Shown here one piece after another: positions 1-64,000 of a stretch of 64,000 bases of DNA. Positions within the stretch are counted from its first letter, which is position 1, and each line of letters opens with the position of its first letter. The stretch comes from Deltaproteobacteria bacterium (GTDB taxonomy: Bacteria > Desulfobacterota_D > UBA1144 > Nemesobacterales > JAJCZQ01): positions 13,731-77,730 of the forward strand of contig JAJCZQ010000049.1 in assembly GCA_029262335.1 (NCBI GenBank). The letters are read 5' to 3'. Made by a program: the position numbers and the translations under genes. The notes under the pieces are model-generated. The model was not told where the DNA came from and did not search any database. It worked only from the letters and a program-made list of their open reading frames with translations.

Positions 1-424
1 ATACATTTTTGATAATATACCTTCGGCAGGTGGAAAGCCGCGTTTAATTCTAAAAACCGTAAATAGAAAATTTAGATTTGAAAGTGTTGAAATTACACCA
101 ATTGATATTAATCATGCAAACTGGATAATTCTTGGGTATAGAATCGGGAATATGGCATATCTGACTGACTGCAGTGGTATTCCCTCAGAATCAGTAAAGA
201 AACTTCAAAATCTCGACCTCCTTATTATAGGAGCCTTAAGATATAGTCCTCATACTGCTCATTTTAGCGTTGAACAGGCAGTTGAGGCAATTGAGATGTT
301 AAAACCTAAAAAAGCAGTATTAACCCATATGGGACATGAACTGGACTATGATATATTAAAGAAGCAGCTCCCAAAGAATATTGTTCCGGGTTATGACGGT
401 ATGAAAATTAACGTAAAAGACTGA
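1..424 (+). CDS. MBL-fold metallo-hydrolase (PhnP-like), 3' portion only; gene starts upstream of window
   Basis: ORF open from the window edge. C-terminal region (LLIIGALRYSPHTAHFSVEQAVE...LTHMGHELDYD) resembles the C-terminal half of metallo-beta-lactamase-fold hydrolases. Stop at 422-424. Confidence 0.5.
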   Translation, partial: YIFDNIPSAGGKPRLILKTVNRKFRFESVEITPIDINHANWIILGYRIGNMAYLTDCSGIPSESVKKLQNLDLLIIGALRYSPHTAHFSVEQAVEAIEMLKPKKAVLTHMGHELDYDILKKQLPKNIVPGYDGMKINVKD

Positions 425-433
425 AGGATTAAT

Positions 434-1657
434 ATGCAAAACCTTATAAAAAAACTTGTAAATAAGAATGATAAAAAAATTATATTTTGTGTACTTGATG
501 GTTTGGGCGGCCTTCCAAAGCACGGGAAGACAGAGCTTGAAGCTGCTAATACACCAAATCTCGACAAAATTGCAGATGCTTCATCCAGCGGTCTGCACCT
601 TCCTGTAGCAAGGGGAATCACTCCCGGAAGCGGTGCTGCTCACCTGGGCCTGTTTGGTTATGATCCACTGCAGTACGAAATTGGCAGAGGCGTCCTTGAA
701 GCACTCGGACTGGGAATAGACCTGGGGCCAAATGATCTTGCTATAAGAGGTAATTTTGCCACTGTGGAATACAGGGATGGAAATCCGGTAGTGACCGACA
801 GAAGAGCTGGAAGGATCCCGACTGAAGAAAATAAAAGAATAATAGAAAAACTTTCTTCTAAGATTGATTCAATTGAAGGTGTTAAAGCAGGTTTTTACCC
901 TGGTATGGAACACAGGTTTGTACTAAAACTCACTTTTCCTGAAAGAATACCAACAGGCGGAGATCTAATTAATGATACAGACCCGCAGGAAACTGATAAA
1001 AGTCCTCTTATTGCTTCAGGTGAAAATAAAGAGTCTGAAAAAGTAGCTGTGATATTAAACAAATTTATAACGAAGATTGCAGGGGTAATAAAAGACGAAG
1101 AAAGGGCAAACTACACATTGTTAAGAGGGATTTCAGTATATCCTCATTTAGATAGCTACGAAGAAGCTTATGGACTAAAAGCGGGGTGTATTGCAACTTA
1201 CCCAATGTACAGGGGAGTAGCCAAACTCGTAGGGATGGATGTTCTGGAAGTTAAGGATAATTCTATTGCAAGCGAAGTTGAAACCCTGAAAAGAGAGATC
1301 GATAATTATGACTTTATATATTTTCACGTAAAAAAGACAGACAGTTACGGGGAAGATGGAGATTTTGATGCTAAGGCCGGAGTTATTGAAGAATTTGATG
1401 CCCTTGTCCCTGAAATTATGTCATTAAAACCGGATGTATTCGTTGTAACCGGTGACCATTCTACTCCATCTACTATGATGGCCCACAGCTGGCACCCTGT
1501 GCCAATTATGATAAGTTCTGCTTATCCCAGGTTGGGTAAAGGTTCGGGATTTGGAGAAGACACCTGTAATACGGGTTCCCTCGGAATTATTAAAGCTATT
1601 GAGATTATGCCTTTACTGCTTGCCCACGCCGACAGACTCAAAAAATATGGGGCATAA
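434..1657 (+). CDS. apgM: 2,3-bisphosphoglycerate-independent phosphoglycerate mutase, archaeal type
   Basis: 407 aa. IFCVLDGLGG N-terminal motif and overall length and pattern match the ApgM family of cofactor-independent phosphoglycerate mutases. Confidence 0.8.
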   Translation: MQNLIKKLVNKNDKKIIFCVLDGLGGLPKHGKTELEAANTPNLDKIADASSSGLHLPVARGITPGSGAAHLGLFGYDPLQYEIGRGVLEALGLGIDLGPNDLAIRGNFATVEYRDGNPVVTDRRAGRIPTEENKRIIEKLSSKIDSIEGVKAGFYPGMEHRFVLKLTFPERIPTGGDLINDTDPQETDKSPLIASGENKESEKVAVILNKFITKIAGVIKDEERANYTLLRGISVYPHLDSYEEAYGLKAGCIATYPMYRGVAKLVGMDVLEVKDNSIASEVETLKREIDNYDFIYFHVKKTDSYGEDGDFDAKAGVIEEFDALVPEIMSLKPDVFVVTGDHSTPSTMMAHSWHPVPIMISSAYPRLGKGSGFGEDTCNTGSLGIIKAIEIMPLLLAHADRLKKYGA

Positions 1658-1662
1658 CTATG

Positions 1663-1800
1663 GGAAAGCAAAAAAACAAGCTTCCAACTTAATTCAAATT
1701 TATATTTCGAGAAAGTTAAAATAATCCTCTAAAGAAGGAAAGCAAAACATCGAGCTTCCAACCTTAATTTAAATTTATATTTCGAGAGAGTTTAAATTAA
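1663..1800. repeat. Tandem direct repeat of about 62 bp in two copies (1663-1724 and 1737-1800), separated by about 12 bp, between apgM and tRNA-Leu
   Basis: Seen directly. Copy 1 is ggaaagcaaaaaaacaagcttccaacttaattcaaatttatatttcgagaaagttaaaataa. Copy 2 is ggaaagcaaaacatcgagcttccaaccttaatttaaatttatatttcgagagagtttaaattaa. Only a few mismatches. Confidence 0.8.
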
Positions 1801-1868
1801 CTCAGTATAAACTCTTTCCCATTGAAATTAGTTTCTTCTGTGTTAATTTTTTCAGACCTTTTTAAAAC

Positions 1869-1951
1869 GCCGAAGTGGTGGAATTGGTAGACACGCTATC
1901 TTGAGGGGGTAGTGCCTTACGGGCGTGGGAGTTCGAGTCTCCCCTTCGGCA
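1869..1951 (+). tRNA. tRNA-Leu, anticodon GAG, long variable arm
   Basis: Acceptor stem gccgaag/cttcggc pairs perfectly. D-arm is GTGGAATTGGTAGAC. Anticodon stem ctatc/ggtag with loop ttGAGgg. Long variable arm tgccttacgggcgtg. T-arm gggag-ttcgagt-ctccc. Discriminator A. CCA is not encoded. Confidence 0.9.
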
Positions 1952-1973
1952 ATTCCTAAAATATGTTTAGTTC

Positions 1974-2002
1974 TTGAAATTACAGTCAAAAAATATTATT
2001 AT
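1974..2002 (+). promoter_or_regulatory. Putative sigma-70 promoter of secreted-protein paralog 1 (TTGAAA-N17-TATTAT)
   Basis: -35 TTGAAA at 1974-1979, 17-nt spacer, -10 TATTAT at 1997-2002, about 45 nt before the ATG. A near-identical arrangement sits upstream of paralog 2. Confidence 0.4.
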
Positions 2003-2046
2003 CTAACCCAATTAAACGGTTAAGTAGAATAAGGGAGGATTTATCC

Positions 2047-3747
2047 ATGAAATTAAGGCAATTAATTGTTTTAAGTATTTTTTCATTTTTATTTTTAACT
2101 CCGGTTGCATCTTTTTCAGGCATGCCGACTGACCTGCCCATACCTGAAACAGATTCAGCCAAATATGTACAGGTATCATTTTTTGACCTTCGTGAAAGAG
2201 AGAGTTACGTGCAGGTTACAAATACAAGTGCATCATCCAAGATACTGCATGTACAGGTATTTGATGTTAGCAATGACTGTGGCGAAAATAATTTTTTTGA
2301 TGATTATACAGGTAATGACACCCATGTTTACAATATGAGGAACATACAGACAAATGACGGCGATGATGCAGGCCTTGTGCTTCCCGATGACGCATACGGA
2401 ATAGTTGTAATATATTCAGTAGTGAGCGAAGGCGGCCCGATTGATGAGAGTGAAGAGCTTGTAGGGAATTTCAGAATTCTTGATGATCTTGGTTATGAAT
2501 ATCGCACAAATTCACAGGCGTTTTTCCTTAACGCAGACCCAATGCCTTTAAATACAGAGAGATTTTTTACTTTTAACTTTAACACTACAGCCGGAACTAG
2601 CTTTGCAGATGTTGTAGGTGTAAACATGGTTTTCGATGAAGGTTCAAATGAATTTTCAGTTAACCCTCTTGACGTAGGATTAACGCTGGATGTTGATCTG
2701 TTCAATAATGCAGAAGTTCCATTTTCCTGCCGCGACGTAGCATTTGTATGTGCAAATGATGAAAGCCCTGTAATAAATTTTATTCTGGAATCCGCAGGAG
2801 TTGCAGTTGCTGCTTTTGAATATGGTATCAACAATGCTCTGCCTCATAGTAAAGGCGGTGAAGTATTATGTTCCGGAAATATAGTTGGTGAAGGACATGC
2901 AAAACTTACAATAGAATCAGTATCAACAAGTAATCTTGTGTCTGCTTTTTTTGTAGGACTGAATAACGGAAACGGAAGAGGCAGTATGGACTCTCTTTGG
3001 GACCCATCAGACAATGATTTCCTTAGAGACATTTTGATAGGTGATTCTACAGTAATAGAGAGTGAAGACCTCATATTTCCTGTAACACTGACTACTCCTT
3101 CTGATGAAGAAGTTGAGGTTGATTTTGGAGTAAATGATATAGATACTTCGGGAATAGCTGATTTTGATCTGTCAATGGCTCAATGTAGTCTGGATAATAT
3201 TCTTTTCTCAGATTGTTCAACACTTTTATTTCCACCCGGCGTAACAATGGCCTATTATTTGATTCCTACTGTTGATGATGACATATTTGAACCTGATGAA
3301 GACCTTGAACTATTTGTTGATTCAGTGCTGTCAGGGGAGATAAGGAACACAATTGAAGGTACAGGTACAATACAGGATGACATGATGCCGCCTGACCTTA
3401 CAATTCTAGATTCTACAATTGTTGAGAGCGGCGGAAGTATGCTTATTGATCTTGAGCTGTCAGGGCCGTCATCAGAACCAATTACAGTAGAACTTCTGAC
3501 TGCAGACGGAACACCAGATCCAGCTACAGAAGATTCTGATTACACAACTCAGGATGGTGTAATGGTTACATTTACGCCTATGACTACAATGCAAAGTATA
3601 ATGATTCCAATTATTGATGATGGTGTTTGTCCTGCGGAACCTTTAAATGAATTTTTTATTATTGACGTAGCAAATATAATAACTGGTCAGCTTGGCACAA
3701 TTACACCTGGAACAGGAACTATTGTTGCTCCTGCATGTATAATGTAA
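2047..3747 (+). CDS. Secreted acidic protein, paralog family member 1: signal peptide, conserved N-terminal module of unknown function, C-terminal Calx-beta-like repeats
   Basis: 566 aa, N-terminal signal peptide, very D/E-rich. N-terminal region is nearly identical to ORF 3946..5691 (PIPETDSAKYVQVSFFDLRERESYVQVTNTSASSK...). C-terminal segments (TVDDDIFEPDEDLELFV, IPIIDDGV...EFFII...GTGTI) fit the Calx-beta pattern (I.DD...E.DE.F.V.L). RBS gggagg upstream. Confidence 0.8.
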   Translation: MKLRQLIVLSIFSFLFLTPVASFSGMPTDLPIPETDSAKYVQVSFFDLRERESYVQVTNTSASSKILHVQVFDVSNDCGENNFFDDYTGNDTHVYNMRNIQTNDGDDAGLVLPDDAYGIVVIYSVVSEGGPIDESEELVGNFRILDDLGYEYRTNSQAFFLNADPMPLNTERFFTFNFNTTAGTSFADVVGVNMVFDEGSNEFSVNPLDVGLTLDVDLFNNAEVPFSCRDVAFVCANDESPVINFILESAGVAVAAFEYGINNALPHSKGGEVLCSGNIVGEGHAKLTIESVSTSNLVSAFFVGLNNGNGRGSMDSLWDPSDNDFLRDILIGDSTVIESEDLIFPVTLTTPSDEEVEVDFGVNDIDTSGIADFDLSMAQCSLDNILFSDCSTLLFPPGVTMAYYLIPTVDDDIFEPDEDLELFVDSVLSGEIRNTIEGTGTIQDDMMPPDLTILDSTIVESGGSMLIDLELSGPSSEPITVELLTADGTPDPATEDSDYTTQDGVMVTFTPMTTMQSIMIPIIDDGVCPAEPLNEFFIIDVANIITGQLGTITPGTGTIVAPACIM

Positions 3748-3778
3748 ATTATTTTGAACTTTAACTAAGTATAAATAA

Positions 3779-3815
3779 AACCCTCTATAAATATTATTTT
3801 TATGGAGGGTTTTTC
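3779..3815 (+). terminator. Rho-independent terminator after paralog 1
   Basis: Hairpin ccctctat...atggaggg followed by TTTTT (3810-3815). Confidence 0.6.
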
Positions 3816-3870
3816 ATTTCTGATATTTACCCATTATTTCTAATTGTTTAATGATTAAATCTCTGTTTCC

Positions 3871-3899
3871 TTGAATTAGTAATCAAAAAATACTATTAT
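3871..3899 (+). promoter_or_regulatory. Putative sigma-70 promoter of paralog 2 (TTGAAT-N17-TATTAT)
   Basis: -35 TTGAAT at 3871-3876, 17-nt spacer, -10 TATTAT at 3894-3899. Spacer sequence aatcaaaaaatac parallels the paralog 1 promoter. Confidence 0.4.
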
Positions 3900-3945
3900 A
3901 AGCTTTATTAAGCTCTGATTTGTTTAAATAGGGAGGACTTTATCC

Positions 3946-5691
3946 ATGAATTCAAGAATAATACTATTATTAGGAATCGTAATATCTTTATTAATCTCAT
4001 TGCCATTTACCACATATGCAGGAATGCCTGATTTTGATGACGACGACCTTCCGATACCGGAAACGGATTCAGCCAAGTATGTACAGGTATCTTTCTTTGA
4101 CCTTAGAGAAAGAGAAAGTTATGTACAGGTAACAAATACAAGTGCATCATCAAAAGTCCTGCACGTTCAGGTCTTTGATGTAAATAATGATTGTAACGAA
4201 AATAATTTTTTTGATGATTATACAGGTAATGACACCCATGTTTATAACATGAGGGACATCCTGACCAACGATGGTGACGATGCAGGCCTTGTGCTTCCTG
4301 ACGGTGCATATGGAATAGTTGTAATATATTCTGTCGTAAGTGAAGGCGGCCCGATAGATACGGGACAGAACCTGATAGGAAATTTCAGGATTATGGATGA
4401 CCTTGGTTATGAGTACAGGACCAATTCACAGGCATTCTTCCAGGACATTGACCCCGAACCGCAAAATTCACAAAGATTTTTTACTTTTAATTTTAATTCT
4501 ACAGCCGGTACAAGCTTTGCAGATGTTGTAGGTGTCAACATGGTTTTTGATAATGGTTCAAATGAGTTTGTAGTAAACCCGCTTGATGTTGGACTCACCC
4601 TGGATGTTGATTTATTTAATAATGATGAAGTTCCTTTTTCCTGCCGCGACGTGGCATTTGTATGTGCAAATGATGAAAGCCCTGTGATAGATTCTATTCT
4701 TGAAAATGCAGGAGTTGCAGTTGCGGCTTTTGAATATGGAATAAACAATGCACTTCCTCACAGTAAAGGCGGAGAGGTTCTTTGCTCGGGAAATATTGTG
4801 GATGAAGGGCATGCCAGGCTTACTATTGAATCAGTATCCAACAGTGAACTTGTCTCTGCATTTTTTGTAGGACTGAATAATGGGAACGGAAGAGGTAGTA
4901 TGGACTCTCTCTGGGACCCTTTTGATACTGACTTTGTAAGGGACCTTCTTATAGGTGATTCAACTGTTATTGAAAGTGAGAGCCTTATATTTCCTGTAAC
5001 TATTACTACACCTTCTGATGAATCACTCTTTGTTACTCTCGATCTTATAGACGGTTCTGCTACAAGTACGGATGATTATAATGAAATGTCTACCCGGTGC
5101 AGCCTTGAACCAGATATGAACTTTGAACCCTGCGGTGCAATTGAATTTCCACCAGGTGTAACAATGGCTTATTACCTTGTTCCTACCAGAATCGATGATA
5201 TCTTTGAACCTGATGAAGACCTCACGGTTGAATTTGTCAGTGCAACAGGTGATATAAGAAATGCTAATGTTGGTACCGGAATAATTATGGATGACCTGAT
5301 GCCGCCTGATATAACAATTATGGACTCAACTGTAATGGCAAGTGAAACATTTATGTTTGAAATGCAGCTCAGCCATCCTTCATCAGAGCCTATAACTATT
5401 GCACTTAGAACAGAAGATGGTCAGGATAACCCTACTTCAACTGAAGCAACTGATTGCAACGATCCTGGCGCAGACTATCTATCTGCAGACGGGTCGGAGG
5501 TGACATTTCCTGCTGGTGATACGGTATTAGTAATGCCGTTTCCTGTTCAAACTTGTGAAAATAACGTTTCTTGTGACAGTGCTTTTTCAGAAGACCTTAT
5601 ACTTGATGCCGATCAATTGTCAGGACAAATAGGTACAATTACACCTGGAACAGGAACAATAAATAATAATGCTGTTTGTATGGGCCCATGA
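3946..5691 (+). CDS. Secreted acidic protein, paralog family member 2 (same architecture as 2047..3747)
   Basis: 581 aa, signal peptide. Long blocks identical to paralog 1 (ESYVQVTNTSASSK, NNFFDDYTGNDTHVYNMR, GNGRGSMDSLWDP, FPPGVTMAYYL, DDIFEPDEDL). C-terminal GTITPGTGTI conserved. Middle and C-terminal regions are more diverged. Confidence 0.8.
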   Translation: MNSRIILLLGIVISLLISLPFTTYAGMPDFDDDDLPIPETDSAKYVQVSFFDLRERESYVQVTNTSASSKVLHVQVFDVNNDCNENNFFDDYTGNDTHVYNMRDILTNDGDDAGLVLPDGAYGIVVIYSVVSEGGPIDTGQNLIGNFRIMDDLGYEYRTNSQAFFQDIDPEPQNSQRFFTFNFNSTAGTSFADVVGVNMVFDNGSNEFVVNPLDVGLTLDVDLFNNDEVPFSCRDVAFVCANDESPVIDSILENAGVAVAAFEYGINNALPHSKGGEVLCSGNIVDEGHARLTIESVSNSELVSAFFVGLNNGNGRGSMDSLWDPFDTDFVRDLLIGDSTVIESESLIFPVTITTPSDESLFVTLDLIDGSATSTDDYNEMSTRCSLEPDMNFEPCGAIEFPPGVTMAYYLVPTRIDDIFEPDEDLTVEFVSATGDIRNANVGTGIIMDDLMPPDITIMDSTVMASETFMFEMQLSHPSSEPITIALRTEDGQDNPTSTEATDCNDPGADYLSADGSEVTFPAGDTVLVMPFPVQTCENNVSCDSAFSEDLILDADQLSGQIGTITPGTGTINNNAVCMGP

Positions 5692-5721
5692 GTATCAAAT
5701 TATAATTAATTTAACTTTTAA

Positions 5722-5755
5722 ACCCCTGTTTATTGTTATAAACAGGGGTTTTTAT
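5722..5755. terminator. Bidirectional rho-independent terminator between convergent genes
   Basis: Perfect hairpin acccctgtttat-tgtt-ataaacaggggt followed by TTTTT on the + strand and preceded by A-run (T-run on the - strand). Confidence 0.7.
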
Positions 5756-5970
5756 TTACTATTACTCTTGAATACTTCTTTGTCTACTTCCAGATATAAA
5801 GTTGCAGAGTTATGATCCGGGTAAAGCTCTAAATAGTACCTTTGACCTTTAACTACTTTTGTATTTTCATCCGAACAAAATGCCTTAAGCCTGCTTACTT
5901 TCTTTTCGAACTGTTCCGGTTTATGAAAATTTAATTTATTTACTGTTTTTAACTCTATAATTTTTTTCAT
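5752..5970 (-). CDS. Small hypothetical protein (72 aa)
   Basis: ORF only. No recognisable motif, weak RBS. Sits next to the terminator and an AT-rich region. Confidence 0.3.
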   Translation of the reverse strand: MKKIIELKTVNKLNFHKPEQFEKKVSRLKAFCSDENTKVVKGQRYYLELYPDHNSATLYLEVDKEVFKSNSK

Positions 5971-5989
5971 TACATTCTAAATGTAAGAA

Positions 5990-6025
5990 GCGGTAACCGG
6001 GGAGAGTCATAAATCCGGTTACCGC
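5990..6025. other. GC-rich perfect 11-bp inverted repeat (stem-loop) in an AT-rich intergenic region
   Basis: gcggtaaccgg (5990-6000) pairs perfectly with ccggttaccgc (6015-6025), loop is 14 nt. It is not followed by a clean T-tract on either strand. Confidence 0.5.
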
Positions 6026-6243
6026 CTTAAGGAGTGAATGGGATGAACCATTACTTTTTATTTTCATTTTTGTTGTTACTTGTTGATTAAAACATGATAT
6101 AAATAAGTAATTAGGAAATAATATAGTATAATGTAAATAAATGCAATAATTAATTAATAAAATGAAGATAAAATTTCAAATGCAAATAAAATATAAATGT
6201 TTATTTGGGGTAGGGGTAGTTCTAAGTAGTATATATTATTAGA

Positions 6244-6867
6244 TTATTGTGCAGTTTGGTTGTTTAGGAAGTTCTTGTAAATATTTTCTGCTTTATCGTA
6301 CTGTCCCATTTTTTCATAAGCCAAACCAAGGTTGATATTGGCCTGCTTCTCATAGGGACTGCCGCTGTTTTGTAATTTTGAAAGATATTTTTCTGATTCC
6401 TGCCAGTTCTCAAGGTTGTAATAAGAAAGGCCAATTGTAAAATTAGCACTGTCTTCAAGAAGCTGGTTGTCAGGGGAATCATTTAGATATTCGTTTAATG
6501 AAGATATGGTTTTTTCGTACTGTCCCAGATCATAATTTAAAATACCTGTGTAGTACATGGCAAGCTTTGCAGACTGCTGAGATGGGTGTTCTTTTATTAA
6601 AGCTGCAAAACCTTCAAGTGCCGGTTCAATATTGCCTGTATTGTACTGAACAAGGGCATTCTCAAACATAGTACCCGCAACCTGCTCCTTTTTTTCCTGG
6701 TGTGAATTAACAAGGTATATAACAATAAGCATGACAAATATGCCGCCTACTGCATAAAGTATCTTGTTGAAATTTGCAGCTGCAGTGTCGGTAAGGTCAG
6801 AAATAAACTGTCTGAACTTATCCGGCTGTTTGAGTTCTTTAATTGTGTATTTTATTTTTTCGCCCAT
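6244..6867 (-). CDS. TPR-repeat protein with N-terminal membrane anchor
   Basis: 207 aa. One TM helix (ILYAVGGIFVMLIVIYLV) followed by repeated A/Y/L-rich 34-residue-like motifs (GLSYYNLENWQESEKYL, LGLAYEKMGQYDKAENIY) typical of TPR. Confidence 0.65.
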   Translation of the reverse strand: MGEKIKYTIKELKQPDKFRQFISDLTDTAAANFNKILYAVGGIFVMLIVIYLVNSHQEKKEQVAGTMFENALVQYNTGNIEPALEGFAALIKEHPSQQSAKLAMYYTGILNYDLGQYEKTISSLNEYLNDSPDNQLLEDSANFTIGLSYYNLENWQESEKYLSKLQNSGSPYEKQANINLGLAYEKMGQYDKAENIYKNFLNNQTAQ

Positions 6868-6988
6868 TTGGATGAGAAATTATAATGATTCGCATCTATA
6901 ATTCAAGTATCTTAATTTGAAGTAATTAGATAATTCTTTATTCTTGCTAATAAATCCACATAAAGATACAATTATAAGTATCCGGATC

Positions 6989-8365
6989 ATGGTAAATAAA
7001 AGTAATTCACCAAGAAAAATAATTTTATATGTTTTACTCTTTTCTATTGGATTATTTTATTCAAATGTTTATGCACAATCGGGCAAAAATGTAACTTCAA
7101 TAGAAATTAACGGTACTATTAACCCGTCAACAACTGATTATATAAAAGCCGGGCTTATTGAAGCCCGTGAAAACAACTCCGAGGCGCTCCTGATACTGCT
7201 TGATACACCTGGCGGCCTTCTTAATTCCACAAAGGATATTGTAAAACTACTGCTTAATTCTGATATTCCTGTAATTGTTTATGTTTACCCAAAGGGATCA
7301 AGCGCAACTTCAGCGGGTGTATTTATTACAATGGCTGGTAATATCGCGGCTATGGCACCAGGCACCAGCATAGGTGCGGCACATCCCGTAAGTATAGGCG
7401 GGAAGAATACAAAGCCAAAGAAAAATACTAATCCTCTCGAGAAAAAGGATGAAGCAAAAGAAAAAGAACAAAAAGAAAATAGTGATATAATGGGTGAAAA
7501 AATTGAGAACTATGCAATCTCATTTTTGCAGAGCATTGCTGAGGAAAGAAACAGAAATATAGAATGGGCAGAACAGGCAGTTAAGAACAGCGATTCAATT
7601 ACTGCAAATGAAGCACTTAAACTAAATGTAATTGATGTTATCTCACCCAATGTTCCGTCTCTATTAAATACAATCAACGGAAAAAAGATAAAAGTTAATG
7701 ACAAACAGCTTGTATTAAATACATCCGGGGCCAAACAGAAATTTTTTGAAATGAGCCTAAAGCAAAAAATAGTAAATATTCTAAGTACCCCTGACATTGC
7801 ATTTCTCTTATTATCGCTTGGCTCGCTTGGTATTTTAATTGAGTTTTACAACCCGGGTTCAATATTCCCTGGCGTTGCGGGACTTATATCCTTACTTATA
7901 GGATTTGTATCACTTCAAATACTACCTTTTAACTACGGCGGACTTGCGCTTGTGTTTTTAGGTCTTGGGCTTTTTGTAGCGGAGGTATATGTTACAAGCT
8001 ATGGATTGCTGAGCCTTGCCGGCTTAATTAGTTTTGTTTTTGGTGCAATTCTCTTGTTTGAAACAAATGAATCAGATATAAAAGTCGGCCATGGGGTAAT
8101 AATTGCAACTTCAGCCACACTCGGCATATTTTTCATGTACGTAGCGTATTCTGTTTCAAGAACTTTAAAACTTGGAACCATGAGCGGTTTTGAAGGTATG
8201 GTTGGAGAACAGGGCGAAGTTGTCTCATGGGAAAACGGAAACGGTAAAATTTTTATTAATGGCGAATACTGGAACGCGTTTAGTGATGACGCACTAAAAA
8301 GCGGTGATAAAGTAAGTGTTACGGAAAGTACGGGAAGTTTAAATATTAAAGTATCTAAAAATTGA
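6989..8365 (+). CDS. NfeD-family membrane-bound serine protease (ClpP-class, long form)
   Basis: Signal/TM at N-terminus. ClpP-like core (ILLDTPGGLL, VIVYV.P.GSSATSAGVFITMAGNIAAMAPGTSIGAAHPV). Multi-TM central region and C-terminal OB-like domain. Immediately upstream of an SPFH/stomatin gene, the classic pairing. Start placed at the internal ATG 6989 (MVNKSNS...), which is followed by the hydrophobic signal/TM segment; the track ORF begins at 6944. Confidence 0.75.
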   Translation: MVNKSNSPRKIILYVLLFSIGLFYSNVYAQSGKNVTSIEINGTINPSTTDYIKAGLIEARENNSEALLILLDTPGGLLNSTKDIVKLLLNSDIPVIVYVYPKGSSATSAGVFITMAGNIAAMAPGTSIGAAHPVSIGGKNTKPKKNTNPLEKKDEAKEKEQKENSDIMGEKIENYAISFLQSIAEERNRNIEWAEQAVKNSDSITANEALKLNVIDVISPNVPSLLNTINGKKIKVNDKQLVLNTSGAKQKFFEMSLKQKIVNILSTPDIAFLLLSLGSLGILIEFYNPGSIFPGVAGLISLLIGFVSLQILPFNYGGLALVFLGLGLFVAEVYVTSYGLLSLAGLISFVFGAILLFETNESDIKVGHGVIIATSATLGIFFMYVAYSVSRTLKLGTMSGFEGMVGEQGEVVSWENGNGKIFINGEYWNAFSDDALKSGDKVSVTESTGSLNIKVSKN

Positions 8366-8380
8366 TTCAGGAGGTTAATT

Positions 8381-9142
8381 ATGAGTACTCCGTTAATAGT
8401 AGTTATAGCAATTGTCGGACTGATTATTTTTTCAGGTGTAAAGGTCCTTTATGAATATGAAAGAGGTGTAATATTCAGACTTGGACGGCTCTCAGGAACA
8501 AAGGGGCCGGGTTTTAAGTGGATTATACCAGGCATAGATAAGCTTGTTAAAATAAGCCTTAGAATAATAACAATGGATGTTCCTCCGCAGGATGTTATTA
8601 CAAAAGATAATGTTTCTGTTAAGGTGAATGCAGTTGTTTATTTTAAAGTAGTTGAACCTAAAAAGGCAGTTGTTGAGGTAGAAAACTATCTCTATGCCAC
8701 ATCGCAGCTTGCCCAGACGACTCTTAGAAGTGTTCTTGGCCAGGTTGAGCTTGATGACCTGCTGGCAGAAAGGGATAAGCTTAACATTAAACTACAGGAC
8801 GTACTTGATAAACAAACCGATGCCTGGGGAATTAAAGTTACACTTGTAGAAGTAAAATATGTAGACCTGCCGCAGGACATGCAAAAAGCCATGGCCCGTC
8901 AGGCAGAAGCAGAAAGAGAAAGAAGGGCAAAGGTTATTGCGGCAGAAGGTGAATACCAGGCTTCAACAAAGCTGTCAGAAGCTTCAGCTATTTTATCGGA
9001 AAACCCAATGGCACTTCAGCTAAGGTATCTGCAGACAATGATTGAAATGTCTTCTGATAAGAGCTCTACAATTGTATTGCCCTTACCAATTGACCTTTTA
9101 ACACCGTTTATAGATAAATATAAAAACAGCCTTAAATCATAA
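8381..9142 (+). CDS. SPFH/band-7 (stomatin-like) protein
   Basis: N-terminal TM helix followed by an SPFH domain pattern (RLGRL...KGPGF..IIP..D......D.....KDN..V.V.AVVYF.V.....A). Coiled-coil A/E/R-rich C-terminus. Confidence 0.85.
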
Positions 9143-9167
9143 TTTAAAACTTTGAAGTGAGATTAGA

Positions 9168-10814
9168 ATGCCGATAAAAAATTTCTACAAGATTCTTATA
9201 CTCTTTTTAGCTGTATTAGTTGTTTCATGTGGTGGAAGCAGTGATAGCAATAATAATGCTGCTAATAAAAATAGTGCTGAAGATTCAGGCCCTGTACCGG
9301 GTGGCTGGCTAATTTATCATCTGGGCGCTGAACCGGCAACGCTAAACCCTATTACAGCAACTGACGCATCAGAATCAACAATCAATGGGGGAAAGATTTA
9401 TGAGACCCTGATTGAACGAAATGATGAAACTCTTGAGCTTGAACCCCTGCTGTCTGAGTCGTGGGAGATATCGGATGACAAACTTAAATTCAAATTTAAA
9501 CTGAGAGAAAATGTTAAGTGGCATGATGGCGTGCCTTTTACTTCAGCTGATGTGGTATTTTCCTACAAATCTATTATGGATCCAAAGGTAGATGCCCCGC
9601 ACCTAAGGAGTTATTACCAGGAAATACTTGATGTAAAGGCAATAGGAGACTACGAAGTTGAGTTTACATATGCAAGGCCTTATTTCCTTGCGCTCGAATT
9701 TTGCGGCGGAATGCCGATTGTACCAAAGCACCTTTTTGATAAAGGTGATTTTAATAAGAACCCATACGGTAGAAAACCGGTTGGCACAGGCCCTTATAAA
9801 TTTGTTAAGTGGACCACAGGGTCAGAAGTTGTAATTGCAAAAAACGAAGATTACTGGGGCAAAAAGCCCGACCTTCAAAGTATTGTTTTTAAAATCATCT
9901 CTGATAATACAGTGGCCTTCCAGGTATTAAAGAGGGGAGACCTTGATTTATCCGGACTAACTCCCATCCAGTGGGAACGACAAAGCAATACAAAATTATT
10001 TAAAGAAAATTTTAATAAATATAAGTATTTCAGGCCCAATTACAGTTTTATCGGCTGGAATATTAAAAAACCGTTTTTTAGTGATAAAAGGGTAAGGACA
10101 GCCATGACCCACCTTTTAAACAGGCAGGAAATACTTGATAAAATTCTGCTTGGCCTTGGGGCTATTGTTACTAATCCCTTTTATATAAACAGCCCGGAAT
10201 ATGACAAATCAATAAAACCATATGCTTACGATCCAAATGCCGCAAAAGCCCTTCTTGATGAAGCAGGCTGGACGGACAGTAACGGTGACGGGATCAGGGA
10301 CAAGGACGGAGTAAAGTTTGAGTTTGAATTTCTCCTGCCAAGCGGGTCGGATACAAGTGAAAAGATCGCAACCGTTCTTAAAGAAGAACTGGACAGTGTT
10401 GGGATAACAATGAAGATCAGAAAGACAGAGTGGGCGGTATTTACAACCAGGCTGCAGGAAAGAAAATTTGATGCTGTCACACTTGCATGGAGTATGGGAG
10501 TGGAGTCTGACCCTTACCAGATCTGGAGTTCGACACAGTCTCTTACGGGTTCTAATTTTGTAGGTTTTGAAGACAGCAGGGCTGACAAACTGATTAACCT
10601 GGCCCGGCAGGAATTTGACCGGAATAAAAGGATTGAGCTTTACAATGAGTTTGCAAATATTGTACATGAAGAGCAGCCGTATACATTTTTATTCTGCAGC
10701 ATGTCGACTGTAGCGGTAAGCAACAGGTTTAGAAATGTAGAGGTTTACCTGCTGGGCCTTGACCCGCTAAGATGGTATGTCCCGGCAGAACTTCAAAAAT
10801 ACGGTAAAGAATAA
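9168..10814 (+). CDS. ABC transporter substrate-binding lipoprotein, peptide/nickel family (OppA/DppA-like)
   Basis: Lipobox VVSCGG. Family-5 SBP size (548 aa). First gene of a five-gene ABC operon. Confidence 0.8.
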   Translation: MPIKNFYKILILFLAVLVVSCGGSSDSNNNAANKNSAEDSGPVPGGWLIYHLGAEPATLNPITATDASESTINGGKIYETLIERNDETLELEPLLSESWEISDDKLKFKFKLRENVKWHDGVPFTSADVVFSYKSIMDPKVDAPHLRSYYQEILDVKAIGDYEVEFTYARPYFLALEFCGGMPIVPKHLFDKGDFNKNPYGRKPVGTGPYKFVKWTTGSEVVIAKNEDYWGKKPDLQSIVFKIISDNTVAFQVLKRGDLDLSGLTPIQWERQSNTKLFKENFNKYKYFRPNYSFIGWNIKKPFFSDKRVRTAMTHLLNRQEILDKILLGLGAIVTNPFYINSPEYDKSIKPYAYDPNAAKALLDEAGWTDSNGDGIRDKDGVKFEFEFLLPSGSDTSEKIATVLKEELDSVGITMKIRKTEWAVFTTRLQERKFDAVTLAWSMGVESDPYQIWSSTQSLTGSNFVGFEDSRADKLINLARQEFDRNKRIELYNEFANIVHEEQPYTFLFCSMSTVAVSNRFRNVEVYLLGLDPLRWYVPAELQKYGKE

Positions 10815-10856
10815 TTTTGTGCCCAAAGTTTTAAGCAAAATACAATTTACATATAG

Positions 10857-11855
10857 ATGAAAGACTATCTCATTAAAAGGTTTTTACTCCTGATTCCAAC
10901 TATGATTGGAATTTCGCTTATTACATTTTGCATTATTCAGCTTGCACCGGGAAACCCAATCCAGCAAAAGATAGGGTTTGAAGAGGGCATAAAAGCCGAA
11001 GCAATAACAAAGGATGTAATAGAACAGACAAAAAAACTCTACGGCCTTGATAAGCCTATTCACACGAGATACCTGATCTGGCTAAAGCAGATTGTCACAT
11101 TAAACTTTGGGGACTCCTACAAGGACCACCGTTCGGTCATAGATAAGATAAAAGAAAGACTTCCAATAACACTGACACTAAATATTCTTTCGATATTTTT
11201 CATTTATGCCATATCAATCCCCATTGGAGTATATTCAGCCGTAAGGCAAAAAACCTTTTCCGAGCGGATTTCAACTTTCTTTTTATTTATTCTCTATTCT
11301 ATTCCAAGTTTCTGGATGGCAATGATATTAATATTTTTTCTTGGTGGCGGAGAATTCTGGAACGTGTTCCCGGTATACGGGATTTTTTCCCAGGGAGCAG
11401 ACAACTACAGTTTCTGGGGCAAAGTTCTTGATTTTCTCTGGCATATAACGCTTCCTGTATTTTGCCTTACATACGCTGGCCTTGCTTCGCTCTCCAGGTT
11501 TCAGAAGGGAAGCCTGCTCGAAGTGCTCAAGGAAGACTATATAAGGACGGCCAGGGGCAAGGGGCTTGATGAGAAGACAATACTGTTTAAACACGCACTC
11601 AGAAATTCTTTAATACCTATTATTACGATACTTGGTGCAATCCTGCCTGCTCTTATTGGCGGCAGTGTCATTATAGAAACTATATTTTCTATTCCCGGTA
11701 TCGGCAGGCTGGGATTCGAAGCAATACTTTCGAGGGACTATCCCGTGATTATGGCTATTGCCACAATATCCGCATTTCTTACTCTGATAGGAATCTTAAT
11801 CTCCGACCTTACATATGTCTTTGTAGATCCGAGAATAAGTTTTGATAAAAACTGA
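10857..11855 (+). CDS. ABC transporter permease (OppB/DppB-like)
   Basis: Multi-TM. Binding-protein-dependent transport signature region (...LDYIRTARGKGL...). Confidence 0.85.
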   Translation: MKDYLIKRFLLLIPTMIGISLITFCIIQLAPGNPIQQKIGFEEGIKAEAITKDVIEQTKKLYGLDKPIHTRYLIWLKQIVTLNFGDSYKDHRSVIDKIKERLPITLTLNILSIFFIYAISIPIGVYSAVRQKTFSERISTFFLFILYSIPSFWMAMILIFFLGGGEFWNVFPVYGIFSQGADNYSFWGKVLDFLWHITLPVFCLTYAGLASLSRFQKGSLLEVLKEDYIRTARGKGLDEKTILFKHALRNSLIPIITILGAILPALIGGSVIIETIFSIPGIGRLGFEAILSRDYPVIMAIATISAFLTLIGILISDLTYVFVDPRISFDKN

Positions 11856-12852
11856 TATGGAAAACGAAAGCATAGGTTACTGGAAATCAGTCTGGATTGA
11901 ATTCGGAAAAGATAAGATGGCGTATATCTCGCTGTTTCTTATTTTACTGCTGGGTTTTATTGCAATATTTCAAAGTTATATTGCCGGTAACAAACCTATA
12001 GTTCTTGTGGAAAAAGGGGAAATATATTTCCCGGCTACATTTGATTATCCCCAGTTCACAGGAACAAACTTTAAGAGAGTTTATGAAAATAGTGAAAATG
12101 GTTTTGCTATATTTCCCCCGATTAAATTCAGCCCCACCGAGAACGACCTTAATGCAATCCTGGAGCCTCCTTCCACAACTCACCTGTTTGGGACCGATGA
12201 CCGGGGAAGAGATGTTCTAAGCAGGATGGTCTACGGCGCCAGGATATCGCTTTCAATTGGATTTCTTGCCGTAGGAATTTCTGCAATAATAGGGATATTC
12301 CTTGGGGCAATAGCAGGGTTTTACGGCGGGACAATAGACTTTGTTATATCAAGGCTGTTTGAAATTATGATGACATTCCCGGTGTTTTTCCTGATACTGA
12401 CAATTCTTGCTTTCAGTAACCCGAGTATATACAACATCATGATTGTAATTGGCCTTACAAGCTGGACCGGGATTGCCAGGCTTGTTCGCGGCGAGTTCTT
12501 AAAACTAAGGAACTTTACTTATGTAGATGGAGCGAGGGTACTTGGAGGAAGTGATTTTAGAATCATTTTCAGGCATATCCTTCCCAATTCACTTGCCCCT
12601 GTTCTTGTAAGTGCTACATTTGGAATAGCGGGGGCAATTCTTGTAGAATCGGGACTAAGTTTTCTGGGTTTTGGAGTGCCGCCGCCTGAACCAAGCTGGG
12701 GAGATACACTGTCTCAGTCACAGAAATATGTTGATTTTGCATGGTGGCTTGTATTATTCCCGGGACTGCTGATATTTCTTACGGTAACTTCACTTAACCT
12801 TGTTGGTGAAGGTTTCAGGAATGCGATTGATCCAAAGTTAAAGGGTACATAA
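11842..12852 (+). CDS. ABC transporter permease (OppC/DppC-like)
   Basis: Multi-TM permease. Overlaps the previous gene by 14 nt. Conserved motif around YVDGARVLGGSDFRIIFRHILPN. Confidence 0.85.
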   Translation: MIKTDMENESIGYWKSVWIEFGKDKMAYISLFLILLLGFIAIFQSYIAGNKPIVLVEKGEIYFPATFDYPQFTGTNFKRVYENSENGFAIFPPIKFSPTENDLNAILEPPSTTHLFGTDDRGRDVLSRMVYGARISLSIGFLAVGISAIIGIFLGAIAGFYGGTIDFVISRLFEIMMTFPVFFLILTILAFSNPSIYNIMIVIGLTSWTGIARLVRGEFLKLRNFTYVDGARVLGGSDFRIIFRHILPNSLAPVLVSATFGIAGAILVESGLSFLGFGVPPPEPSWGDTLSQSQKYVDFAWWLVLFPGLLIFLTVTSLNLVGEGFRNAIDPKLKGT

Positions 12853-12855
12853 CAA

Positions 12856-13836
12856 TTGGAAAATATATTAGAACTTAAAAATCTGACAATAAGCTTTGGA
12901 AACAAAAAAGAGCGCTACGAAGTCGTAAGCGATGTTTCTATAAATGTTCCAAAGGGAAAGATTGTATGCGTTGTAGGCGAAAGCGGATGCGGTAAAACAG
13001 TAACTGCTCTTTCCGTAATGGGTTTACTTCCTGTACCGCCCGGAAGCGTTGACGGTGGTGAAGTTATCTTTGACGGACAGAATCTTCTCGGTCTTTCTGA
13101 TAAAGAGTTAAGGGACTACAGAGGCAACAGGCTTTCAATGATTTTCCAGGAACCAATAAGTTCTTTAAACCCGGTTTTTACAATAGGCAACCAGATTGGA
13201 GAAGCGATAAGGGCCCACAGGTCAGTTTCAAATGAGGAAGAAAAGGAAAGGGTAATAGAACTTCTTGAACTTGTAGGAATACCTGCACCCGAAACGAGAC
13301 TTAACAGCTATCCCCATGAACTAAGCGGCGGAATGTGCCAAAGGGCAATGATTGCAATGGCCCTGTCATGTGACCCGGAACTGCTAATCGCGGACGAACC
13401 TACTACTGCATTAGATGTGACAATCCAGGCCGGAATTCTTGACCTGATACTGGAGCTAAGGGACAGGATAGGGATGGCAGTAATGCTTATAACCCATGAC
13501 CTTGGTATTGTTTCGGAAGTAGCTGACGAGGTATATGTGTTATACGCCGGAAAAGTTGTGGAAAAGGGGACCCGGGATGCAATATTTAACTCTCCATCAC
13601 ATCCTTATACAATAGGGCTTATAAATTCAGTCCCGTCATTAGTTGAAAAATCAGGCTCACTAAAATCAATTGCAGGTAATATTCCTTCTCCAAAAAACTT
13701 TCCAAAAGCATGCAGGTTTCAGGACAGGTGTGAATTTGTATTTGATAAATGCCGACAGGAAGAGCCTTTACTTGAAAAACTGAAGGAAGAACATTTTGCT
13801 GCCTGCTATAAATCCGGAGAACTATTTAACAGCTGA
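12856..13836 (+). CDS. ABC transporter ATP-binding protein (OppD/DppD-like)
   Basis: Walker A GESGCGKT, signature LSGGMCQR, Walker B LLIADEPTTALD. C-terminal oligopeptide-ABC extension with Cys residues. Confidence 0.9.
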   Translation: MENILELKNLTISFGNKKERYEVVSDVSINVPKGKIVCVVGESGCGKTVTALSVMGLLPVPPGSVDGGEVIFDGQNLLGLSDKELRDYRGNRLSMIFQEPISSLNPVFTIGNQIGEAIRAHRSVSNEEEKERVIELLELVGIPAPETRLNSYPHELSGGMCQRAMIAMALSCDPELLIADEPTTALDVTIQAGILDLILELRDRIGMAVMLITHDLGIVSEVADEVYVLYAGKVVEKGTRDAIFNSPSHPYTIGLINSVPSLVEKSGSLKSIAGNIPSPKNFPKACRFQDRCEFVFDKCRQEEPLLEKLKEEHFAACYKSGELFNS

Positions 13837-13837
13837 T

Positions 13838-14797
13838 ATGAATATTTTAGAGATAAAAGATCTGAAAAAGTATTTTCCCATAAAAAGCGGCGTATTCTCA
13901 AGAACCGTTAATAATGTAAAAGCCGTAGACGGTGTGGACCTGAATATTGAAAAGGGGACTACCCTTGGACTTGTTGGCGAAAGCGGCTGCGGAAAATCAA
14001 CTCTTGGCAAAACCATAATTAAACTCCTCAATCCTACTGAGGGGCAGATTGTATTCGATGGTAATGATATTACAGGATTCAATACAGCAGAGGTAAGGCC
14101 TCTAAGAAAGGACATGCAGATGATATTCCAGAACCCCTATGGTTCTTTAAATCCCAGAATGAACGTCGAAAGCCTTGTAACCGAGGGAATGGAAATACAT
14201 AATATTCATAGCAAACCTGAAAGAAAAGAGATTGCGGTTGATCTGCTTGAGAAAGTAGGCCTTGCAAAGTATACGCTAAACAAATACCCCCATGAATTCA
14301 GCGGGGGCCAGAGGCAAAGAATCGCAATAGCAAGGGCCCTTGCCGTAAAACCATCATTCATTGTTTGTGATGAGCCGGTTTCAGCGCTTGATGTATCTGT
14401 GCAGGCGCAGATAGTTAACCTTCTGCAGTCACTTCAGGACGAATTCGATTTAACATATCTGTTTATTTCGCATGATCTCAGGGTAGTAAAGCATATCAGT
14501 GATATGGTCGCGGTTATGTATCTTGGCAAAATAGTCGAAATAGCAACTAGTGAAGAGATATACGAAAACCCTATGCATCCCTATACTAAAATACTTATTT
14601 CAGCTATCCCTGATATTAAGAAATCCCGGGAAAACAGGAAGATTGTTATCTCCGGTGATGTTCCAAACCCAATAGATCCTCCAAGCGGATGCAGTTTTCA
14701 CCCGAGATGCCCGATAGCTGAAGATAAATGCAAAATATCCACACCCGAATTAGCCGATAAAGGGGGCAATCAGATGGTTGCCTGCCATTTAGCCTGA
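13838..14797 (+). CDS. ABC transporter ATP-binding protein (OppF/DppF-like)
   Basis: Walker A GESGCGKST, signature FSGGQRQR, Walker B FIVCDEPVSALD. Start moved to the ATG at 13838 (MNILEIKDL...) just after the upstream stop, rather than the track start 13796 that overlaps oppD by 41 nt. Confidence 0.85.
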   Translation: MNILEIKDLKKYFPIKSGVFSRTVNNVKAVDGVDLNIEKGTTLGLVGESGCGKSTLGKTIIKLLNPTEGQIVFDGNDITGFNTAEVRPLRKDMQMIFQNPYGSLNPRMNVESLVTEGMEIHNIHSKPERKEIAVDLLEKVGLAKYTLNKYPHEFSGGQRQRIAIARALAVKPSFIVCDEPVSALDVSVQAQIVNLLQSLQDEFDLTYLFISHDLRVVKHISDMVAVMYLGKIVEIATSEEIYENPMHPYTKILISAIPDIKKSRENRKIVISGDVPNPIDPPSGCSFHPRCPIAEDKCKISTPELADKGGNQMVACHLA

Positions 14798-14865
14798 AGC
14801 CCTTGCTTTTAACTTAACATATATTATATTAAGTCAGCTAAAATTGTTGTATCGGATAATTAACA

Positions 14866-15387
14866 ATGTTATTTAATGTTGACGATATAACTGGGGACGG
14901 GTTAAGAATTAAGACCCGCAGACAATCAGACTGGGTTACAAACATACCGGAACTGGTTGATGAACTCAGTGATCTTGGTCTTTCAAAAGATATAGATATT
15001 GATTTGAATGTAACCAGGATAATCAAAGAAGTCAGTGTAAACGGACTCATTAATTTTGGTTTAAAGGCAAAATGTTCGAGATGCCTGTCAGAAGTAGAGT
15101 TGGATTTAAAATCTGATGTAAATCTTATACTTACGCCAAAGGATGAACTCCTTTCGGAGAGTGGTGATGGGGATTTGGATCAGGATTTTTATGAAGGAGA
15201 TACAGTAGATATATCGGGATACTTAAGGGAATTAATTGCAATAAGTATTCCATTTAATATTATCTGTAGTGAGCAATGTAAGGGACTTTGTTCCAATTGC
15301 GGAAAAAACTTAAACAATGCTGACTGTAACTGTGAAAAAAAACAAAAAAAATCTGCATTTGCAGTATTAAAAGATATTAAGTTATGA
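14866..15387 (+). CDS. yceD: YceD/DUF177 family protein (23S rRNA accumulation protein)
   Basis: C-terminal Cys-rich motif CSRCL...CKGLCSNCGKNLN..CNC. Conserved position immediately upstream of rpmF. Confidence 0.75.
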   Translation: MLFNVDDITGDGLRIKTRRQSDWVTNIPELVDELSDLGLSKDIDIDLNVTRIIKEVSVNGLINFGLKAKCSRCLSEVELDLKSDVNLILTPKDELLSESGDGDLDQDFYEGDTVDISGYLRELIAISIPFNIICSEQCKGLCSNCGKNLNNADCNCEKKQKKSAFAVLKDIKL

Positions 15388-15410
15388 TTATCTAATCCGG
15401 GAGATTAAAA

Positions 15411-15614
15411 ATGGCACTTCCTAAAAGAAAAACATCAAGTTCAAAATCAAGAAAAAGAAGGACCCACTACAAGGCGGTCATGCCAGGACTTTCTTTATGC
15501 CCTAACTGCGGAGAACATAAACCCCCGCACAGAGCCTGTCAAAGCTGTGGATTCTATAAGGGCAGAACACACATTAAAGAAGTAGAGATAGACGAAGTAA
15601 CAGAGGAAGAGTAA
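15411..15614 (+). CDS. rpmF: 50S ribosomal protein L32
   Basis: MALPKRKTSSSKSRKRRTHYK and C-x2-C...C-x2-C zinc ribbon. 67 aa. Confidence 0.9.
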   Translation: MALPKRKTSSSKSRKRRTHYKAVMPGLSLCPNCGEHKPPHRACQSCGFYKGRTHIKEVEIDEVTEEE

Positions 15615-15628
15615 GTTCACTTATAATA

Positions 15629-16561
15629 ATGATTGCTTTCGTATTTCCAGGCCAGGGATCACAGACAATTGGTATGGGTTCAGATTTTTATAATGAATTT
15701 CCGGTTGCCAGACAGACTTTTGAAGAAGCCAGTGATACTCTAAAATTCGATTTAGCCAAATTATGCTTTGAAGGTGACTTCGAAGAGTTAAGCCTTACTG
15801 CTAATGCACAGCCGGCATTGTTAACTGCCTGTGTTGCATCTCTAAGGGTACTTCAGCAGGAAACGGACCTAACTCCGGATTTTGTTGCCGGACACAGCCT
15901 CGGCGAGTATTCCGCTATTGTAAGTTCGGGAGCCATAGATTTTAAAGATGCAGTATATACAGTAAGAAAGAGGGGAGAATTTATGCAAAGTGCAGTACCA
16001 GTTGGCATAGGTTCCATGGCCGCTGTCATAGGGCTCTCCAAAGAACAGATTGAGCAGATATGTAAAGAAAATTCTGATGAGAATAATGTAGTTAGCCCTG
16101 CAAATTTTAATTCTCCTCAGCAGATTGTTATATCAGGGCATAAAACAGCAGTTGAAAAAGTTTCTGATTTATTAAAGGAAGCAGGAGCAAAAAGGGTTGT
16201 TCCTTTGGTAGTAAGTGCTCCCTTTCACTGCAGCCTTATGAATAAAGCGGCAGAAGAACTTAAAGAAGTTGTGGATGGTTTAAGCATCTCGGAGATAAAA
16301 GTCCCGGTTGTTACTAATGTACATGCAGAGGCGAACAGTGATCATACTGCAATAAGTGATCTGTTGTACCGCCAGGTCGTAATGCCGGTAAGATGGTATG
16401 AATCTGTTGAATACATGGCGAATCATAATATAAAAAGGTTTATCGAAATAGGCCCCGGTAATGTATTGACCGGCCTTATAAGAAGAACCGTAAAAGATGT
16501 TGAATTAATAAATCTTGAAAATTTAGATCATTTAAATCATATTAATAAAAATGAAAATTGA
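15629..16561 (+). CDS. fabD: Malonyl-CoA:ACP transacylase
   Basis: FVFPGQGSQ and GHSLGEYSA active-site motifs. 310 aa. Confidence 0.9.
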   Translation: MIAFVFPGQGSQTIGMGSDFYNEFPVARQTFEEASDTLKFDLAKLCFEGDFEELSLTANAQPALLTACVASLRVLQQETDLTPDFVAGHSLGEYSAIVSSGAIDFKDAVYTVRKRGEFMQSAVPVGIGSMAAVIGLSKEQIEQICKENSDENNVVSPANFNSPQQIVISGHKTAVEKVSDLLKEAGAKRVVPLVVSAPFHCSLMNKAAEELKEVVDGLSISEIKVPVVTNVHAEANSDHTAISDLLYRQVVMPVRWYESVEYMANHNIKRFIEIGPGNVLTGLIRRTVKDVELINLENLDHLNHINKNEN

Positions 16562-17300
16562 CCTTAATGATAAAATTGCACTCGTTACAGGAGCTTCGCG
16601 TGGAATCGGAAAGCAGGTTGCCAAAGACCTGGCTTCCTATGGAGCAACGGTTATTGCCAACTATCCTCATCCCAAAGATTCTGCAGAACAGACAGTTGAG
16701 GAAATAACAAAAGCGGGCGGCAAAGCAGCAATGATTGAATTTGATGTTTCCAACTATGATGCTGTCCAGGAAAGTGTAGGTTCGGTAATTGATGAATACG
16801 GGACCATAGATATTCTCATTAATAATGCCGGCATTACAAAGGACGGGCTTTTTCTCAGGATGAAAGAAGAAGACTGGGACAAGGTTTTTGCAGTAAATCT
16901 CAAAGGTGTATTTAATTGTACAAAAGCTGTTATAAGGACTATGTCCAAACAAAAATCAGGACGTATTGTAAACATTGCATCAGTTGTTGGTGAAATGGGC
17001 AATGCCGGCCAGCTCAACTATTCTTCTACTAAAGCAGGTGTGATTGGTTTTACAAAATCTGCTGCTAAAGAGTTTGGTTCGAGGGGTATTACCGTAAATG
17101 CAATAAGCCCGGGGTTTATCCAGACTGATATTACTCAGGACATCCCGGATGAATATAAAGAAAAATATATGGAAGCCATACCTTTAGGCAGGTTTGGTGA
17201 TACAACAGATATTTCTAATGTAATATCTTTTCTAGTATCAGAAAATGCGTCGTATATAACCGGAGAAATTGTAAGGGTTAACGGCGGAATGTATATGTAA
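16551..17300 (+). CDS. fabG: 3-oxoacyl-ACP reductase
   Basis: SDR family. TGASRGIG cofactor motif, NNAG, YSSTK catalytic motif. 249 aa. Confidence 0.9.
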   Translation: MKIDLNDKIALVTGASRGIGKQVAKDLASYGATVIANYPHPKDSAEQTVEEITKAGGKAAMIEFDVSNYDAVQESVGSVIDEYGTIDILINNAGITKDGLFLRMKEEDWDKVFAVNLKGVFNCTKAVIRTMSKQKSGRIVNIASVVGEMGNAGQLNYSSTKAGVIGFTKSAAKEFGSRGITVNAISPGFIQTDITQDIPDEYKEKYMEAIPLGRFGDTTDISNVISFLVSENASYITGEIVRVNGGMYM

Positions 17301-17331
17301 AAATAATCATTAATGTAAAGGAGGACAGAAC

Positions 17332-17574
17332 ATGTCAGAACAAGAAATTTTGGAGAAAGTTAAGGAAATGGTAGCAAGTCAGCTTGGTAAATCTGAGGGT
17401 GAGATTACTCTTGAAGCATCATTTATCGAAGACCTTGGTGCTGATTCACTTGACCTTGTAGAATTAATTATGTCTATGGAAGATGAGTATGGGCTTGAAA
17501 TTTCAGATGAAGATGCTGAAACAATTGTAACAGTTAAAGATGCTGTAAGATTTATCACGGAGAACAAAAAATAA
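17332..17574 (+). CDS. acpP: Acyl carrier protein
   Basis: 80 aa. DLGADSLD phosphopantetheine attachment motif. Confidence 0.9.
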
Positions 17575-18806
17575 TGAGCCGCCGAGTAGTAATTACCGGA
17601 ATTGGACTGGTTACCCCGCTGGCAATCGGTACAGAACAAAGCTGGACCGCTATATGTGAAGGAAAAAACGGGGTTTCTAATATTACCAGGTTTGACCCTT
17701 CAAATCTGAAAACTCAGATTGCAGGCGAAATCAGGGGGTTTGACCCACTGGAATATATGCCTGCCAAAGAGGCCAAAAGAAACGACGACTTTATTCACTA
17801 TGCCGTTGCTTCAACTAAAATGGCTCTTGATGATGCAGAGCTGGTAATAAGTGATGAACTATCCCCAAGGGCCGGCTGTGTAATTGCATCCGGAATTGGC
17901 GGTATGGCAAGTTACTACCAAACGGTACTACTTTTGGAAGATAAGGGGCCATCAAGGATGACTCCTTTTTTTATTCCAAACATTGTTACAAATATGGCAG
18001 CGGGCTATGCATCTATTATGTTTAATGCAAAAGGTCCAAACTGCTGTACAACAACGGCCTGTGCTGCAAGCGGCCATGCACTGGGTCTGTCACAGATGAT
18101 TATTCAAAGAGGTGATGCTGATGTTATGATCACCGGCGGTACAGAAGCTCCGCTTATAGAACTTACTGTATCCGGCTTTAATGCCATGAGGGCACTCTCC
18201 ACCAGAAATGATGACCCAAAAACAGCTTCCAGGCCTTTTGATAAGGGGCGAGACGGATTTATTATCTCGGAAGGTGCGGGGATGCTTATTCTAGAAGAAC
18301 TTGAACATGCAAAGAAACGCGGAGCCAGAATTTACGCAGAACTTATCGGATCCGGTATGAGCGGGGACGGCAGCCATATTACTGCTCCGGCCCTGGACGG
18401 TCCTGTAAGATGCATGCAGGCAGCTCTTTCAGATGCTAAAATTAATCCGGATGAAGTTGATTATATAAACGCGCACGGTACATCTACCCAACTTAATGAC
18501 GTAAATGAAACAAATGCAATAAAAGAAGTTTTTGGTGATAATGCTTATAAAATTCCAGTAAGTTCCACTAAGTCCATGACGGGGCATATGCTGGGTGCTG
18601 CTGGTGCAGTTGAAGCATCTATTGCGGCATTGTCAATTTATAATGGAGTAATTCCTCCTACAATCAATCATTTTGAGCCTGACCCGGAATGTGATCTTGA
18701 TTATGTTCCCAATGAACTCAGAGAGAAAAAAATAGATACTGTATTAAGTAATACCTATGGATTTGGCGGTACAAACTCTAGTGTTGTAATTAGGAAATAC
18801 CAGTAA
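17574..18806 (+). CDS. fabF: 3-oxoacyl-ACP synthase II
   Basis: 410 aa. KAS active-site region (ACAASGHA), HGTST and GHMLGAAG motifs. Confidence 0.9.
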
Positions 18807-18902
18807 TATAAATATTTCCAAGCATTAAATCCTGCCGGGTTTTAATTTTATTATTTTACGGTAAAATAAAAAGCTTTTTAAATTATTAATAAGGGGATAG
18901 TT

Positions 18903-21584
18903 ATGTCTAAAGAAGAGATACAAAGTCTTAAGAAAAAGATTGAGGTTAACGGATCTGGATTTGATGTATTTTCACTGAAATCACTTGAAGCTAATAAAAA
19001 TTATGATCTTTCCAAACTTCCCATTTCCATAAAAATTCTTTTAGAAAATGTTTTGAGAAATTACGACGGATCAGTTGTAAATGACGATCATATTGAATCT
19101 CTTGCGGCATGGGACAAAACAAATAAAGATTCAAAAGAAATTCCATATAACCCTGCCAGGGTAATTTTGCAGGATTTCACAGGTGTTCCATGTGTGGTAG
19201 ACCTCGCGGCAATGAGGACTTCAGTTGATGAAATGGACGATGATCCTTCTAAAATTAATCCCCAGGTACCGGTTGATTTAGTTATAGACCATTCGGTGCA
19301 GGTCGATTATTTTGCCAATAACCAGGCATTTGAAAAAAATGTAGAAAGAGAATATGAAAGAAACAGGGAAAGATACCAGTTCTTAAGATGGGCCCAGGAC
19401 TCTTTTGATAATTTCAGGGCTGTTCCCCCGGGTACAGGTATTGTTCACCAGGTAAATCTCGAATGCCTTGCAACAGTTGTTGCTACAAGAGAAGTAGACG
19501 GTAGTATGTGTGCATTCCCCGATACTCTGGTTGGTACTGATTCTCATACAACAATGATCAATGGTTTAAGTGTGCTTGGATGGGGTGTTGGCGGTATTGA
19601 AGCAGAAGCCAGCATGCTTGGACAACCAATTTACATGCTTATACCTGATGTAATTGGTTTCAAAATACACGGAAAGTTAAAAGAAGGAGTCACTGCAACA
19701 GACCTTGTACTAAAAGTTACAGAGATGCTGAGGGCAAAAGGTGTTGTTGGGAAATTTGTAGAATTTTACGGCCCCGGCCTTAGCCAGCTGGCCCTTTCCG
19801 ATAAAGCAACAATTGCAAATATGGCACCTGAATATGGTGCTACAATGGGATTCTTTCCTGTTGACGCCGAGACATTAAGATATCTGACTATGACAGGCAG
19901 AGAAGATGACCTGGTAGCGCTTGTAGAGGCATACACAAAGGAACAGGGACTATTCAGGACTGATGATATGCCTGACCCTGTATATACAGATACAATTGAA
20001 CTTGATATTTCAACTGTTGAGCCTGCTCTTGCCGGGCCAAGCCGTCCGCAGGACAGGATTAACCTAAAAGACATGAAAGAGCAGTATCATAAGAGCCTGG
20101 TGGAAAAAAGAGGCTCTGACGATCAAAACTCAGTAAACATAGAAATTAATAATGAAGCAGACAAGCTGGGTGACGGTTCTGTAGTTATTGCTGCTATAAC
20201 AAGCTGTACTAATACTTCCAATCCTTCAGTTATGGTTGCAGCAGGTCTTGTTGCTAAAAAAGCAGTAGAGAAAGGATTAACAGTAAATCCATCAGTAAAA
20301 ACCAGCCTTGCACCCGGATCAAGAGTTGTAACTGATTACCTAGATGCATCTGGGCTTACACAATATCTGGATAAATTAGGTTTTAACCTTGTCGGATATG
20401 GCTGCACTACATGTATTGGAAACAGCGGCCCGCTTCCGGAAGAGGTTGAGGCAGCAATAAAAGAAAATGATTTCACATGTGCATCTGTACTTAGTGGTAA
20501 CAGAAACTTTGAGGGCAGGGTACATCCACAGGTCAAATTCTCATACCTTGCATCACCGCCGCTGGTAGTATCTTATGCACTTGCAGGCACTGTAGACCTT
20601 GACCTCACAAAGGAACCGCTGGGTAAGGGAAGTGACGGAAATGATGTATATTTAAAAGATATATGGCCTGCCCAGAGTGAAATACAGGAAATACTTTCAT
20701 CCGTAATAACACCTGAAATGTTCAGGTCCCAGTATTCAACTGTATTTGATGGTGATGAGACATGGAAGTCGCTTCCAACTCCTACCGGAAATCTTTATGA
20801 ATGGAATGATGATTCAACTTATATCCAGAATCCTCCGTTTTTTAAGAATTTCTCACTTGATGTATCTGATCCGGTTGATATAAACGGTGCATATGCTCTG
20901 GCACTGCTTGGAGACTCAATCACTACTGACCATATCTCACCGGCTGGTTCGATTCCTAAAGACGGCCCTGCAGGTAAGTATCTTATTTCAAAAGGAGTTG
21001 AACAAAGGGATTTTAACAGCTTCGGATCAAGGCGTGGTAATCATGATGTGATGATAAGAGGTACCTTTGCAAATATCAGGATAAGAAACAAGATGGTCCC
21101 GGGTACGGAAGGTGGTATAACAGTTCATGTGCCTACGGCTGAAACAATGAGTATTTTTGATGCATCTGAAAAATATATTAATGACGGCGAGCCGCTGGTT
21201 GTAATTGGTGGTAAGGAATACGGAACAGGAAGCTCCAGGGACTGGGCTGCAAAGGGAACAATTCTGCTTGGTGTAAAGTCTGTAATTGCTGAAAGCTTTG
21301 AAAGGATTCACAGGAGTAATTTAGTGGGAATGGGAGTACTGCCGCTTCAGTTTATGGAAGGCGAGAGTGCTGAAACTCATGGCCTTACAGGATTTGAAAA
21401 GTTTAGTATAGCAGGCATTTCTGAAGGACTTGAACCAAGAAAAGTGGTAACTGTTACAGCAGAGGCAGAAAATGGGGATAAAAAAGAGTTTAAAGCATTA
21501 TGCAGACTGGACACCCCGGTTGAGATAGAATATCTGAAAAACGGTGGAATTTTACAAACAGTTTTAAGGCAGATGGTCTCATAA
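18903..21584 (+). CDS. acnA: Aconitate hydratase A
   Basis: 893 aa. Fe-S ligand cysteine regions ([17 protein letters not shown]). Aconitase swivel domain at C-terminus. Confidence 0.9.
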
Positions 21585-21663
21585 TATTCTGTCAGAATTG
21601 CAATATATCCAATTTTTGATTATATTTTCAGGCTAAATTTTTGTCTGAAAGAGGAGTAATACA

Positions 21664-22911
21664 ATGTCTACAACTAGTGGGGAAAAAATTACAATAAATG
21701 AAGAAACCAAATCTATCGTAGTACCCGATAATCCGGTAATACCTTTTATCGAGGGAGATGGAATTGGGCCTGATATCTGGAAAGCATCCGAGCTTGTATT
21801 TGATGCAGCTGTTGCTAAAGCATATGATGGTGCAAAAAAAATATCATGGCACGAAGTGCTTGCTGGAGAAAAAGCATATGAGCAGACCGGAGAATGGCTG
21901 CCTGAGAAGACCCTTGAAGATATAAGGGAATATATTGTAGGGATCAAAGGACCTTTAACTACACCTGTAGGTGGCGGAATTAGAAGTCTTAATGTTGCTT
22001 TAAGGCAGCTGCTGGACCTTTATGCATGCGTCAGGCCTGTAAGGTGGATAAAAGGTACACCTAACCCTGTCAAGAATCCGGAAAAACTCGATGTAGTTAT
22101 ATTCAGGGAAAATACCGAAGATGTATATTCCGGTATTGAATGGGAAAGCGGATCAAAAGAAGCTGAAGAAATCAGGGAATACCTAATAAATAACTACGGC
22201 GTAAGTATAAGAGAAAAATCAGGACTTGGCTTAAAACCAATCAGCCCGTTTGGAACAAAAAGACTTGTAAGAAAAGCAATTGAATACGCCATACAGTACG
22301 GAAGAAAAAGCGTTACCATTGTACATAAAGGTAACATTATGAAATTTACCGAAGGTGCTTTCAGGGAATGGGGATACGAACTAGCGAAAGAAGAATTTGC
22401 CGATATAACAATCACCGAGGATGAACTATGGGATAACTTTGACGGTAAAATGCCGGAAGGAAAAATTCTCATAAAAGACAGAATTGCAGATAATATGTTT
22501 CAGCAGGTGCTTACAAGGCCTAATGAATATGATGTTGTCGCAATGCCTAACCTTAATGGTGATTACATGTCAGATGCATGTGCTGCGCAGATTGGCGGTT
22601 TGGGTGTAGCACCGGGTGGTAACATAGGCGATTACTTTGCAGTATTTGAAGCAACACACGGCACCGCTCCAAAATATGCAGGCCAGGATAAAGTTAATCC
22701 GGGTTCTGTAATTTTGTCCGGTGTTATGATGTTTCAGTACCTGGGATGGAATGAGGCTGCCGACCTTGTGGTCAGGGCAATGGAAGAAACAGTGCTTAAC
22801 AAGACTGTTACTTATGACCTTGAGCGCCAGATGGAAGGAGCTACACTTCTTAAATGTTCAGAATACGGACAAGCCATTGTTGATAATATGGACAAAGTGC
22901 TGGGTAAGTAG
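21664..22911 (+). CDS. icd: Isocitrate dehydrogenase (NADP), homodimeric type
   Basis: 415 aa. Isocitrate/isopropylmalate dehydrogenase family motifs ([19 protein letters not shown]). Confidence 0.9.
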
Positions 22912-22931
22912 TTAAGTAATCCTTACAATAA

Positions 22932-23894
<963 letters not shown>

Positions 23895-23979
23895 ATCTTA
23901 AATATTAGTCTGCCGTATAAGTAAATATAAGATACATTTTAACAGGTGTATGTTCGAAACAACTTTTGGAGGAAGTTAA

Positions 23980-24711
23980 ATGTCAAATGGTACAGGGCAA
24001 AATGCTTTAACTTTAAGGAAAGATGCTTGGTGGGTTGAACCGTTAATTACAGCAACGGTACTTGGTGCATTTGGTATCTATTCAACATGGAGAGCGCTTT
24101 CTAATGAGTTCTATTTCAGCGATCCATACCTTTCACCTTTTTATTCACCATTAATTCTTGCAGACTGGTGGCCATTTTCCCCGGCACTTCTTATTCTATG
24201 GGCCCCTCTCGGTTTCAGGGCAACATGTTATTATTACAGGAAGGCTTATTACAGATCTTTTTTTCTTTCTCCCCCTGCATGTGCAGTTAATCCACTCAGG
24301 AGCAATAAAGATTATAAAGGAGAATCTTCATTTCCCTTTATTCTCCAGAATGCTCACAGGTTCTTTTTCTATGCATCAGTCGTAATCCTTATATGTCTCT
24401 GGTACGATGCAGTTATTGCATTTAAGTTCAGGGACGGCATCGGAATAGGTCTTGGTTCAATAGTAATAACGGTTAATGCATTATTACTTACTCTTTATTC
24501 ACTTTCATGCCATTCATTCAGGCATTTGGTAGGCGGAAAGCTTGATGTATTCTCAGGCTGTCCTACAAGATTCAGATTATGGGGAGCGGCAAGCGTATTT
24601 AACGAAAGACATATGCTTTATGCCTGGATCAGCCTTGTTTTTGTAGCACTTACAGATCTATATGTATTCCTGCTTGCAAAGGGCACAATTACTGACGTGA
24701 GGTTTTTATAA
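23980..24711 (+). CDS. Succinate dehydrogenase/fumarate reductase membrane cytochrome b subunit (single five-helix type)
   Basis: 243 aa polytopic membrane protein with conserved His residues, directly upstream of the flavoprotein and Fe-S subunits. This architecture resembles single-subunit five-helix dihaem anchors. Confidence 0.6.
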   Translation: MSNGTGQNALTLRKDAWWVEPLITATVLGAFGIYSTWRALSNEFYFSDPYLSPFYSPLILADWWPFSPALLILWAPLGFRATCYYYRKAYYRSFFLSPPACAVNPLRSNKDYKGESSFPFILQNAHRFFFYASVVILICLWYDAVIAFKFRDGIGIGLGSIVITVNALLLTLYSLSCHSFRHLVGGKLDVFSGCPTRFRLWGAASVFNERHMLYAWISLVFVALTDLYVFLLAKGTITDVRFL

Positions 24712-24713
24712 AA

Positions 24714-26435
24714 ATGGAAAATTACGAAACACATACACATGACGTACTGATTATCGGAGCCGGTGGCGCAGGCCTCAGGGCGGCAATTGAGTCTTCAGCG
24801 CAGGGTGCCTCTACCGGGCTTGTCTGTAAATCACTTCTCGGTAAAGCACATACCGTGATGGCAGAGGGCGGTATGGCAGCAGCACTTGCCAATGTTGACC
24901 CGAAAGATGACTGGAAGACGCATTTTAAAGACACAATTTACGGCGGCAAAATGCTAAATAACTGGAAAATGCCGTTTAACCATGCAAATGAAGCCCCTGA
25001 AAGAGTAAGAGAACTAGAACACTGGGGAGCAGTATTTGACAGGACCCCGAAAGGAAAAATCAACCAAAGGGCTTTTGGCGGCCATACATGGAAAAGACTT
25101 GCACATGTCGGCGACAGGACCGGCCTGGAGATGATAAGAACCCTCCAGGACAAGGGAATTCATACAGGTATTGATGTATATATGGAATGCACCATAACCC
25201 ATCTTATTAAAGATGGTGACAAGATTGCAGGTGCTTTTGGTTACTGGAGAGAAAGCGGTAAATTTGTACTATTTAAAGCAAAATCAATCATACTTGCCAC
25301 AGGCGGCGTAGGAAAAGCCTATAAAGTTACTTCCAATTCCTGGGAGTATACAGGTGACGGACAGTCAATGGCTTATGATATTGGCGCAGAACTTATTGAT
25401 ATGGAATTTATTCAGTTTCACCCAACAGGCATGGTCTGGCCTCCAAGTATCAGGGGAGTACTGGTTACCGAAGCTGTAAGAGGTGAAGGCGGATTATTAA
25501 GAAACTCAGAAGGCGAAAGATTTATGGAGAAATATGACCCCGAGAGGATGGAGCTAAGCACAAGAGATGTTGTTGCAAGATCCATCTACACGGAAGTCAA
25601 AGAAGGAAGGGGTACACCACACGGTGGCGCTTATCTGTATATTTCACATAAAGGCGCTGATTACATTAAAAAGAAACTACCAAGCATGTACCACCAGTTT
25701 ATGGAATTTGCTGACGTAGACATCACAAAAGACCCAATGGAAGTATATCCTACAACTCATTACATAATGGGAGGCATCAGGGTAGACGGCGATACATGTG
25801 CTACTACTATCCCTGGCCTATATGCAGCAGGCGAAGTCTCAGGCGGTATGCATGGGGCAAACAGGCTTGGCGGCAATTCACTTTCTGATCTGCTTGTTTT
25901 TGGAAAAAGATCCGGTGAGGCTGCAGCAGCATATGCAAACAGTGTCTCAACAAATCTGAATATCCAGGCTGAGCAGGTTGAAGCTTATGCCAATGAAATA
26001 CTGGCACCTTTCAGCAGCACTGATGGTGAGAACCCTTACTCAATACACCAGGACCTTCAGGATGTTATGGGTGATTATGTAGGTGTATTTAGAAATAAAG
26101 AGAATCTTGAAAAAGGAATTGCCGAAGTTGATAAATTGAAAGACAGGGCAAAGAACATGAAAATTGAGGGTTCCAGGATGTACAATCCGGGATGGCATTT
26201 ATGCCGTGACCTTAAATCAATGCTTATGGTTTCCGAGGCAATAGCTAAATGTGCTCTTCAAAGAGAAGAGAGCAGAGGGGCCCACAGCAGGGTAGATTTT
26301 GAAGGCTATGATGATGAGAAATGGGGTAAAGTAAATTCATCAATTAACCTTCAGGGCGACTCTATGAATGTCACAACAACACCATTGCCCGAAATGCCGG
26401 ACGAACTAAAAAGCCTATTTACGGAGGGTAGTTAA
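24714..26435 (+). CDS. sdhA: Succinate dehydrogenase/fumarate reductase flavoprotein subunit
   Basis: DVLIIGAGGAGLRAA FAD motif. HYIMGG motif. 573 aa. Confidence 0.9.
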   Translation: MENYETHTHDVLIIGAGGAGLRAAIESSAQGASTGLVCKSLLGKAHTVMAEGGMAAALANVDPKDDWKTHFKDTIYGGKMLNNWKMPFNHANEAPERVRELEHWGAVFDRTPKGKINQRAFGGHTWKRLAHVGDRTGLEMIRTLQDKGIHTGIDVYMECTITHLIKDGDKIAGAFGYWRESGKFVLFKAKSIILATGGVGKAYKVTSNSWEYTGDGQSMAYDIGAELIDMEFIQFHPTGMVWPPSIRGVLVTEAVRGEGGLLRNSEGERFMEKYDPERMELSTRDVVARSIYTEVKEGRGTPHGGAYLYISHKGADYIKKKLPSMYHQFMEFADVDITKDPMEVYPTTHYIMGGIRVDGDTCATTIPGLYAAGEVSGGMHGANRLGGNSLSDLLVFGKRSGEAAAAYANSVSTNLNIQAEQVEAYANEILAPFSSTDGENPYSIHQDLQDVMGDYVGVFRNKENLEKGIAEVDKLKDRAKNMKIEGSRMYNPGWHLCRDLKSMLMVSEAIAKCALQREESRGAHSRVDFEGYDDEKWGKVNSSINLQGDSMNVTTTPLPEMPDELKSLFTEGS

Positions 26436-27167
26436 ATGTCAGAAGCTATACTTAGAGTATTCAGAGGCGATGCAAACGGCGGGGAAGAGAAAGAATATAA
26501 AGTCCCGGTCGAAGAAGGTATGGTTGTCCTCGATGCCCTTCATTATATTCAGGCTGAATATGATGGTGACCTGGCCGTAAGATGGAACTGTAAAGCCGCT
26601 AAGTGTGGTTCCTGCAGCACCGAGATAAATGGAAAACCCCAGCTTGCCTGCAAATCAAGAATGGACAAGTTCCCCGAAGGTCAGCCAATTAGGGTTTACC
26701 CTATAAAGGCTTTCCCGGTAATGAAAGACCTTGTAACAGATGTCTCTTGGAACTATGAAACCAATAAAAAAATACCGGAATTCACACCGGCAACTGATGA
26801 AGAATTTACAATGTATCAGGATGATGTTGAACGTATTCAGGAATTCAGAAAATGCATCGAGTGTTTTATGTGTCAGAACGTTTGTCACATATTAAGAAAC
26901 CATGACAGGAAAGATGCTTTTTTTGGACCAAGATTTATGATTAAGATTGCTGAACGTGTTATGCACCCTATGGAAAAAATTGACCGCAGGGAGTTTCTAA
27001 AAGACGAAGCAGGAGTAGGTTACTGCAACATAACAAAATGCTGCACAGAGGTATGCCCCGAAGACATTCATATTACTGACAATGGAATTATACCTTTAAA
27101 GGAAAGAGTAGCTGATAAATACTTTGATCCTTTAAGCTGGGTATTAAGAAAAATAAAAGGCAAATAG
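26436..27167 (+). CDS. sdhB: Succinate dehydrogenase/fumarate reductase iron-sulfur subunit
   Basis: 2Fe-2S motif CKAAKCGSC...C, then 4Fe-4S/3Fe-4S cysteine clusters (CIECFMCQNVC, CCTEVCP). Confidence 0.9.
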   Translation: MSEAILRVFRGDANGGEEKEYKVPVEEGMVVLDALHYIQAEYDGDLAVRWNCKAAKCGSCSTEINGKPQLACKSRMDKFPEGQPIRVYPIKAFPVMKDLVTDVSWNYETNKKIPEFTPATDEEFTMYQDDVERIQEFRKCIECFMCQNVCHILRNHDRKDAFFGPRFMIKIAERVMHPMEKIDRREFLKDEAGVGYCNITKCCTEVCPEDIHITDNGIIPLKERVADKYFDPLSWVLRKIKGK

Positions 27168-27202
27168 TTTATAAAGTATTACTGGTTTTGGAGGAATTAT
27201 AA

Positions 27203-28363
27203 TTGAATATACATGAGTACCAGGCTAAAGAACTTCTTTCTAAATATGGTGTAAGAGTACCAATCGGTAAAGTTGCATTCACAGCTGAAGAAGCAAAACA
27301 GATAGCTAATGATTTAAATGCAGAGAAACTTGTTGTTAAAGCCCAGATACATGCCGGTGGAAGAGGGAAGGCCGGTGGAGTAAAGGTTACAGGTTCTGTG
27401 GAAGAAGCAGAAATAATAGCATCTGAGATGCTTGGTATGAAACTTGTTACTCATCAGACAGGCCCTGAGGGTAAAATAGTGGGCAAGGTACTTGTAGAAG
27501 AAGCCTCTGATATAGCCAAAGAGTTTTACCTGGGCATGGTAATAGACAGGACCAGTGAACAGGTGGTTGTAATGGCAAGCCCTGAAGGCGGTACCGAAAT
27601 TGAAGAAGTTGCAAAGAAAACACCAGAAAAAATATTAAAAGTACATATAGACCCCTCAGTCGGGATACAGCCGTTTCAGTGCAGAAAAATTGCATATTTT
27701 CTCGGCCTTGAAGGAAAGGCTGTAAACAAAGCAGTTTCTTTTATAATAAGCCTTTACAAACTTTTTACTGAAAAAGACTGTTCACTTGCAGAGATTAACC
27801 CTCTTGTTCTTACAGGTGACGGTGAAGTGCTTGCACTTGACGGAAAACTTAATTTTGATGATAACGCACTCTTTAGACGTCCGGATATACAAAAACTCCA
27901 GGACAGGACAGAAGAAGACGAACTTGAGCTTGAGGCCAAGGAAGTCGGCATCAGTTTTGTAAACCTCGACGGTAATATCGGATGTCTTGTAAATGGTGCC
28001 GGCCTTGCAATGGCCACTATGGATATTATTAAGTTTCATGGCGGCGTACCCGCAAACTTTCTGGATGTTGGGGGCGGTGCAACTGCGGAGCAGGTTACAA
28101 AAGCTTTTAAAATGATTCTCAGCGATGAAAATGTTAAGGCAATATTTGTTAACATATTCGGCGGTATTATGAAATGCGATACCATAGCTGAGGGCATAAT
28201 TACAGCTGCTAATGAAATTGGAATAAAAGTGCCACTGATAGTCAGGCTTGAAGGCACAAATGTAGAATTAGGCAGAAAATTACTTTCAGAATCCGGCCTC
28301 GATATACAAACCGGGACAGATATGAAAGATGCTGCTTCAAAAGCAGTTGAAGCTGCCAAATAA
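27203..28363 (+). CDS. sucC: Succinyl-CoA synthetase beta subunit (ADP-forming)
   Basis: [13 protein letters not shown]-terminus, ATP-grasp. 386 aa. TTG start preceded by GGAGGA. No sucD follows in this window. Confidence 0.85.
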
Positions 28364-28422
28364 TCAATTTCAACTACAGACCTAACCCTCGTATATTGCT
28401 TAATAATACGACTTTTAACCTC

Positions 28423-28450
28423 TTGACAAGCTGATGTTGATGCTTATTTT
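28423..28450 (+). promoter_or_regulatory. Putative promoter upstream of rpoH (TTGACA-N16-TATTTT)
   Basis: TTGACA at 28423-28428, 16-nt spacer, TATTTT at 28445-28450, about 25 nt before the AGGAGG RBS. Confidence 0.3.
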
Positions 28451-28474
28451 GGATAATAGTAGGAGGTTAAGACT

Positions 28475-29335
28475 ATGAAAGCATTAGCATTAAATACATC
28501 AATGAATCTGTTTTTGAAAGAAATTGAGCATTATCCAGTGCTTTCAAAACAGGAAGAATATGAAATTGCCGTAAATTACCATGAAAATGGTGATCTTGAA
28601 GCAGCCAATAAGCTTGTTTTATCTAACCTCAGGTTTGTAATGAAAATTGCCGGAGAGTATAAAACCTACGGTTTTCCCTTAATGGATCTAATACAGGAAG
28701 GGACTATAGGCCTTATGCATGCGGTAAAGAAATTTAACCCGTTTAAAGGCTACAGGCTTATAAGTTATGCCGTATGGTGGATTAAAGCCCGCATACACGG
28801 CCATATTATGAAATTCTGGAGTAGTGTCAAGATCGGTACTACGCAGGCACAAAGAAAGCTGTTTCAAAAATTAGGCAGTGCAAAAAGAAAATTAAATATT
28901 TCTTCGTCAAAACTAAATGAAGAAGAAATTACCAAAGTAGCAGCACATTTCGGAGTTAAGGAAAAAGATGTAGTAGAGATGGAATTAAGGCATGCTTCAA
29001 GAGATTTTTCTCTCGACCATAATGTCGATGGAGATGACGGTTCCATGAACTATATAGATATCCTCCCTGACAGTAGTATTAACCAGGAGCAGCTTGTTGA
29101 GAATATGGAATACAATGATGTTGCCCATGAAGAGCTCAGGAAAGGAATGGAATACCTTAACGAAAGAGAAAAAAAGGTGATTAATGAAAGGTTTTACCTT
29201 GATAACCCAAGAAAACTTCACGAAATAGGGGAAGAGCTTGGTGTTTCAAAGGAAAGAGTCAGGCAAATAGAAAAATCTGCACTTGCAAAACTGCAGAAAA
29301 AAATGAAAACAAATATGCAGGATATTTTGAATTAA
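28475..29335 (+). CDS. rpoH: RNA polymerase sigma-32-like heat-shock sigma factor
   Basis: Sigma-70 region 2 (YRLISYAVWWIKARI). Segment TTQAQRKLFQKLGSAKRKL matches the RpoH box (QRKLFFNLRKTKQRL in E. coli). Region 4 HTH near the C-terminus. 286 aa. Confidence 0.7.
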   Translation: MKALALNTSMNLFLKEIEHYPVLSKQEEYEIAVNYHENGDLEAANKLVLSNLRFVMKIAGEYKTYGFPLMDLIQEGTIGLMHAVKKFNPFKGYRLISYAVWWIKARIHGHIMKFWSSVKIGTTQAQRKLFQKLGSAKRKLNISSSKLNEEEITKVAAHFGVKEKDVVEMELRHASRDFSLDHNVDGDDGSMNYIDILPDSSINQEQLVENMEYNDVAHEELRKGMEYLNEREKKVINERFYLDNPRKLHEIGEELGVSKERVRQIEKSALAKLQKKMKTNMQDILN

Positions 29336-29359
29336 GATAAACCAGGAGGTTTTTTTAGT

Positions 29360-31291
29360 ATGGCGACTTCAAAAATAATTGGAATTGATCTGGGAACTAC
29401 GAATTCTGTTGTTGCTATTGTAGAAGGCGGAGAACCAAAGATTATAATAAACGAGGAAGGAAACAGGACCACCCCTTCGGTAGTTGCATTTGCCAAGGAC
29501 AAGGAGATCCTTGTTGGCGATTCTGCTAAAAGGCAGGCTGTAGCTAATCCTGAAAATACAATCTTTTCCAATAAGAGAATGATTGGCAGAAGGTTTGAAG
29601 AGGTTAAAGACGAAGTAGGCAGTCTGCCTTACAAGATTGTAAAATCTTCTAATGACGATGCATGGTTTGAAGTCGAAGGCGAACAGTATTCACCTCCGCA
29701 GATTTCTTCCAACATTTTAATGAAATTAAAAAAAGCTGCTGAAGACTATATTGGTACTTCGGTAAATGAAGCGGTTATTACTGTTCCGGCTTACTTCAAT
29801 GACAGCCAGAGGCAGGCAACAAAAGATTCCGGTAAAATAGCCGGCCTTGAAGTTAAAAGGATTATTAACGAACCTACGGCAGCAGCGCTTGCTTATGGTT
29901 TTGATAAAAAAAGTGAAGGAATTATTGCCGTTTATGACCTCGGCGGCGGTACTTTTGATATATCGATACTTGAAGTAGGGGACAATGTAATTGAAGTAAA
30001 ATCAACCAATGGTGATACTCACCTTGGGGGAGATGACTTCGACAAAAAAATTATTGATTACATAATCGAAGAATTTAAAAAAGATTCAGGCATTGATCTT
30101 AGTAACGATAAAATGGCCCAGCAGAGGCTGAGGGAAGCAGCAGAGAAAGCCAAGATTGAGCTTTCAAGTAAACTTGAAACAGAGATCAATCTTCCATTTA
30201 TAACTGCAGATGCATCTGGTCCAAAGCATTTAGTATTAAAAATAACCCGTTCGAAATTTGAACAGATTGTAGACCCTCTTGTTAAGGGTACACTTGAACC
30301 CTGCAAGCAGGCACTTAAAGATGCCGGATTAAAAGCTGGTGACATTTCCGAAATTATTCTTGTTGGTGGATCTACGAGGACCCCGCTTGTGCAGAAAGTT
30401 GTTTCTGAATTTTTTGGAAAAGAACCTCACAAGGGAATTAATCCTGATGAAGTTGTTGCAATGGGTGCAGCGATTCAGGGTGCGGTACTTGGAGGCGAAG
30501 TAAGAGACGTATTACTTCTTGACGTAACCCCTTTATCTCTTGGTATAGAAACACTTGGCGGCATCATGACTCCAATTATTACAAGAAATACAACAATACC
30601 AACAAAAAAGAGCCAGGTATTTACTACTGCGGAAGACAACCAGACCTCAGTAGAAATACATGTGCTGCAGGGTGAAAGGCAGATGGCTGCTGATAACAGA
30701 ACACTTGCAAGGTTTATACTGGACGGTATACCGCCTGCTGCCAGGGGAGTGCCCCAAGTAGAGGTCACTTTTGATACTGATGCCGACGGTATTATGCACG
30801 TTTCTGCAAAGGACATGGCATCGCAAAAAGAACAGAAAATTAAAGTAGAAGCATCAAGCGGCCTTTCTAAAGAAGAAATTGATTCTATGGTTGATGAGGC
30901 TGAAGCCAAGTCAGAAGAAGATAAACAACGTCATGAAGCCGTAGAGAAAAAGAACAAACTTGATGAACTCATTTACAGGACCGATAAGAGTTTTAAAGAG
31001 CTTGAAGAAAAACTTTCTGATGAAGAGAAAAAAGAACTTCAGGATGCCCTTGAAACAGGAAGAGAAGCTGTGAAATCAGACGATATTGCACAGATAGATG
31101 CTGCTACAGAAAAGATAACACAGGCTTCGCATAAACTTGCTGAAATCATGTATAAAGAGCAGCAGGAACAGGCAACAGAAGATGGTGCCCAGCAGCCCGA
31201 AGGAGAACAACCAGAAGGCGAAACAGAATCTTCGGAAGAAGATGACAAAAGCGATGATGATGTAATCGATGCTGAATTTACAGAAAAATAA
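29360..31291 (+). CDS. dnaK: Chaperone DnaK (Hsp70), copy 1
   Basis: [18 protein letters not shown], and acidic C-terminal tail ending DAEFTEK. 643 aa. Only 24 nt downstream of rpoH. Confidence 0.9.
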
Positions 31292-31315
31292 TTTTTAACA
31301 ATTAAAATATTCAGA

Positions 31316-31350
31316 AGAGGTACATCTTTCGAAGGTGTACCTCTTTTTTG
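31316..31350 (+). terminator. Rho-independent terminator after dnaK copy 1
   Basis: 9-bp stem agaggtaca/tgtacctct with extended pairing, followed by TTTTTT (31345-31350). Confidence 0.75.
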
Positions 31351-31363
31351 TTTGTAACATATT

Positions 31364-31876
31364 ATGATTACAAATTTTAAAGATAAATTTCCCGAAATTG
31401 CCGATACCTGCTATATAGCGGATGACGCTGATGTTATTGGTGATGTAGTCATTGGTGAGCATTCCAGCATATGGTTTAAAACGGTGGTCAGGGGAGATGT
31501 GAATATTATAAGAATTGGCAAGAATACAAACATTCAGGACAGTTCGGTTTTACATGTAAATTCCGGTACTCATCCTCTTCATATTGGAGATGACGTTACG
31601 GCCGGCCATATGGTAATACTTCATGGATGTACAATAAAAGACAGGGTGTTAATCGGGATGGGCTCAATTGTACAGGACGGAGCGGTCATTGAATCTGATA
31701 CTCTTATAGCTGCCGGAAGCGTGGTAACCCAAAACAGCCGCATACCATCGGGCAAACTTGTTATGGGTACTCCTGCTAAAATTAAAAGAGACCTTACATC
31801 TGAAGAAATAGAAAGTATTAAAATATCTTCTGAGAACTATGTAAAAAACGCTGAGGCATACAGGAAAACCATATGA
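31364..31876 (+). CDS. Gamma-class carbonic anhydrase family / hexapeptide-repeat protein
   Basis: Left-handed beta-helix hexapeptide repeats with conserved His (HVNSGTHPLHIGD, GHMVILHG). 170 aa. Confidence 0.7.
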   Translation: MITNFKDKFPEIADTCYIADDADVIGDVVIGEHSSIWFKTVVRGDVNIIRIGKNTNIQDSSVLHVNSGTHPLHIGDDVTAGHMVILHGCTIKDRVLIGMGSIVQDGAVIESDTLIAAGSVVTQNSRIPSGKLVMGTPAKIKRDLTSEEIESIKISSENYVKNAEAYRKTI

Positions 31877-32772
31877 GAATAGCAGCTATGGACCTTGGGA
31901 CCAATACTTTTAGAATCTTAATTGGTGAATTGAGTAACGGCCGGCTTAAAGAAATATACCGCGAAACTAATATCACAAGACTTGGTGAAGGCCTTAACCA
32001 GACAAATGTTATTAATGGAAATGCAGTTACAAGGTCAGTCACAATTCTAAAGAAATACAGAAAGTTAATAAAACAGTACGATGCACAAAAAGTGCTTGCA
32101 GCAGGAACAAGCGCTTTTAGAAATGCCGTAAATGCCAAAACATTGGTTAAATATTTTAATGATGAGACAGGTATCAATATAGATATTATTTCTGGGGATA
32201 AAGAAGCTGAACTCACGGTAGCAGGTGTTATAAAATCTATGGAACTTCCTTTAACACGGTTTTATCATCTTGATATTGGCGGAGGAAGTACTGAAATATC
32301 ATTTATAAATAATGGTAAGATTGAATTATCAAAAAGCCTGGAGCTTGGGGTAGTGTCTTTGGCAGAAGACCATAGTTTAAAGAATGCGCCCTTAAAAGAG
32401 ATAGGTAAATATGTATGGAAAAAAATATCTGAGAGCATAAATACAGGTATTGAGGCTAACAATAATCTGCCACTTGTTGCTACTTCCGGTACCCCAATAG
32501 TAATAGCGTGTATTCTTAGTTCATTAAATGAATTTAAGCCCGCATTGGTAAATGAGATGAAAATCAGCCCTGAACAGGTAAATGAAATAAAATCAATATT
32601 AGTAAAAGATAATAATTCCGGGAAGTTAGACAAGTATGGTAAACTTTTAAAAGGAAGAGAAGACCTGATTGTCCCGGGAACTGTAATCTTGTCAGAAACA
32701 ATGAAATATCTGGGAAATGATTGTATGATTATTAGTGAAAGCGGGCTATTAGAGGGGTTGTCATATATTTAA
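31873..32772 (+). CDS. Ppx/GppA-family phosphatase (N-terminal ASKHA domains only)
   Basis: MRIAAMDLGTNTFRILI N-terminus and second motif DIGGGSTE. 299 aa, with no C-terminal HD-like domain. Confidence 0.7.
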   Translation: MRIAAMDLGTNTFRILIGELSNGRLKEIYRETNITRLGEGLNQTNVINGNAVTRSVTILKKYRKLIKQYDAQKVLAAGTSAFRNAVNAKTLVKYFNDETGINIDIISGDKEAELTVAGVIKSMELPLTRFYHLDIGGGSTEISFINNGKIELSKSLELGVVSLAEDHSLKNAPLKEIGKYVWKKISESINTGIEANNNLPLVATSGTPIVIACILSSLNEFKPALVNEMKISPEQVNEIKSILVKDNNSGKLDKYGKLLKGREDLIVPGTVILSETMKYLGNDCMIISESGLLEGLSYI

Positions 32773-32835
32773 ATTTTAAATATTTTTTGATAATAATCAC
32801 AGTATATATTAAAATTAATAGTTCAATAAAATATT

Positions 32836-33876
32836 ATGATAAGCAAATCTAAAGATAAACAGATTCTGGCATGTATAGTTGATAATTTTATCACTACGGG
32901 CATGCCTATTGGGTCATCTAATTTACTCAAAAAATACAATCTGAAATGGAGTGCTTCTACTGTAAGGAGCGTTTTTCATGATCTGATGCAGAAAGGATAT
33001 TTACGTCAGGAACATATATCTTCAGGAAGAATTCCAACTGAAAAAGGCATAAGAAGCCGCATTGATGATATTGTGGATACAATGGAAGTAAGCAGTGAGA
33101 GCAAGAACAATATATTAAAGATATTTGACAATGTATACGGTACTTTAGACCAAATAGTTAATGATGTAAGTAACCTTCTTTCTGATATGACACATACCGG
33201 CTGCTTCGCTACTTTACCCAGTAAGGGAAACATGAGAATACAGACTTTTCAGATAGTTGAAATAAGAAAAAGAGAGTGTCTGATAATTATTGTGTTTGAG
33301 GGCGGAATAACGGAAAAAGTATTTACCAAGCTGGACCATGATATCCCGTCCCAAAGTATTAACCATATAAGCAATTTCTTAAATGAACTTGCCCTTGGGC
33401 TTACACTTGTTGAGCTGAAAGATAAAATTATAAAGAAGGTTAAGGCCCCGCTCAGCAGATACAGCTCAATAATGGAAACACTTATAAAATTCAGCATTGA
33501 TGCATTTGATAAGGAAAATACTGTTGATGTACTGATGCACGGGAAACTTACCCAGTTTAATGATAATACAGTTGATAATCTGGAAATATCCAAAAACCTT
33601 CTTCATGTATTTGAGGAGAAGGAATTTTTACCCGGGCTAATGCAGTCTGTACTAAAAGATAATAATACTAAAGTGTTTATAGGTAGTTACAACGGAATGC
33701 CAACCGGAGTAAGTATGATTGCCGCACCATATGGAAAGGGTATCAGGCAGGGTAGTCTTGGAGTATTCGGCCCCATAAGAATGAACTACTCTCAAATTAT
33801 CCCTTTAGTCACTTACTCGGCGGATTATTTAACAAGCGTGATGGATTTAGGAGGTACAGATGTCACCTGGAGATAA
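32836..33876 (+). CDS. hrcA: Heat-inducible transcription repressor HrcA
   Basis: N-terminal winged-helix (ILACIVDNFITTGMPIGSSNLLKKYNLKWSASTVRSVFHDLMQKGYL). 346 aa. Directly upstream of grpE-dnaK-dnaJ. Confidence 0.8.
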   Translation: MISKSKDKQILACIVDNFITTGMPIGSSNLLKKYNLKWSASTVRSVFHDLMQKGYLRQEHISSGRIPTEKGIRSRIDDIVDTMEVSSESKNNILKIFDNVYGTLDQIVNDVSNLLSDMTHTGCFATLPSKGNMRIQTFQIVEIRKRECLIIIVFEGGITEKVFTKLDHDIPSQSINHISNFLNELALGLTLVELKDKIIKKVKAPLSRYSSIMETLIKFSIDAFDKENTVDVLMHGKLTQFNDNTVDNLEISKNLLHVFEEKEFLPGLMQSVLKDNNTKVFIGSYNGMPTGVSMIAAPYGKGIRQGSLGVFGPIRMNYSQIIPLVTYSADYLTSVMDLGGTDVTWR

Positions 33877-34558
33877 CGATAACATAGAAAACGAAATGGA
33901 AAATAACAATAACGAACAGCAGCCTGAAGTAGAAATTGTTGCTGAAGAAGCTGAAATTCAGACTGATTCTGATAAGTTAAAGGAAAATTACAGTGAGCTC
34001 AACAACCGCTTTTTAAGGCTTGCTGCTGATTTTGATAACTATAAGAAAAGGGTCTCAAAGGAAAAGAGTGACCTTTCTCTTTATGCAAACGAAGAATTAG
34101 TAAGAGAACTGTTAAATGTTCTTGATAATCTCAATCTTGCTATAGAACATGCCGGTGCAGATGACGGTGACACCTCATCGACTATAGAAGGTGTTAAGCT
34201 CGTATACAACTTATTTCTCTCTACTCTGGACAGATTTGGTCTGCAGGCGATTGAATCAAGTACCGGTACGGAGTTTGACCCGCGGCATCACCAGGCACTT
34301 GAGAGAATAGAGACAGATGAAATTACACCCGGTTTAATACTTGATGAAATGATTAGGGGCTATATGTTCAAGGACCGTTTGTTAAGGCCAGCTTCTGTCA
34401 CGGTATCAACTGATATAATTGAAAAGAAAAAGAGTCCATCTACGGATGATAATTCTGAAAATAATGATGATAATGAAAAAGTTATAGAAATTAATACGGA
34501 TAGCATTAATAATTCTGAAGATAATGTTTTTGATCTTACAGATGAAGAACTGGAGTAA
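33860..34558 (+). CDS. grpE: Nucleotide exchange factor GrpE
   Basis: Core motif LRLAADFDNYKKR and C-terminal beta domain (GYMFKDRLLRPASV). Acidic extensions. 232 aa. Confidence 0.85.
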   Translation: MSPGDNDNIENEMENNNNEQQPEVEIVAEEAEIQTDSDKLKENYSELNNRFLRLAADFDNYKKRVSKEKSDLSLYANEELVRELLNVLDNLNLAIEHAGADDGDTSSTIEGVKLVYNLFLSTLDRFGLQAIESSTGTEFDPRHHQALERIETDEITPGLILDEMIRGYMFKDRLLRPASVTVSTDIIEKKKSPSTDDNSENNDDNEKVIEINTDSINNSEDNVFDLTDEELE

Positions 34559-34579
34559 ATAAAATAAGGGATATTAACA

Positions 34580-36463
34580 TTGGCAATAGTAGGAATTGAT
34601 TTAGGTACAACAAACTCATGTATTTCCATCATTGAACAGAATGAACCGGTAGTTATTCCAAATGAGGAAGGAAGCCGGACTTCGCCTTCAGTTGTTGCAT
34701 TTACCGAAGACAACAGCCGTATTGCAGGCGCTGTAGCAAAGAGGCAGGCTTTGGTAAACCCTTTGAATACAGTTTTTGCCGTTAAGAGGCTTATCGGCAG
34801 AAAAATTGATTCCGGTGAAGTAAAAAAATCTATAGAAATATCCCCATTTACAATTGTTTCCAACAACAACGGAGATGCCTGGGTAGAGGTAAACGGCAAC
34901 AGGTACAGCCCGCAGGAAATCTCATCTAACATCCTTATGAAGATGAAAAATATTGCGGAGGAATATCTGGGGTACGATGTTAATGAAGCAGTAATTACAG
35001 TACCGGCACATTTTAATGATATTCAGCGCCAGGCTACAAAAGATGCGGGTAAGATTGCCGGCCTTGATGTAAAAAGAATCATAAACGAACCTACGGCTGC
35101 GGCACTGGCCTATGGAATGGAGAACAAGGAGAACCAGAAGGTTGCAGTGTTTGACCTTGGAGGCGGTACTTTCGATTTTACCATACTTGAGATTGCAAAC
35201 GGCGTATTTGATGTAAAAGCCACAAGTGGTGACACCTATCTGGGCGGTGATGATTTTGACCAGAGAATAATTGAACATGTTGTAGAAGTCTTTAAAAATG
35301 AAAACAATATAGACCTGAAAGAAGACAAAATGGCACTCCAGAGAATAAGGGAAGCCTGCGAGAAAGCCAAACATGAACTGTCTTCACTCGAAGAAACCAA
35401 TATAAATCTTCCATTTATCGCGGTTGATTCCACGGGGCCAAAACATTTAAACCTTAAACTCTCGAGGCCGGAACTTGAAAAACTGGTTGATGACCTTATT
35501 ACAAGGCTCGCTTATCCATGTGAGCAGGCAATGAGTGATGCAGGCATGACGGCTGATGAGATTGATGAGATAGTACTGGTCGGTGGTATGACGAGGATGC
35601 CTAAAGTAAGGGAAAAGGTAAAACAGATTTTTGGCAGGGAAGCACAGTCGAGAATAAACCCCGAAGAAGTAGTTGCAATCGGGGCTGCAATACAGGGTGG
35701 TGTACTTGAAGGTAAAGTAGAAGATGTTCTTCTGCTTGATGTTGTTCCTCTATCCCTTGGTATCGAAACCAAAGGTGAACTGTTTACAAAAATTATTGAA
35801 AGAAATACTACTATTCCAACAAAAAAGAGCCAGATATTTACAACAGCTTATGATAACCAGGATTTTGTAAGCATTCATATACTGCAGGGTGAACGTGAGA
35901 TGGTAGGTGACAATATATCTCTTGCCAAGTTCAATATGGTGGATATTCCTCTTGCACCCAAAGGTGTGCCCCAGATAGAAGTCTCATATGAAGTGGATGC
36001 AGACGGTATACTCCATGTTTCTGCTCATGACCTTGGTACTGACAATATACAGGAAATTGTTGTTGAAAATTCAAGCGGGCTTAATGATGAAGAAATTGAT
36101 TCAATTATAAATCAGAGTCAGAAAAGTAAGGAAGATGACAAAAATAAAAAAGAATACGCACTGTTAAAGAATGAAGCTGAAGGGTTGATATATTCGGTTA
36201 ATAAAACTTTAAGTTCACATGGTGATAAGATTGATTCTGAGACAGATGTAAGGATACGTGAAGAGCTAAAAACACTTGAAGATGAATTAAACGGGGATGA
36301 TTACAACTCTCTAAATATAGCTTTAAAATCTTTACAGGATGTATCTTATAAATTTGCCCAGACGATATATTCTTCTAAGGGCAATGACACAAAGACTGAA
36401 AAACCTGCTGCTGAAGCACTTTCTTCTGATGATACTGATGACGAAGAAAATGTATCCGAGTAA
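34580..36463 (+). CDS. dnaK: Chaperone DnaK (Hsp70), copy 2
   Basis: [18 protein letters not shown], full substrate-binding domain. 627 aa. TTG start. Sits in the hrcA-grpE-dnaK-dnaJ arrangement. Confidence 0.85.
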
Positions 36464-36483
36464 TATTCCAGTTTGGAGAAATA

Positions 36484-37575
36484 ATGACTAAAGATTATTA
36501 TGAAATCCTTGGTATTGGCAGGGACGCTAATTCAGAGGATATAAAAAGAACTTATAAAAAACTTGCTTTCGAATACCATCCCGACAGAAACCCTGATGAC
36601 CAGGATGCACTCGACAAATTCAAAGACATAAATGAAGCATACCAGATACTTGGCGATGATAATAAACGTGCCCAGTATGACAGCTTTGGAAGTATTTCCG
36701 GTGATGGTAATTTTGGGAATGCGGGGTTCAGTTCCAATCTGAACGATATATTTGGAAACCTTTTTGAAGAAGTATTTAGTTCCGGGTTCTCAAATGGCGG
36801 CCAAAAAGGCAGAGATCTGAAATATGAACTGTCTATTAGTTTTGAAGATGCTGCCTTTGGTATGGAAAAAGAAATAGTTATACCAAAAAAAGAGCTTTGC
36901 GGTACATGTGACGGAAAGGGAGCTGCTCCCGGTGGAGACTCTGTATGCGGCGTATGTAAGGGCAGGGGGACAATGGATTATGCAAAAGGTTTTTTTGCTA
37001 TAAGCCAGCCATGCGGACAGTGCAGGGGAAGAGGGTATATTATTGAAAAGTACTGTGATGAGTGTGAAGGCGACGGGTTTATCAGGACAGAAAAGAAGGT
37101 AAAGGTAAACATTCCTGCGGGAATAGGGGACTCTTCAAGGCTTAGAATAAGAGGTGAAGGCGAAATAGGTATGGGCGGAGCTCCTGACGGCGACCTGTTT
37201 ATCGTTATTTTTGTTGAAGAGCATGCAATATTTAAAAGAGATAACAACAATATTTACTGCGAAGTACCAATTGATTTTATTACTGCCACTGTAGGTGGAG
37301 AAATCCAGATCCCAACACTTGGCGGGATAGAAAGTTTTAATATTCCTGAAGAGACCCAGCCGGGACAGTCATTTAGGATCAAGGGGAAAGGGCTTCCGGA
37401 TTTGCAGTCAGGAAGACTTGGTGACTTATATCTGATTATCAATATAGATATACCTAAAAATCTAAATTCAAAGCAGAAAAAAGTACTTAAAGATACACTT
37501 AAAGATATAAAACCACAGCAGTTTTCAAACCTGGATAGTTATAATAAGACCCTTGAGAATGAATTCAAAAAATAG
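36484..37575 (+). CDS. dnaJ: Co-chaperone DnaJ
   Basis: J domain (DYYEILGI...YHPDRNP), G/F-rich region, four CxxCxGxG zinc-finger repeats. 363 aa. Confidence 0.9.
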   Translation: MTKDYYEILGIGRDANSEDIKRTYKKLAFEYHPDRNPDDQDALDKFKDINEAYQILGDDNKRAQYDSFGSISGDGNFGNAGFSSNLNDIFGNLFEEVFSSGFSNGGQKGRDLKYELSISFEDAAFGMEKEIVIPKKELCGTCDGKGAAPGGDSVCGVCKGRGTMDYAKGFFAISQPCGQCRGRGYIIEKYCDECEGDGFIRTEKKVKVNIPAGIGDSSRLRIRGEGEIGMGGAPDGDLFIVIFVEEHAIFKRDNNNIYCEVPIDFITATVGGEIQIPTLGGIESFNIPEETQPGQSFRIKGKGLPDLQSGRLGDLYLIINIDIPKNLNSKQKKVLKDTLKDIKPQQFSNLDSYNKTLENEFKK

Positions 37576-37581
37576 ATGTTG

Positions 37582-37857
37582 TTAATAACCGCCGGCAATA
37601 GCAGGGATTATTGATACATTATCATTCTCACCGAGTTCGGTGTCTTTACCATTTAGAAAACGAATATCTTCGTTGTTTACATAGAGGTTAATAAATCTTC
37701 TGATGTTGCCTTCTTCATCGCAGATCCTGTCTTTGATTCCAGGGCATTCTTTCTCCAGTCCTTCGATTAACTCGGAAACGTTAGCAGCACTGATGTTAAG
37801 TTCTTCCCTGTCTCCTGATAGTTTTCTTAAAGGTGTTGGTATTCTTACTGATGGCAT
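37582..37857 (-). CDS. MoaD/ThiS-family sulfur-carrier-like protein with one residue after the Gly-Gly (ends AIAGGY)
   Basis: 91 aa beta-grasp-like pattern (...[34 protein letters not shown]). 18 nt downstream of the ThrC-family gene on the same strand. Its stop is 6 nt from the dnaJ stop (convergent). Confidence 0.6.
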
Positions 37858-37875
37858 AATTTTATCTCCTTAGCT

Positions 37876-39105
37876 TTATAAACTATTATACAATTCTTCG
37901 AAATTATCAATGTTTGGTTCAATCACTTCCGGCTTTTTAACGCTGTCTATAATTGCATCCTGGGTCTTAAGGCCGTTGCCGGTAATGGAGATAACGGTGA
38001 GTTCATCTGTAGGCAGTTTTCCCTGTTCTATAAGTTTTTTTGTTACTGCAACAGTAACTCCGCCGGCAGTTTCAGTGTAGATACCCTCTGTTTCTGCCAG
38101 TAGCTTTATTCCATCTATAATTTCCTGGTCTGATACATCCTCTGCATGGCCGCCGCTTTCATTAATTACAGACATTGCATACACGCCGTCTGCAGGAGTA
38201 CCTATTGCAAGTGACTTGGCAATTGTATCAGGTTTTACAGGTTTAAAAATTTCCCATTTGTTTTTAAATGCAGTTGAAATAGGGGAGCACCCGGTTGCCT
38301 GGGCCCCGTACATCTTTGTATTTGATGGCTCTATCATACCAAGCAGTTCAAATTCCTTGATAGCTTTCCATACTTTTGTAAGCAGTGAGCCGCTTGCCAT
38401 CGGGACTACTATATTGGCAGGAGCTTTCCAGCCAAGCTGTTCCATAATTTCAAATGCATATGATTTGGAACCTTCCGAGTAGTAAGGCCTCATATTTATA
38501 TTTACAAAGGCCCAGTTGTATTTCCCTGCAATCTCACTGCAGAGCCTGTTAACATCGTCGTATGCACCTTTTATCCCAACAAGATTTGTTCCATATATAA
38601 CGCTGTTAATCACTTTTGATTCTTCGAGGTCATAGGGAATAAAAATAAAACTCTTTAGATTCCCTGAAGATGCAAGTGATGATACTGCATTTGCGAGGTT
38701 GCCGGTTGATGCACATGATACCGTATCAAAACCAAACTCCTTTGATTTTGATAATGCTACGGAAACAACCCTGTCCTTGAAAGACAGTGTAGGGAAACAT
38801 ACAGCATCGTTTTTAACATAGAGGTTTGAATGGCCAAGTGCTTTACCAAGATTATCAGCCTTTACCAGCGGGGTGTATCCTACCTGTGCCCCGATTGTGG
38901 GTTCGTTGTCTATTGGTAATAGTTCGGCATAACGCCAGATGTTTTTCTCACGCGAAAGTATTAGCTCTTTGGAGAGGTCTTTCTTTATATTGTCGTAGTC
39001 GTATTCTACTTCCAATGGGCCGAAACATGTCTCACAGACATATATTGGCTCCTTTGGATAACGCTCTCCGCATTCTTTACATTTCAGGCCTTTTGTATAA
39101 CTCAT
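37876..39105 (-). CDS. Threonine synthase family PLP-dependent enzyme with N-terminal zinc ribbon (ThrC or ThrC-like)
   Basis: N-terminal CxxC...CxxC ribbon, PLP-lysine motif SFKDR, fold-type II PLP enzyme length (409 aa). Confidence 0.8.
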   Translation of the reverse strand: MSYTKGLKCKECGERYPKEPIYVCETCFGPLEVEYDYDNIKKDLSKELILSREKNIWRYAELLPIDNEPTIGAQVGYTPLVKADNLGKALGHSNLYVKNDAVCFPTLSFKDRVVSVALSKSKEFGFDTVSCASTGNLANAVSSLASSGNLKSFIFIPYDLEESKVINSVIYGTNLVGIKGAYDDVNRLCSEIAGKYNWAFVNINMRPYYSEGSKSYAFEIMEQLGWKAPANIVVPMASGSLLTKVWKAIKEFELLGMIEPSNTKMYGAQATGCSPISTAFKNKWEIFKPVKPDTIAKSLAIGTPADGVYAMSVINESGGHAEDVSDQEIIDGIKLLAETEGIYTETAGGVTVAVTKKLIEQGKLPTDELTVISITGNGLKTQDAIIDSVKKPEVIEPNIDNFEELYNSL

Positions 39106-39169
39106 ATATGTTTACTCTTTGGATAAAATTGGAAAGAAAAATTACCTTTTATTAGTTATGTTGTCAAAA

Positions 39170-39661
39170 CTACTCTTGCACATTAATTTCTTCTACAATT
39201 TCTTCATCTTTATAGGGCCTTATGCCCTTTTTATCTATTACAACCTTAATTATTTCATCTGAAACAATCATGTTCTTTCCATTATTGTATTTACCGCTTA
39301 CTACCACGGTATCGTTAAGTCCCATTTCATCAAGCTCTTCGAACTGGACATTTATAGTGTTGCCCTGGCTGTCAGAGAGTACCATAATGTTTTCTTCCTG
39401 TATTTCTTCATCTTTTTCATTGGGTTCATCAGTTTCAACAGCCTCAGGGTCATCAATTATTTCATCTGCATATGTAATATCAGTGATATACCCAAGTACA
39501 ACAATTTTGGCACCGGCAAAGGCTATTGGTGACACCTGTACACGTTTAATTGTCGTTTTCATGCCCCTTATGTTAAAGGCCGGCTCTTTTGGCTGTTTCT
39601 TTGGGCAGCCCACTAATAAAATAATAGTGGAAAAAAATAATAGTTTTATTAAATTACTCAT
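39170..39661 (-). CDS. Acidic lipoprotein, function unknown
   Basis: Signal plus lipobox LLVGC. 163 aa, D/E-rich. Confidence 0.55.
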   Translation of the reverse strand: MSNLIKLLFFSTIILLVGCPKKQPKEPAFNIRGMKTTIKRVQVSPIAFAGAKIVVLGYITDITYADEIIDDPEAVETDEPNEKDEEIQEENIMVLSDSQGNTINVQFEELDEMGLNDTVVVSGKYNNGKNMIVSDEIIKVVIDKKGIRPYKDEEIVEEINVQE

Positions 39662-39722
39662 TCTTTTATATAAACATTACTAGGGTAAAGTGTTGAGTTA
39701 AGTATATCCTAAGGAGAGTGAT

Positions 39723-40514
39723 ATGTATATCTTGGAAAATGAGAATTTTAACATTTACAGGTTCGATGTAGGCAATGAAGGCAGGAACTATCAGTACATT
39801 GTGAAATGCAATGAAACCTCGGAATGTGTAGTAATTGACCCGTTAGACCCTGTAAGCCTGCTTCATTTTATCAGGGACAATAAACTCAGGGTTGCCGAAG
39901 TACTCAATACTCACGGGCACCCGGACCATATAGGCGGAAACAACCCGATAATTAAGGTATTTCTTGATTCCAGGATACATATTCACAGGGAAGGGCTGGA
40001 TTTTGTTGCCCCAAGGACTGTGGTTATAGATGAAGGTGATGTAATAACTTTTGGAAACCAGTCCATTTCAGTGATAAATACGCCGGGTCACTGCCCGGAG
40101 CACGTTTCTTTTATAATTGGAAATAATATATTCGTGGGTGACACGATTTTTCTATCAGGATGCGGCAATGTTAAGTTCAGAGGTGATGTGGATGTACTGT
40201 TTGATACATTTAAAGATAAAATCAGAACACTTGATGACAATATGAATATATTTTGTGGTCATGATTACGCAATAAATAACCTAGAATATGCTTTAAGTGT
40301 TGATCCTAACAATAAGGCAATAAATGATAAAACAGATAAATTAAAAAAATCTGACGAAGCTTTATCCACAGTTGCCGAAGAAAGGCTGTATAATCCATTT
40401 ATGCGCTTTGATAATGAAGGTCTGGTGACTAACTTAAAGGAAAAATATCCTGAAATGAACACAGACGGAAGGTCTGTCTTTACTAAATTAAGAGAACTTA
40501 GAAATAACTGGTAG
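39723..40514 (+). CDS. MBL-fold hydrolase, glyoxalase II (GloB)-like
   Basis: THGHPDHIGG metal-binding motif, downstream H and D ligands (GHCPEH, CGHDY). 263 aa. Confidence 0.6.
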   Translation: MYILENENFNIYRFDVGNEGRNYQYIVKCNETSECVVIDPLDPVSLLHFIRDNKLRVAEVLNTHGHPDHIGGNNPIIKVFLDSRIHIHREGLDFVAPRTVVIDEGDVITFGNQSISVINTPGHCPEHVSFIIGNNIFVGDTIFLSGCGNVKFRGDVDVLFDTFKDKIRTLDDNMNIFCGHDYAINNLEYALSVDPNNKAINDKTDKLKKSDEALSTVAEERLYNPFMRFDNEGLVTNLKEKYPEMNTDGRSVFTKLRELRNNW

Positions 40515-40633
40515 AATCTTACCTTAATTTAATCAATCATAATAAGGGATGTAAAGTCTAAAGACGGGGAGATTTACCTAAAAAGTTTTTAAAAATAAAT
40601 TTATAAGCGTTATGGATAAATTGTAATAGAACT

Positions 40634-43600
40634 ATGTCAGAAAATCATACAAATACTTATAAACAATTAAAGGATTTACTTGAAGAACGAATTTTATTCC
40701 TCGATGGTGCAATGGGTACCATGATCCAGAGGTATAAGCTCGAAGAAGATGACTTCAGGGGAGATATATTTAAAGACCATGATACTGATTTAAAAGGCAA
40801 TAATGACCTTTTGTCACTTACAAGGCCTGAGATTATTAAAGAGATTCATCTCCAGTACTTTGAAGCCGGATCAGATATAGTTGAAACAAACACTTTTAGT
40901 GCAACAACTATCGCCCAGGCGGATTACAACCTGGAATATACGGTAAAAGACCTTAATGTAGAATCCGCAAAAATTGCCAAGCAGGCTGCCAAAGAGATAA
41001 TGGATAAATATCCGGGAAGACAGTGTTTTGTAGCTGGTGCAATTGGCCCTACTAATAAAACAGCTTCGATGTCACCGGATGTAAATAATCCTGCATACAG
41101 GGCTGTGAGTTTCCAGGAACTTGTCGATGCATACCGTGAGCAGATAGAAGCACTGGTTGAAGGCGGAGTAGATATTCTCCTTCCTGAGACTACATTTGAT
41201 ACACTTAATCTAAAAGCTGCAATTTATGCACTTGAAGAGTTTTTTGACAGTTACGGCAAAAGGCTTCCAGTAATGCTTTCGGTAACTATTACAGACCAGT
41301 CGGGAAGGACACTTTCCGGACAGACAGTCGGCGGATTTTGGAACTCGGTAAGCCATGCAAAACCACTTAGCGTCGGTATCAACTGCGCACTTGGTGCTGA
41401 AGCCATGAGACCTTATATACAGGAACTATCAAATATAGCGGGTTGTTATATAAGCTGCTACCCAAATGCGGGGCTTCCTAATCCATTAAGTGAGACGGGT
41501 TACGACCAGACCCCTGAGATGACAGGATCGTTGCTTCAGGATTTTGGTGAAAGCGGATTTCTAAATATGGTAGGCGGATGCTGCGGTACCACGCCCGATC
41601 ATATAAAAAGTATAGTTGATTGTATCAAAGACTTAAAACCAAGAAAAATTCCTGAATTAGAACCTGCCACAAGACTTAGCGGGCTTGAAGCGCTGACTAT
41701 TAAAGCAGAAAAAGGGACTCCTTTTATTATGGTAGGTGAAAGGACCAATGTCACAGGGTCTCCGAGATTCGCAAAACTTATAAAAGAAGAAGATTATGAG
41801 ACTGCACTTTCTGTAGCGGCGCAACAGGTAGAGAACGGAGCAAATATAATTGATATAAATTTTGATGAAGGCTTGCTTGATAGTGAAGCGTGTATGGAGA
41901 AGTTCCTGAACCTTGTCGCATCCGAACCGGATATTGCAAGGGTGCCGATAATGATCGACAGCTCCAAGTTTTCTGTTATTGAAACAGGACTCAGATGCGT
42001 ACAGGGAAAATGCGTTGTTAACTCCATAAGTATGAAAGAGGGTGAAGACCTTTTTCGTGAACAGGCAAGAAAAATAATGAAGTACGGCGCGGCGGTAGTT
42101 GTAATGGCTTTTGATGAAGAAGGCCAGGCCGCAGAAGCAGAAGACAAGGTAAGAATATGCCAAAGAGCATATAAAATCCTTACAGAAGAAGTGGGTATGG
42201 ACCCGACTGATATTATATTTGACCCAAACATCCTGACAGTAGCTACAGGTATTGAAGAACATAATAACTATGCGCTTAACTTTATAAATGCAGTTAGAGA
42301 TATAAAAGAAAAATGCCCCGACGCTCTTACAAGCGGTGGTGTGAGTAATATCTCATTTTCACTTCGCGGAAACAATATTGTTAGGGAAGCAATGCACAGT
42401 GCATTTCTTTATCATGCAATAGATGCAGGGCTTGATATGGGGATTGTAAATGCCGGAATGCTGGCCGTTTATGATGACGTGGAAAAAGAGCTTCTGGAAA
42501 AAGTAGAAAATGTACTTTTAAATAAAAGCCCCGATGCCACCGAAGAGCTTGTTGATTTTGCAGAGCAGTTTAAAGGCGTTAAGAGTGCTGAGAAGAAAGC
42601 AGAAGATAAGGCTTGGCGTGATCAGCCGGTAGAAGAAAGGCTTAAATACTCACTCGTAAACGGGATATCTGATTTTGTTGATGAAGACACGGAAGAGGCT
42701 AGGGCGATGTACGATAAACCCCTTAACGTAATAGAAGGCCCTTTGATGGACGGCATGAAAGTTGTCGGTGGATTGTTCGGCGAAGGGAAGATGTTTTTGC
42801 CGCAGGTTGTAAAGAGTGCGAGGGTAATGAAAAAGGCAGTTGCCTATCTTGAACCCTACATGGAAAAACTCAAAGCAGGGTCTGATAATACGAGAGGTAA
42901 GTTTGTAATAGCCACGGTAAAAGGCGACGTACATGATATTGGGAAAAACATTGTTTCAGTTGTGCTTTCCTGCAATAACTACGAGGTAATAGACCTTGGG
43001 GTTATGGTCTCGTGTGACCAGATTCTGAATACTGCAAAAGATGTTGGTGCAAATATTATTGGACTTAGCGGACTTATTACACCGTCACTTGATGAGATGG
43101 TTTATAACGCATCAGAGATGGAAAGGCAGGGATTTGATATTCCGCTTCTTGTCGGCGGCGCTACTACAAGCAGTGCCCATACAGCTATTAAGATAGCACC
43201 TCACTATAACGGTATTGTTGATCACGTTCAGGACGCATCACTTGTGGTTGGTGTTTGCAACGATCTTTTAAATCCCGACAAAGCTGATGATTATAAATTA
43301 GAGCTTAGAGAAAAACAGAAAAAACAGAAAGCAAGATTTGAAGAGAGCCAGGCAAAGATAACTTATACACCTATTGAAGTAGCCAGGCAGAATGGTTTTA
43401 AATGTGAATGGGCAGATATTGAAATAGATACCCCGGGACATACAGGGTTGATTCATTTTAATGATATAGACCTAAAAGAAATTATTAACTACTTCGACTG
43501 GTCACCGTTTTTCTGGACCTGGGAACTTAAGGGTTCTTTTCCAAAGATCTTGGATAATCCAAACTGGGGCGAGCAGGCAAGGGAACTATATAATGATGCA

Positions 43601-44335
43601 GAAGATCTGCTTGGTGAAATAATAAATAATAAACTTTTTAATCCTTCGGCGATAGTTGGGATATGGCCGGCAAACAGTGTTGGTGATGATGTAGAGATAT
43701 ATACTGACGACAAGAGAAAAGAAGTAGTAGAAAATCTTCATTTCCTTCGCCAACAGGGAAAAAGAAAAGAAGAACAGCTCTATTACAGCCTTTCTGATTT
43801 TATAGCACCAAGATCTGCAAATAAGATTGATTATATCGGAGGATTTGCAGTAACAGCCGGTGACAAAGTTGAAAGCCTTTCTGAAAAATATAAAGACGAC
43901 AACGATGACTACACCTCAATTATGATAAAAGCACTTGGCGACAGGATTGCCGAGGCACTAGCGGAGATGATTCATAAAAAGGTTAGAGACTTATGGGGTT
44001 ACGGTAAAAAAGAAAATTTATCGAATGAAGACTTTATAAGTGAAAAATACAGGGGCATAAGGCCCGCCCCGGGATATCCTTCATGTCCCGACCATACAGA
44101 AAAAGGAATACTTTGGAGACTTCTCGATGCCGAGAAGCATACAGGTGTTTCCCTTACCGAATCATACGCTATGACCCCCGGAAGTTCCGTTTCCGGATTT
44201 TACTTCTCACACCCCGATGCACGGTATTTTAATCTTGGAAAGATACTTAAAGACCAGGTTGAAGACTACGCAAAAAGAAAAGGGCTGTCAGTAGAAGAAG
44301 TTGAAAAATGGCTCCAGCCTAATTTGGGTTATTGA
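40634..44335 (+). CDS. metH: Cobalamin-dependent methionine synthase
   Basis: 1233 aa. N-terminal Hcy-binding domain with Cys ligands (GGCCGTTP), pterin-binding domain, B12-binding D-x-H-x-x-G (GDVHDIGKN), C-terminal AdoMet reactivation domain. Confidence 0.9.
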
Positions 44336-44441
44336 ATATCATAAATCCATAGTTTATTAAAATATGTAAAAATTGTTTGTAATAAACAATTCAAATCTGT
44401 GTGTTATTCCTAAAAACACTACACTGTCAAAATATATTTGG

Positions 44442-44469
44442 TTGTAATAAATAGTATTTATTATATAAT
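44442..44469 (+). promoter_or_regulatory. Putative sigma-70 promoter of paralog 3 (TTGTAA-N16-TATAAT), flanked by a 12-mer direct repeat tgtcaaaatata
   Basis: TTGTAA at 44442-44447, TATAAT at 44464-44469. tgtcaaaatata occurs at 44424-44435 and 44469-44480. AAGGAGG RBS before the ATG at 44520. Confidence 0.4.
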
Positions 44470-44519
44470 GTCAAAATATAATTAAATTAAGTAAACGATC
44501 AGGTTTAAAGGAGGAATTT

Positions 44520-45549
44520 ATGTTTAGAGGGTTAAAGTTTTTAATTATTTTTACATTGTTCTTCACAGTATTTTTTGTGGATACCAAGGATTCATTTGCT
44601 GGGGGATTTACTATAGTTCGACCGCAAACTGACAACGCTTCATACATTTTGGTATCAATCTTTGATCTAAGAAACCGTGAAAGCTATGTGCAGGTAACTA
44701 ATACTAGTGATAGTGCTCTTACAACACATGTCCAGGTATTCGCAGTTAATGATAACTGCCGTGAGAATGATTTTTTTGATACATATACCGGAAATGATAC
44801 TCATGTGTACAACATGCGTGATATATTAACAAATGACGGTAACCCATCGGGTGTTGTTCTTAATGGTGGCGAATACGGTATGGTTGTTGTTACAGCAACT
44901 TTAAATGGCTTGATTAATGATGTTTTGCAGGATTTGGTAGGAAATTTCAGAATAGTTGACGAAGCAGGTTATGAATACCGTACCAATTCTTCTGGAACAA
45001 ACAGGGTATTTATTGGTAATGATAATCCATTTGGAACTACAACTCTTTCAACTGGTAATTTTAATTCCGAAGGTGGAACAAACCAGAGTGATACGTACAC
45101 TGTTGTTTTAAGTGAAACACAGAATGGTTCTGTGGAAGTAACAGCAAATCCTTTGGAAACATTTATTGTATCCGATGTTGATATTTATGACCTTAATGAA
45201 GTCCCATTTTCATGTCCCAATACAATATTTGCTTGTGTAGATCAAAACAGTGCAGTACTTGAAGAACTACTTGAAGAGGCTGCTGAAATCTCACCAGGTG
45301 CAAGTATTGCTACTTTTGATTCTGGATTAAATGAAGTCTATCCTAGCAGTAAGGGTGCTCCTCTTGTTTGTCCAAATAACGTTGTTAAGTAATGGTTTTT
45401 CAAGAGCAAACACTGTTGGATTTAGTTTTACAGGTCCTTTTGATGGATTCTATATTGCTGCATTTGTAGGAATCAATAATGGTAACGGTAGGGGAAGTAT
45501 GGACCAGATATGGCTGGAGAATTTTTTACTTGCAACTCCATTAGGTTAA
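44520..45549 (+). pseudogene. Third member of the secreted acidic protein family: frameshifted near 45385-45392 and truncated, lacking the C-terminal Calx-beta-like region
   Basis: ORF 44520..45392 carries the family N-terminal module (ESYVQVTNTSDS, HVQVF, NDFFDTYTGNDTHVYNMRDILTNDGN, GNFRIVDEAGYEYRTNS). The continuation (AAFVGINNGNGRGSMDQIW) is in a different frame in ORF 45331..45549, and then stops about 270 codons early compared with the intact copies. Confidence 0.5.
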
Positions 45550-45759
45550 AAAATTAAATTGAAATAATGGGTTAGATGGGCAGATTTAAGATCATAAATT
45601 CATTAAATCCTCCAAACTCATTTAACCCATAATTATTTACTATTCTTTACATTTTAATAAGTAATTACTAAAGACGAGTTTTATCACAACAAAACTTAAA
45701 AATAATTCATACAACTAAGATGATTTAATACTTTTGAGGGTGAAAAAGAGTATAATCTA

Positions 45760-45945
45760 TTAAGAAATCCCCAGAACAATTGACTGATAAAGAAGATACA
45801 TACCCATTGCTACTTCACTGACGTTATCAGGGTCACGGTACGAATACCAGATCTGCATAAGTTCAATTTTATATGGGATCATCACAAATAGTATTAGTGA
45901 TGGTAAAAGAAGAGTGGTGTTTATTAGTATTCTTATTTTTGACAT
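45760..45945 (-). CDS. Small hydrophobic protein (61 aa), possibly last gene of the minus-strand cluster
   Basis: ORF with one predicted TM segment. Overlaps the upstream gene by 13 nt. No homology recognisable. Confidence 0.25.
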   Translation of the reverse strand: MSKIRILINTTLLLPSLILFVMIPYKIELMQIWYSYRDPDNVSEVAMGMYLLYQSIVLGIS

Positions 45946-46211
45946 TTTTTCATCGGTTCTGATTCAATTTCTTCAACAAAACCTTTTTCTACTTCAACTT
46001 CTGCACATACGCCTACTTTAAGCGGGCCGTTATCTTCATCAAGCTTGGTTTTCTCAGTTGCCTTGAATACCCGGTCACCAATAATCCAGTTGCCGGCTGT
46101 GCCGTCAGGCCTTGCATGAATAATTCCTTTGTATTCTTCACCTGCAAAAAGAGGTGTCGAATAAATGCAGAAAAGTGAAAAACATATACTTAGTAATAAA
46201 AATCTTTTCAT
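45933..46211 (-). CDS. Small secreted protein (92 aa)
   Basis: Clear signal peptide (MKRFLLLSICFSLFCIYSTPLFAGE). 4-nt overlap (ATGA) with the upstream thioredoxin-fold gene. Confidence 0.45.
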   Translation of the reverse strand: MKRFLLLSICFSLFCIYSTPLFAGEEYKGIIHARPDGTAGNWIIGDRVFKATEKTKLDEDNGPLKVGVCAEVEVEKGFVEEIESEPMKKCQK

Positions 46212-46780
46212 TTATATTTCACCGAACATCCATATGGTTTACTTTTAGATATTTCTATTGTATCACCTGTAGTTAAATTTGTAAGGGCAAGGTCAACATA
46301 ATTATTTCTCTTGTCTGAGTTGTTTGCACCGCTTTTATCATCATCTATGCCACCCTCGTAAACAAGGCCGTCTGTCTTATCAATTATATACATATGAGGT
46401 GTGGTTTTTGCTCCAAATGATTTGCCTACTTCTCCGGAACTGTCATTTAATATGGGATACGGGACTTCATGCTGATCAGCCCATTTTTTATTGTCATCAT
46501 TACCCATATAGTGAGTACTGTTTACAGCAAGCCATACTACTTCCTTATCTTTGTATTTCTCGGCAAGTTCTACCATGGTTTTTTCACGATAGTGCCTTTC
46601 GACAAATGGGCAGTCCGGGTTTGTCCATTCCAGGACAACAATTTTATCACTATAGTCTGAAAGGGATATTTTATTGCCATTTTGGTCTTCGAGACTGAAA
46701 TTATTGTCTACAGCAAAGGAATTAATGCTTAATGCTAGAATAAAAAGAAGTAAAACTGGTATTAATTTTAAAGTTTTCAT
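46208..46780 (-). CDS. Secreted thioredoxin-fold (redoxin-like) protein
   Basis: Signal peptide. Region KIVVLEWTNPDCPFVERHY resembles the active-site stretch of thioredoxin-fold redox proteins but with a single Cys (C-P-F-V) rather than CxxC. 190 aa. Confidence 0.45.
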   Translation of the reverse strand: MKTLKLIPVLLLFILALSINSFAVDNNFSLEDQNGNKISLSDYSDKIVVLEWTNPDCPFVERHYREKTMVELAEKYKDKEVVWLAVNSTHYMGNDDNKKWADQHEVPYPILNDSSGEVGKSFGAKTTPHMYIIDKTDGLVYEGGIDDDKSGANNSDKRNNYVDLALTNLTTGDTIEISKSKPYGCSVKYK

Positions 46781-46840
46781 TAAATATCTCCGGTTTTTAT
46801 TTTAATATTTAGAATAATAATAAAAGTAATGGATTCAACC

Positions 46841-47656
46841 TTAATTTTTATTAATCACTTCTTTTAAATTGACGGTATATTCAAAACCTTTACGATTATT
46901 ATCTTTATCTATATATGTTATGACTGTATCAAGAAGTTCGGATTTAGAATCATGTCCGGGGTATATTACTGTGGAAAATGAGATAACTTCCTGATTTTGA
47001 TGTTTAGAATATGAAATATTTTCAATATCTACTGTTTTTTCAGGATTAGGATACAGTTTAAATGTGTTATCTAATATACTGTTATTAATGTATATATTAA
47101 ACTTATTTTCTTCATTAACTACCTTGATATCAAATTTGTTGTTTTTTTCCGAAGGCAGTTGATTATTCCAGGTATTAAAAAGTATTTTATTGTTATTTTT
47201 GATTAGATCCTGTGTATATTCTGCTTTTCCTGGAATGCATATCTCTTCGCAGCTTATCCATTTTGTTTTTAAGCTGACCGGAATACTCTTTTTATTAAAA
47301 TCGGCCGGGATTTTAATATCTGACCAGAGCAATACTTCATTTTCGTATCCATAGTCCAGAATATCGCCCTCCCTTATAAAAGCCTTAGGAAGAGGCCAGT
47401 TTAGATCACCTGCTTTAAAACCCTCTGGAAGAGTAAATTCTATTTTTGTAGGAAGGCCTGAATCTCCGGAATTTTTCCAGTAAATATGCCAGTGAGGTTT
47501 TAATTTATATAGGATACCAACTCTTATAATTCCTTCAGTATCGAGCTTGGAAGTATCATATACAAATTCTGTCTTAACTGTTTCAGGTATTTCATCATTA
47601 AAACCTAAAACTGCCAGAGATATTAAAATAATTGGTATAAATAGTTTTAATTTCAT
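46841..47656 (-). CDS. Secreted protein resembling the DsbD N-terminal (alpha) domain family
   Basis: Signal peptide. Motif PHWHIYWKNSGDSGLPTKIEF...LNWPLP and a Cys pair CEEIC are reminiscent of DsbD/ScsB N-terminal domains. 271 aa. Confidence 0.4.
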   Translation of the reverse strand: MKLKLFIPIILISLAVLGFNDEIPETVKTEFVYDTSKLDTEGIIRVGILYKLKPHWHIYWKNSGDSGLPTKIEFTLPEGFKAGDLNWPLPKAFIREGDILDYGYENEVLLWSDIKIPADFNKKSIPVSLKTKWISCEEICIPGKAEYTQDLIKNNNKILFNTWNNQLPSEKNNKFDIKVVNEENKFNIYINNSILDNTFKLYPNPEKTVDIENISYSKHQNQEVISFSTVIYPGHDSKSELLDTVITYIDKDNNRKGFEYTVNLKEVINKN

Positions 47657-47728
47657 AAGGATCAGATAAAAGTATATAAGAAAATTAAATAATGTTAATT
47701 AATTTATAAAACTATAAAGGCGGAAATT

Positions 47729-48169
47729 ATGATACTAAAGATATATCTTGCGGGTGAAATACACTCGGACTGGAGAGAGCGGGTAGTTGAAGGTGCAAAG
47801 GGAAAGGGGCTCAGTGTTGTATTTACAAATCCCGTAACTGACCACGATGCGAGTGATATGTGCGGTGTAAACATTCTGGGCGAAGAAGAAAAACCTTTCT
47901 GGAGAGACAGGAAAGGTTCGGGTCTGAATTCTATAAGAAGGATAAAGATGATAAAAGATTCGGATGTTGTAGTGGTAAGGTTCGGACCAAAATATAAACA
48001 GTGGAATGCTGCTTTTGATGCGGGATACGCTGCTGCGCTCGGTAAATCGTTAATAACTCTTCATGATGAAGAACATGACCATGCACTTAAGGAAGTGGAC
48101 GAAGCTGCAAATGCAACTGCAAGGACACCTGAGCAGGTAGTAGGGATACTTGAATATGTACTGTCTTAA
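47729..48169 (+). CDS. YtoQ-family protein (nucleoside 2-deoxyribosyltransferase-like fold)
   Basis: IYLAGEIHSDWR N-terminus and FGPKYKQWNAAFDAGYAAALGKSLI core match the YtoQ family pattern. 146 aa. Confidence 0.6.
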   Translation: MILKIYLAGEIHSDWRERVVEGAKGKGLSVVFTNPVTDHDASDMCGVNILGEEEKPFWRDRKGSGLNSIRRIKMIKDSDVVVVRFGPKYKQWNAAFDAGYAAALGKSLITLHDEEHDHALKEVDEAANATARTPEQVVGILEYVLS

Positions 48170-48171
48170 TT

Positions 48172-49464
48172 TCAGTATTTAGTCTTTTCTTCCAAACCTT
48201 CAATTGGCGGCGTCCAGGTGCCCGCACCAGGCACTCTTCTGCCCCAGACCTTACCACGGTAATTACTCCTTAAATGCCTTATTGTGAGTCTTTGTACAAG
48301 ATTAATTGCCGGTAAAATCCCATGAAGCCCTGCAACCTTAACAAGTGCTTTATCCCTAAGTTCAAAGAAACTCAGATCGTCAGGTGAAACGCAAACTGGT
48401 TTGCTGGCAGAAAGAAAAGGTGGAAGAGCCCCTTCCAGTGGTACAGTCCCGTCTCCGGTTTTCTTTGATTTATTATCTTTCTCAATTTCATCAACAAACT
48501 GCTCATCTTCAATAATAAACCATGGGCCAGAAGTAGTATTCTTTACTTTCATCTGGATTCTTGTTTTGCTGTTTACACCAATAATAGCGAGCCAGTCGTC
48601 CTGTACCAAACCAGCATCTGATGGTTTAAATGAATTAACTTTGTCCCTGTGTTCTCTACCTATTCTAAGAAGAGAATTTAATATCTCTTCTGCTTTTTCT
48701 TCACGCCGATTGGCAGGAGTGTCCACTGAGTACATTCTTACATATTCGGATAGACTCCTGATAATACTTCTTTGCATATTATTAGGATTAAAAAGGTCTA
48801 CCTGATGTCCATTTTCAAATATTGCTGATTTATCATATGATGGAAATAGCTGGTACACAGCTGGTGTGGCCCTTGCTGCTTCACGTTCCCTTTCTTTGGG
48901 TACGTCTCCTGAAAGAAGGCTCATACCGGTTGTTATCTTAACAATGGCTTCAATTGATCCTAAATAAGGAGTGCCAATAGTTACTACCTTACCGACCTTG
49001 GATTTATTCCTGTACTGAGAAAGATATTCAGTGATGATAAGTCCGCCCATGGAATGGCCTACAAGATCGACTTTTAATTCATTCTTAGCGCCTTTGTAAT
49101 GCTTAAGAAGTAGTGTCCTTGCAATTACTTCATCAATAAAGTCGCCGAGAACCCTGGCAATATCCTGAATATCAATTCTCCAGTCATATGGGAAGGCAAA
49201 TACAGGTGTTGGTTTGTCAGCCTGCATGGATAGTTCGTGTCGCAATGCTTTAATAAGGTCATTGTATATTTCAAATACCCGCCCGGGGTATACATGTGAT
49301 GGTTCAACAGCTTCATAGCGAAGATCATCCGGATGAAGGGATACTTTCTCAAAATCTTTATTAAATACCATTGACCATAGTGTTTCGGACTTTAAAGGAT
49401 AGTCATCATGAAGGTCAGATGCAGTAATGCCGGGTATGACAATTACAGGATTTTGATAACTCAT
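48172..49464 (-). CDS. Alpha/beta-hydrolase, lipase/LCAT/PGAP1-like
   Basis: GHSMGG nucleophile elbow within alpha/beta-hydrolase context. 430 aa. Confidence 0.65.
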   Translation of the reverse strand: MSYQNPVIVIPGITASDLHDDYPLKSETLWSMVFNKDFEKVSLHPDDLRYEAVEPSHVYPGRVFEIYNDLIKALRHELSMQADKPTPVFAFPYDWRIDIQDIARVLGDFIDEVIARTLLLKHYKGAKNELKVDLVGHSMGGLIITEYLSQYRNKSKVGKVVTIGTPYLGSIEAIVKITTGMSLLSGDVPKEREREAARATPAVYQLFPSYDKSAIFENGHQVDLFNPNNMQRSIIRSLSEYVRMYSVDTPANRREEKAEEILNSLLRIGREHRDKVNSFKPSDAGLVQDDWLAIIGVNSKTRIQMKVKNTTSGPWFIIEDEQFVDEIEKDNKSKKTGDGTVPLEGALPPFLSASKPVCVSPDDLSFFELRDKALVKVAGLHGILPAINLVQRLTIRHLRSNYRGKVWGRRVPGAGTWTPPIEGLEEKTKY

Positions 49465-49599
49465 TTCTTACACCCCCATGTAATAAATATGATAATGTTA
49501 TTAATTTTATAATAACCCAAACATATATAACAATTCTACAGTTTTTTTAATGACCGGCAGGTTGTTGTATGAATTATAAAATGTATATTTAGAACCCAA

Positions 49600-50304
49600 A
49601 TGAAAAAAGAAAACATTAAAGCCGTTTTCTTCGATGCGGCAGACACTTTGTTTTATATTAAAGAAGGACTTGGCAACACATATGCTGCGCCAGCCAGGAA
49701 ATACGGAATAAACCCGGACCCTAAAGAGCTTAGAAAAGCATTCGGAAAATATTTCCCGGAAGCTCCCCCGCTTGCTTTTGAAGCAGAGAATAAAGAAGAA
49801 CTGCATTCACTTGAAAAGAAATGGTGGTATGACGTAGTACACAAGGTCTACACGGATATTGGTATGTTTGATGAGTTTGATAACTATTTCCATGACCTTT
49901 TCGAAGTATTCAGGACATCGGCCTGGGAAATATTTCCCGAAACAAAAGAAGTACTTACCCGCATAAAGACAAGAGGATATAAAATTATAGTTGTTTCAAA
50001 CTTTGATTCCCGTGTCTACGATGTATGCAGCGGTATGGATATACTGGACCATTTTGACGATTTTGTTATCTCAAGCGAATCGGGTTATGCAAAACCCTCT
50101 ATAGAAATTTTTCAGCTTGCTCTTCAAAGAAACGGCCTTATGCCTGATGAATGTGTGCATATTGGAGACAACTATATGAATGATTTTGTTTGTCCTACCA
50201 GTATTGGAATGAATGCAATTTTTCTTGACCGCGACAACGAACACCCGGATAAGAGCATCAGTAAGATAAAAGACCTAAACGAACTGTTAAACATCATAAG
50301 CTAG
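49600..50304 (+). CDS. HAD-superfamily hydrolase
   Basis: Motif I FFDAADTLF, later VVSNFD, and motif IV GDNYMNDF. 234 aa. Confidence 0.65.
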   Translation: MKKENIKAVFFDAADTLFYIKEGLGNTYAAPARKYGINPDPKELRKAFGKYFPEAPPLAFEAENKEELHSLEKKWWYDVVHKVYTDIGMFDEFDNYFHDLFEVFRTSAWEIFPETKEVLTRIKTRGYKIIVVSNFDSRVYDVCSGMDILDHFDDFVISSESGYAKPSIEIFQLALQRNGLMPDECVHIGDNYMNDFVCPTSIGMNAIFLDRDNEHPDKSISKIKDLNELLNIIS

Positions 50305-50316
50305 CGGAGGACTATA

Positions 50317-50757
50317 ATGACCCAGGGAGCTTTACTCGCATTAGTCGTAGCCTGCATATGGGGAATAAATCCCATATTTGAAAAATTTGCCTTAAAAAAT
50401 ACATCTCCATTCTCAGTTATAACAATCAGGTTTATATTTACTGGGCTCTGCCTCGCTGTTTATACATTATTTGCAGGAAGGGTTGATGAACTTGTAAAAG
50501 TAGATTCAAAATCAATGATGTGGATTGTACTGTCGGGACTGCTTGGAGGGCTTATCGGGCTCTTTATCTTTTTTGTTGCCCTGAAACAGGAAGATACCTC
50601 AAAGGTACTTCCAATCGTGGCTTCATTTCCCATGTTTACAGCAATATTTGCCTATTTTCTTTTAGGCGAGACAATTTCATTAAAAAGATTTATAGGGATA
50701 ATGTTTGTTATAGTGGGAGTTGTACTGATTAATATAAAAGAGTCTGTAATAGACTGA
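50317..50757 (+). CDS. Small EamA/DMT-like membrane protein (4 TM)
   Basis: 146 aa, four hydrophobic helices, EamA-like pattern. Confidence 0.45.
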   Translation: MTQGALLALVVACIWGINPIFEKFALKNTSPFSVITIRFIFTGLCLAVYTLFAGRVDELVKVDSKSMMWIVLSGLLGGLIGLFIFFVALKQEDTSKVLPIVASFPMFTAIFAYFLLGETISLKRFIGIMFVIVGVVLINIKESVID

Positions 50758-50937
50758 TCAGTGTTTGTTTGACTCTTCTCTTGTAAAAAATACAAAAGCC
50801 ATTGAAGGCCTTTTCGATGCTTCTCTCATAGCAAACTGGACATACTCAAATTCCCATCCCTGGGCCGTCCATTCGTTTATTACGTTTTCTATATCTATGT
50901 CGGTTACGGTTGTAAGTTCTACTACTTTATATTCCAT
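50758..50937 (-). CDS. DUF4177-like small protein (59 aa), absent from the supplied ORF track
   Basis: Reverse-strand translation gives MEYKVVELTTVTDIDIENVINEWTAQGWEFEYVQFAMREASKRPSMAFVFFTREESNKH. The EYKVV...GWE...FVFFTRE pattern fits DUF4177. The competing + strand ORF 50765..50971 has no features. Confidence 0.5.
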   Translation of the reverse strand: MEYKVVELTTVTDIDIENVINEWTAQGWEFEYVQFAMREASKRPSMAFVFFTREESNKH

Positions 50938-51026
50938 TTTAAATAATTCTTCGTATATTTTTTTATTGTGATATAAATAATTAGATATGATTATACCTAC
51001 TAATAAATCATATAAGTGAAAAACCT

Positions 51027-54000
51027 ATGAAAAATAATAAAACCAGAAGAATAAGGCCATTTCAGAAAATACTGATTGCAAACAGGGGCGAAATTTCAAT
51101 CAGGATCCAAAGGGCATGCTCAGAACTCGGTATTACTTCAGTAGCAATATATTCAGAAGAAGACTACCTTTCCCTGCACAGAGTAAAAGCTGATGAGTCT
51201 TATCTTGTTGGTAAGAATAAAGGCCCTGTCGAGGCTTATCTCGATATTGAGGGGATTATTAATATAGCCAAGGCAAACAACGTAGATGCGATACACCCCG
51301 GTTATGGATTCCTGTCTGAAAATGCGGATTTTGTTAAGGCATGTGACAAAGCGGGGATAGTGTTCATTGGACCCAGCGCAGACCCAATTACCCTTATGGG
51401 TGATAAGGCTGAAGCCAGAAGGATTGCACAAAAAGTAAATGTACCGGTAATACCGGGAACTGAAGAGTTTGTTAAAACTGTTAAAGAAGCAAAGAAATAT
51501 GCAAAGAAAATTAAATACCCCGTCCTAGTAAAAGCGGCTTTTGGCGGCGGCGGAAGAGGGGTCAGGGTTGTATTCAACGAAAAAGAGCTTGCTGAAAACT
51601 TCAATGAAGCAAAATCCGAAGCAAAAACAGCCTTCGGAAATGATGCTCTGTTTATAGAAAAATACGTCTTAAATCCCAAACATATTGAAGTGCAGATTAT
51701 TGCAGACAGATACGGTAAAACTATCCACCTGTTTGAAAGAGACTGTTCTGTTCAGCGGAGATATCAGAAAGTTATAGAGTTTGCACCTTCGATAACTATT
51801 TCGGATAAAACAAGAAAACAGCTCTATGCTGATGCAATAAAGATAGCCGAGGGTTGTAACTACATTAATGCAGGTACTGTTGAGTTCCTGGTTGATGAAG
51901 ATGAACAGTACTATTTTATTGAGATGAACCCGAGGATCCAGGTAGAACACACTGTTACCGAACTTGTAACGGGTGTGGATATAGTCAGGGCGCAGATAAG
52001 AATAGCAGAAGGATATAAATTAACAGATAAAGCTGTGGGTATACCAAAGAACCCCAAACTGAATGGATTTGCGATACAGTGCCGGATAACTACCGAAGAT
52101 CCCAAGAACAATTTCACGCCGGATATCGGTACGATTAATGACTACAGGTCTCCTGGTGGGCTCGGTGTAAGACTGGATGCAGCAAGTGCTTTTGTGGGTG
52201 CAGCAATAACTCCTTATTACGATTCAATGCTTGTAAAACTTATGACTTTTGGAAGCGATTTTGAATCAACCCTTGGCAAGATGATAAGGGCCTTAAACGA
52301 ATTCCGAATAAGAGGCGTAAAGAACAATATTCCTTTTCTTATTAATGTTCTAAGCCACCCGGTGTTTGTAAGCGGAAAGTGCAGGACAACGTTCCTTGAT
52401 GAGTACCGCGAAGTGTTTAACATAGAAGAACGTGCTGACAATATTACAAAAATCCTTGATTTTATTGGGGATGTCATTGTAAACAGGAAATATGAAAAAC
52501 CGGTAAAGTGGAAAAAATTACCTCCTCAAAAACCGGTAATTCCAGCTGTGGATACTTCATACATTCCAATGCCGGAGCACAGGGATGTATTCCTCAAAAA
52601 AGGTGCCGAGGGCCTTTCTAAATGGATACTCCAGCAAAACAGGCAGCTTATTACAGATACAACATTCAGGGACGCACACCAGTCACTACTGGCCACAAGA
52701 ATGAGGACTTATGATATTGCCAACATAGCCTCAGAGACAGCCGTAATTGGTAAAGATATATTTTCATATGAAATGTGGGGAGGGGCCACTTTTGATGTGT
52801 CCATGAGGTTCCTTCATGAAGATCCCTGGCACAGACTTACTAAACTAAGGCAAAAAATGCCCAACAGTATGTTCCAGATGCTTCTCCGGGGATCAAATGC
52901 CGTGGGGTATAAAAACTATCCGGACAATGTTGTAGTAGAGTTTATAAACAAAGCTGCAAAATTTGGTATTGATATATTCAGGGTATTCGACTGTTTTAAC
53001 TGGATACCTAATATGAAGCTTTCTATAGAGACAGTGATTGAGACCGGCAAAGTATGTGAATCGGCAATCTGTTACTCAGGCGATATCACTGACCCTAATA
53101 AAAGTAAATACACCCTGCAGTATTACGTTGACCTGGCCGGGGAATTAAAAGAACTCGGAACACATATCATTGCCATAAAGGATATGGCCGGGCTTTGTAA
53201 GCCTTATGCAGCCGGAGAGTTAATAACTGCTATAAAAAAAGAAACCGGGCTTCCTGTACATTTTCATACTCACGCAACTAGCGGAAACGGTGAAGCCACA
53301 ATACTAAAAGCTGTTGAAGCAGGTGCAGATATAGTAGACCTTGCCATAAGCTCAATGTCCGGAACAACGGCACAGCCAAGCCTTAACGCAATAGTATCTG
53401 CCCTAAAAGGACAGGAGCGTGATACAGCTCTTGACATAGAGCAGTTAAATAAGCTGTCAGCTTACTGGGAATCAGTAAGGGAGTATTACGCCCCGTTTGA
53501 GACTGATATGAAAACCTCGAACGCAGATGTTTATGACTATGAGATACCCGGCGGGCAGTATACAAACCTCAGGGCACAGGCACAGTCCCTCGGCCTTGGT
53601 GAACAGTGGGAAGATGTAAAGAAAAAATATGCTGAAGTTAACCAGCTCTTTGGTGACATAATAAAGGTAACTCCTTCGTCAAAAGTAGTTGGTGATATGG
53701 CTCTTTATCTTACTCAGAATGGTATTGAAACTAATGAAGTCGTAGAAAAGTCAGAAGAGCTTAGTTTCCCTGTTTCTACAATAGACCTTATGAAAGGACA
53801 ACTTGGCCAGCCTCTTGGCGGGTTTCCCCCGAATGTAAGAGATGCTGTTCTTAAAGGTGAAAAGTTTATTACCAAAAGGCCCGGGGACTATATAAAAGAC
53901 GTAAACATTGATAAAGAACTCGATGATATCAGGCAAAGATATGATGAAAAACTGGTTCGAAAAGATGTAATCTCACATCTGCTTTACCCCGCAGTGTTTG

Positions 54001-54497
54001 AAGAATTTTTTAAACATCACTCGGTATACGGAGATATAAGTGTTATACCTACCGAACTTTTTTATTACGGTATGGAGCCCGGTGATGAAATTAAGATAGT
54101 AAGTGAAGATGGAAAACAGTACCTCGTAAAACTATTTGGAATTGGTGAAATTGAACATGACGGCAGGGTTCCTATGCTTTTTGAAGTTAACGGACATCCA
54201 AGGCCCACAAGGATCAAAGACCTTTCGGCAAAGACAGACGAAGTAGTACATGAAAAAGCAGACCCCGAAGTGCCGGGTGAGATCGGGTCACCACTGGCAG
54301 GGAAAATTATGAAGCTGTTTGTAAATACAGGAGATAAAATTAAAGAGGACGAGACGCTGTTTGTTATTGAAGCTATGAAGATGCAGACAAATATTAAGTC
54401 AAACTATACCGGTACTGTTGAAAAACTACCTCTTAAAGAAGGTGAGAATGTAGGGGCAGGAGATTTAGTTGTAAAGCTGGATATTACTCCTCCATAA
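51027..54497 (+). CDS. pyc: Pyruvate carboxylase (single-chain)
   Basis: 1156 aa. Biotin carboxylase N-terminus (ATP-grasp), carboxyltransferase TIM-barrel centre, C-terminal biotinyl domain with EAMKM. Confidence 0.9.
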   Translation: MKNNKTRRIRPFQKILIANRGEISIRIQRACSELGITSVAIYSEEDYLSLHRVKADESYLVGKNKGPVEAYLDIEGIINIAKANNVDAIHPGYGFLSENADFVKACDKAGIVFIGPSADPITLMGDKAEARRIAQKVNVPVIPGTEEFVKTVKEAKKYAKKIKYPVLVKAAFGGGGRGVRVVFNEKELAENFNEAKSEAKTAFGNDALFIEKYVLNPKHIEVQIIADRYGKTIHLFERDCSVQRRYQKVIEFAPSITISDKTRKQLYADAIKIAEGCNYINAGTVEFLVDEDEQYYFIEMNPRIQVEHTVTELVTGVDIVRAQIRIAEGYKLTDKAVGIPKNPKLNGFAIQCRITTEDPKNNFTPDIGTINDYRSPGGLGVRLDAASAFVGAAITPYYDSMLVKLMTFGSDFESTLGKMIRALNEFRIRGVKNNIPFLINVLSHPVFVSGKCRTTFLDEYREVFNIEERADNITKILDFIGDVIVNRKYEKPVKWKKLPPQKPVIPAVDTSYIPMPEHRDVFLKKGAEGLSKWILQQNRQLITDTTFRDAHQSLLATRMRTYDIANIASETAVIGKDIFSYEMWGGATFDVSMRFLHEDPWHRLTKLRQKMPNSMFQMLLRGSNAVGYKNYPDNVVVEFINKAAKFGIDIFRVFDCFNWIPNMKLSIETVIETGKVCESAICYSGDITDPNKSKYTLQYYVDLAGELKELGTHIIAIKDMAGLCKPYAAGELITAIKKETGLPVHFHTHATSGNGEATILKAVEAGADIVDLAISSMSGTTAQPSLNAIVSALKGQERDTALDIEQLNKLSAYWESVREYYAPFETDMKTSNADVYDYEIPGGQYTNLRAQAQSLGLGEQWEDVKKKYAEVNQLFGDIIKVTPSSKVVGDMALYLTQNGIETNEVVEKSEELSFPVSTIDLMKGQLGQPLGGFPPNVRDAVLKGEKFITKRPGDYIKDVNIDKELDDIRQRYDEKLVRKDVISHLLYPAVFEEFFKHHSVYGDISVIPTELFYYGMEPGDEIKIVSEDGKQYLVKLFGIGEIEHDGRVPMLFEVNGHPRPTRIKDLSAKTDEVVHEKADPEVPGEIGSPLAGKIMKLFVNTGDKIKEDETLFVIEAMKMQTNIKSNYTGTVEKLPLKEGENVGAGDLVVKLDITPP

Positions 54498-54804
54498 ATT
54501 CTATTGCTTCAACAAACTCGTCAGCCATGCCGGGATGGCCATGCCTTCTGGCAGCATCTATACCTTTTTTGTATGTTTCTATGGCTTTTTCAGTTTCTCC
54601 AAGTTCTATGTATGACTCCGCAAGGAGCCTGTAGCCGGAGCCCTCATCACTGTAGGTGTTTAGATAGTAAACAAGTTCATTTACGGCATTCTGATAATCT
54701 TTTATTTTAAAATACTCGTTTGCAAGTGAATATCTCACAAGTGCATTGTCAGGATTCTTTTCAAAAATCTTTTTAAATTTTTCTATTCTGTTTTCTTCAC
54801 TCAT
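54484..54804 (-). CDS. Small TPR-like repeat protein
   Basis: 106 aa with TPR-like helical repeat pattern (ALVRYSLANEYFKIKDYQNAVNEL...YRLLAESYIELGETEKAIETYKKGI). Its 3' end overlaps the pyc 3' end by 14 nt (convergent). Confidence 0.4.
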   Translation of the reverse strand: MSEENRIEKFKKIFEKNPDNALVRYSLANEYFKIKDYQNAVNELVYYLNTYSDEGSGYRLLAESYIELGETEKAIETYKKGIDAARRHGHPGMADEFVEAIEFMEE

Positions 54805-54813
54805 GGTTAATTA

Positions 54814-55458
54814 TTATTCGTAGTCAAAATATTTTGTAAAGCCCTTAATTAACTGGGCCTGTATAATCGCAACATCAACTTCATTTTGCATATTGTTCCA
54901 GCTTTTTATTGAAGTGACCGGATTGTTGTTAAGTCCGCAGGGTACTATAAGTTCAAAGTAAGAAAGGTCTGTGTTTAGATTGAGGGAAAGCCCGTGAAAT
55001 GTTACCCAGCGTTTTATCCCAACTCCTATGGAAGCAATTTTGGAGCGTTTTACAAAAACGCCGGTTAGTCCTTCAATACGCCTTGCTTCAATATCATACT
55101 CAATAAGAAGGTCTATGATTATCTGTTCAAGAGTCCTAAGGTATTTGTGCACATCTTTAAAATGGTCGTTTAAATCTATTATTGGATAACATACAATTTG
55201 TCCGGGGCCGTGATAGGTGATATCTCCCCCGCGGTTTACTTCGTAGTATTTGATATTCTTTTGTTCTAAAACTTTTTCTGAAATCAGAAGATTTTCTTTA
55301 TTGCCGTTTCTGCCGATTGTTATAGTTGGAGTATGTTCTACAAAAAGAACTGTATCGTTTATTTCGCCGCTGATTCTTTTTTCAAGATAGCTGTACTGAA
55401 TTTCAAGTGCATCCTGGTAATCCATTGTGCCGAGACGCACTACTTCAAGGGTTTTCAT
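54814..55458 (-). CDS. lipB: Lipoyl(octanoyl) transferase
   Basis: 214 aa. LipB pattern (RGGDITYHGPGQ, catalytic C in PCGL and K in KIASIG). Confidence 0.8.
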   Translation of the reverse strand: MKTLEVVRLGTMDYQDALEIQYSYLEKRISGEINDTVLFVEHTPTITIGRNGNKENLLISEKVLEQKNIKYYEVNRGGDITYHGPGQIVCYPIIDLNDHFKDVHKYLRTLEQIIIDLLIEYDIEARRIEGLTGVFVKRSKIASIGVGIKRWVTFHGLSLNLNTDLSYFELIVPCGLNNNPVTSIKSWNNMQNEVDVAIIQAQLIKGFTKYFDYE

Positions 55459-55485
55459 AGTTTGCTGTAACTATTGTAACTATTT

Positions 55486-56916
55486 TTAGAAATTACGGGT
55501 TCTGCCTAGTGCCCCAAGTGCCGCTTCCATTACAGCTTCCGAGAGAGTAGGGTGTGCGTGGGAAGTGTAGGCAATTTCAACTGGTGTTGCTTCGAGAGAA
55601 GAAGCAAGTCCAAGTTCGGCAATAAGTTCTGTTGCACCGTGTCCTATTATGTGAGAGCCGAGAATTTCGCCTGTCTTTTTATCGGATATTATCTTTACAA
55701 ACCCTTCAGTATCACCGACTGCCACAGCTTTACCGGCAGCTTTAAACGGAAACTTTCCGACATTGTATTCATAGCCTTTTTCTTTGACCTGTTTCTCGGT
55801 CATGCCGATAGTACCGACTTCAGGCTGGCAGTAAACACATCCGGGGATCTTGTTGTAATGGACCTTGCTGTTTATACCGTTCATCATTTCAACAGCTGCA
55901 ACACCTTCTTCTGATGCTTTATGTGCCAGAAGTGGCGGCCCGATTACATCGCCGATAGCATATATGTTACTGGATGTAGTCATGTAATTGTCATCGGTTT
56001 TTATAAATCCAAACTTGTCCATCTCGACACCTACGGTATCAAGGCCAAGACTGTCTCCGGTACCGTAGTAGCTGAATGAAGACGGTGCGGCATTTGCAAC
56101 CGCTTTTCTTCCAATTGCAACAAGTACCATGTCAGCTTTGAGTACTTTTTCTTTGCCGGAGGCCATGTCCTCTACAGTCACATTTGCTGATGTTTTAAGT
56201 TTTTTAATTGATTTGTATTTTGTTTTTGTAAGGATGTCCATGCCTGACTTTTTGAATATTTTGTTTAATTCTCTTGCTACTTCTTCGTCAGCACCGGGGA
56301 TTATATGGTCTTCCATTTCGACAATAGTAACTTTGCTTCCAAATGAATTATAAACATAGGCAAATTCTGCCCCTATGTATCCTCCGCCAATAATCAGTAT
56401 TGATTTGGGGATTTCCCTGTGCATTATGGCTTCGTCACTTGTCATTACGATTTTGCCGTCAATATCCAGTCCCGGAATTGTTCTTGGCACCGAACCGGTT
56501 GCTATCATAATTTTGTCAGTGTTAATCTCCAGATCATCTTTGTTGATAATTCCAACCTGAGTAGGGCTTATAATTTTTCCGGAACCCTTAAAAAGGGTGA
56601 TGTTATTTTTCTTAAAAAGGAACTCTACACCTTTATTTAATGAGTCTGAAGCATTCCTGCTTTTATCAATCACTTTGGAGTAGTCATATGAAACACCTTT
56701 TGTGGTAATCCCATAGCTGTCTGAATTTAATATATAGTTGTGTACTTCGGCACATTTAAGGATGGCTTTTGAGGGTATACAGCCCCAGTTGAGGCAGACC
56801 CCGCCGGGCTTATCTCTTTCGATTACTGCAACATTCATTCCAAGCTGTGCTGCTCTGATTGCGGATATATATCCGCCGGGTCCTGAACCAATAATAGTTA
56901 GATCGAATTTTTCCAT
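55486..56916 (-). CDS. lpd: Dihydrolipoyl dehydrogenase (E3), copy 1
   Basis: IGSGPGGY FAD motif, redox-active disulfide GGVCLNWGCIPSK, C-terminal HAHPTLSE interface motif. 476 aa. Confidence 0.9.
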   Translation of the reverse strand: MEKFDLTIIGSGPGGYISAIRAAQLGMNVAVIERDKPGGVCLNWGCIPSKAILKCAEVHNYILNSDSYGITTKGVSYDYSKVIDKSRNASDSLNKGVEFLFKKNNITLFKGSGKIISPTQVGIINKDDLEINTDKIMIATGSVPRTIPGLDIDGKIVMTSDEAIMHREIPKSILIIGGGYIGAEFAYVYNSFGSKVTIVEMEDHIIPGADEEVARELNKIFKKSGMDILTKTKYKSIKKLKTSANVTVEDMASGKEKVLKADMVLVAIGRKAVANAAPSSFSYYGTGDSLGLDTVGVEMDKFGFIKTDDNYMTTSSNIYAIGDVIGPPLLAHKASEEGVAAVEMMNGINSKVHYNKIPGCVYCQPEVGTIGMTEKQVKEKGYEYNVGKFPFKAAGKAVAVGDTEGFVKIISDKKTGEILGSHIIGHGATELIAELGLASSLEATPVEIAYTSHAHPTLSEAVMEAALGALGRTRNF

Positions 56917-57053
56917 AGCGCCGTATATTATATATATATAAGTACTCTGGTCAACTTAATCATAAATTTATTTTTGGCAGTATATTTATATAGTAATATA
57001 ATTTTATTTCACACCTGTTAGAATAAACATTAGACTATTTTAAAGAGGTATAA

Positions 57054-59735
57054 ATGTCATACGAAAAAGAAAAAGATCAGAAATCAATTGAAGATATAGA
57101 AGATAAGGAGTGGATAGAATCACTCGAAGCAGTACTTGAAAATTCAGGCCCCGAAAGGGCACAGGAAATACTTAGAAAACTACAGATATACTCACAAAAA
57201 GCCGGTATTACCGTACCATATACAGCAAATACACCTTATATAAATACAATTCCCGTTAACGAGCAGCCGCCATATCCCGGAAACCGTGAAATTGAGATCA
57301 GGATTAGAAATGTGATCCGCTGGAACGCAATGGCTATGGTCGTAAGGGCAAACAGGCTTGATGACGGTATCGGAGGACATATTTCGACATATGCTTCTTC
57401 TGCAACTCTGTTTGAAGTAGCCTTTCATCATTTTCTAAAAGCCCACAGTGAAGACCAGGTAGGGGACCAGGTCTATATACAGGGGCATGCATCCCCCGGA
57501 ATATATGCCAGGGCCTATCTTGAAGGAAGGCTTTCTCGTGAACAGATGAGGCACTACAGGAAAGAGCTCACCTTTGAAGGCGGATTATCTTCATACCCCC
57601 ATCCGTGGCTTATGCCTGATTTTTGGGAGTTCCCTACTGTATCAATGGGGCTTTCACCTCTTATGGCAATTTACCAGGCAAGGTTTAATCGCTATCTGGA
57701 AGACAGGGGCCTTATAGATAAACTGAACAATAAAGTATGGGTTTTTATGGGAGATGGTGAGACGGATGAACCTGAATCACTTGGGGCAATATCGCTCGCT
57801 TCAAGGGAAAAGCTAGACAACTTAATCTTTGTAATAAACTGCAACCTTCAAAGGCTGGACGGCCCTGTAAGGGGTAACGGTAAGATAATTCAGGAACTTG
57901 AAAGAAACTTTCGCGGTGCAGGATGGAACGTAATAAAAGTGATCTGGGGTAATGACTGGGACTCTCTTCTGGAAAAAGATGAAGACGGGCTCCTTGTGGA
58001 AAGAATGGAATCAGCTGTTGACGGAGACTACCAGAAATATGTTGTAGAAGATGGTTCATATATAAGGGAACACTTTTTTGGAACAGACCCTAAACTGCAA
58101 GAACTTGTAAAAGGTTATTCAGATGAGGAACTCGAAAAATTAAGAAGGGGCGGGCATGACACTGAAAAAATGTACGCCGCATATAAAAGAGCAGTAGAAC
58201 ATACCGGAGGGCCAACTGTAATCCTTGCCAAGACAATTAAAGGATACGGACTGGGTGAAGCCGGTGAAGGTAGAAACGTTAGTCACAACCAGAAAAAATT
58301 AAATGAAGAAGAACTCAAGGAATTCAGGACACGGTTTAATATTCCCATCTCAGATGAAGATGTTAACAAGGCTCCTTTTTACAAACCTGATGATGACAGC
58401 CCCGAAATTAAATATCTAAAAGAACAAAGACAAAAACTGGGCGGTTATATACCATCCAGGAAGGTGCTCGGAAAACCAATCAAGAGTTATGATGAAACAG
58501 TATACGAAGAGTTTTACAGCGGCTCGGGAGACAGGCCTGCTGCTACCACTATGGCATATGTAAGGCTGCTTTCTAAATTACTACGTGATAAAGAGATCGG
58601 AGATTTGATTGTGCCGATTATTCCTGACGAAGCACGTTCCTTTGGTATGGAAGCGCTCTTCAGGCAGGCAGGTATTTATTCTCATCCGGGGCAGGTATAT
58701 GAACCGGTTGATTCTGATACCTTTCTCTATTATAAAGAAGCAACAGACGGACAGATACTTGAAGAAGGGATTACGGAAGCCGGTGCATACTCATCTTTTA
58801 TTGCAGCGGGAACTGCCTATTCAACTCACGGTGTAAACACCATTCCGTTTTTTACATTTTATTCTATGTTTGGATTTCAAAGAGTCGGTGACCTGATCTG
58901 GGCCGGGTCTGATATGAAAACAAAAGGTTTTTACATTGGCTGTACTTCGGGAAGAAGTTCTTTTGCCGGCGAAGGCCTTCAGCACCAGGACGGGAACAGC
59001 CACCATTATGCATTTCCTTACCCCACTGTAATGGCATATGATCCTGCTTATGCATATGAACTTGCCGTAATTATCAAAGACGGTATAAAACGCATGTATA
59101 TGGACTATGAGGACGTTTTTTATTACATAACACTGCTTAATGAGATATATGACCAGCCTGCAATGCCAAAAGGCGTTGAGGAAGGGATTATAAAGGGGAT
59201 GTACTGCTTTAAAAGAAATACAGGAAAAGACCCGAAAAAACATGTGAACCTTTTTGGCAGCGGAGGACTTCTAAACCAGGTAATGATCGCATCCGGTATT
59301 CTTGAAAAAGATTATGGAGTATCCACTGATGTATGGAGCGTAACCAGTTATAAGGAACTGTATAAAGATGCCCAGGATGTTGAGCGGTGGAACATAATTA
59401 ATGCAGACAAAAAACCAAAAACAAACTATATACAGGAATGCTTTGGTGATGATGACGGCGGTATTTATGTGGCTGTCTGTGATTATATAAAAGCTGTGCC
59501 TGACACTGTTTCAAAATGGTTTCCAAAACATTTTGTTACTCTCGGTACTGATGGTTTCGGACGGAGTGACAACAGGGAAATGCTGAGGCATCATTTTGAA
59601 GTTGATGCAAACTTTATTGTTTATACAAGTGTAGTGGAACTTTACAGAGAAGGAATACTTGATAAGAAAGTAGTCAATAAAGCTAAAAAAGCCTGCGGTA
59701 TAGATGTGAATAAACCAAACCCAATTAATGTATAA
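57054..59735 (+). CDS. aceE: Pyruvate dehydrogenase E1 component (homodimeric type)
   Basis: 893 aa. ThDP-binding region (GDGETDEPESLGA), E. coli AceE-like length and organisation. Confidence 0.9.
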   Translation: MSYEKEKDQKSIEDIEDKEWIESLEAVLENSGPERAQEILRKLQIYSQKAGITVPYTANTPYINTIPVNEQPPYPGNREIEIRIRNVIRWNAMAMVVRANRLDDGIGGHISTYASSATLFEVAFHHFLKAHSEDQVGDQVYIQGHASPGIYARAYLEGRLSREQMRHYRKELTFEGGLSSYPHPWLMPDFWEFPTVSMGLSPLMAIYQARFNRYLEDRGLIDKLNNKVWVFMGDGETDEPESLGAISLASREKLDNLIFVINCNLQRLDGPVRGNGKIIQELERNFRGAGWNVIKVIWGNDWDSLLEKDEDGLLVERMESAVDGDYQKYVVEDGSYIREHFFGTDPKLQELVKGYSDEELEKLRRGGHDTEKMYAAYKRAVEHTGGPTVILAKTIKGYGLGEAGEGRNVSHNQKKLNEEELKEFRTRFNIPISDEDVNKAPFYKPDDDSPEIKYLKEQRQKLGGYIPSRKVLGKPIKSYDETVYEEFYSGSGDRPAATTMAYVRLLSKLLRDKEIGDLIVPIIPDEARSFGMEALFRQAGIYSHPGQVYEPVDSDTFLYYKEATDGQILEEGITEAGAYSSFIAAGTAYSTHGVNTIPFFTFYSMFGFQRVGDLIWAGSDMKTKGFYIGCTSGRSSFAGEGLQHQDGNSHHYAFPYPTVMAYDPAYAYELAVIIKDGIKRMYMDYEDVFYYITLLNEIYDQPAMPKGVEEGIIKGMYCFKRNTGKDPKKHVNLFGSGGLLNQVMIASGILEKDYGVSTDVWSVTSYKELYKDAQDVERWNIINADKKPKTNYIQECFGDDDGGIYVAVCDYIKAVPDTVSKWFPKHFVTLGTDGFGRSDNREMLRHHFEVDANFIVYTSVVELYREGILDKKVVNKAKKACGIDVNKPNPINV

Positions 59736-59746
59736 AGGAGTAATAA

Positions 59747-61117
59747 ATGAGTGATATTACACTGCCTGAACTTGGAGAAGGAATTGAAGAAGCAACAATT
59801 ATAAATGTATTTGTTTCACCAGGTGATTCCATAAAGAAAGAACAGTCTGTAATTGAGATTGAGACCGACAAAGCCGCACTTGAACTACCTTCACCCGTTG
59901 ATGGAACAATATCAGAAATTGTTGTAAATGAAGGTGATGTAATAAAAATCGGTGACCTGATAGCCAAAGTTGGAGACGGAGGAGCTCCTGCAAAAGAAAA
60001 ACCTAAAACAAAAGAAACTAAAAAAGAGAAACCACCCGAAAAGCAGGAAGAACCGGAAGCTGTAGAAGAAGAGCCCGAACCGGAAAAAGAAGATCCTGTA
60101 AAAGAAGTTAAAGCAGAAAAACCTCCTGTAAAACAAAAAGAAGCGCCTATAAAGAAAGAAGAAGACAATGTTATTTCAATGGTTATGAATGACAACAAAG
60201 TATCTGCGCCTGCTTCACCTTCAACAAGAAAACTTGCCCGCGAACTTGGTATAGATATAAATACCGTAAAAGGGACTGATCCCGGTGGAAGAATTTCTTC
60301 TGATGATGTGATCAAGCATGCCAAAAATCTTATTGCCAACTGTGAAACCACTGCAGAAACGCACAGGGGTACGTATCAGCCCAATCTTCCCGCTCTTCCG
60401 GATTTTTCAAAATGGGGTGAAATAGAAAAGGCAAAAATGGGCACAGTAAGGAGGCTTACTGCAGAAAACCTGACAATGGCCTGGACAATCCCGCATGTGA
60501 CTAACCATGACAGGGCAGATATCACGGAGCTTGACCAGCTAAGAAAGATGAATAAGCAAAAGGCTAAAGACGCTGGCGGCAACCTAACTATTACTCCAAT
60601 ACTTATAAAGATTGTTTCTTCAGCTCTAAAAGTCTTTCCTGAATTTAATGCAAGCATTGATATGGAGAGCAATGAAATTATATATAAAAAATTCGTTAAT
60701 ATAGGATTCGCTGTCGACACTGAACGCGGGCTTTTTGTACCCAATATTCAGAACGCTGATAAAAAGAACATTATTGATATCGCGGTAGAACTTTCGGATA
60801 TATCTGAAAGGACAAGAAACAAAAAGATTACGCCTGATGAACTGAAGGGAAGTACTTTTACTGTAAGTAACCTCGGGGGAATTGGCGGAACATATTTTTC
60901 CCCAATTATTTATTATCCTGATGTTGCTATTCTCGGTGTTTCCAAATCAAGCTTTGAACCTGTATACATAGACGGAAAATTTGAACCGAGGCTTATGATG
61001 CCTCTTTCACTTTCCTATGATCACAGGATAATAGACGGTGCTGCAGCAGCAAGGTTCCTTACATGGCTTGTGAAAGCCCTTGAAGAACCATTTCAAATCT
61101 TATTCGAAGGTAAATAA
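59747..61117 (+). CDS. aceF: Dihydrolipoamide acetyltransferase (E2), single lipoyl domain
   Basis: Lipoyl domain (IETDKAALELPSP), P/E/K-rich linker, peripheral subunit-binding domain (STRKLARELGIDI), catalytic domain with DHRIIDGA. Confidence 0.85.
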   Translation: MSDITLPELGEGIEEATIINVFVSPGDSIKKEQSVIEIETDKAALELPSPVDGTISEIVVNEGDVIKIGDLIAKVGDGGAPAKEKPKTKETKKEKPPEKQEEPEAVEEEPEPEKEDPVKEVKAEKPPVKQKEAPIKKEEDNVISMVMNDNKVSAPASPSTRKLARELGIDINTVKGTDPGGRISSDDVIKHAKNLIANCETTAETHRGTYQPNLPALPDFSKWGEIEKAKMGTVRRLTAENLTMAWTIPHVTNHDRADITELDQLRKMNKQKAKDAGGNLTITPILIKIVSSALKVFPEFNASIDMESNEIIYKKFVNIGFAVDTERGLFVPNIQNADKKNIIDIAVELSDISERTRNKKITPDELKGSTFTVSNLGGIGGTYFSPIIYYPDVAILGVSKSSFEPVYIDGKFEPRLMMPLSLSYDHRIIDGAAAARFLTWLVKALEEPFQILFEGK

Positions 61118-62532
61118 TGGCTATAAAAACACAGTTAGTAGTAATCGGAGCAGGGCCGGGTGGTTACCCGGCAGCATTCAGGGCAGCAGACCTCGGGCTT
61201 GAAGTAACAATGATAGACCATGAGAAAAACCCGGGTGGTGTCTGTTTGTACCGTGGTTGTATTCCCTCAAAAGCACTTCTTCATGTTGCAAACATAATAA
61301 ATGAATCAGAACATGCAAAAGAACTGGGTATTACCTACACAAAGCCCAAAGTGGATATAAAAAGAGTCGCAGAATGGAAAAATGAAGTTGTTACAAAGCT
61401 TACAGGTGGTGCAGGGTTCCTTGCAAAACAAAGAAAGGTCAACTACATCCAGGGAAATGCTGTATTTACTGATTCCAATACACTTAAAGTTACAAAAGAA
61501 GACGGTTCAGAGGAAACGGTTTCTTTCGAGAACTGTGTTATTGCCACAGGTTCGAGGCCGACTGATATTCCGGGCATTGAAGTAGACAACAAAAAAATAT
61601 TAAATTCAAAGGGAGCACTTGATCTTGAAAGTATTCCAAAGGAATTCCTGGTCATAGGCGGAGGATATATTGGCCTTGAGATGGGCTCAGTGTATGCAGC
61701 ACTTGGTTCTAATGTAACAGTTGTTGAGATGATGGACTCTATACTAGCAACAGTCGACAAGGATTTTTCAAAAATACTTCATAAAAAACTCAGTAAAGAT
61801 TTCAAGGAAATACTGCTAAGCACAAAAGTACTCGAGGTAAAAAAGACAAAAAAAGGTGTGAATGTTAAGTTTGAAAACAGTGATGGTGCTTTTGAGCATG
61901 AATACGATAAGGTGCTTGTTTCGGTAGGAAGAAAACCAAATTCTCAAAATATAGGGCTTGAGAACACAAAGGTTGTTGTAAACAAAAGAGGGTTTATTGA
62001 AATAGACCAGCAAAGAAGGACCAATGACCCAAATATTTATGCTATAGGTGATGTTGCCGGAGACCCAATGCTGGCTCATAAAGCAACGCATGAGGGTAGG
62101 GTGGTTGCAGAAGTTGTTGCCGGGGAAGATGTTGCATATGATGCAGCAACAGTCCCGGCTGTGATATTTACTGACCCTGAAATTGCCTGGTGTGGTCTGA
62201 CTGAGGCAGAAGCTAAAGAAAAAGGTATTGATATTAAAGTAACAAAGTTTCCCTGGGGAGCATCCGGAAGGGCGATTACCCTGGACAGGACTGACGGCCT
62301 TACAAAACTTGTATTTGAAACTGAAACAGAAAGGCTGCTTGGCGTCGGGCTTGTTGGCCCTGGAGCAGGCGAATTAATATCGGAAGGAGTTCTTGCAGTA
62401 GAGATGGCTTCAAGGGCATCTGACATCTCACTTTCAATCCATCCTCATCCTACTCTTACCGAAACATTTATGGAAGCAGCTGAAATGTTCTTTGGTAATA
62501 GTACTCATGTTATACGTAGTAAGAGAAAGTAG
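61117..62532 (+). CDS. lpd: Dihydrolipoyl dehydrogenase (E3), copy 2
   Basis: IGAGPGGY, GGVCLYRGCIPSK, C-terminal HPHPTLTE. 471 aa. Start overlaps the aceF stop. Confidence 0.9.
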   Translation: MAIKTQLVVIGAGPGGYPAAFRAADLGLEVTMIDHEKNPGGVCLYRGCIPSKALLHVANIINESEHAKELGITYTKPKVDIKRVAEWKNEVVTKLTGGAGFLAKQRKVNYIQGNAVFTDSNTLKVTKEDGSEETVSFENCVIATGSRPTDIPGIEVDNKKILNSKGALDLESIPKEFLVIGGGYIGLEMGSVYAALGSNVTVVEMMDSILATVDKDFSKILHKKLSKDFKEILLSTKVLEVKKTKKGVNVKFENSDGAFEHEYDKVLVSVGRKPNSQNIGLENTKVVVNKRGFIEIDQQRRTNDPNIYAIGDVAGDPMLAHKATHEGRVVAEVVAGEDVAYDAATVPAVIFTDPEIAWCGLTEAEAKEKGIDIKVTKFPWGASGRAITLDRTDGLTKLVFETETERLLGVGLVGPGAGELISEGVLAVEMASRASDISLSIHPHPTLTETFMEAAEMFFGNSTHVIRSKRK

Positions 62533-62550
62533 TCCCAATTAAAATTTCTG

Positions 62551-62663
62551 ACCCCCATCTTAATCTTCCCCCTTAAAAGGGGAAGAAAAAAAATTTATTA
62601 TAATATAGATTGATAATTATGATCTTTCCTTCCCCCTTGACGGGGGAAGGCCAGGATGGGGGT
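62551..62663. repeat. Pair of about 35-bp GC-rich palindromic units in inverted orientation (REP/BIME-like)
   Basis: Unit A 62551-62585 is acccccatcttaatcttcccccttaaaaggggaag. Unit B 62629-62663 is cttcccccttgacgggggaaggccaggatgggggt. The reverse complement of B is nearly identical to A. Each unit contains its own cttccccc/gggggaag hairpin. Confidence 0.65.
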
Positions 62664-62754
62664 GAAAATTAATTATTATTTTCATTGGTTTCAGCATTCA
62701 ATTCTTATGTTAAAATAATAAGATTATTTTATTAGAATATTAACATAACATTCA

Positions 62755-63090
62755 ATGGAAATTCTTATTTCAATGAAAGCGGACGACATGCGCCGCACCA
62801 AGTTTAGAAACCTCCAGATGGATATGCCTGCGACTCAGACCAATGGACACTTTATTGCTGAACTAAGAGAGGCCGAAACTGACAAAGTAGAGCTACTTAA
62901 AAGATACGGTGAAATACTTTTAAAAAAACTCAACACAAAGCGTAACTACGCAATTGAATACACGGAACACGGTTTTAAACTTAAAAAACAGGTCGATTAC
63001 GAAAGAGACTATATGGAAGAGTGGGACGAATGGGTAGAGTTTTCAAGAGAACTATACGAACAGCTCGAAGAGTTTTTCCAGGAAGAGTAA
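62755..63090 (+). CDS. Hypothetical acidic protein (111 aa)
   Basis: ORF only; no recognisable domain; E/W-rich C-terminus. Confidence 0.4.
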   Translation: MEILISMKADDMRRTKFRNLQMDMPATQTNGHFIAELREAETDKVELLKRYGEILLKKLNTKRNYAIEYTEHGFKLKKQVDYERDYMEEWDEWVEFSRELYEQLEEFFQEE

Positions 63091-63170
63091 ATAATTTTCT
63101 TAATTGTAATTGAATCTATCTAAGCTATTATCTTTCTTTAATTTTTCTAAAATAAACAGGGTTTATAAAT

Positions 63171-64000
63171 ATGTCTGAAAGAGAAAAACCAAATTATAAA
63201 GATACTCTTAATCTGCCTAAAACAGATTTTGCCATGAAGGCAAATCTTACGCTGAGAGAACCGGAAATTCAAAAAAGATGGGCTAAAGAAAACCTTTATA
63301 AGCAGATAAGGGAAAAGTCAGAAGGAAATCCTAAATATGTATTTCATGACGGACCTCCCTATGCAAATGGCCCAATACATCTTGGCCACCTTCTAAACAA
63401 GGTGCTTAAAGATATTGTAGTAAGGTCTAAAACCATGGAAGGATTTGATGTGGATTTTGTTCCGGGATGGGACTGTCACGGCCTTCCGATTGAACATAAA
63501 GTACTTAAAGACCTTGGTGATGAAGCAAAAGATTACACAAGAATAAAGGTAAGAAATAAATGCCAGAGTTCTGCAGAGAAATTTGTAAAAATGCAGGCAA
63601 AGCAGATGCAGCGCCTCGGTACCACAGGCGATTATGATAATCCCTATCTTACTATGAAACCCGAATATGAAGCGGGTGTTTTAAACGTCTTTAAAGACCT
63701 TGTAGAAGCTGGACTTGTTTACAGAGACCTAAAGCCTGTACACTGGTCAATTGAAAATCAGACTGCACTGGCTGATGCTGAGCTTGAATACCATGACAAG
63801 CAGGACAAAAGTATATATGTACTTTTTGAAATAGAGAATTCATCGAATATACCTGACTCATTAAAGGCAGGTGCTGAAAACAATTTTCTAATGATCTGGA
63901 CCACAACACCGTGGACTCTTCCTGCCAACCTGGCAGTAGCTGTTTCTCCAAATGGAGACTACGGGAACTACAGATTTAAATTAGATGGAAAAGAAATAAA
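63171..64000 (+). CDS. ileS: Isoleucine--tRNA ligase, 5' portion (continues beyond window)
   Basis: PKTDFAMKANL, HDGPPYANGPIHLGH (HIGH motif), and WDCHGLPIE editing-domain entry. ORF runs off the window end, so it is not in the track. Confidence 0.9.
   Translation, partial: MSEREKPNYKDTLNLPKTDFAMKANLTLREPEIQKRWAKENLYKQIREKSEGNPKYVFHDGPPYANGPIHLGHLLNKVLKDIVVRSKTMEGFDVDFVPGWDCHGLPIEHKVLKDLGDEAKDYTRIKVRNKCQSSAEKFVKMQAKQMQRLGTTGDYDNPYLTMKPEYEAGVLNVFKDLVEAGLVYRDLKPVHWSIENQTALADAELEYHDKQDKSIYVLFEIENSSNIPDSLKAGAENNFLMIWTTTPWTLPANLAVAVSPNGDYGNYRFKLDGKEI

Follow-up and report, generated by a model that had tools for sequence, protein, structure and literature searches.

What are the two large proteins encoded directly behind tRNA-Leu(GAG) in this window (the whole stretch of DNA that was analyzed, 64,000 nucleotides), and does their position next to a tRNA gene mean anything? 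The original prediction described ORF A and ORF B as adjacent tandem paralogs that share long identical blocks. The quoted blocks are indeed present in both proteins, which are 68% identical over their full length (BLASTP). The duplication was also said to include the promoter and the ribosome-binding site, which agrees with what lies upstream of each gene (Table 1): matching -35/-10-like sites, a 30-nt promoter-region block that is 80% identical between the two copies (repeat family D15), and the ribosome-binding context GGGAGGA..TTTATCCATG, which is present twice, once per gene. ORF A begins 95 nt after the tRNA, on the same strand, and a terminator scan found no terminator-like site between them.

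Table 1. Features of the tRNA-Leu/ORF A/ORF B locus and of a third family member in the window
Feature	Position	Strand	Details
tRNA-Leu(GAG)	1869..1951	+	ARAGORN, Rfam
ORF A promoter-like site	1974..2002	+	TTGAAA-17-TATTAT
ORF A Shine-Dalgarno	2033-2039	+	GGGAGGA
ORF A	2047..3747	+	566 aa
ORF A signal peptide, aa 1-25	2047..2121	+	MKLRQLIVLSIFSFLFLTPVASFSG, without lipobox cysteine; read from sequence
ORF A N-terminal module, aa 26-325	2122..3021	+	two beta-sandwiches (predicted)
ORF A tail, two Calx-beta repeats (~aa 335-447, 448-566)	3049..3744	+	PF03160 at 3.5e-10
Intrinsic-terminator-like hairpin 3' of ORF A	3777..3813	+	terminator scan
ORF B promoter-like site	3871..3899	+	TTGAAT-17-TATTAT
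ORF B Shine-Dalgarno	3931-3937	+	GGGAGGA
ORF B	3946..5691	+	581 aa
ORF B signal peptide, aa 1-26	within 3946..5691	+	
ORF B N-terminal module, ~aa 27-331	within 3946..5691	+	89% identical to that of ORF A
ORF B tail, two Calx-beta-like repeats, ~aa 340-581	within 3946..5691	+	
Intrinsic-terminator-like hairpin 3' of ORF B	5720..5751	+	terminator scan
Third family member, stand-alone type, frameshifted	44520..45392 plus 45331..45549	+	~342 aa if repaired

Both proteins have Sec-type N-termini, as the original prediction had it. (We called the signal peptides by eye and with a simple heuristic.) N-termini like that of ORF A are found in 120 of 128 family members. Neither signal peptide contains a cysteine, so there is no lipobox. 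A and B end directly behind the last Calx-beta strand, and we found no T9SS, PEP-CTERM, LPXTG or other sorting domain in either protein (no Pfam or NCBIfam match at E<=1), as expected, nor any signal for crossing the outer membrane. The proteins were also thought to have an extreme content of Asp and Glu. They are very acidic (pI ~4.05), but Asp and Glu are only moderately raised, at 16.6-16.9% vs. 13.9% in the window. The acidity is chiefly due to the very low content of Lys and Arg (2.8-3.1%, vs. a window median of 11.1%).

We then examined the C-terminal tails, for which Calx-beta-like repeats had been predicted. In ORF A, PF03160 matches two stretches (40.4 bits; the gathering cut-off is 27). 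In ORF B the score is below the cut-off (22.8 bits), but because B is homologous to A throughout, we read its tail as Calx-beta too. The first and second C-terminal repeats match each other (E=2e-6). Both proteins also match the calcium-binding domains (CBD) of the Na/Ca exchanger in the PDB, with the tail of A aligned to CBD1-CBD2. As in the exchanger, the repeats are in tandem, and the first keeps the DDDxFExDE segment that is predicted to bind Ca2+: the acidic segments DDDIFEPDEDLE (repeat 1 of A) and IDDIFEPDEDL (B) align with DDDVFEEDE of the exchanger. Unlike in known Calx-beta proteins, the repeats sit behind an N-terminal head that is unrelated to them, the secreted protein as a whole is short, and the acidic motif is partly lost in repeat 2 and in ORF B.

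The front half of each protein defines an undescribed, highly conserved protein family. The N-terminal module of about 300 residues had not been recognized from the sequence, and we too found no named sequence family that matches it. Its sole structural relative, TM1070/ASRT, corresponds to only a third of it and lacks an established function, so the original prediction is not refuted on its own criterion of a match to a well-characterised family with known function. In the predicted structure, the first half of the module (~aa 40-160 of A) is an eight-strand beta-sandwich with the topology of TM1070, and the second half is a sandwich like those of carbohydrate-binding modules (CBMs). The two halves are mutually dependent in structure prediction, and no duplication inside the module was detected (hhalign probability 0.2). 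About 70 positions are near-invariant, and these are rich in His, Glu, Asp, Arg, Tyr, and Asn; nearly every Arg is invariant in this otherwise Lys/Arg-poor protein. There are four conserved cysteines (78, 228, 235, and 275 in ORF A), and six surface segments differ between paralogs.

How close is the first half to the ASRAH superfamily? (This superfamily corresponds to Pfam's ASRT, PF07100, and includes TM1070 from Thermotoga, PDB 1nc7, and the Anabaena sensory rhodopsin transducer, PDB 2ii7.) PF07100 (ASRT/DUF1362) had no match at E<=10 in any of 89 family members or in A or B, and a profile search of PDB sequences did not recover 1nc7 or 2ii7. ASRAH domains have a conserved aromatic residue (Trp) that opens strand 1 and an Asn that closes strand 2 (PMC2739507). 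At the places expected for these from the sequence, our family has, as candidate equivalents, F/F-D-L (with W in P0154, a distant relative) and Q-x-T-N. The ligand-contacting signature SHEshChhN of the ASRT-like subfamily is absent; the corresponding strand reads R-E-S-[FY]-[VI]-Q-x-T-N. The His and Cys of that signature are also replaced in other ASRAH subfamilies (PMC2739507). Secreted versions of the ASRAH domain occur as dyads or tetrads. As for CBMs and lectin-like sandwiches (the alginate-binding CBM 8zqf, the Ruminococcus CBM 5aot, galectins, and GOLD domains), the likeness goes no further than that among many sandwiches that are unrelated. The module has no match to a CBM family profile and is far more conserved than CBMs usually are, and most family members are stand-alone proteins rather than being appended to enzymes as CBMs are.

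A and B belong to a much larger family of paralogs that is defined by the module, usually as a stand-alone protein; the Calx-beta tail, and not the module, is the unusual add-on. Dozens of copies are present in one group of uncultured marine bacteria, often directly behind tRNA genes. Database searches bear out the suggestion that these proteins are lineage-specific. (A scan of genome contigs turned up one 3.3-kb contig, with 34.6% GC, that is binned as Hyphomicrobiales, but it is probably mis-binned.) Of the accessions, SDBT01 alone turns up in the literature, in work on deep-sea and marine sediment metagenomes. Other fusion partners in the family include ice-binding-like, LenF-like, and fibre-chaperone domains, among them a Peptidase_S74 trimeric-fibre chaperone on one relative. 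A transmembrane helix with an RRR tail is found only in P0154. Family genes have strong ribosome-binding and extended -10-like sites, and GGAGGAT is present in 38 of 122 upstream regions (vs. 8 of 868 controls). We found no conserved operon partner or export genes near family members, and no carbohydrate-active genes were consistently nearby. By size, the leading clusters of neighbors belong to generic families (ABC ATPases, SDRs, sigma-54 activators, MFS transporters, and pentapeptide lipoproteins). We also rejected an origin in phages or plasmids: there are no relatives in 2.9 million viral contigs or in 72,556 plasmids.

The pair itself is old. Between the N-terminal modules of A and B, dS is ~1.0 and dN/dS is 0.075, which rules out recent gene conversion as the source of the identical blocks; rather, these blocks reflect purifying selection. 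Values of dN/dS for the module are 0.03-0.07. ORF A has no exact match in the assembly index but a near-identical ortholog, P0128. In the related locus L007, A and B have separate orthologs, so the duplication is older than that species split. (The C-terminal tail of A is 75% identical to that of its L007 ortholog and that of B is 61% identical to its own, vs. 51% between A and B.) The junction with the tRNA gene is kept in L007, L024, and L080, and the pair's locus is syntenic in four genomes, with dS up to saturation.

What might these proteins do? Tentatively, we favor the view that A and B are Sec-exported extracytoplasmic ligand-binding proteins (lectin- or adhesin-like), which we consider possible, if short of probable. 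What we have established is how the genes are built, that they are paralogs with export-type N-termini, that their tails are homologous to Calx-beta, that the fold resembles that of ASRAH domains, how large the family is, that it is under purifying selection, and that it has extracellular fusion partners; the location, the ligand, and the role in binding are inferred. The Sec pathway would export A and B, which would act outside the cytoplasm, beyond the inner membrane. The conserved two-sandwich module would be a head that binds rather than catalyzes. Its first half would have the fold of ASRAH (TM1070/ASRT) small-molecule or sugar-binding domains, with the CBM-like sandwich packed on it, and the two Calx-beta repeats would form a Ca2+-stiffened acidic stalk or spacer. 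The organism would keep dozens of paralogous heads on one rigid scaffold, which has the ~70 near-invariant residues. The six variable surface segments suggest a repertoire for related, possibly anionic, ligands such as polysaccharides.

Several observations weigh against binding. Even the nearest relatives by structure lack a proven function, carbohydrate-active genes are not consistently nearby, and the number of invariant positions and the housekeeping-like dN/dS point to more constraint than is shown by most families of lectins or CBMs, and would fit an enzyme or an obligate assembly just as well. As no outer-membrane-crossing signal was found, the proteins may also be periplasmic. If the module is an enzyme, acting perhaps on a polysaccharide or another extracellular polymer, then the active site might lie in the cleft between the sandwiches, as in two-sandwich enzymes of the PNGase F type, and the paralogs would differ in substrate specificity. 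The residue types at the invariant positions, values of dN/dS that are typical for enzymes, and the mutual dependence of the two halves are all consistent with this, which we still consider unlikely. An assembly could be a cell-surface coat or fibre (S-layer-like or a fibre tip), in which paralogs provide surface variation and the invariant positions are assembly interfaces. The high copy number, the strong expression signals, the very acidic and Lys/Arg-poor composition, and the Peptidase_S74 domain and membrane anchor on one relative each would fit, and Calx-beta repeats are known from surface proteins. But A, B, and most members lack any anchoring, SLH, sortase, or secretion-system signal, and there are no conserved partner or export genes nearby; we view a coat or fibre as rather improbable.

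Alternatively, the proteins might stay in the periplasm and serve there as sensors of small molecules or as regulators, akin to what has been proposed for intracellular ASRT proteins. The ASRAH fold is tied to small-molecule sensing, the only signal we found is of the Sec type, and the organism is a diderm (related loci encode Pal, MltA, and LolB-like lipoproteins; NCBIfam matches of lipoproteins do not point to a particular lineage). However, the fusion partners are typical of surface or secreted proteins, and a regulator would not usually come in dozens of paralogs that lack sensor or transport genes as partners. A periplasmic sensor seems very unlikely. If the module is instead a binding head, then this lineage spends about one gene per 20-100 kb on a single undescribed recognition scaffold. 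This would be an unstudied way to capture marine polymers or hosts, or to adhere to them, and would add a large, experimentally testable extracellular branch to the poorly understood ASRAH fold. The family also lends itself well to a new Pfam entry, structure determination, and ligand screening.

The position behind a tRNA gene, which was part of the original prediction, is a recurring trait of the family and not a coincidence. A full tRNA or a 3' fragment of tRNA-Met lies within 250 bp upstream of 20 of 124 family genes but only 19 of 873 control ORFs (Fisher p=1.7e-9, or p=4.6e-6 once related cases are collapsed). The related contig L002 has six family genes downstream of an intact tRNA-Met. 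The core ACCCGTCGCCACCA precedes five of these, exactly copied in four cases and degenerate in the fifth. A tyrosine integrase is encoded 2.3 kb away. This resembles integron cassette arrays, or cis-mobilisable elements that have accreted at tRNA genes, in that single genes downstream of an intact tRNA-Met are parted by 3' core repeats near a tyrosine recombinase. Unlike in integron arrays, each family gene has its own promoter and terminator, and we did not identify an attC-like site or an IntI-type integrase.

Single-gene cassettes might thus have spread by site-specific recombination at tRNA 3' ends, with A and B as an old, now fixed product. (This would explain the arrangement, not the biochemical role.) But the features of the array are absent from the window's locus, and the tRNA linkage amounts to a statistical association rather than a demonstrated mechanism. 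In the window, the 3' end of tRNA-Leu is present only once (last 17 nt, up to 3 mismatches), there is no integrase near the pair, whose neighbors are housekeeping genes, and GC at the locus is the same as in its surroundings. The deep synteny of the pair also argues against mobility, and the integrase of L002 is on the 5' side of the tRNA. In the L002 array the ~320-nt spacers are conserved, and Rfam recognizes only the tRNA there; the spacer element also turns up at sites without family genes and is perhaps an interspersed repeat of a general kind. Nor is mobility needed to explain the same-strand junctions: co-transcription with tRNAs, serving high expression, would suffice. We consider spread by recombination improbable. 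The combined idea of a cassette-like repertoire of secreted binding proteins, with single genes and their own promoters accreted at tRNA 3' ends and tRNA-Met core repeats left between them, is decidedly doubtful. If it were true, one lineage would have gained a large set of recognition heads for use outside the cell, open to diversification and built on one ultra-conserved scaffold, by an integron-like route to a surface or secreted binding repertoire. The recurrent tRNA linkage makes the family a concrete system in which to study the multiplication and expression of single-gene paralogs.

Finally, the pair had been proposed as the main accessory-looking content of the window. Its neighbors are indeed housekeeping genes, but A and B are not the window's only family genes. 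(No rRNA genes are present in the window or in the related loci.) A third, divergent copy is recognized by hmmsearch in two parts, with 44520-45392 scoring 328 bits and 45331-45549 scoring 31 bits, and has a 1-nt frameshift near 45388-45392. It also has replacements at several invariant residues, with SCPN for SCR[DN] and FDSGLN..PSSKGAPLVCPNN for FEYGIN..PHSKGGELLCPGN, and is probably a pseudogene or contains an assembly error.

The N-terminal module of ORF A and ORF B, the tandem paralogs behind tRNA-Leu, belongs by sequence to no family described so far, and "new family" is the label that suits it best. Neither a profile built from 89 members nor a scan of each member at E <= 10 found a match in Pfam, NCBIfam, or PDB sequences, which agrees with the original prediction that the module (about 300 aa; residues 26-325 of ORF A) lies outside any named domain. 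It is not peculiar to ORF A and ORF B: 1,111 proteins match it at E <= 0.01 in a word-indexed search. Among the matches listed, the top ones share about 50% identity with the module across 91-99% of its length; they are unnamed, mostly 320-360 aa, and have no Pfam domains. The typical architecture is a signal peptide plus the module. The module is also found fused to an alpha/beta hydrolase, DUF4215 Cys-rich repeats, a YVTN propeller, DUF1554/LenF-like domains with acidic double-disulfide repeats, an Ice_binding-like domain, a Peptidase_S74 fibre chaperone, or a transmembrane helix plus an RRR tail. These partners (that is, those other than Calx-beta) are all of extracellular character.

We compared the module to the ASRAH superfamily, which is defined by TM1070 and ASRT. 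(Binding of sugars or small molecules by ASRAH proteins is a prediction only; the secreted members come as dyads or tetrads; PMC2739507.) The N-terminal half of the module has the ASRAH fold, but it matches neither the profile nor the signature: in place of ASRT's ligand signature SHEshChhN, the module has a nearly invariant RES[FY][VI]QxTN. Within the secreted beta-sandwich binding modules, it is best called a new variant.

Coordinates of the features discussed (in the window, unless locus L002 is named)
Feature	Position	Strand	Remarks
Tandem repeat, about 75 bp, copy 1	1663-1722		between apgM stop codon and tRNA-Leu
Tandem repeat, about 75 bp, copy 2	1737-1797		between apgM stop codon and tRNA-Leu
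tRNA-Leu(GAG)	1869..1951		ends 95 nt before ORF A start
Promoter-like site, ORF A	1974-2002		TTGAAA-17-TATTAT
ORF A	2047..3747	+	566 aa
Terminator-like hairpin after ORF A	3777-3813
Promoter-like site, ORF B	3871-3899		TTGAAT-17-TATTAT
ORF B	3946..5691	same as ORF A	581 aa
Terminator-like hairpin after ORF B	5720-5751
72-aa ORF	5752-5970	-	directly 3' of ORF B; no family match
SPFH/Band-7 gene	8381-9142		6504-7265 in L080
DnaK paralog	29360-31291		full-length
DnaK paralog	34580-36463		full-length; same strand as the other
Third family member, stand-alone type	44520..45549		just after metH; 1-nt frameshift near 45388-45392
Tyrosine integrase	L002 331-1365		near the array
tRNA-Met(CAT) and six family genes	L002 3716-14917		tRNA intact

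As predicted, ORF A and ORF B share long identical blocks, and identity across the whole of the two proteins is 68%. Each has its own promoter-like site, Shine-Dalgarno sequence (GGGAGGA, 7 nt 5' of the ATG in both), and terminator-like hairpin, so the duplicated unit was a complete monocistronic gene; the claim that the duplication includes the promoter and ribosome-binding site also stands. Both N-termini look like the predicted signal peptides (Sec-type, without a lipobox cysteine). The proteins are acidic (pI about 4.05), but this is mostly because lysine and arginine are very rare (2.8-3.1%, versus a window median of 11.1%) and not because of the extreme D/E content that was claimed (16.6-16.9%, versus 13.9%). 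The GC content of the two genes does not differ from that of the remaining window. The 72-aa ORF next to ORF B is kept in the close relative L080 (88% amino acid identity, dN/dS of 0.25), so it is most likely a genuine small gene.

Among 120 distinct family sequences, 70 of the approximately 300 module positions are near-invariant, including four cysteines and almost every arginine. Variation is limited to six segments (residues 59-66, 122-139, 156-175, 180-185, 195-216, and 285-302 of ORF A). Between the modules of ORF A and ORF B, dS is about 1.0 and dN/dS is 0.075, so the identical blocks reflect strong purifying selection; on the same values, we rejected recent conversion as their source. 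Between orthologs, dN/dS for the module is 0.03-0.05. By region, dN/dS is 0.015-0.056 for the scaffold, 0.07-0.15 for the variable segments, and 0.16-0.30 for the tail.

The tail belongs to Calx-beta, in line with the prediction: Pfam's match to ORF A is above the cut-off (40.4 bits, in two stretches) and the match to ORF B is below it. In NCBIfam and PDB searches, the CBD domains of Na+/Ca2+ exchangers were the sole matches to this part. The two halves of the tail, of about 115 aa each, align to each other (E = 2e-6), and repeat 1 retains an acidic segment, DDDIFEPDEDLE, whose counterpart in the alignment is the Ca2+-binding loop of the exchanger. We found no T9SS, PEP-CTERM, LPXTG, or other sorting domain in either protein with Pfam or NCBIfam, again as predicted. 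(In P0154, a distant relative of 806 aa, there are two divergent modules, and behind each comes a hydrophobic helix with an RRR-rich tail (…LVPAFVIGFRVMRRR…). This looks like a sorting or anchor signal of the C-terminal kind that has not been recognised before, and no NCBIfam model matches it.)

The Calx-beta tail is restricted to orthologs of the A/B locus, which is syntenic in L007, L024, and L080 (home of the near-identical ortholog P0128). ORF A and ORF B are orthologous to L7a and L7b, their L007 counterparts: tail identity is 75% for A and L7a, 61% for B and L7b, and 51% for A and B, so the duplication predates the split of these genomes. Relative to L080, dS is 0.12-0.13 for flanking genes, 0.10-0.15 for the module, and 0.40-0.62 for the tail, which is the mosaic, fast-changing portion of these proteins. 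The SPFH/Band-7 gene shows the same kind of excess (dS of 0.86, versus 0.12-0.13 for its neighbours), which points to recombination with a divergent allele.

The proteins form a compact family with a narrow distribution. When 1.84 billion cluster representatives were searched exhaustively with HMMER, only 388 clusters matched at E <= 1e-3, and 185,579 GTDB species genomes gave one match, which bears out the prediction of lineage specificity. That match (L001, JAJFHN010000093.1) is on a 3.3-kb contig with 34.6% GC that is binned as Hyphomicrobiales, probably by mistake; the GTDB species genome collection seems to lack the lineage to which the family belongs. Viral contigs and plasmids gave no matches. 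A metagenome scan gave 242 matches, on contigs of 30-42% GC, concentrated in about ten assemblies; one of these, SDBT01, appears in papers about deep-sea and marine sediment metagenomes. Copy numbers can be high. In the window and the related loci together, an HMM scan found 153 family ORFs. The 1.2-Mb contig Ga0315338_1000010 has 11 copies and the 296-kb contig Ga0315338_1000155 has 13; one small assembly (CAJHZB01) has about 27 copies; and the longest tandem arrays have six genes (L002).

The pair does lie directly behind tRNA-Leu, as originally described. Across the family, 20 of 124 genes have a complete tRNA or a 3' fragment of tRNA-Met (mostly 14-40 nt) on their own strand no more than 250 bp upstream, versus 19 of 873 control ORFs (about 8-fold enrichment; p = 1.7e-9, or 4.6e-6 with related cases collapsed). 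The complete tRNAs, 22-149 bp 5' of the ATG on the same strand, are Leu-GAG (the window, L007, and L024), Leu-CAA (L016, L035, and L059), Arg-CCG (L026 and L032), and Ser-TGA (L029). Further family genes converge on a tRNA-Glu or tRNA-Gly gene, with 23-150 bp between it and their 3' ends. In the L002 array, a conserved spacer of about 320 nt, with internal inverted repeats and no match in Rfam, precedes five of the six genes; it ends with an exact tRNA-Met 3' core (ACCCGTCGCCACCA) in four cases and a degenerate copy in the fifth. The tRNA-Met core was also recorded for L017, L019, L042, L043, L066, and L073. Given the enrichment and this array, we consider a position behind a tRNA to be a trait of the family. 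Candidate causes are integrase-mediated accretion or co-expression with tRNAs. At the A/B locus itself, we looked for a second tRNA-Leu 3' copy and for an integrase and found neither.

This is an undescribed family that is strikingly conserved, expanded, and tRNA-linked; what we say of its function we infer. The best-supported reading, which we hold tentatively, is of a secreted head, comprising ASRAH-like and CBM-like sandwiches, that would bind a ligand, with the Calx-beta tail as a Ca2+-binding stalk under it. The heads of ORF A and ORF B would be part of a large repertoire whose members differ in their surface segments. The invariant arginines, in an acidic protein that is otherwise poor in lysine and arginine, hint that the ligand may be anionic.

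It is doubtful that the module is instead an enzyme, with an active site between its domains, and we think it rather improbable that the proteins are subunits of a self-assembling surface structure. A role as a periplasmic sensor is quite unlikely. Mobility could explain the arrangement of the genes and would be compatible with any of these functions; we give it a small chance as well. We found no recurrent neighbour gene family beside the module.

The third family member in the window is altered at several family-invariant positions; it is probably either a pseudogene or the product of an error in the assembly. The pair had been described as the main accessory content amid housekeeping genes. 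The setting is indeed core metabolism (apgM, NfeD/SPFH, Opp, aconitase, Icd, SdhA, two DnaK, MetH, pyruvate carboxylase, and the PDH complex), but this third copy is in the window too. The two DnaK paralogs are 3 kb apart, and both score as DnaK equivalog. Upstream of tRNA-Leu, the copies of the tandem direct repeat are 77-91% identical; each opens with a GGAAAGC...GCTTCC hairpin and holds a promoter-like TTCAAA-18-TAAAAT, so the repeat may be a duplicated unit of terminator and tRNA promoter.

Follow-up and report, generated by a model that had tools for sequence, protein, structure and literature searches.

The closest described relative of the gene pair considered here is the MetM/MetO homocysteine system of Streptomyces albulus, which was reportedly described by Hasebe et al. 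in 2024 (Appl Environ Microbiol 90:e01247-24). There the sulfur for homocysteine, the precursor of methionine, arrives on a small ubiquitin-like protein. The MetM/MetO mechanism was already published in that year, and conceptually nothing new is proposed here. In Wolinella the carrier reportedly has one extra residue after its Gly-Gly, which is trimmed by a JAMM-type protease. PMC5764234 attributes protein-thiocarboxylate-dependent homocysteine synthesis in Wolinella succinogenes to HcyS/HcyD/HcyF/MetY (Krishnamoorthy and Begley 2011). That route differs from ours in that MetY, of fold type I, acts on O-acetylhomoserine, whereas here a ThrC homologue presumably acts on O-phosphohomoserine. For S. 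albulus, the GapMind 2026 preprint (10.1101/2024.10.14.618325) gives MetM, MetO, Mec and MoeZ and names threonine synthase as a frequent misannotation of MetM, and PMC12172450 places a SAM riboswitch upstream of metM. The CysM/CysO/Mec+ system of Mycobacterium tuberculosis (PDB 3DWG; PMC12910592) likewise brings an O-phospho amino acid and a protein thiocarboxylate together on a fold-type II PLP enzyme, and its carrier has the same ...PA(I/V)AGG end as ours. Unlike CysM, our enzyme is a ThrC-family protein of 409 aa with a zinc-ribbon-like domain, and its proposed substrate is O-phosphohomoserine, with the attack at C-gamma and not at C-beta. Also unlike our carrier, CysO of M. tuberculosis has nothing after its GG (3dwg_C alignment).

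The pair lies in a window of 64 kb (the whole stretch of DNA analysed, 64,000 nucleotides) from a low-GC (39%), Dadabacteria-like, marine organism. We put at about 0.8 the probability that it is of the MetM/MetO type and would serve the direct sulfhydrylation of O-phospho-L-homoserine (OPHS). This reading had been offered in the preliminary description of the locus, and it is supported by the placement of the enzyme in its clade (100/100 bootstraps), by a riboswitch at 41/80 related loci and by the carrier at 67/77. The locus contains the following features:

37876..39105, minus strand: ORF of the ThrC-family PLP enzyme, 409 aa, candidate MetM-type homocysteine synthase
37582..37857, minus strand: ORF of the sulfur carrier, MetO/CysO-type, 91 aa, ThiS/MoaD beta-grasp fold
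37858..37875, minus strand: spacer of 18 nt with a Shine-Dalgarno-like AGGAGA before the carrier ATG (sequence read directly)
39025..39081, minus strand: four-cysteine motif C9-x2-C12 ... C24-x2-C27 at the enzyme N-terminus (translation)
38776..38778, minus strand: codon of K110, the PLP Schiff-base lysine of SFKDR (alignment with K61 of 1uim)
37585..37593, minus strand: codons of G89-G90-Y91, the diglycine plus one extra residue (sequence read directly)
40634..44335, plus strand: metH, B12-dependent methionine synthase, 1233 aa, context only (ORF)

Both ORFs are on the minus strand with the carrier 18 nt downstream of the enzyme, as had been described, and the two genes appear to be co-transcribed; in related loci they are typically separated by -4 to about +150 nt. 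The ribbon cysteines (C9/C12/C24/C27) and the lysine of SFKDR (K110), both noted earlier, are present in the translation. None of the four cysteines varies in alignment A1, and together they form a zinc-ribbon-like motif that probably binds a metal. As in S. albulus MetM/MetO, a gene for a ThrC-homologous PLP enzyme adjoins one for a CysO-like ThiS-family carrier, the carrier would need C-terminal maturation and annotation calls the enzyme a threonine synthase. Additionally, orthologues of the enzyme in other phyla and in actinomycetes stand behind a SAM riboswitch, as metM does. Unlike in S. albulus, the 64 kb of the window hold no SAM riboswitch and no E1 or JAMM gene, and the carrier has an extra residue, Tyr. 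The link to S. albulus MetM runs through riboswitch-linked actinobacterial homologues and through the identities given in PMC12172450, where a cyanobacterial member of the lineage is 51.6% (enzyme) and 47% (carrier) identical to S. albulus; this cyanobacterial member falls in the same clade as the window enzyme. No Streptomyces copy was found by tblastn against PLSDB, and the best 120 matches to the Micromonosporaceae homologue P0247 were all from Micromonosporaceae.

The enzyme belongs to the ThrC family and not to the CysK/CysM family. It matches Pfam PALP (E 1.4e-62), and a CysK/M HMM built from neighbours gave only a weak cross-match of 71 bits. Databases name it and its homologues 'threonine synthase' throughout, and it passes the thrC equivalog model TIGR00260 with 282 bits (cut-off 167). 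Both facts would fit a true threonine synthase whose neighbouring carrier serves another enzyme (e.g. a CysM encoded elsewhere) and is co-located for shared regulation, an explanation that we nevertheless regard as very unlikely. TIGR00260 does not discriminate between canonical ThrC and the riboswitch-linked clade, because it is also passed by two riboswitch-linked proteins, L013 with 304 bits and P0487 with 241 bits, and by L082 (336 bits) and L046 (300 bits) of the clade. With NF006050 the enzyme scored 279 bits, under the cut-off of 303, and Pfam NinF matched weakly (residues 8-32); no MetM-specific model was among its NCBIfam matches. Solved canonical ThrCs gave only 146-190 bits at about 35% identity; over the comparisons with canonical ThrC (T. 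thermophilus 1UIM, A. aeolicus 2ZSJ, B. subtilis 6CGQ, M. tuberculosis 2D1F) identity is 33-37%.

In a neighbour-joining tree the enzyme fell inside the clade spanned by the riboswitch-linked proteins in 100/100 bootstraps, and this clade excluded the solved canonical ThrCs as well as a second zinc-ribbon group, again in 100/100 bootstraps. The comparison with characterised ThrC, which the preliminary description had proposed as a check, thus puts the enzyme outside canonical ThrC. Judged from its sequence, it is not a canonical threonine synthase. Both types of enzyme are found in one genome in Nonomuraea gerenzanensis, which has a canonical thrC-thrB operon, with thrB after thrC, and a riboswitch-thrC-like-carrier operon (the source is an entire chromosome filed as a plasmid in PLSDB and reached by tblastn). 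With the riboswitch-linked Nonomuraea paralogue the window enzyme shares 52% identity (407 bits), and with the canonical Nonomuraea ThrC 33% (163 bits). Cyanobacteria likewise keep the lineage enzyme beside a canonical thrC2 (PMC12172450), and this coexistence in both groups speaks against a true threonine synthase. Canonical ThrC has hom/thrB as its context, in contrast to the sulfur carrier of our enzyme and the SAM riboswitch in its relatives.

The enzyme has its fold, PLP lysine and STGN loop in common with canonical ThrC, and probably the substrate and the first half-reaction too. K110 aligned with K61 of T. thermophilus ThrC (1uim) and was invariant in 84/84 members of the clade, across which the STGN loop was also retained. 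Unlike canonical ThrC, the window enzyme has an extra N-terminal four-cysteine domain, an 8-residue insertion and a clade signature that replaces T88, S155, N157, R160, N188 and N191 (T. thermophilus ThrC numbering). The changes T88 to L137, N157 to R206 and R160 to Y209 were present in 84/84 clade members, and N204, equally invariant (84/84), replaces S155 in one alignment and is a one-residue insertion in the other; N188 is changed to S or G at 238, and N191 to L241. The signature comprises seven positions, six of them invariant or nearly so and the seventh Ser or Gly, and it is identical between the window enzyme and the riboswitch-controlled members. The roles of the ThrC phosphate-site residues reportedly come from Omi 2003 and Murakawa 2011, and we take the site in T. 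thermophilus ThrC to consist of T88, N154, S155, R160 and N188. Of these presumed ligands N154 alone is retained, T88, R160 and N188 being replaced throughout the clade; the replacement of four of them clade-wide counts against a true threonine synthase. Active-site residues had been suggested earlier as a place to tell the two kinds of enzyme apart, and there the presumed phosphate ligands of ThrC have given way to a signature shared by 84 clade members.

A comparison was made with related loci from GTDB species genomes, in which the enzymes were 54-75% identical to the window enzyme; 77 of the loci had gene models. The same carrier family was present at 67/77, nearly always immediately downstream and co-oriented; the loci represent Thermodesulfobacteriota, Verrucomicrobiota, Planctomycetota, Nitrospinota, Nitrospirota, Acidobacteriota, Cyanobacteria, Chloroflexota and further groups. 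Because the carrier recurs so often and across so many phyla, the pairing is far beyond chance and not incidental. The carrier, the riboswitch or both were found at 73 of the 77 loci. Recurrent co-directional neighbours were ThiF E1, CysK/M, JAMM, NIL, TusA-like, Rrf2 and aspartate kinase genes, and within +-6 kb of the enzymes we counted ThiF E1 at 28/77 loci, JAMM at 15/77, CysK/M-like at 24/77 and the NIL domain at 39/77, with Pfam confirming representative examples of these four. No Moa or Thi biosynthetic genes were among the recurrent co-directional neighbour clusters identified at these loci. Co-occurrence with molybdopterin or thiamine genes, which the preliminary description had held would count against its proposal, was therefore not seen; the carrier accompanies the enzyme, E1, JAMM, CysM-like and NIL genes instead. 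An incidental neighbour is disfavoured relative to the MetM/MetO reading, since the enzyme lies outside canonical ThrC and the recurrent neighbours identified include no Moa/Thi biosynthetic gene. The CysM-like genes that share clusters with the MetM/MetO-type system at 24/77 loci mean that the carrier may supply sulfur for cysteine as well, as a carrier working for another enzyme would; most carrier-linked loci, however, have no CysM nearby. A ThrB-like kinase follows the pair in L065, which is consistent with OPHS supply for either product.

The SAM-I riboswitch is a regulator of the methionine pathway. It (RF00162) was found directly upstream and on the same strand at 41 of 80 related loci and at three actinobacterial loci, 28 of the 41 and all three actinobacterial ones being confirmed with Rfam and the remainder called with our own model R1. 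The riboswitch-linked actinomycete orthologues belong to Nonomuraea, Micromonospora and Actinoplanes. Such a riboswitch on 41/80 orthologous loci makes no sense for threonine, which again argues against a true threonine synthase. In the window no SAM riboswitch was matched with Rfam at the gathering score, nor at E <= 1 between 37400 and 40700, and the Dadabacteria-like relatives of the window were without one even at Rfam E <= 1.

The loss of the riboswitch from Dadabacteria-like loci is what might be expected if threonine were needed as well, i.e. if the enzyme were the sole ThrC homologue of a small-genome lineage and bifunctional, making threonine with water and homocysteine with the thiocarboxylated carrier in place. 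The two reactions have OPHS and the phosphate-elimination half-reaction in common, and a Microcystis member of the lineage showed threonine synthase and threonine deaminase activity in vitro (PMC12172450). The latter observation also favours a true threonine synthase, and it makes some threonine synthase activity of the window enzyme possible. We consider bifunctionality unlikely all the same: a separate canonical ThrC is kept in Nonomuraea and in cyanobacteria (PMC12172450), and the active-site signature shared with the riboswitch-controlled members gives no hint of a lineage-specific change of function. A corollary, which we find similarly doubtful, is that the enzyme splits OPHS between threonine and homocysteine and that the supply of charged carrier, in place of a SAM riboswitch, sets the branch point. 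If true, it would explain why the riboswitch was lost here where half of the relatives keep one.

The carrier belongs to Pfam ThiS (E 1e-15), and its best solved relatives are of the CysO type (4n6e_B, E 1e-17; M. tuberculosis CysO 3dwg_C, E 7.6e-17). It scored 40.5 with TIGR01687 moaD_arch, under the cut-off of 49.5, and shared 49% identity with its counterpart in the riboswitch operon of Nonomuraea. Its C-terminus reads AGG-Y and is followed by a TAA stop. Among the 120 closest carriers SIIPAIAGG was invariant, whereas the tail after the diglycine was hypervariable, with 0 to about 25 unrelated residues; 17 carriers had no residue there, 19 had N, 11 K and 9 Y. A hypervariable residue at this position is expected of an extension that is trimmed off, which agrees with the earlier proposal that the extra residue needs removal. 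A nearby JAMM gene was also commoner with a carrier tail (11/25) than without one (4/42; Fisher p = 0.002, phylogeny ignored).

ThrC homologues with other substrates exist, and the cysteate synthase model TIGR03844 matched the enzyme weakly over residues 7-193, so the pair might be thought to make some other sulfur compound, such as cysteine from O-phosphoserine, a thio-metabolite or a siderophore precursor. Cassettes of carrier, E1 and JAMM are indeed known from cysteine pathways, and they are also found in thioquinolobactin pathways. This explanation seems highly improbable to us, as the riboswitch is of the SAM type and not of a cysteine type, and a role in cysteine synthesis would be redundant given the CysK/M-like genes in the same clusters. 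Neighbours in the clade include metH, MetE-like genes and metY-metX, and no secondary-metabolite genes were among the neighbours of the related loci.

In the MetM/MetO-type reading, the 91-aa carrier would be made with the extra Tyr past its Gly-Gly, which a JAMM/MPN+ peptidase encoded elsewhere would remove. The exposed glycine would then be adenylated by a ThiF/MoeB-type E1 and converted to the thiocarboxylate with a sulfur donor. The 409-aa enzyme would bind OPHS on PLP and eliminate phosphate as threonine synthase does, after which the carrier thiocarboxylate would attack C-gamma, in place of water at C-beta. The adduct may be resolved as in CysO/CysM, probably through an S-to-N acyl shift followed by hydrolysis, again with the JAMM enzyme, and the free homocysteine would be methylated to methionine by MetH. 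We infer all of these chemical steps, as well as the E1 and the JAMM protease in this genome.

HMMs made from neighbours of the related loci matched no E1, JAMM or NIL among the window ORFs of 50 aa or more, and no CysK/M apart from the weak match to the enzyme itself; this bears out the earlier statement that a MoeB/ThiF-like E1 and a JAMM protease are absent from the window. No hom or thrB is near the pair in the window, and the few kb beyond both window ends, covered only by short JGI contigs, contained unrelated genes and no E1, JAMM, thrC or metX. The metH gene was earlier pointed out 1.5 kb away on the other strand, and this position is correct, with 1.5 kb between its start and the start codon of the enzyme. 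Its identical copy in L001 carries the Pfam domains S-methyl_trans, Pterin_bind, B12-binding and Met_synt_B12, and the synteny is kept in the relatives L005-L007, together with two added MetE-like genes. The proximity is nevertheless weak evidence for a functional link, because the same lineage-wide synteny block also holds hrcA-grpE-dnaK-dnaJ. Two other genes of the window were considered and rejected. The ORF at 434-1657, a candidate HomK for OPHS supply, is an ApgM phosphoglycerate mutase (PRK04135 577 bits; TIGR02535 178 bits, far under its cut-off of 446), and the lipoprotein gene at 39170-39661 is conserved in the Dadabacteria-like lineage only (30% identity, L012) and was not accepted as part of the system. 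A literature search on the methionine metabolism of Dadabacteria yielded nothing useful.

If the pair is of the MetM/MetO type, it would fill the homocysteine step ahead of MetH in this genome, and the names 'threonine synthase' and 'molybdopterin synthase sulfur carrier subunit' would be corrected as misannotations. The survey shows a MetM/MetO-type clade that is broadly distributed and clearly delimited, and about half of the 80 sampled loci are under SAM-riboswitch control. Since its members pass the NCBI thrC equivalog threshold, metabolic reconstructions will predict threonine synthesis too often and methionine synthesis too rarely. The clade also has a member in the Aquificaceae, L071, which bears on the homocysteine gap noted for Aquifex (PMC5764234).

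The gene pair lies on the minus strand, with the carrier downstream of the enzyme:

37876..39105, minus, ThrC-family PLP enzyme, 409 aa (ORF)
37582..37857, minus, ThiS-family carrier, 91 aa (ORF; Pfam ThiS, E 1e-15)

The 18-nt spacer between them includes AGGAGA, and the enzyme has four N-terminal cysteines (C9, C12, C24 and C27) and the PLP-lysine motif SFKDR. All that the preliminary description had said of the pair's anatomy, and of a metH gene starting 1.5 kb away on the opposite strand, was recovered from the sequence. The pair had been proposed there to be a homocysteine synthesis system of the MetM/MetO type (the ThrC homologue and carrier of Streptomyces albulus), and we consider this probable, at roughly four chances in five, as the conserved pairing, the riboswitch-linked clade, the comparison of paralogues and the active-site signature all support it. 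The names of homologues at 73-79% identity indicate a Candidatus Dadabacteria-like organism, in some records called Thermodesulfobacteriota; the GC content of the window is 39%.

A locus survey by family-alignment scan, with one genome per GTDB species, gave 80 loci. Over this alignment their identity to the window enzyme is 54-75%, and they represent Thermodesulfobacteriota, Verrucomicrobiota, Planctomycetota, Nitrospinota, Nitrospirota, Acidobacteriota, Cyanobacteria, Chloroflexota, Aquificaceae and others. Gene models were obtained for 77 of them, and a carrier of the same family was present in 67, in nearly every case immediately downstream and co-oriented (gap -4 to about +150 nt). The pairing is thus conserved, which disfavours the alternative of a threonine synthase with an incidental neighbour. 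Within 6 kb on either side, the 77 loci also contained a ThiF-type E1 of roughly 270 aa (28 loci), a Prok-JAB/JAMM protein (15), CysK/M-like PLP enzymes (24) and NIL domains (39), identities being verified with Pfam on representative examples. The complete set is found in L013, a locus at 66% identity that is among the closest relatives once the Dadabacteria-like group is set aside, in the order SAM riboswitch, thrC-like gene, carrier-NIL fusion, two CysK/M-like genes, JAMM and E1. No molybdopterin or thiamine genes, the company that would have spoken against the proposal, occurred among the recurrent co-directional neighbour clusters inspected, and the best solved relatives of the carrier are thiocarboxylate carriers of the CysO type (4n6e_B, E 1e-17; Mycobacterium tuberculosis CysO, 3dwg_C, E 7.6e-17). 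As had been stated earlier, the window itself has neither E1 nor JAMM: HMMs from the neighbours of related loci found no ThiF, JAMM, NIL or CysK/M gene in it, and no E1, JAMM or NIL gene was found in the few kb beyond its ends.

Some loci differ in arrangement. In three from Verrucomicrobiota the thrC-like gene is followed by a tandem pair of carrier genes (L035 7247-7816, L040 4437-5044, L050 7257-7874), the first copy being more divergent and ending in PSIAGG or PAFAGG. Two from Acidobacteriota (L068 4385-9597, L073 5761-10640) have a SAM riboswitch followed by thrC-like, MetY (Cys_Met_Meta_PP), MetX-like (an alpha/beta hydrolase) and MetW-like genes. Because the MetM-type enzyme there shares one operon with the O-acetylhomoserine route and no carrier lies nearby, either the use of sulfide or a carrier gene at another site is suggested.

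In the nearest actinobacterial cluster (Micromonosporaceae, 48% identity to the window enzyme) a SAM-I riboswitch (RF00162) lies immediately upstream of the gene in Micromonospora and Actinoplanes, and of the 26 loci (out of 80) scanned with Rfam, 18 have it directly upstream in the same orientation. A covariance model built from these elements and run on all 80 loci placed one in 41, always just upstream of the thrC-like gene; on re-testing with Rfam, all 10 new positives examined were confirmed and two negatives remained negative. Among the 77 modelled loci, carrier and riboswitch occurred together in 32, the carrier alone in 35 and the riboswitch alone in six; the other four, two of them short contigs, had neither. 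No riboswitch was detected upstream of the window pair, even at E <= 1, or in the Dadabacteria-like relatives L001, L005 and L012.

Solved canonical ThrCs scored 146-190 bits against the window enzyme; with sequences clustered at 50% identity, over 150 cluster representatives outscored them. A neighbour-joining tree of 166 sequences resolved short canonical ThrCs with the motif STGNT, zinc-ribbon proteins with STGNA (33-38% identical to the window enzyme) and a group with STGNL; the window enzyme, all 77 modelled loci and the actinobacterial riboswitch-linked proteins belong to the STGNLAN-type core of this last group. In 100/100 bootstraps the riboswitch-linked proteins spanned a clade that contained the window enzyme, and this clade excluded canonical ThrCs and the STGNA group equally often. 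This tree, a phylogeny having been asked for in the preliminary description, puts the enzyme outside canonical ThrC and, judged by sequence, in a methionine-regulated clade that is separate from the threonine synthases.

Both types occur together in an 11.85-Mb replicon of Nonomuraea gerenzanensis from PLSDB, where one operon has, behind a SAM riboswitch, a thrC-like gene and the gene of a 91-aa carrier with an AGG end, and a separate one elsewhere has a canonical 352-aa thrC (SFKDRG, STGNT) followed by thrB. The window enzyme shares 52% identity (407 bits) with the riboswitch-linked paralogue versus 33% (163 bits) with the canonical one, and the carriers are 49% identical. The replicon (NZ_LT559118.1; L094, L095) is titled 'Nonomuraea gerenzanensis plasmid I' and has almost no annotation (10 features). 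Core genes, thrC-thrB and groEL among them, lie on it, and it has the appearance of a chromosome filed as a plasmid. Cyanobacteria likewise conserve two ThrC copies, one of the present distinct lineage and a canonical thrC2, and the Microcystis member of the former shares 51.6% identity with S. albulus MetM and adjoins a gene 47% identical to MetO (PMC12172450). Since a lineage member shows threonine synthase and deaminase activity in vitro (PMC12172450), there is a minor possibility that the window enzyme is bifunctional, making threonine as well as homocysteine.

The active-site residues, a further check that had been called for, were compared by aligning the family to Thermus thermophilus ThrC, with K61 in SFKDR and S84 to T88 in STGNT confirming the numbering.

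Replacement of T. thermophilus ThrC residues in the window enzyme and conservation in the clade
T88 by L137, 84/84 clade members
S155 by N204, 84/84 (in a larger alignment N204 is a one-residue insertion, not opposite S155)
N157 by R206, 84/84
R160 by Y209, 84/84
Q164 by S213, 81/84
N188 by S or G at 238, 84/84
N191 by L241, 82/84

K110, S133, T134, N136 and N202 are kept. In ThrC, T88, N154, S155, R160 and N188 reportedly bind the phosphate of substrate or product, and the retained phosphate is said to direct water addition to C-beta. A phosphate site remodelled in this way, with a signature conserved in 81-84 of 84 clade members, would fit a different second half-reaction.

The carrier ends in a single tyrosine after the diglycine, which had been expected to need trimming. 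Among the 120 closest homologues SIIPAIAGG is invariant and is followed by nothing (17), N (19), K (11), Y (9) or various tails of 2 to 25 residues; because the motif is fixed while the following residues are unconstrained, this is the pattern expected of a removable extension. A JAMM gene was nearby in 11/25 loci with tailed carriers versus 4/42 with untailed ones (Fisher p = 0.002, uncorrected for relatedness). Seven loci (L013, L015, L016, L018, L022, L025 and L034) have an entire NIL domain as the extension, and L055, an Actinomycetota MAG, has a ThiF E1 domain there. NIL (PF09383) directly follows Gly-Gly in all seven fusions (in L013, ORF 7275-7790), and small separate NIL ORFs also occur (L055 8309-8551, L074 4447-4689). 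Elsewhere NIL is found in the methionine importer MetN and in the NIL-ferredoxin protein of the DUF39 homocysteine pathway (PMC5764234). Here it may add a third component to the system, as a methionine sensor or a sulfur relay. L055 encodes, besides the carrier-E1 fusion (7235-8302), a ThiS-CysK/M-like PLP fusion (4834-5952); the remaining ORFs of the cluster that contains both are, judged by N-termini only, JAMM, NIL, sulfite-reductase-like and PAPS-reductase-like.

In the proposed mechanism, a JAMM enzyme would trim Tyr91 of the carrier and an E1 would adenylate the exposed glycine, leading to the thiocarboxylate. The window enzyme would eliminate phosphate from O-phospho-L-homoserine, the thiocarboxylate would attack C-gamma, and the homocysteine released would be methylated by MetH. 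These steps are those of the MetM/MetO/Mec/MoeZ scheme as summarised in GapMind 2026 (10.1101/2024.10.14.618325), to which CysM/CysO is a parallel (PMC12910592). The system was described in 2024, and the pair probably extends it into a poorly studied phylum; it is ordinary in kind, and its value lies in annotation. The window enzyme matches Pfam PALP (E 1.4e-62) and passes NCBIfam TIGR00260 thrC (282 bits, cut-off 167), as do the riboswitch-linked L013 (304 bits) and P0487 (241 bits, a homologous protein) and, also from the clade, L082 and L046 (241-336 bits for the four together). NCBIfam does not discriminate the clade from threonine synthase, and therefore the whole clade is systematically named so. 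NF006050, centred on the STGNA group, gave 279 against a cut-off of 303, and no MetM-specific model was among the NCBIfam matches of these five proteins. The clade's carrier often bears the name molybdopterin synthase sulfur carrier subunit. An Aquificaceae MAG (L071 148-1377) has a clade member at 57% identity with the full signature and no adjoining carrier within 6 kb of sequence; Aquifex aeolicus has been listed as lacking every homocysteine pathway then known (PMC5764234), and its solved ThrC (2zsj) is of the canonical type.

The proximity of metH is kept in relatives, extended in L005-L007 by two half-size MetE-like genes, but the synteny block also takes in the dnaK operon. Immediately upstream of metH lies a metallo-beta-lactamase-fold, hydroxyacylglutathione-hydrolase-like gene (39723-40514, plus; L005 7114-7923), which scored 180 bits against TIGR03413 (cut-off 201). 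Its overlap with metH is 10 nt in L005-L007, where the two MetE-like genes (Meth_synt_2, 330 aa) come after. The gene at 434-1657 (plus) encodes an archaeal-type cofactor-independent phosphoglycerate mutase, ApgM (PRK04135, 577 bits); the alternative homoserine kinase HomK, of the same superfamily, was rejected for a score far below its cut-off. Three paralogous predicted secreted proteins (2047-3747, 3946-5691 and 44520-45392, plus) have the common N-terminal motif SYVQVSFFDLRERESYVQVTNT. Two DnaK/HSP70 paralogues lie within 5 kb on the plus strand, one (29360-31291) following a sigma-70 family gene and the other (34580-36463) in an hrcA-grpE-dnaK-dnaJ operon.

Follow-up and report, generated by a model that had tools for sequence, protein, structure and literature searches.

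A strain-specific gene of an unnamed, putatively secreted protein family next to metH, probably broken by one extra base, in an uncultivated marine lineage

Background

Flexible genomic islets are strain-variable replacement slots in streamlined marine bacteria, the hypervariable regions of Prochlorococcus and Pelagibacter being examples. The locus described here lies next to metH in a 64-kb window (the whole stretch of DNA that was analysed), and it resembles a flexible islet in that the flanks of the slot are collinear and 97% identical, with unrelated single-gene contents swapped between two convergent genes. However, the metH slot is very small, with one gene in 1.0 to 2.5 kb, and no integrase, tRNA, or flanking repeats were seen at it, which sets it apart from flexible islets.

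The gene in the slot has to be read with a +1 shift at a point where a stop codon interrupts the zero frame. In this it is like the prfB-type frameshift, from which it differs in having no slippery P-site codon, no upstream Shine-Dalgarno-like element, and no conservation of the arrangement in homologues.

The ASRT/TM1070 (ASRAH) superfamily consists of predicted sugar or small-molecule binding domains, and some of its members are extracellular (De Souza, Iyer & Aravind 2009, PMC2739507). Structure modeling predicts an ASRT-like beta-sandwich fold for the family to which the gene in the slot belongs. This gene is the third family member in the window and is referred to as copy 3 in the following. 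The likeness is limited to the predicted fold: identity to ASRT/TM1070 is 7-10%, there is no Pfam, NCBIfam, or PDB sequence or profile match between them, and the copy 3 family protein is three times larger. Its signal peptide, its four conserved cysteines, and its GLNNGNGRGSMD motif are not, to our knowledge, defining features of ASRT/TM1070.

The gene and its reading frame

The coding features of copy 3 and of the two other family genes in the window are as follows.

44520..45392, + strand: ORF A, 290 aa, with the signal peptide and family residues 1-289; a premature TAA at its end
45331..45549: ORF B, 72 aa, with AAFVGINNGNGRGSMDQIW inside
45388..45549, + strand: continuation in the +1 frame, from SNGFSR to GINNGNGRGSMDQIWLENFLLATPLG and a stop; last three beta strands plus GNGRGS, ending at the normal family stop
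45384..45389, + strand: extra-base site, GTTG[T]TAAGT versus GTTG-TAAGT in L031/L032/L001, from nucleotide and protein alignment
2047..3747, + strand: long paralogue 1, 566 aa, family module plus Calx-beta C-terminal extension
TTGAAA(1974)-N17-TATTAT(2002): promoter of paralogue 1, directly 3' of tRNA-Leu
3946..5691, + strand: long paralogue 2, 581 aa, with promoter TTGAAT(3871)-N17-TATTAT(3899)

A tblastn search within the window with ORF A matched 2047..3747 and 3946..5691 at 46-49% identity (E 1e-68 to 1e-70), and ORF B matched both of these genes at the NNGNGRGSMD motif (E about 3e-07). The assignment of ORF 44520..45392 to the family, made in an earlier note on this DNA, is borne out by this homology. 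The same note had seen the reading frame jump near 45385-45392 into 45331..45549. The jump is there, and it is a shift of one base: nucleotide alignment with the P0002, P0003, and P0004 genes placed one extra base in GTTGTTAAGT (45384-45389), after which copy 3 runs into the premature TAA at 45390-45392, following codon 290. When one T (or one A) is removed, CPNNVVSNGFSR is restored, the counterpart of which in P0002 is NVVSDGFTR, and the two ORFs, joined by removal of one base at 45384-45389, encode a protein of 342 aa. The homologues are each read in one frame, whereas copy 3 as written does not have the single uninterrupted frame that characterizes the family. The context of the shift is a TT or AA dinucleotide, so the suggestion of an indel in a homopolymer does not hold.

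The repaired protein was modeled with AF2 from an alignment of 122 sequences, which gave a pLDDT of 88 and a pTM of 0.85; a run with 14 sequences (pLDDT 58) was set aside in its favor. Strands 292-302, 311-319, and 324-329 of the repaired protein are encoded past the shift. Because these three core strands and the invariant GLNNGNGRGSMD motif are cut off, the model and the conservation suggest that the 290-aa product as written is most likely nonfunctional. The segment past the shift shows no accelerated divergence. The ratio of post-shift to pre-shift identity between copy 3 and intact homologues was 0.80±0.10, equal to the value in intact pairs, and without excess post-shift divergence the lesion would be recent or artefactual.

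Family membership and the short form

The repaired 342-aa protein had 848 homologues (E≤1e-3), and the best 119 of these 848 were all 310-366 aa long and covered 85-100% of the product. It aligned end to end, from the signal peptide to the C-terminus, in both a 14-sequence and a 122-sequence alignment. It kept every one of the invariant columns of the 122-sequence alignment (43/43), including six past the shift: G292, G317, N319, G321, R324, and G325. The family motifs DLR.RE..Q.T, C.EN.F.D..T..DTH.Y, GYEYR, and G.N.G..RG are present, as are the four cysteines. The tail past GNGRGS is 16 aa, within the roughly 11-21 aa expected of a family member, and equals the median of 114 members (range 11-35).

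An exhaustive profile search of 1.84 billion representatives found only 394 clusters at 50% identity. By the author's count from the table, about 39 of the 48 full-module representatives (50% clustering) are stand-alone proteins of 306-391 aa, and a minority carry C-terminal or N-terminal extensions. Judged from these sequences, the stand-alone form of about 330 aa is the dominant architecture of the family. Since the representatives are mostly stand-alone, the Calx-beta tails of the 2047 and 3946 genes are a derived state.

The family had no match in Pfam or NCBIfam (E≤1), and none in a profile search of the PDB. Its members have four conserved cysteines and a predicted Sec signal peptide. 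We infer that this is an unnamed family of Sec-secreted, disulfide-containing beta-sandwich proteins of about 330 aa, represented by P0002-P0120, and our best guess is that the copy 3 product would be an abundant extracellular glycan-binding protein. At least six family loci are found on CAJHZB01 contigs and several on large JGI contigs, and the family is multi-copy in marine, probably Dadabacteria-like genomes, a lineage suggested by named MetH and family matches. The nearest metagenomic relatives of copy 3, P0002-P0004, are 58-64% identical to it, and scans of genome and metagenome contigs found no copy 3 relative above 64% identity. An exact look-up of P0001 returned no contig, and P0001 is a singleton cluster.

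The two long paralogues share with copy 3 an N-terminal module of ~320 aa with all invariant motifs and cysteines, as well as a strong promoter and a GGAGG ribosome binding site. Unlike copy 3, they continue for 253 and 263 aa past GNGRGS, with Calx-beta (PF03160) matches. Identity between the two is 71%, against only about 44% to copy 3, and both are kept in the ~97% relatives of the window described below, whereas copy 3 is not. With ~44% identity to the paralogues against 58-64% to P0002-P0004, copy 3 belongs to a different subfamily and is no degraded duplicate. Copy 3 had no Pfam match, and no coding remnant was found past 45549; the 210 nt past its stop consist of a hairpin and an AT-rich spacer. 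Copy 3 never carried a Calx-beta tail.

Some further features of family loci were observed. In several cases a tRNA gene on the same strand (Leu-GAG, Arg-CCG, Ser-CGA, or Leu-CAA) is found within 200 nt upstream of a family gene, as at 1869-1951 in the window ahead of the gene at 2047, at L005 5792-5866, at L008 5806-5895, at L010 5823-5906, and at both ends of L032. The L032 contig has the same tRNA 3' half at both ends, which may reflect either duplicated tRNA ends around the gene or an assembly loop. Just upstream of the tRNA-Leu and paralogue 1, at 1660-1790 of the window, is a direct repeat of ~50 nt with 75-nt spacing and an exact 17-nt core, AAATTTATATTTCGAGA. The orthologue of paralogue 2 in L034 (11901-13645) is split into ORFs of 246, 130, 149, and 42 aa but is intact (583 aa) in the Logan assembly. 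L034, which is from ENA, appears to be indel-rich, and caution is needed in judging pseudogenes from it.

The strain-variable slot

Copy 3 occupies a segment that is specific to the strain.

44336..45759, + strand: strain-specific cassette, 1.4 kb, from the metH stop codon to the stop codon of a convergent 61-aa ORF

Relatives of the slot were found through MetH, for which near-identical matches exist; the P0002 and P0003 contigs were too short for a comparison of synteny. Two independent assemblies, L035 from ENA and L036 from Logan, match the window at 96.7-97.6% identity as far as 44347-44357 and once more from 45760 onward. Their divergence starts at the metH stop codon and ends at 45760, where the convergent 61-aa ORF has its stop. 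Between these points, L035 and L036 have a gene for a 262-aa short-chain dehydrogenase (SDR; L035 8703-9764). Other lineages hold yet other contents. Among those with 90-91% MetH identity, L038-L040 have two DUF2652 genes in the slot (L038 8703-11302) and L041 has an LCAT-like (lipase) gene (8703-10231); in L042, with 82% MetH identity, the slot is empty (8697-8723). With five contents in five related lineages, the slot is a hot spot for the insertion of single genes between convergent neighbors.

The JGI contig L037, Ga0104854_10555860 of JGI sample 3300007643, is 99.9% identical to the window, extends 107 nt into the cassette, and ends at 44442; the same strain is present in that sample. The left cassette junction is independently backed by L037, and the right junction (45760) rests on L035 and L036. 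The earlier note had proposed to look for an intact third copy at orthologous loci, and in the ~97% relatives (L035/L036) the gene is absent altogether. A strain-variable slot explains why no close copy 3 orthologue was found in any collection searched.

When the cassette flanks were searched for repeats, target duplications, and homologues elsewhere, only short chance matches were found. The GC content of the cassette (0.36) is not distinct from that of its neighbors, and there is no recombinase among the Pfam-annotated slot neighbors in L035 or L041. Exchange of the slot contents presumably proceeds by homologous recombination in the flanks.

An integron gene cassette was considered and rejected. 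The core sites of attC hairpins have the form RYYYAAC...GTTRRRY. The 3' hairpin of copy 3, GTTAGAT...ATTTAAC, has by eye the inverted order of core sites; there is no integrase, and the gene has its own promoter.

On the far side of the slot is a conserved minus-strand cluster (45760-47656) that comprises the 61-aa ORF and three further genes, whose products are a DUF5666-like secreted protein of 92 aa, a member of the AhpC/Redoxin family, and a protein with a DsbD_N domain. The cluster resembles a periplasmic thiol-disulfide module, and the adjoining slot here holds a disulfide-containing secreted protein.

Promoter, repeated 12-mer, and 3' hairpin

The noncoding features of the cassette are listed below.

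44442..44469, + strand: sigma-70-like promoter, TTGTAA (44442-44447)-N16-TATAAT (44464-44469), 10 of 12 consensus matches
44508..44514, + strand: Shine-Dalgarno sequence AAGGAGG, 5 nt before the ATG
44425..44436, + strand: TGTCAAAATATA, copy 1, ending 5 nt upstream of the -35 box
44469..44480, + strand: TGTCAAAATATA, copy 2, overlapping the last -10 base and the likely transcription start region
45567..45630, + strand: AU-rich 3' hairpin, 64 nt, no T run, z -4.05

The TTGTAA-N16-TATAAT promoter and AAGGAGG ribosome binding site described previously were both found, at 44442-44469 and 44508-44514. The promoter is the best sigma-70-like match of the region, as a consensus match only, and strong GGAGG sites precede nearly all family members. 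The 12-mer reported to occur twice around the promoter does occur in two exact copies, of which the first starts at 44425, one base away from the position given for it. These two are the only exact occurrences of TGTCAAAATATA in the 64-kb window. The repeat extends to 20 nt at 85% identity, with a spacing of 44 nt. A direct repeat of at least 12 nt arose in 1.75% of dinucleotide shuffles of the 184-nt, 20%-GC spacer (P≈0.0175), and such a repeat is present in just one more of the window's 26 spacers. The 12-mer repeat is thus marginally unusual; it is suggestive and fails correction for multiple spacers.

A related motif had also been noticed in the promoter spacers of the paralogues, and it is indeed there: GTCAAAAAATA (1985-1995) and ATCAAAAAATA (3882-3892) lie inside the 17-nt spacers. 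These (G/A)TCAAAAAATA strings have the identical position in the two spacers, 6 nt past the -35 box, which is what tandemly duplicated promoters would give. The copy 3 motif lies outside the promoter spacer.

It has been proposed that the 12-mer pair could serve as operators for a regulator that also acts on the two long paralogues. The two exact copies, 44 nt (about four helical turns) apart, bracket the -35 and -10 boxes, and this arrangement, together with the P of about 0.0175 per spacer and the similar strings in the paralogue promoters, speaks for the proposal. However, about 0.4 such repeats are expected by chance in 26 spacers, and TGTCAAAATATA at ≤2 mismatches was not enriched in the window (19 found versus 15.4 expected). 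The version in paralogue 2 differs at 3/12 positions, and the position that the paralogue motifs share through tandem duplication is not the position of the motif in copy 3. Neither P0002-P0004, the closest homologues, nor 25 other family genes have the motif upstream, and GTCAAAATATA had a single match, about 180 nt upstream at an unrelated locus, L011. The upstream regions of 28 family genes shared no motif beyond generic -10 boxes and GGAGG, and there is no adjacent regulator gene. A shared regulator site is therefore unlikely. A second direct repeat, TTG(T/G)TTGTAATAAA, is present at 44373-44386 and 44438-44451 (65-nt spacing); one copy holds the -35 box, and the upstream copy is without a matching -10 box.

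The 14-mer TTAAATCCTCCAAA, which contains an anti-SD-like CCUCC, is identical in the copy 3 hairpin and in the 3' region of the P0003 gene (L032 1247-1312). The outer stems of the copy 3 and L032 hairpins differ by compensated changes, and the proteins are only 59% identical. Because copy 3 and P0003 have the same hairpin arrangement, gene and hairpin appear to have been inherited together. Most family genes end in canonical terminators with a GC stem and a T run, from which copy 3 differs. An Rfam scan of 44250-45950 gave only a sub-threshold chance match, to snoR135 (E 0.81). A near-identical terminator, GGAGCAGTGATTCAGGTCATTGCTCC followed by a T7 run, was observed 30-70 nt past the stops of family genes in L002, L017, L020, L021, and L031. 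Its occurrence on unrelated contigs may mean either that it travels with the gene or that it is a lineage-wide repeated element.

Origin of the extra base

The preferred explanation, to which we assign a probability of about 0.8, is that copy 3 is a normal-length stand-alone family gene on a strain-specific cassette, broken by one extra base. According to this explanation, 44336-45759 would be a self-contained accessory cassette with a promoter, a strong ribosome binding site, a gene, and a 3' hairpin, occupying a strain-variable slot between metH and a small conserved ORF. The extra base would be the only defect of the gene, with all else intact, and it would shift the frame, bring in the TAA, and remove three core strands and a conserved motif. 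The insertion is expected to be very recent or artefactual because the rest is intact and the post-shift segment is not diverging faster.

The earlier note had instead regarded copy 3 as a decaying relative of the long paralogues, shortened by ~270 codons at the C-terminus and thereby deprived of the Calx-beta part. It is a third family member, and the ORF pair does stop ~250-260 residues before the ends of 2047..3747 and 3946..5691, so that the stop is early by comparison with these two genes. It is not early for the family: 45547-45549 is the usual place for the stop, leaving a tail of 16 aa. Stand-alone modules are the norm, as the lengths of the best 119 homologues and the count of about 39/48 representatives indicate, and the short form is the conserved state among relatives, an outcome that the note itself had set against its proposal. 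Copy 3 is also closer to the short P0002-P0004 (58-64%) than to the long paralogues (~44%) and sits on a strain-specific cassette, and the 210 nt past its stop are filled by the hairpin and AT-rich spacer, with no Calx-beta remnant downstream. Decay of a long sibling is therefore very improbable. Equally hard to credit is a programmed +1 ribosomal frameshift or phase variation that would allow some full-length protein to be made. The in-frame stop right at the shift point (AAG TAA T) is superficially like prfB-type sites, but tRNA-Lys on AAG would be unable to re-pair on AGU, there is no SD-like stimulator upstream of GTT AAG TAA T, and UAAU is a strong context for termination. P0002-P0004, the nearest homologues, are each encoded in one frame, and phase variation would need a repeat tract, where 45384-45389 offers only TT and AA dinucleotides.

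Within the preferred explanation of a stand-alone gene broken by one base, the extra base is somewhat better explained as a real mutation that recently inactivated a dispensable gene specific to the strain. It is also quite conceivable, at rather less than even odds, that the extra T or A was miscalled and that the gene is intact, its product being a functional secreted protein of 342 aa. The regulatory signals are all in place, no family-invariant residue is lost, the post-shift segment has no excess divergence, and 45380-45395 is not covered by any independent assembly (P0001 is a singleton, and L037 ends at 44442), all of which a miscall would accommodate. Moreover, L034 (ERZ25072490, long-read-style) shows that indel-broken family genes exist in public assemblies of the lineage. 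However, the site is a dinucleotide rather than a homopolymer, the window has no indels relative to L037 over 4.8 kb at 99.9% identity, and no other broken gene was seen in the 64-kb window. In an otherwise clean window, a single error would need to fall in one accessory gene.

Implications

Nothing here would surprise a specialist. In annotation, the ORF pair is best merged and flagged as a single frameshifted gene of full length rather than described as a truncated paralogue, with the Calx-beta forms regarded as derived. The metH slot provides a convenient marker with which to follow gene flux between strains of an uncultivated marine lineage.

It is a speculative and rather improbable extension that family genes are self-contained expression cassettes, each with a strong promoter, a GGAGG ribosome binding site, and a conserved 3' hairpin or terminator, shuffled between strains into safe-harbor spacers and tRNA-adjacent sites. 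If this were true, the set of secreted ASRT-like glycan-binding proteins would vary among marine Dadabacteria-like genomes, the TTAAATCCTCCAAA hairpin would be a recombination or RNA-stability element traveling with the gene, and the frameshifted copy would be a snapshot of rapid gain and loss in this repertoire. The family itself, with about 394 clusters, no Pfam model, a predicted ASRT-like fold, multiple copies, and strong expression signals, would reasonably merit a domain definition of its own and studies of glycan binding.
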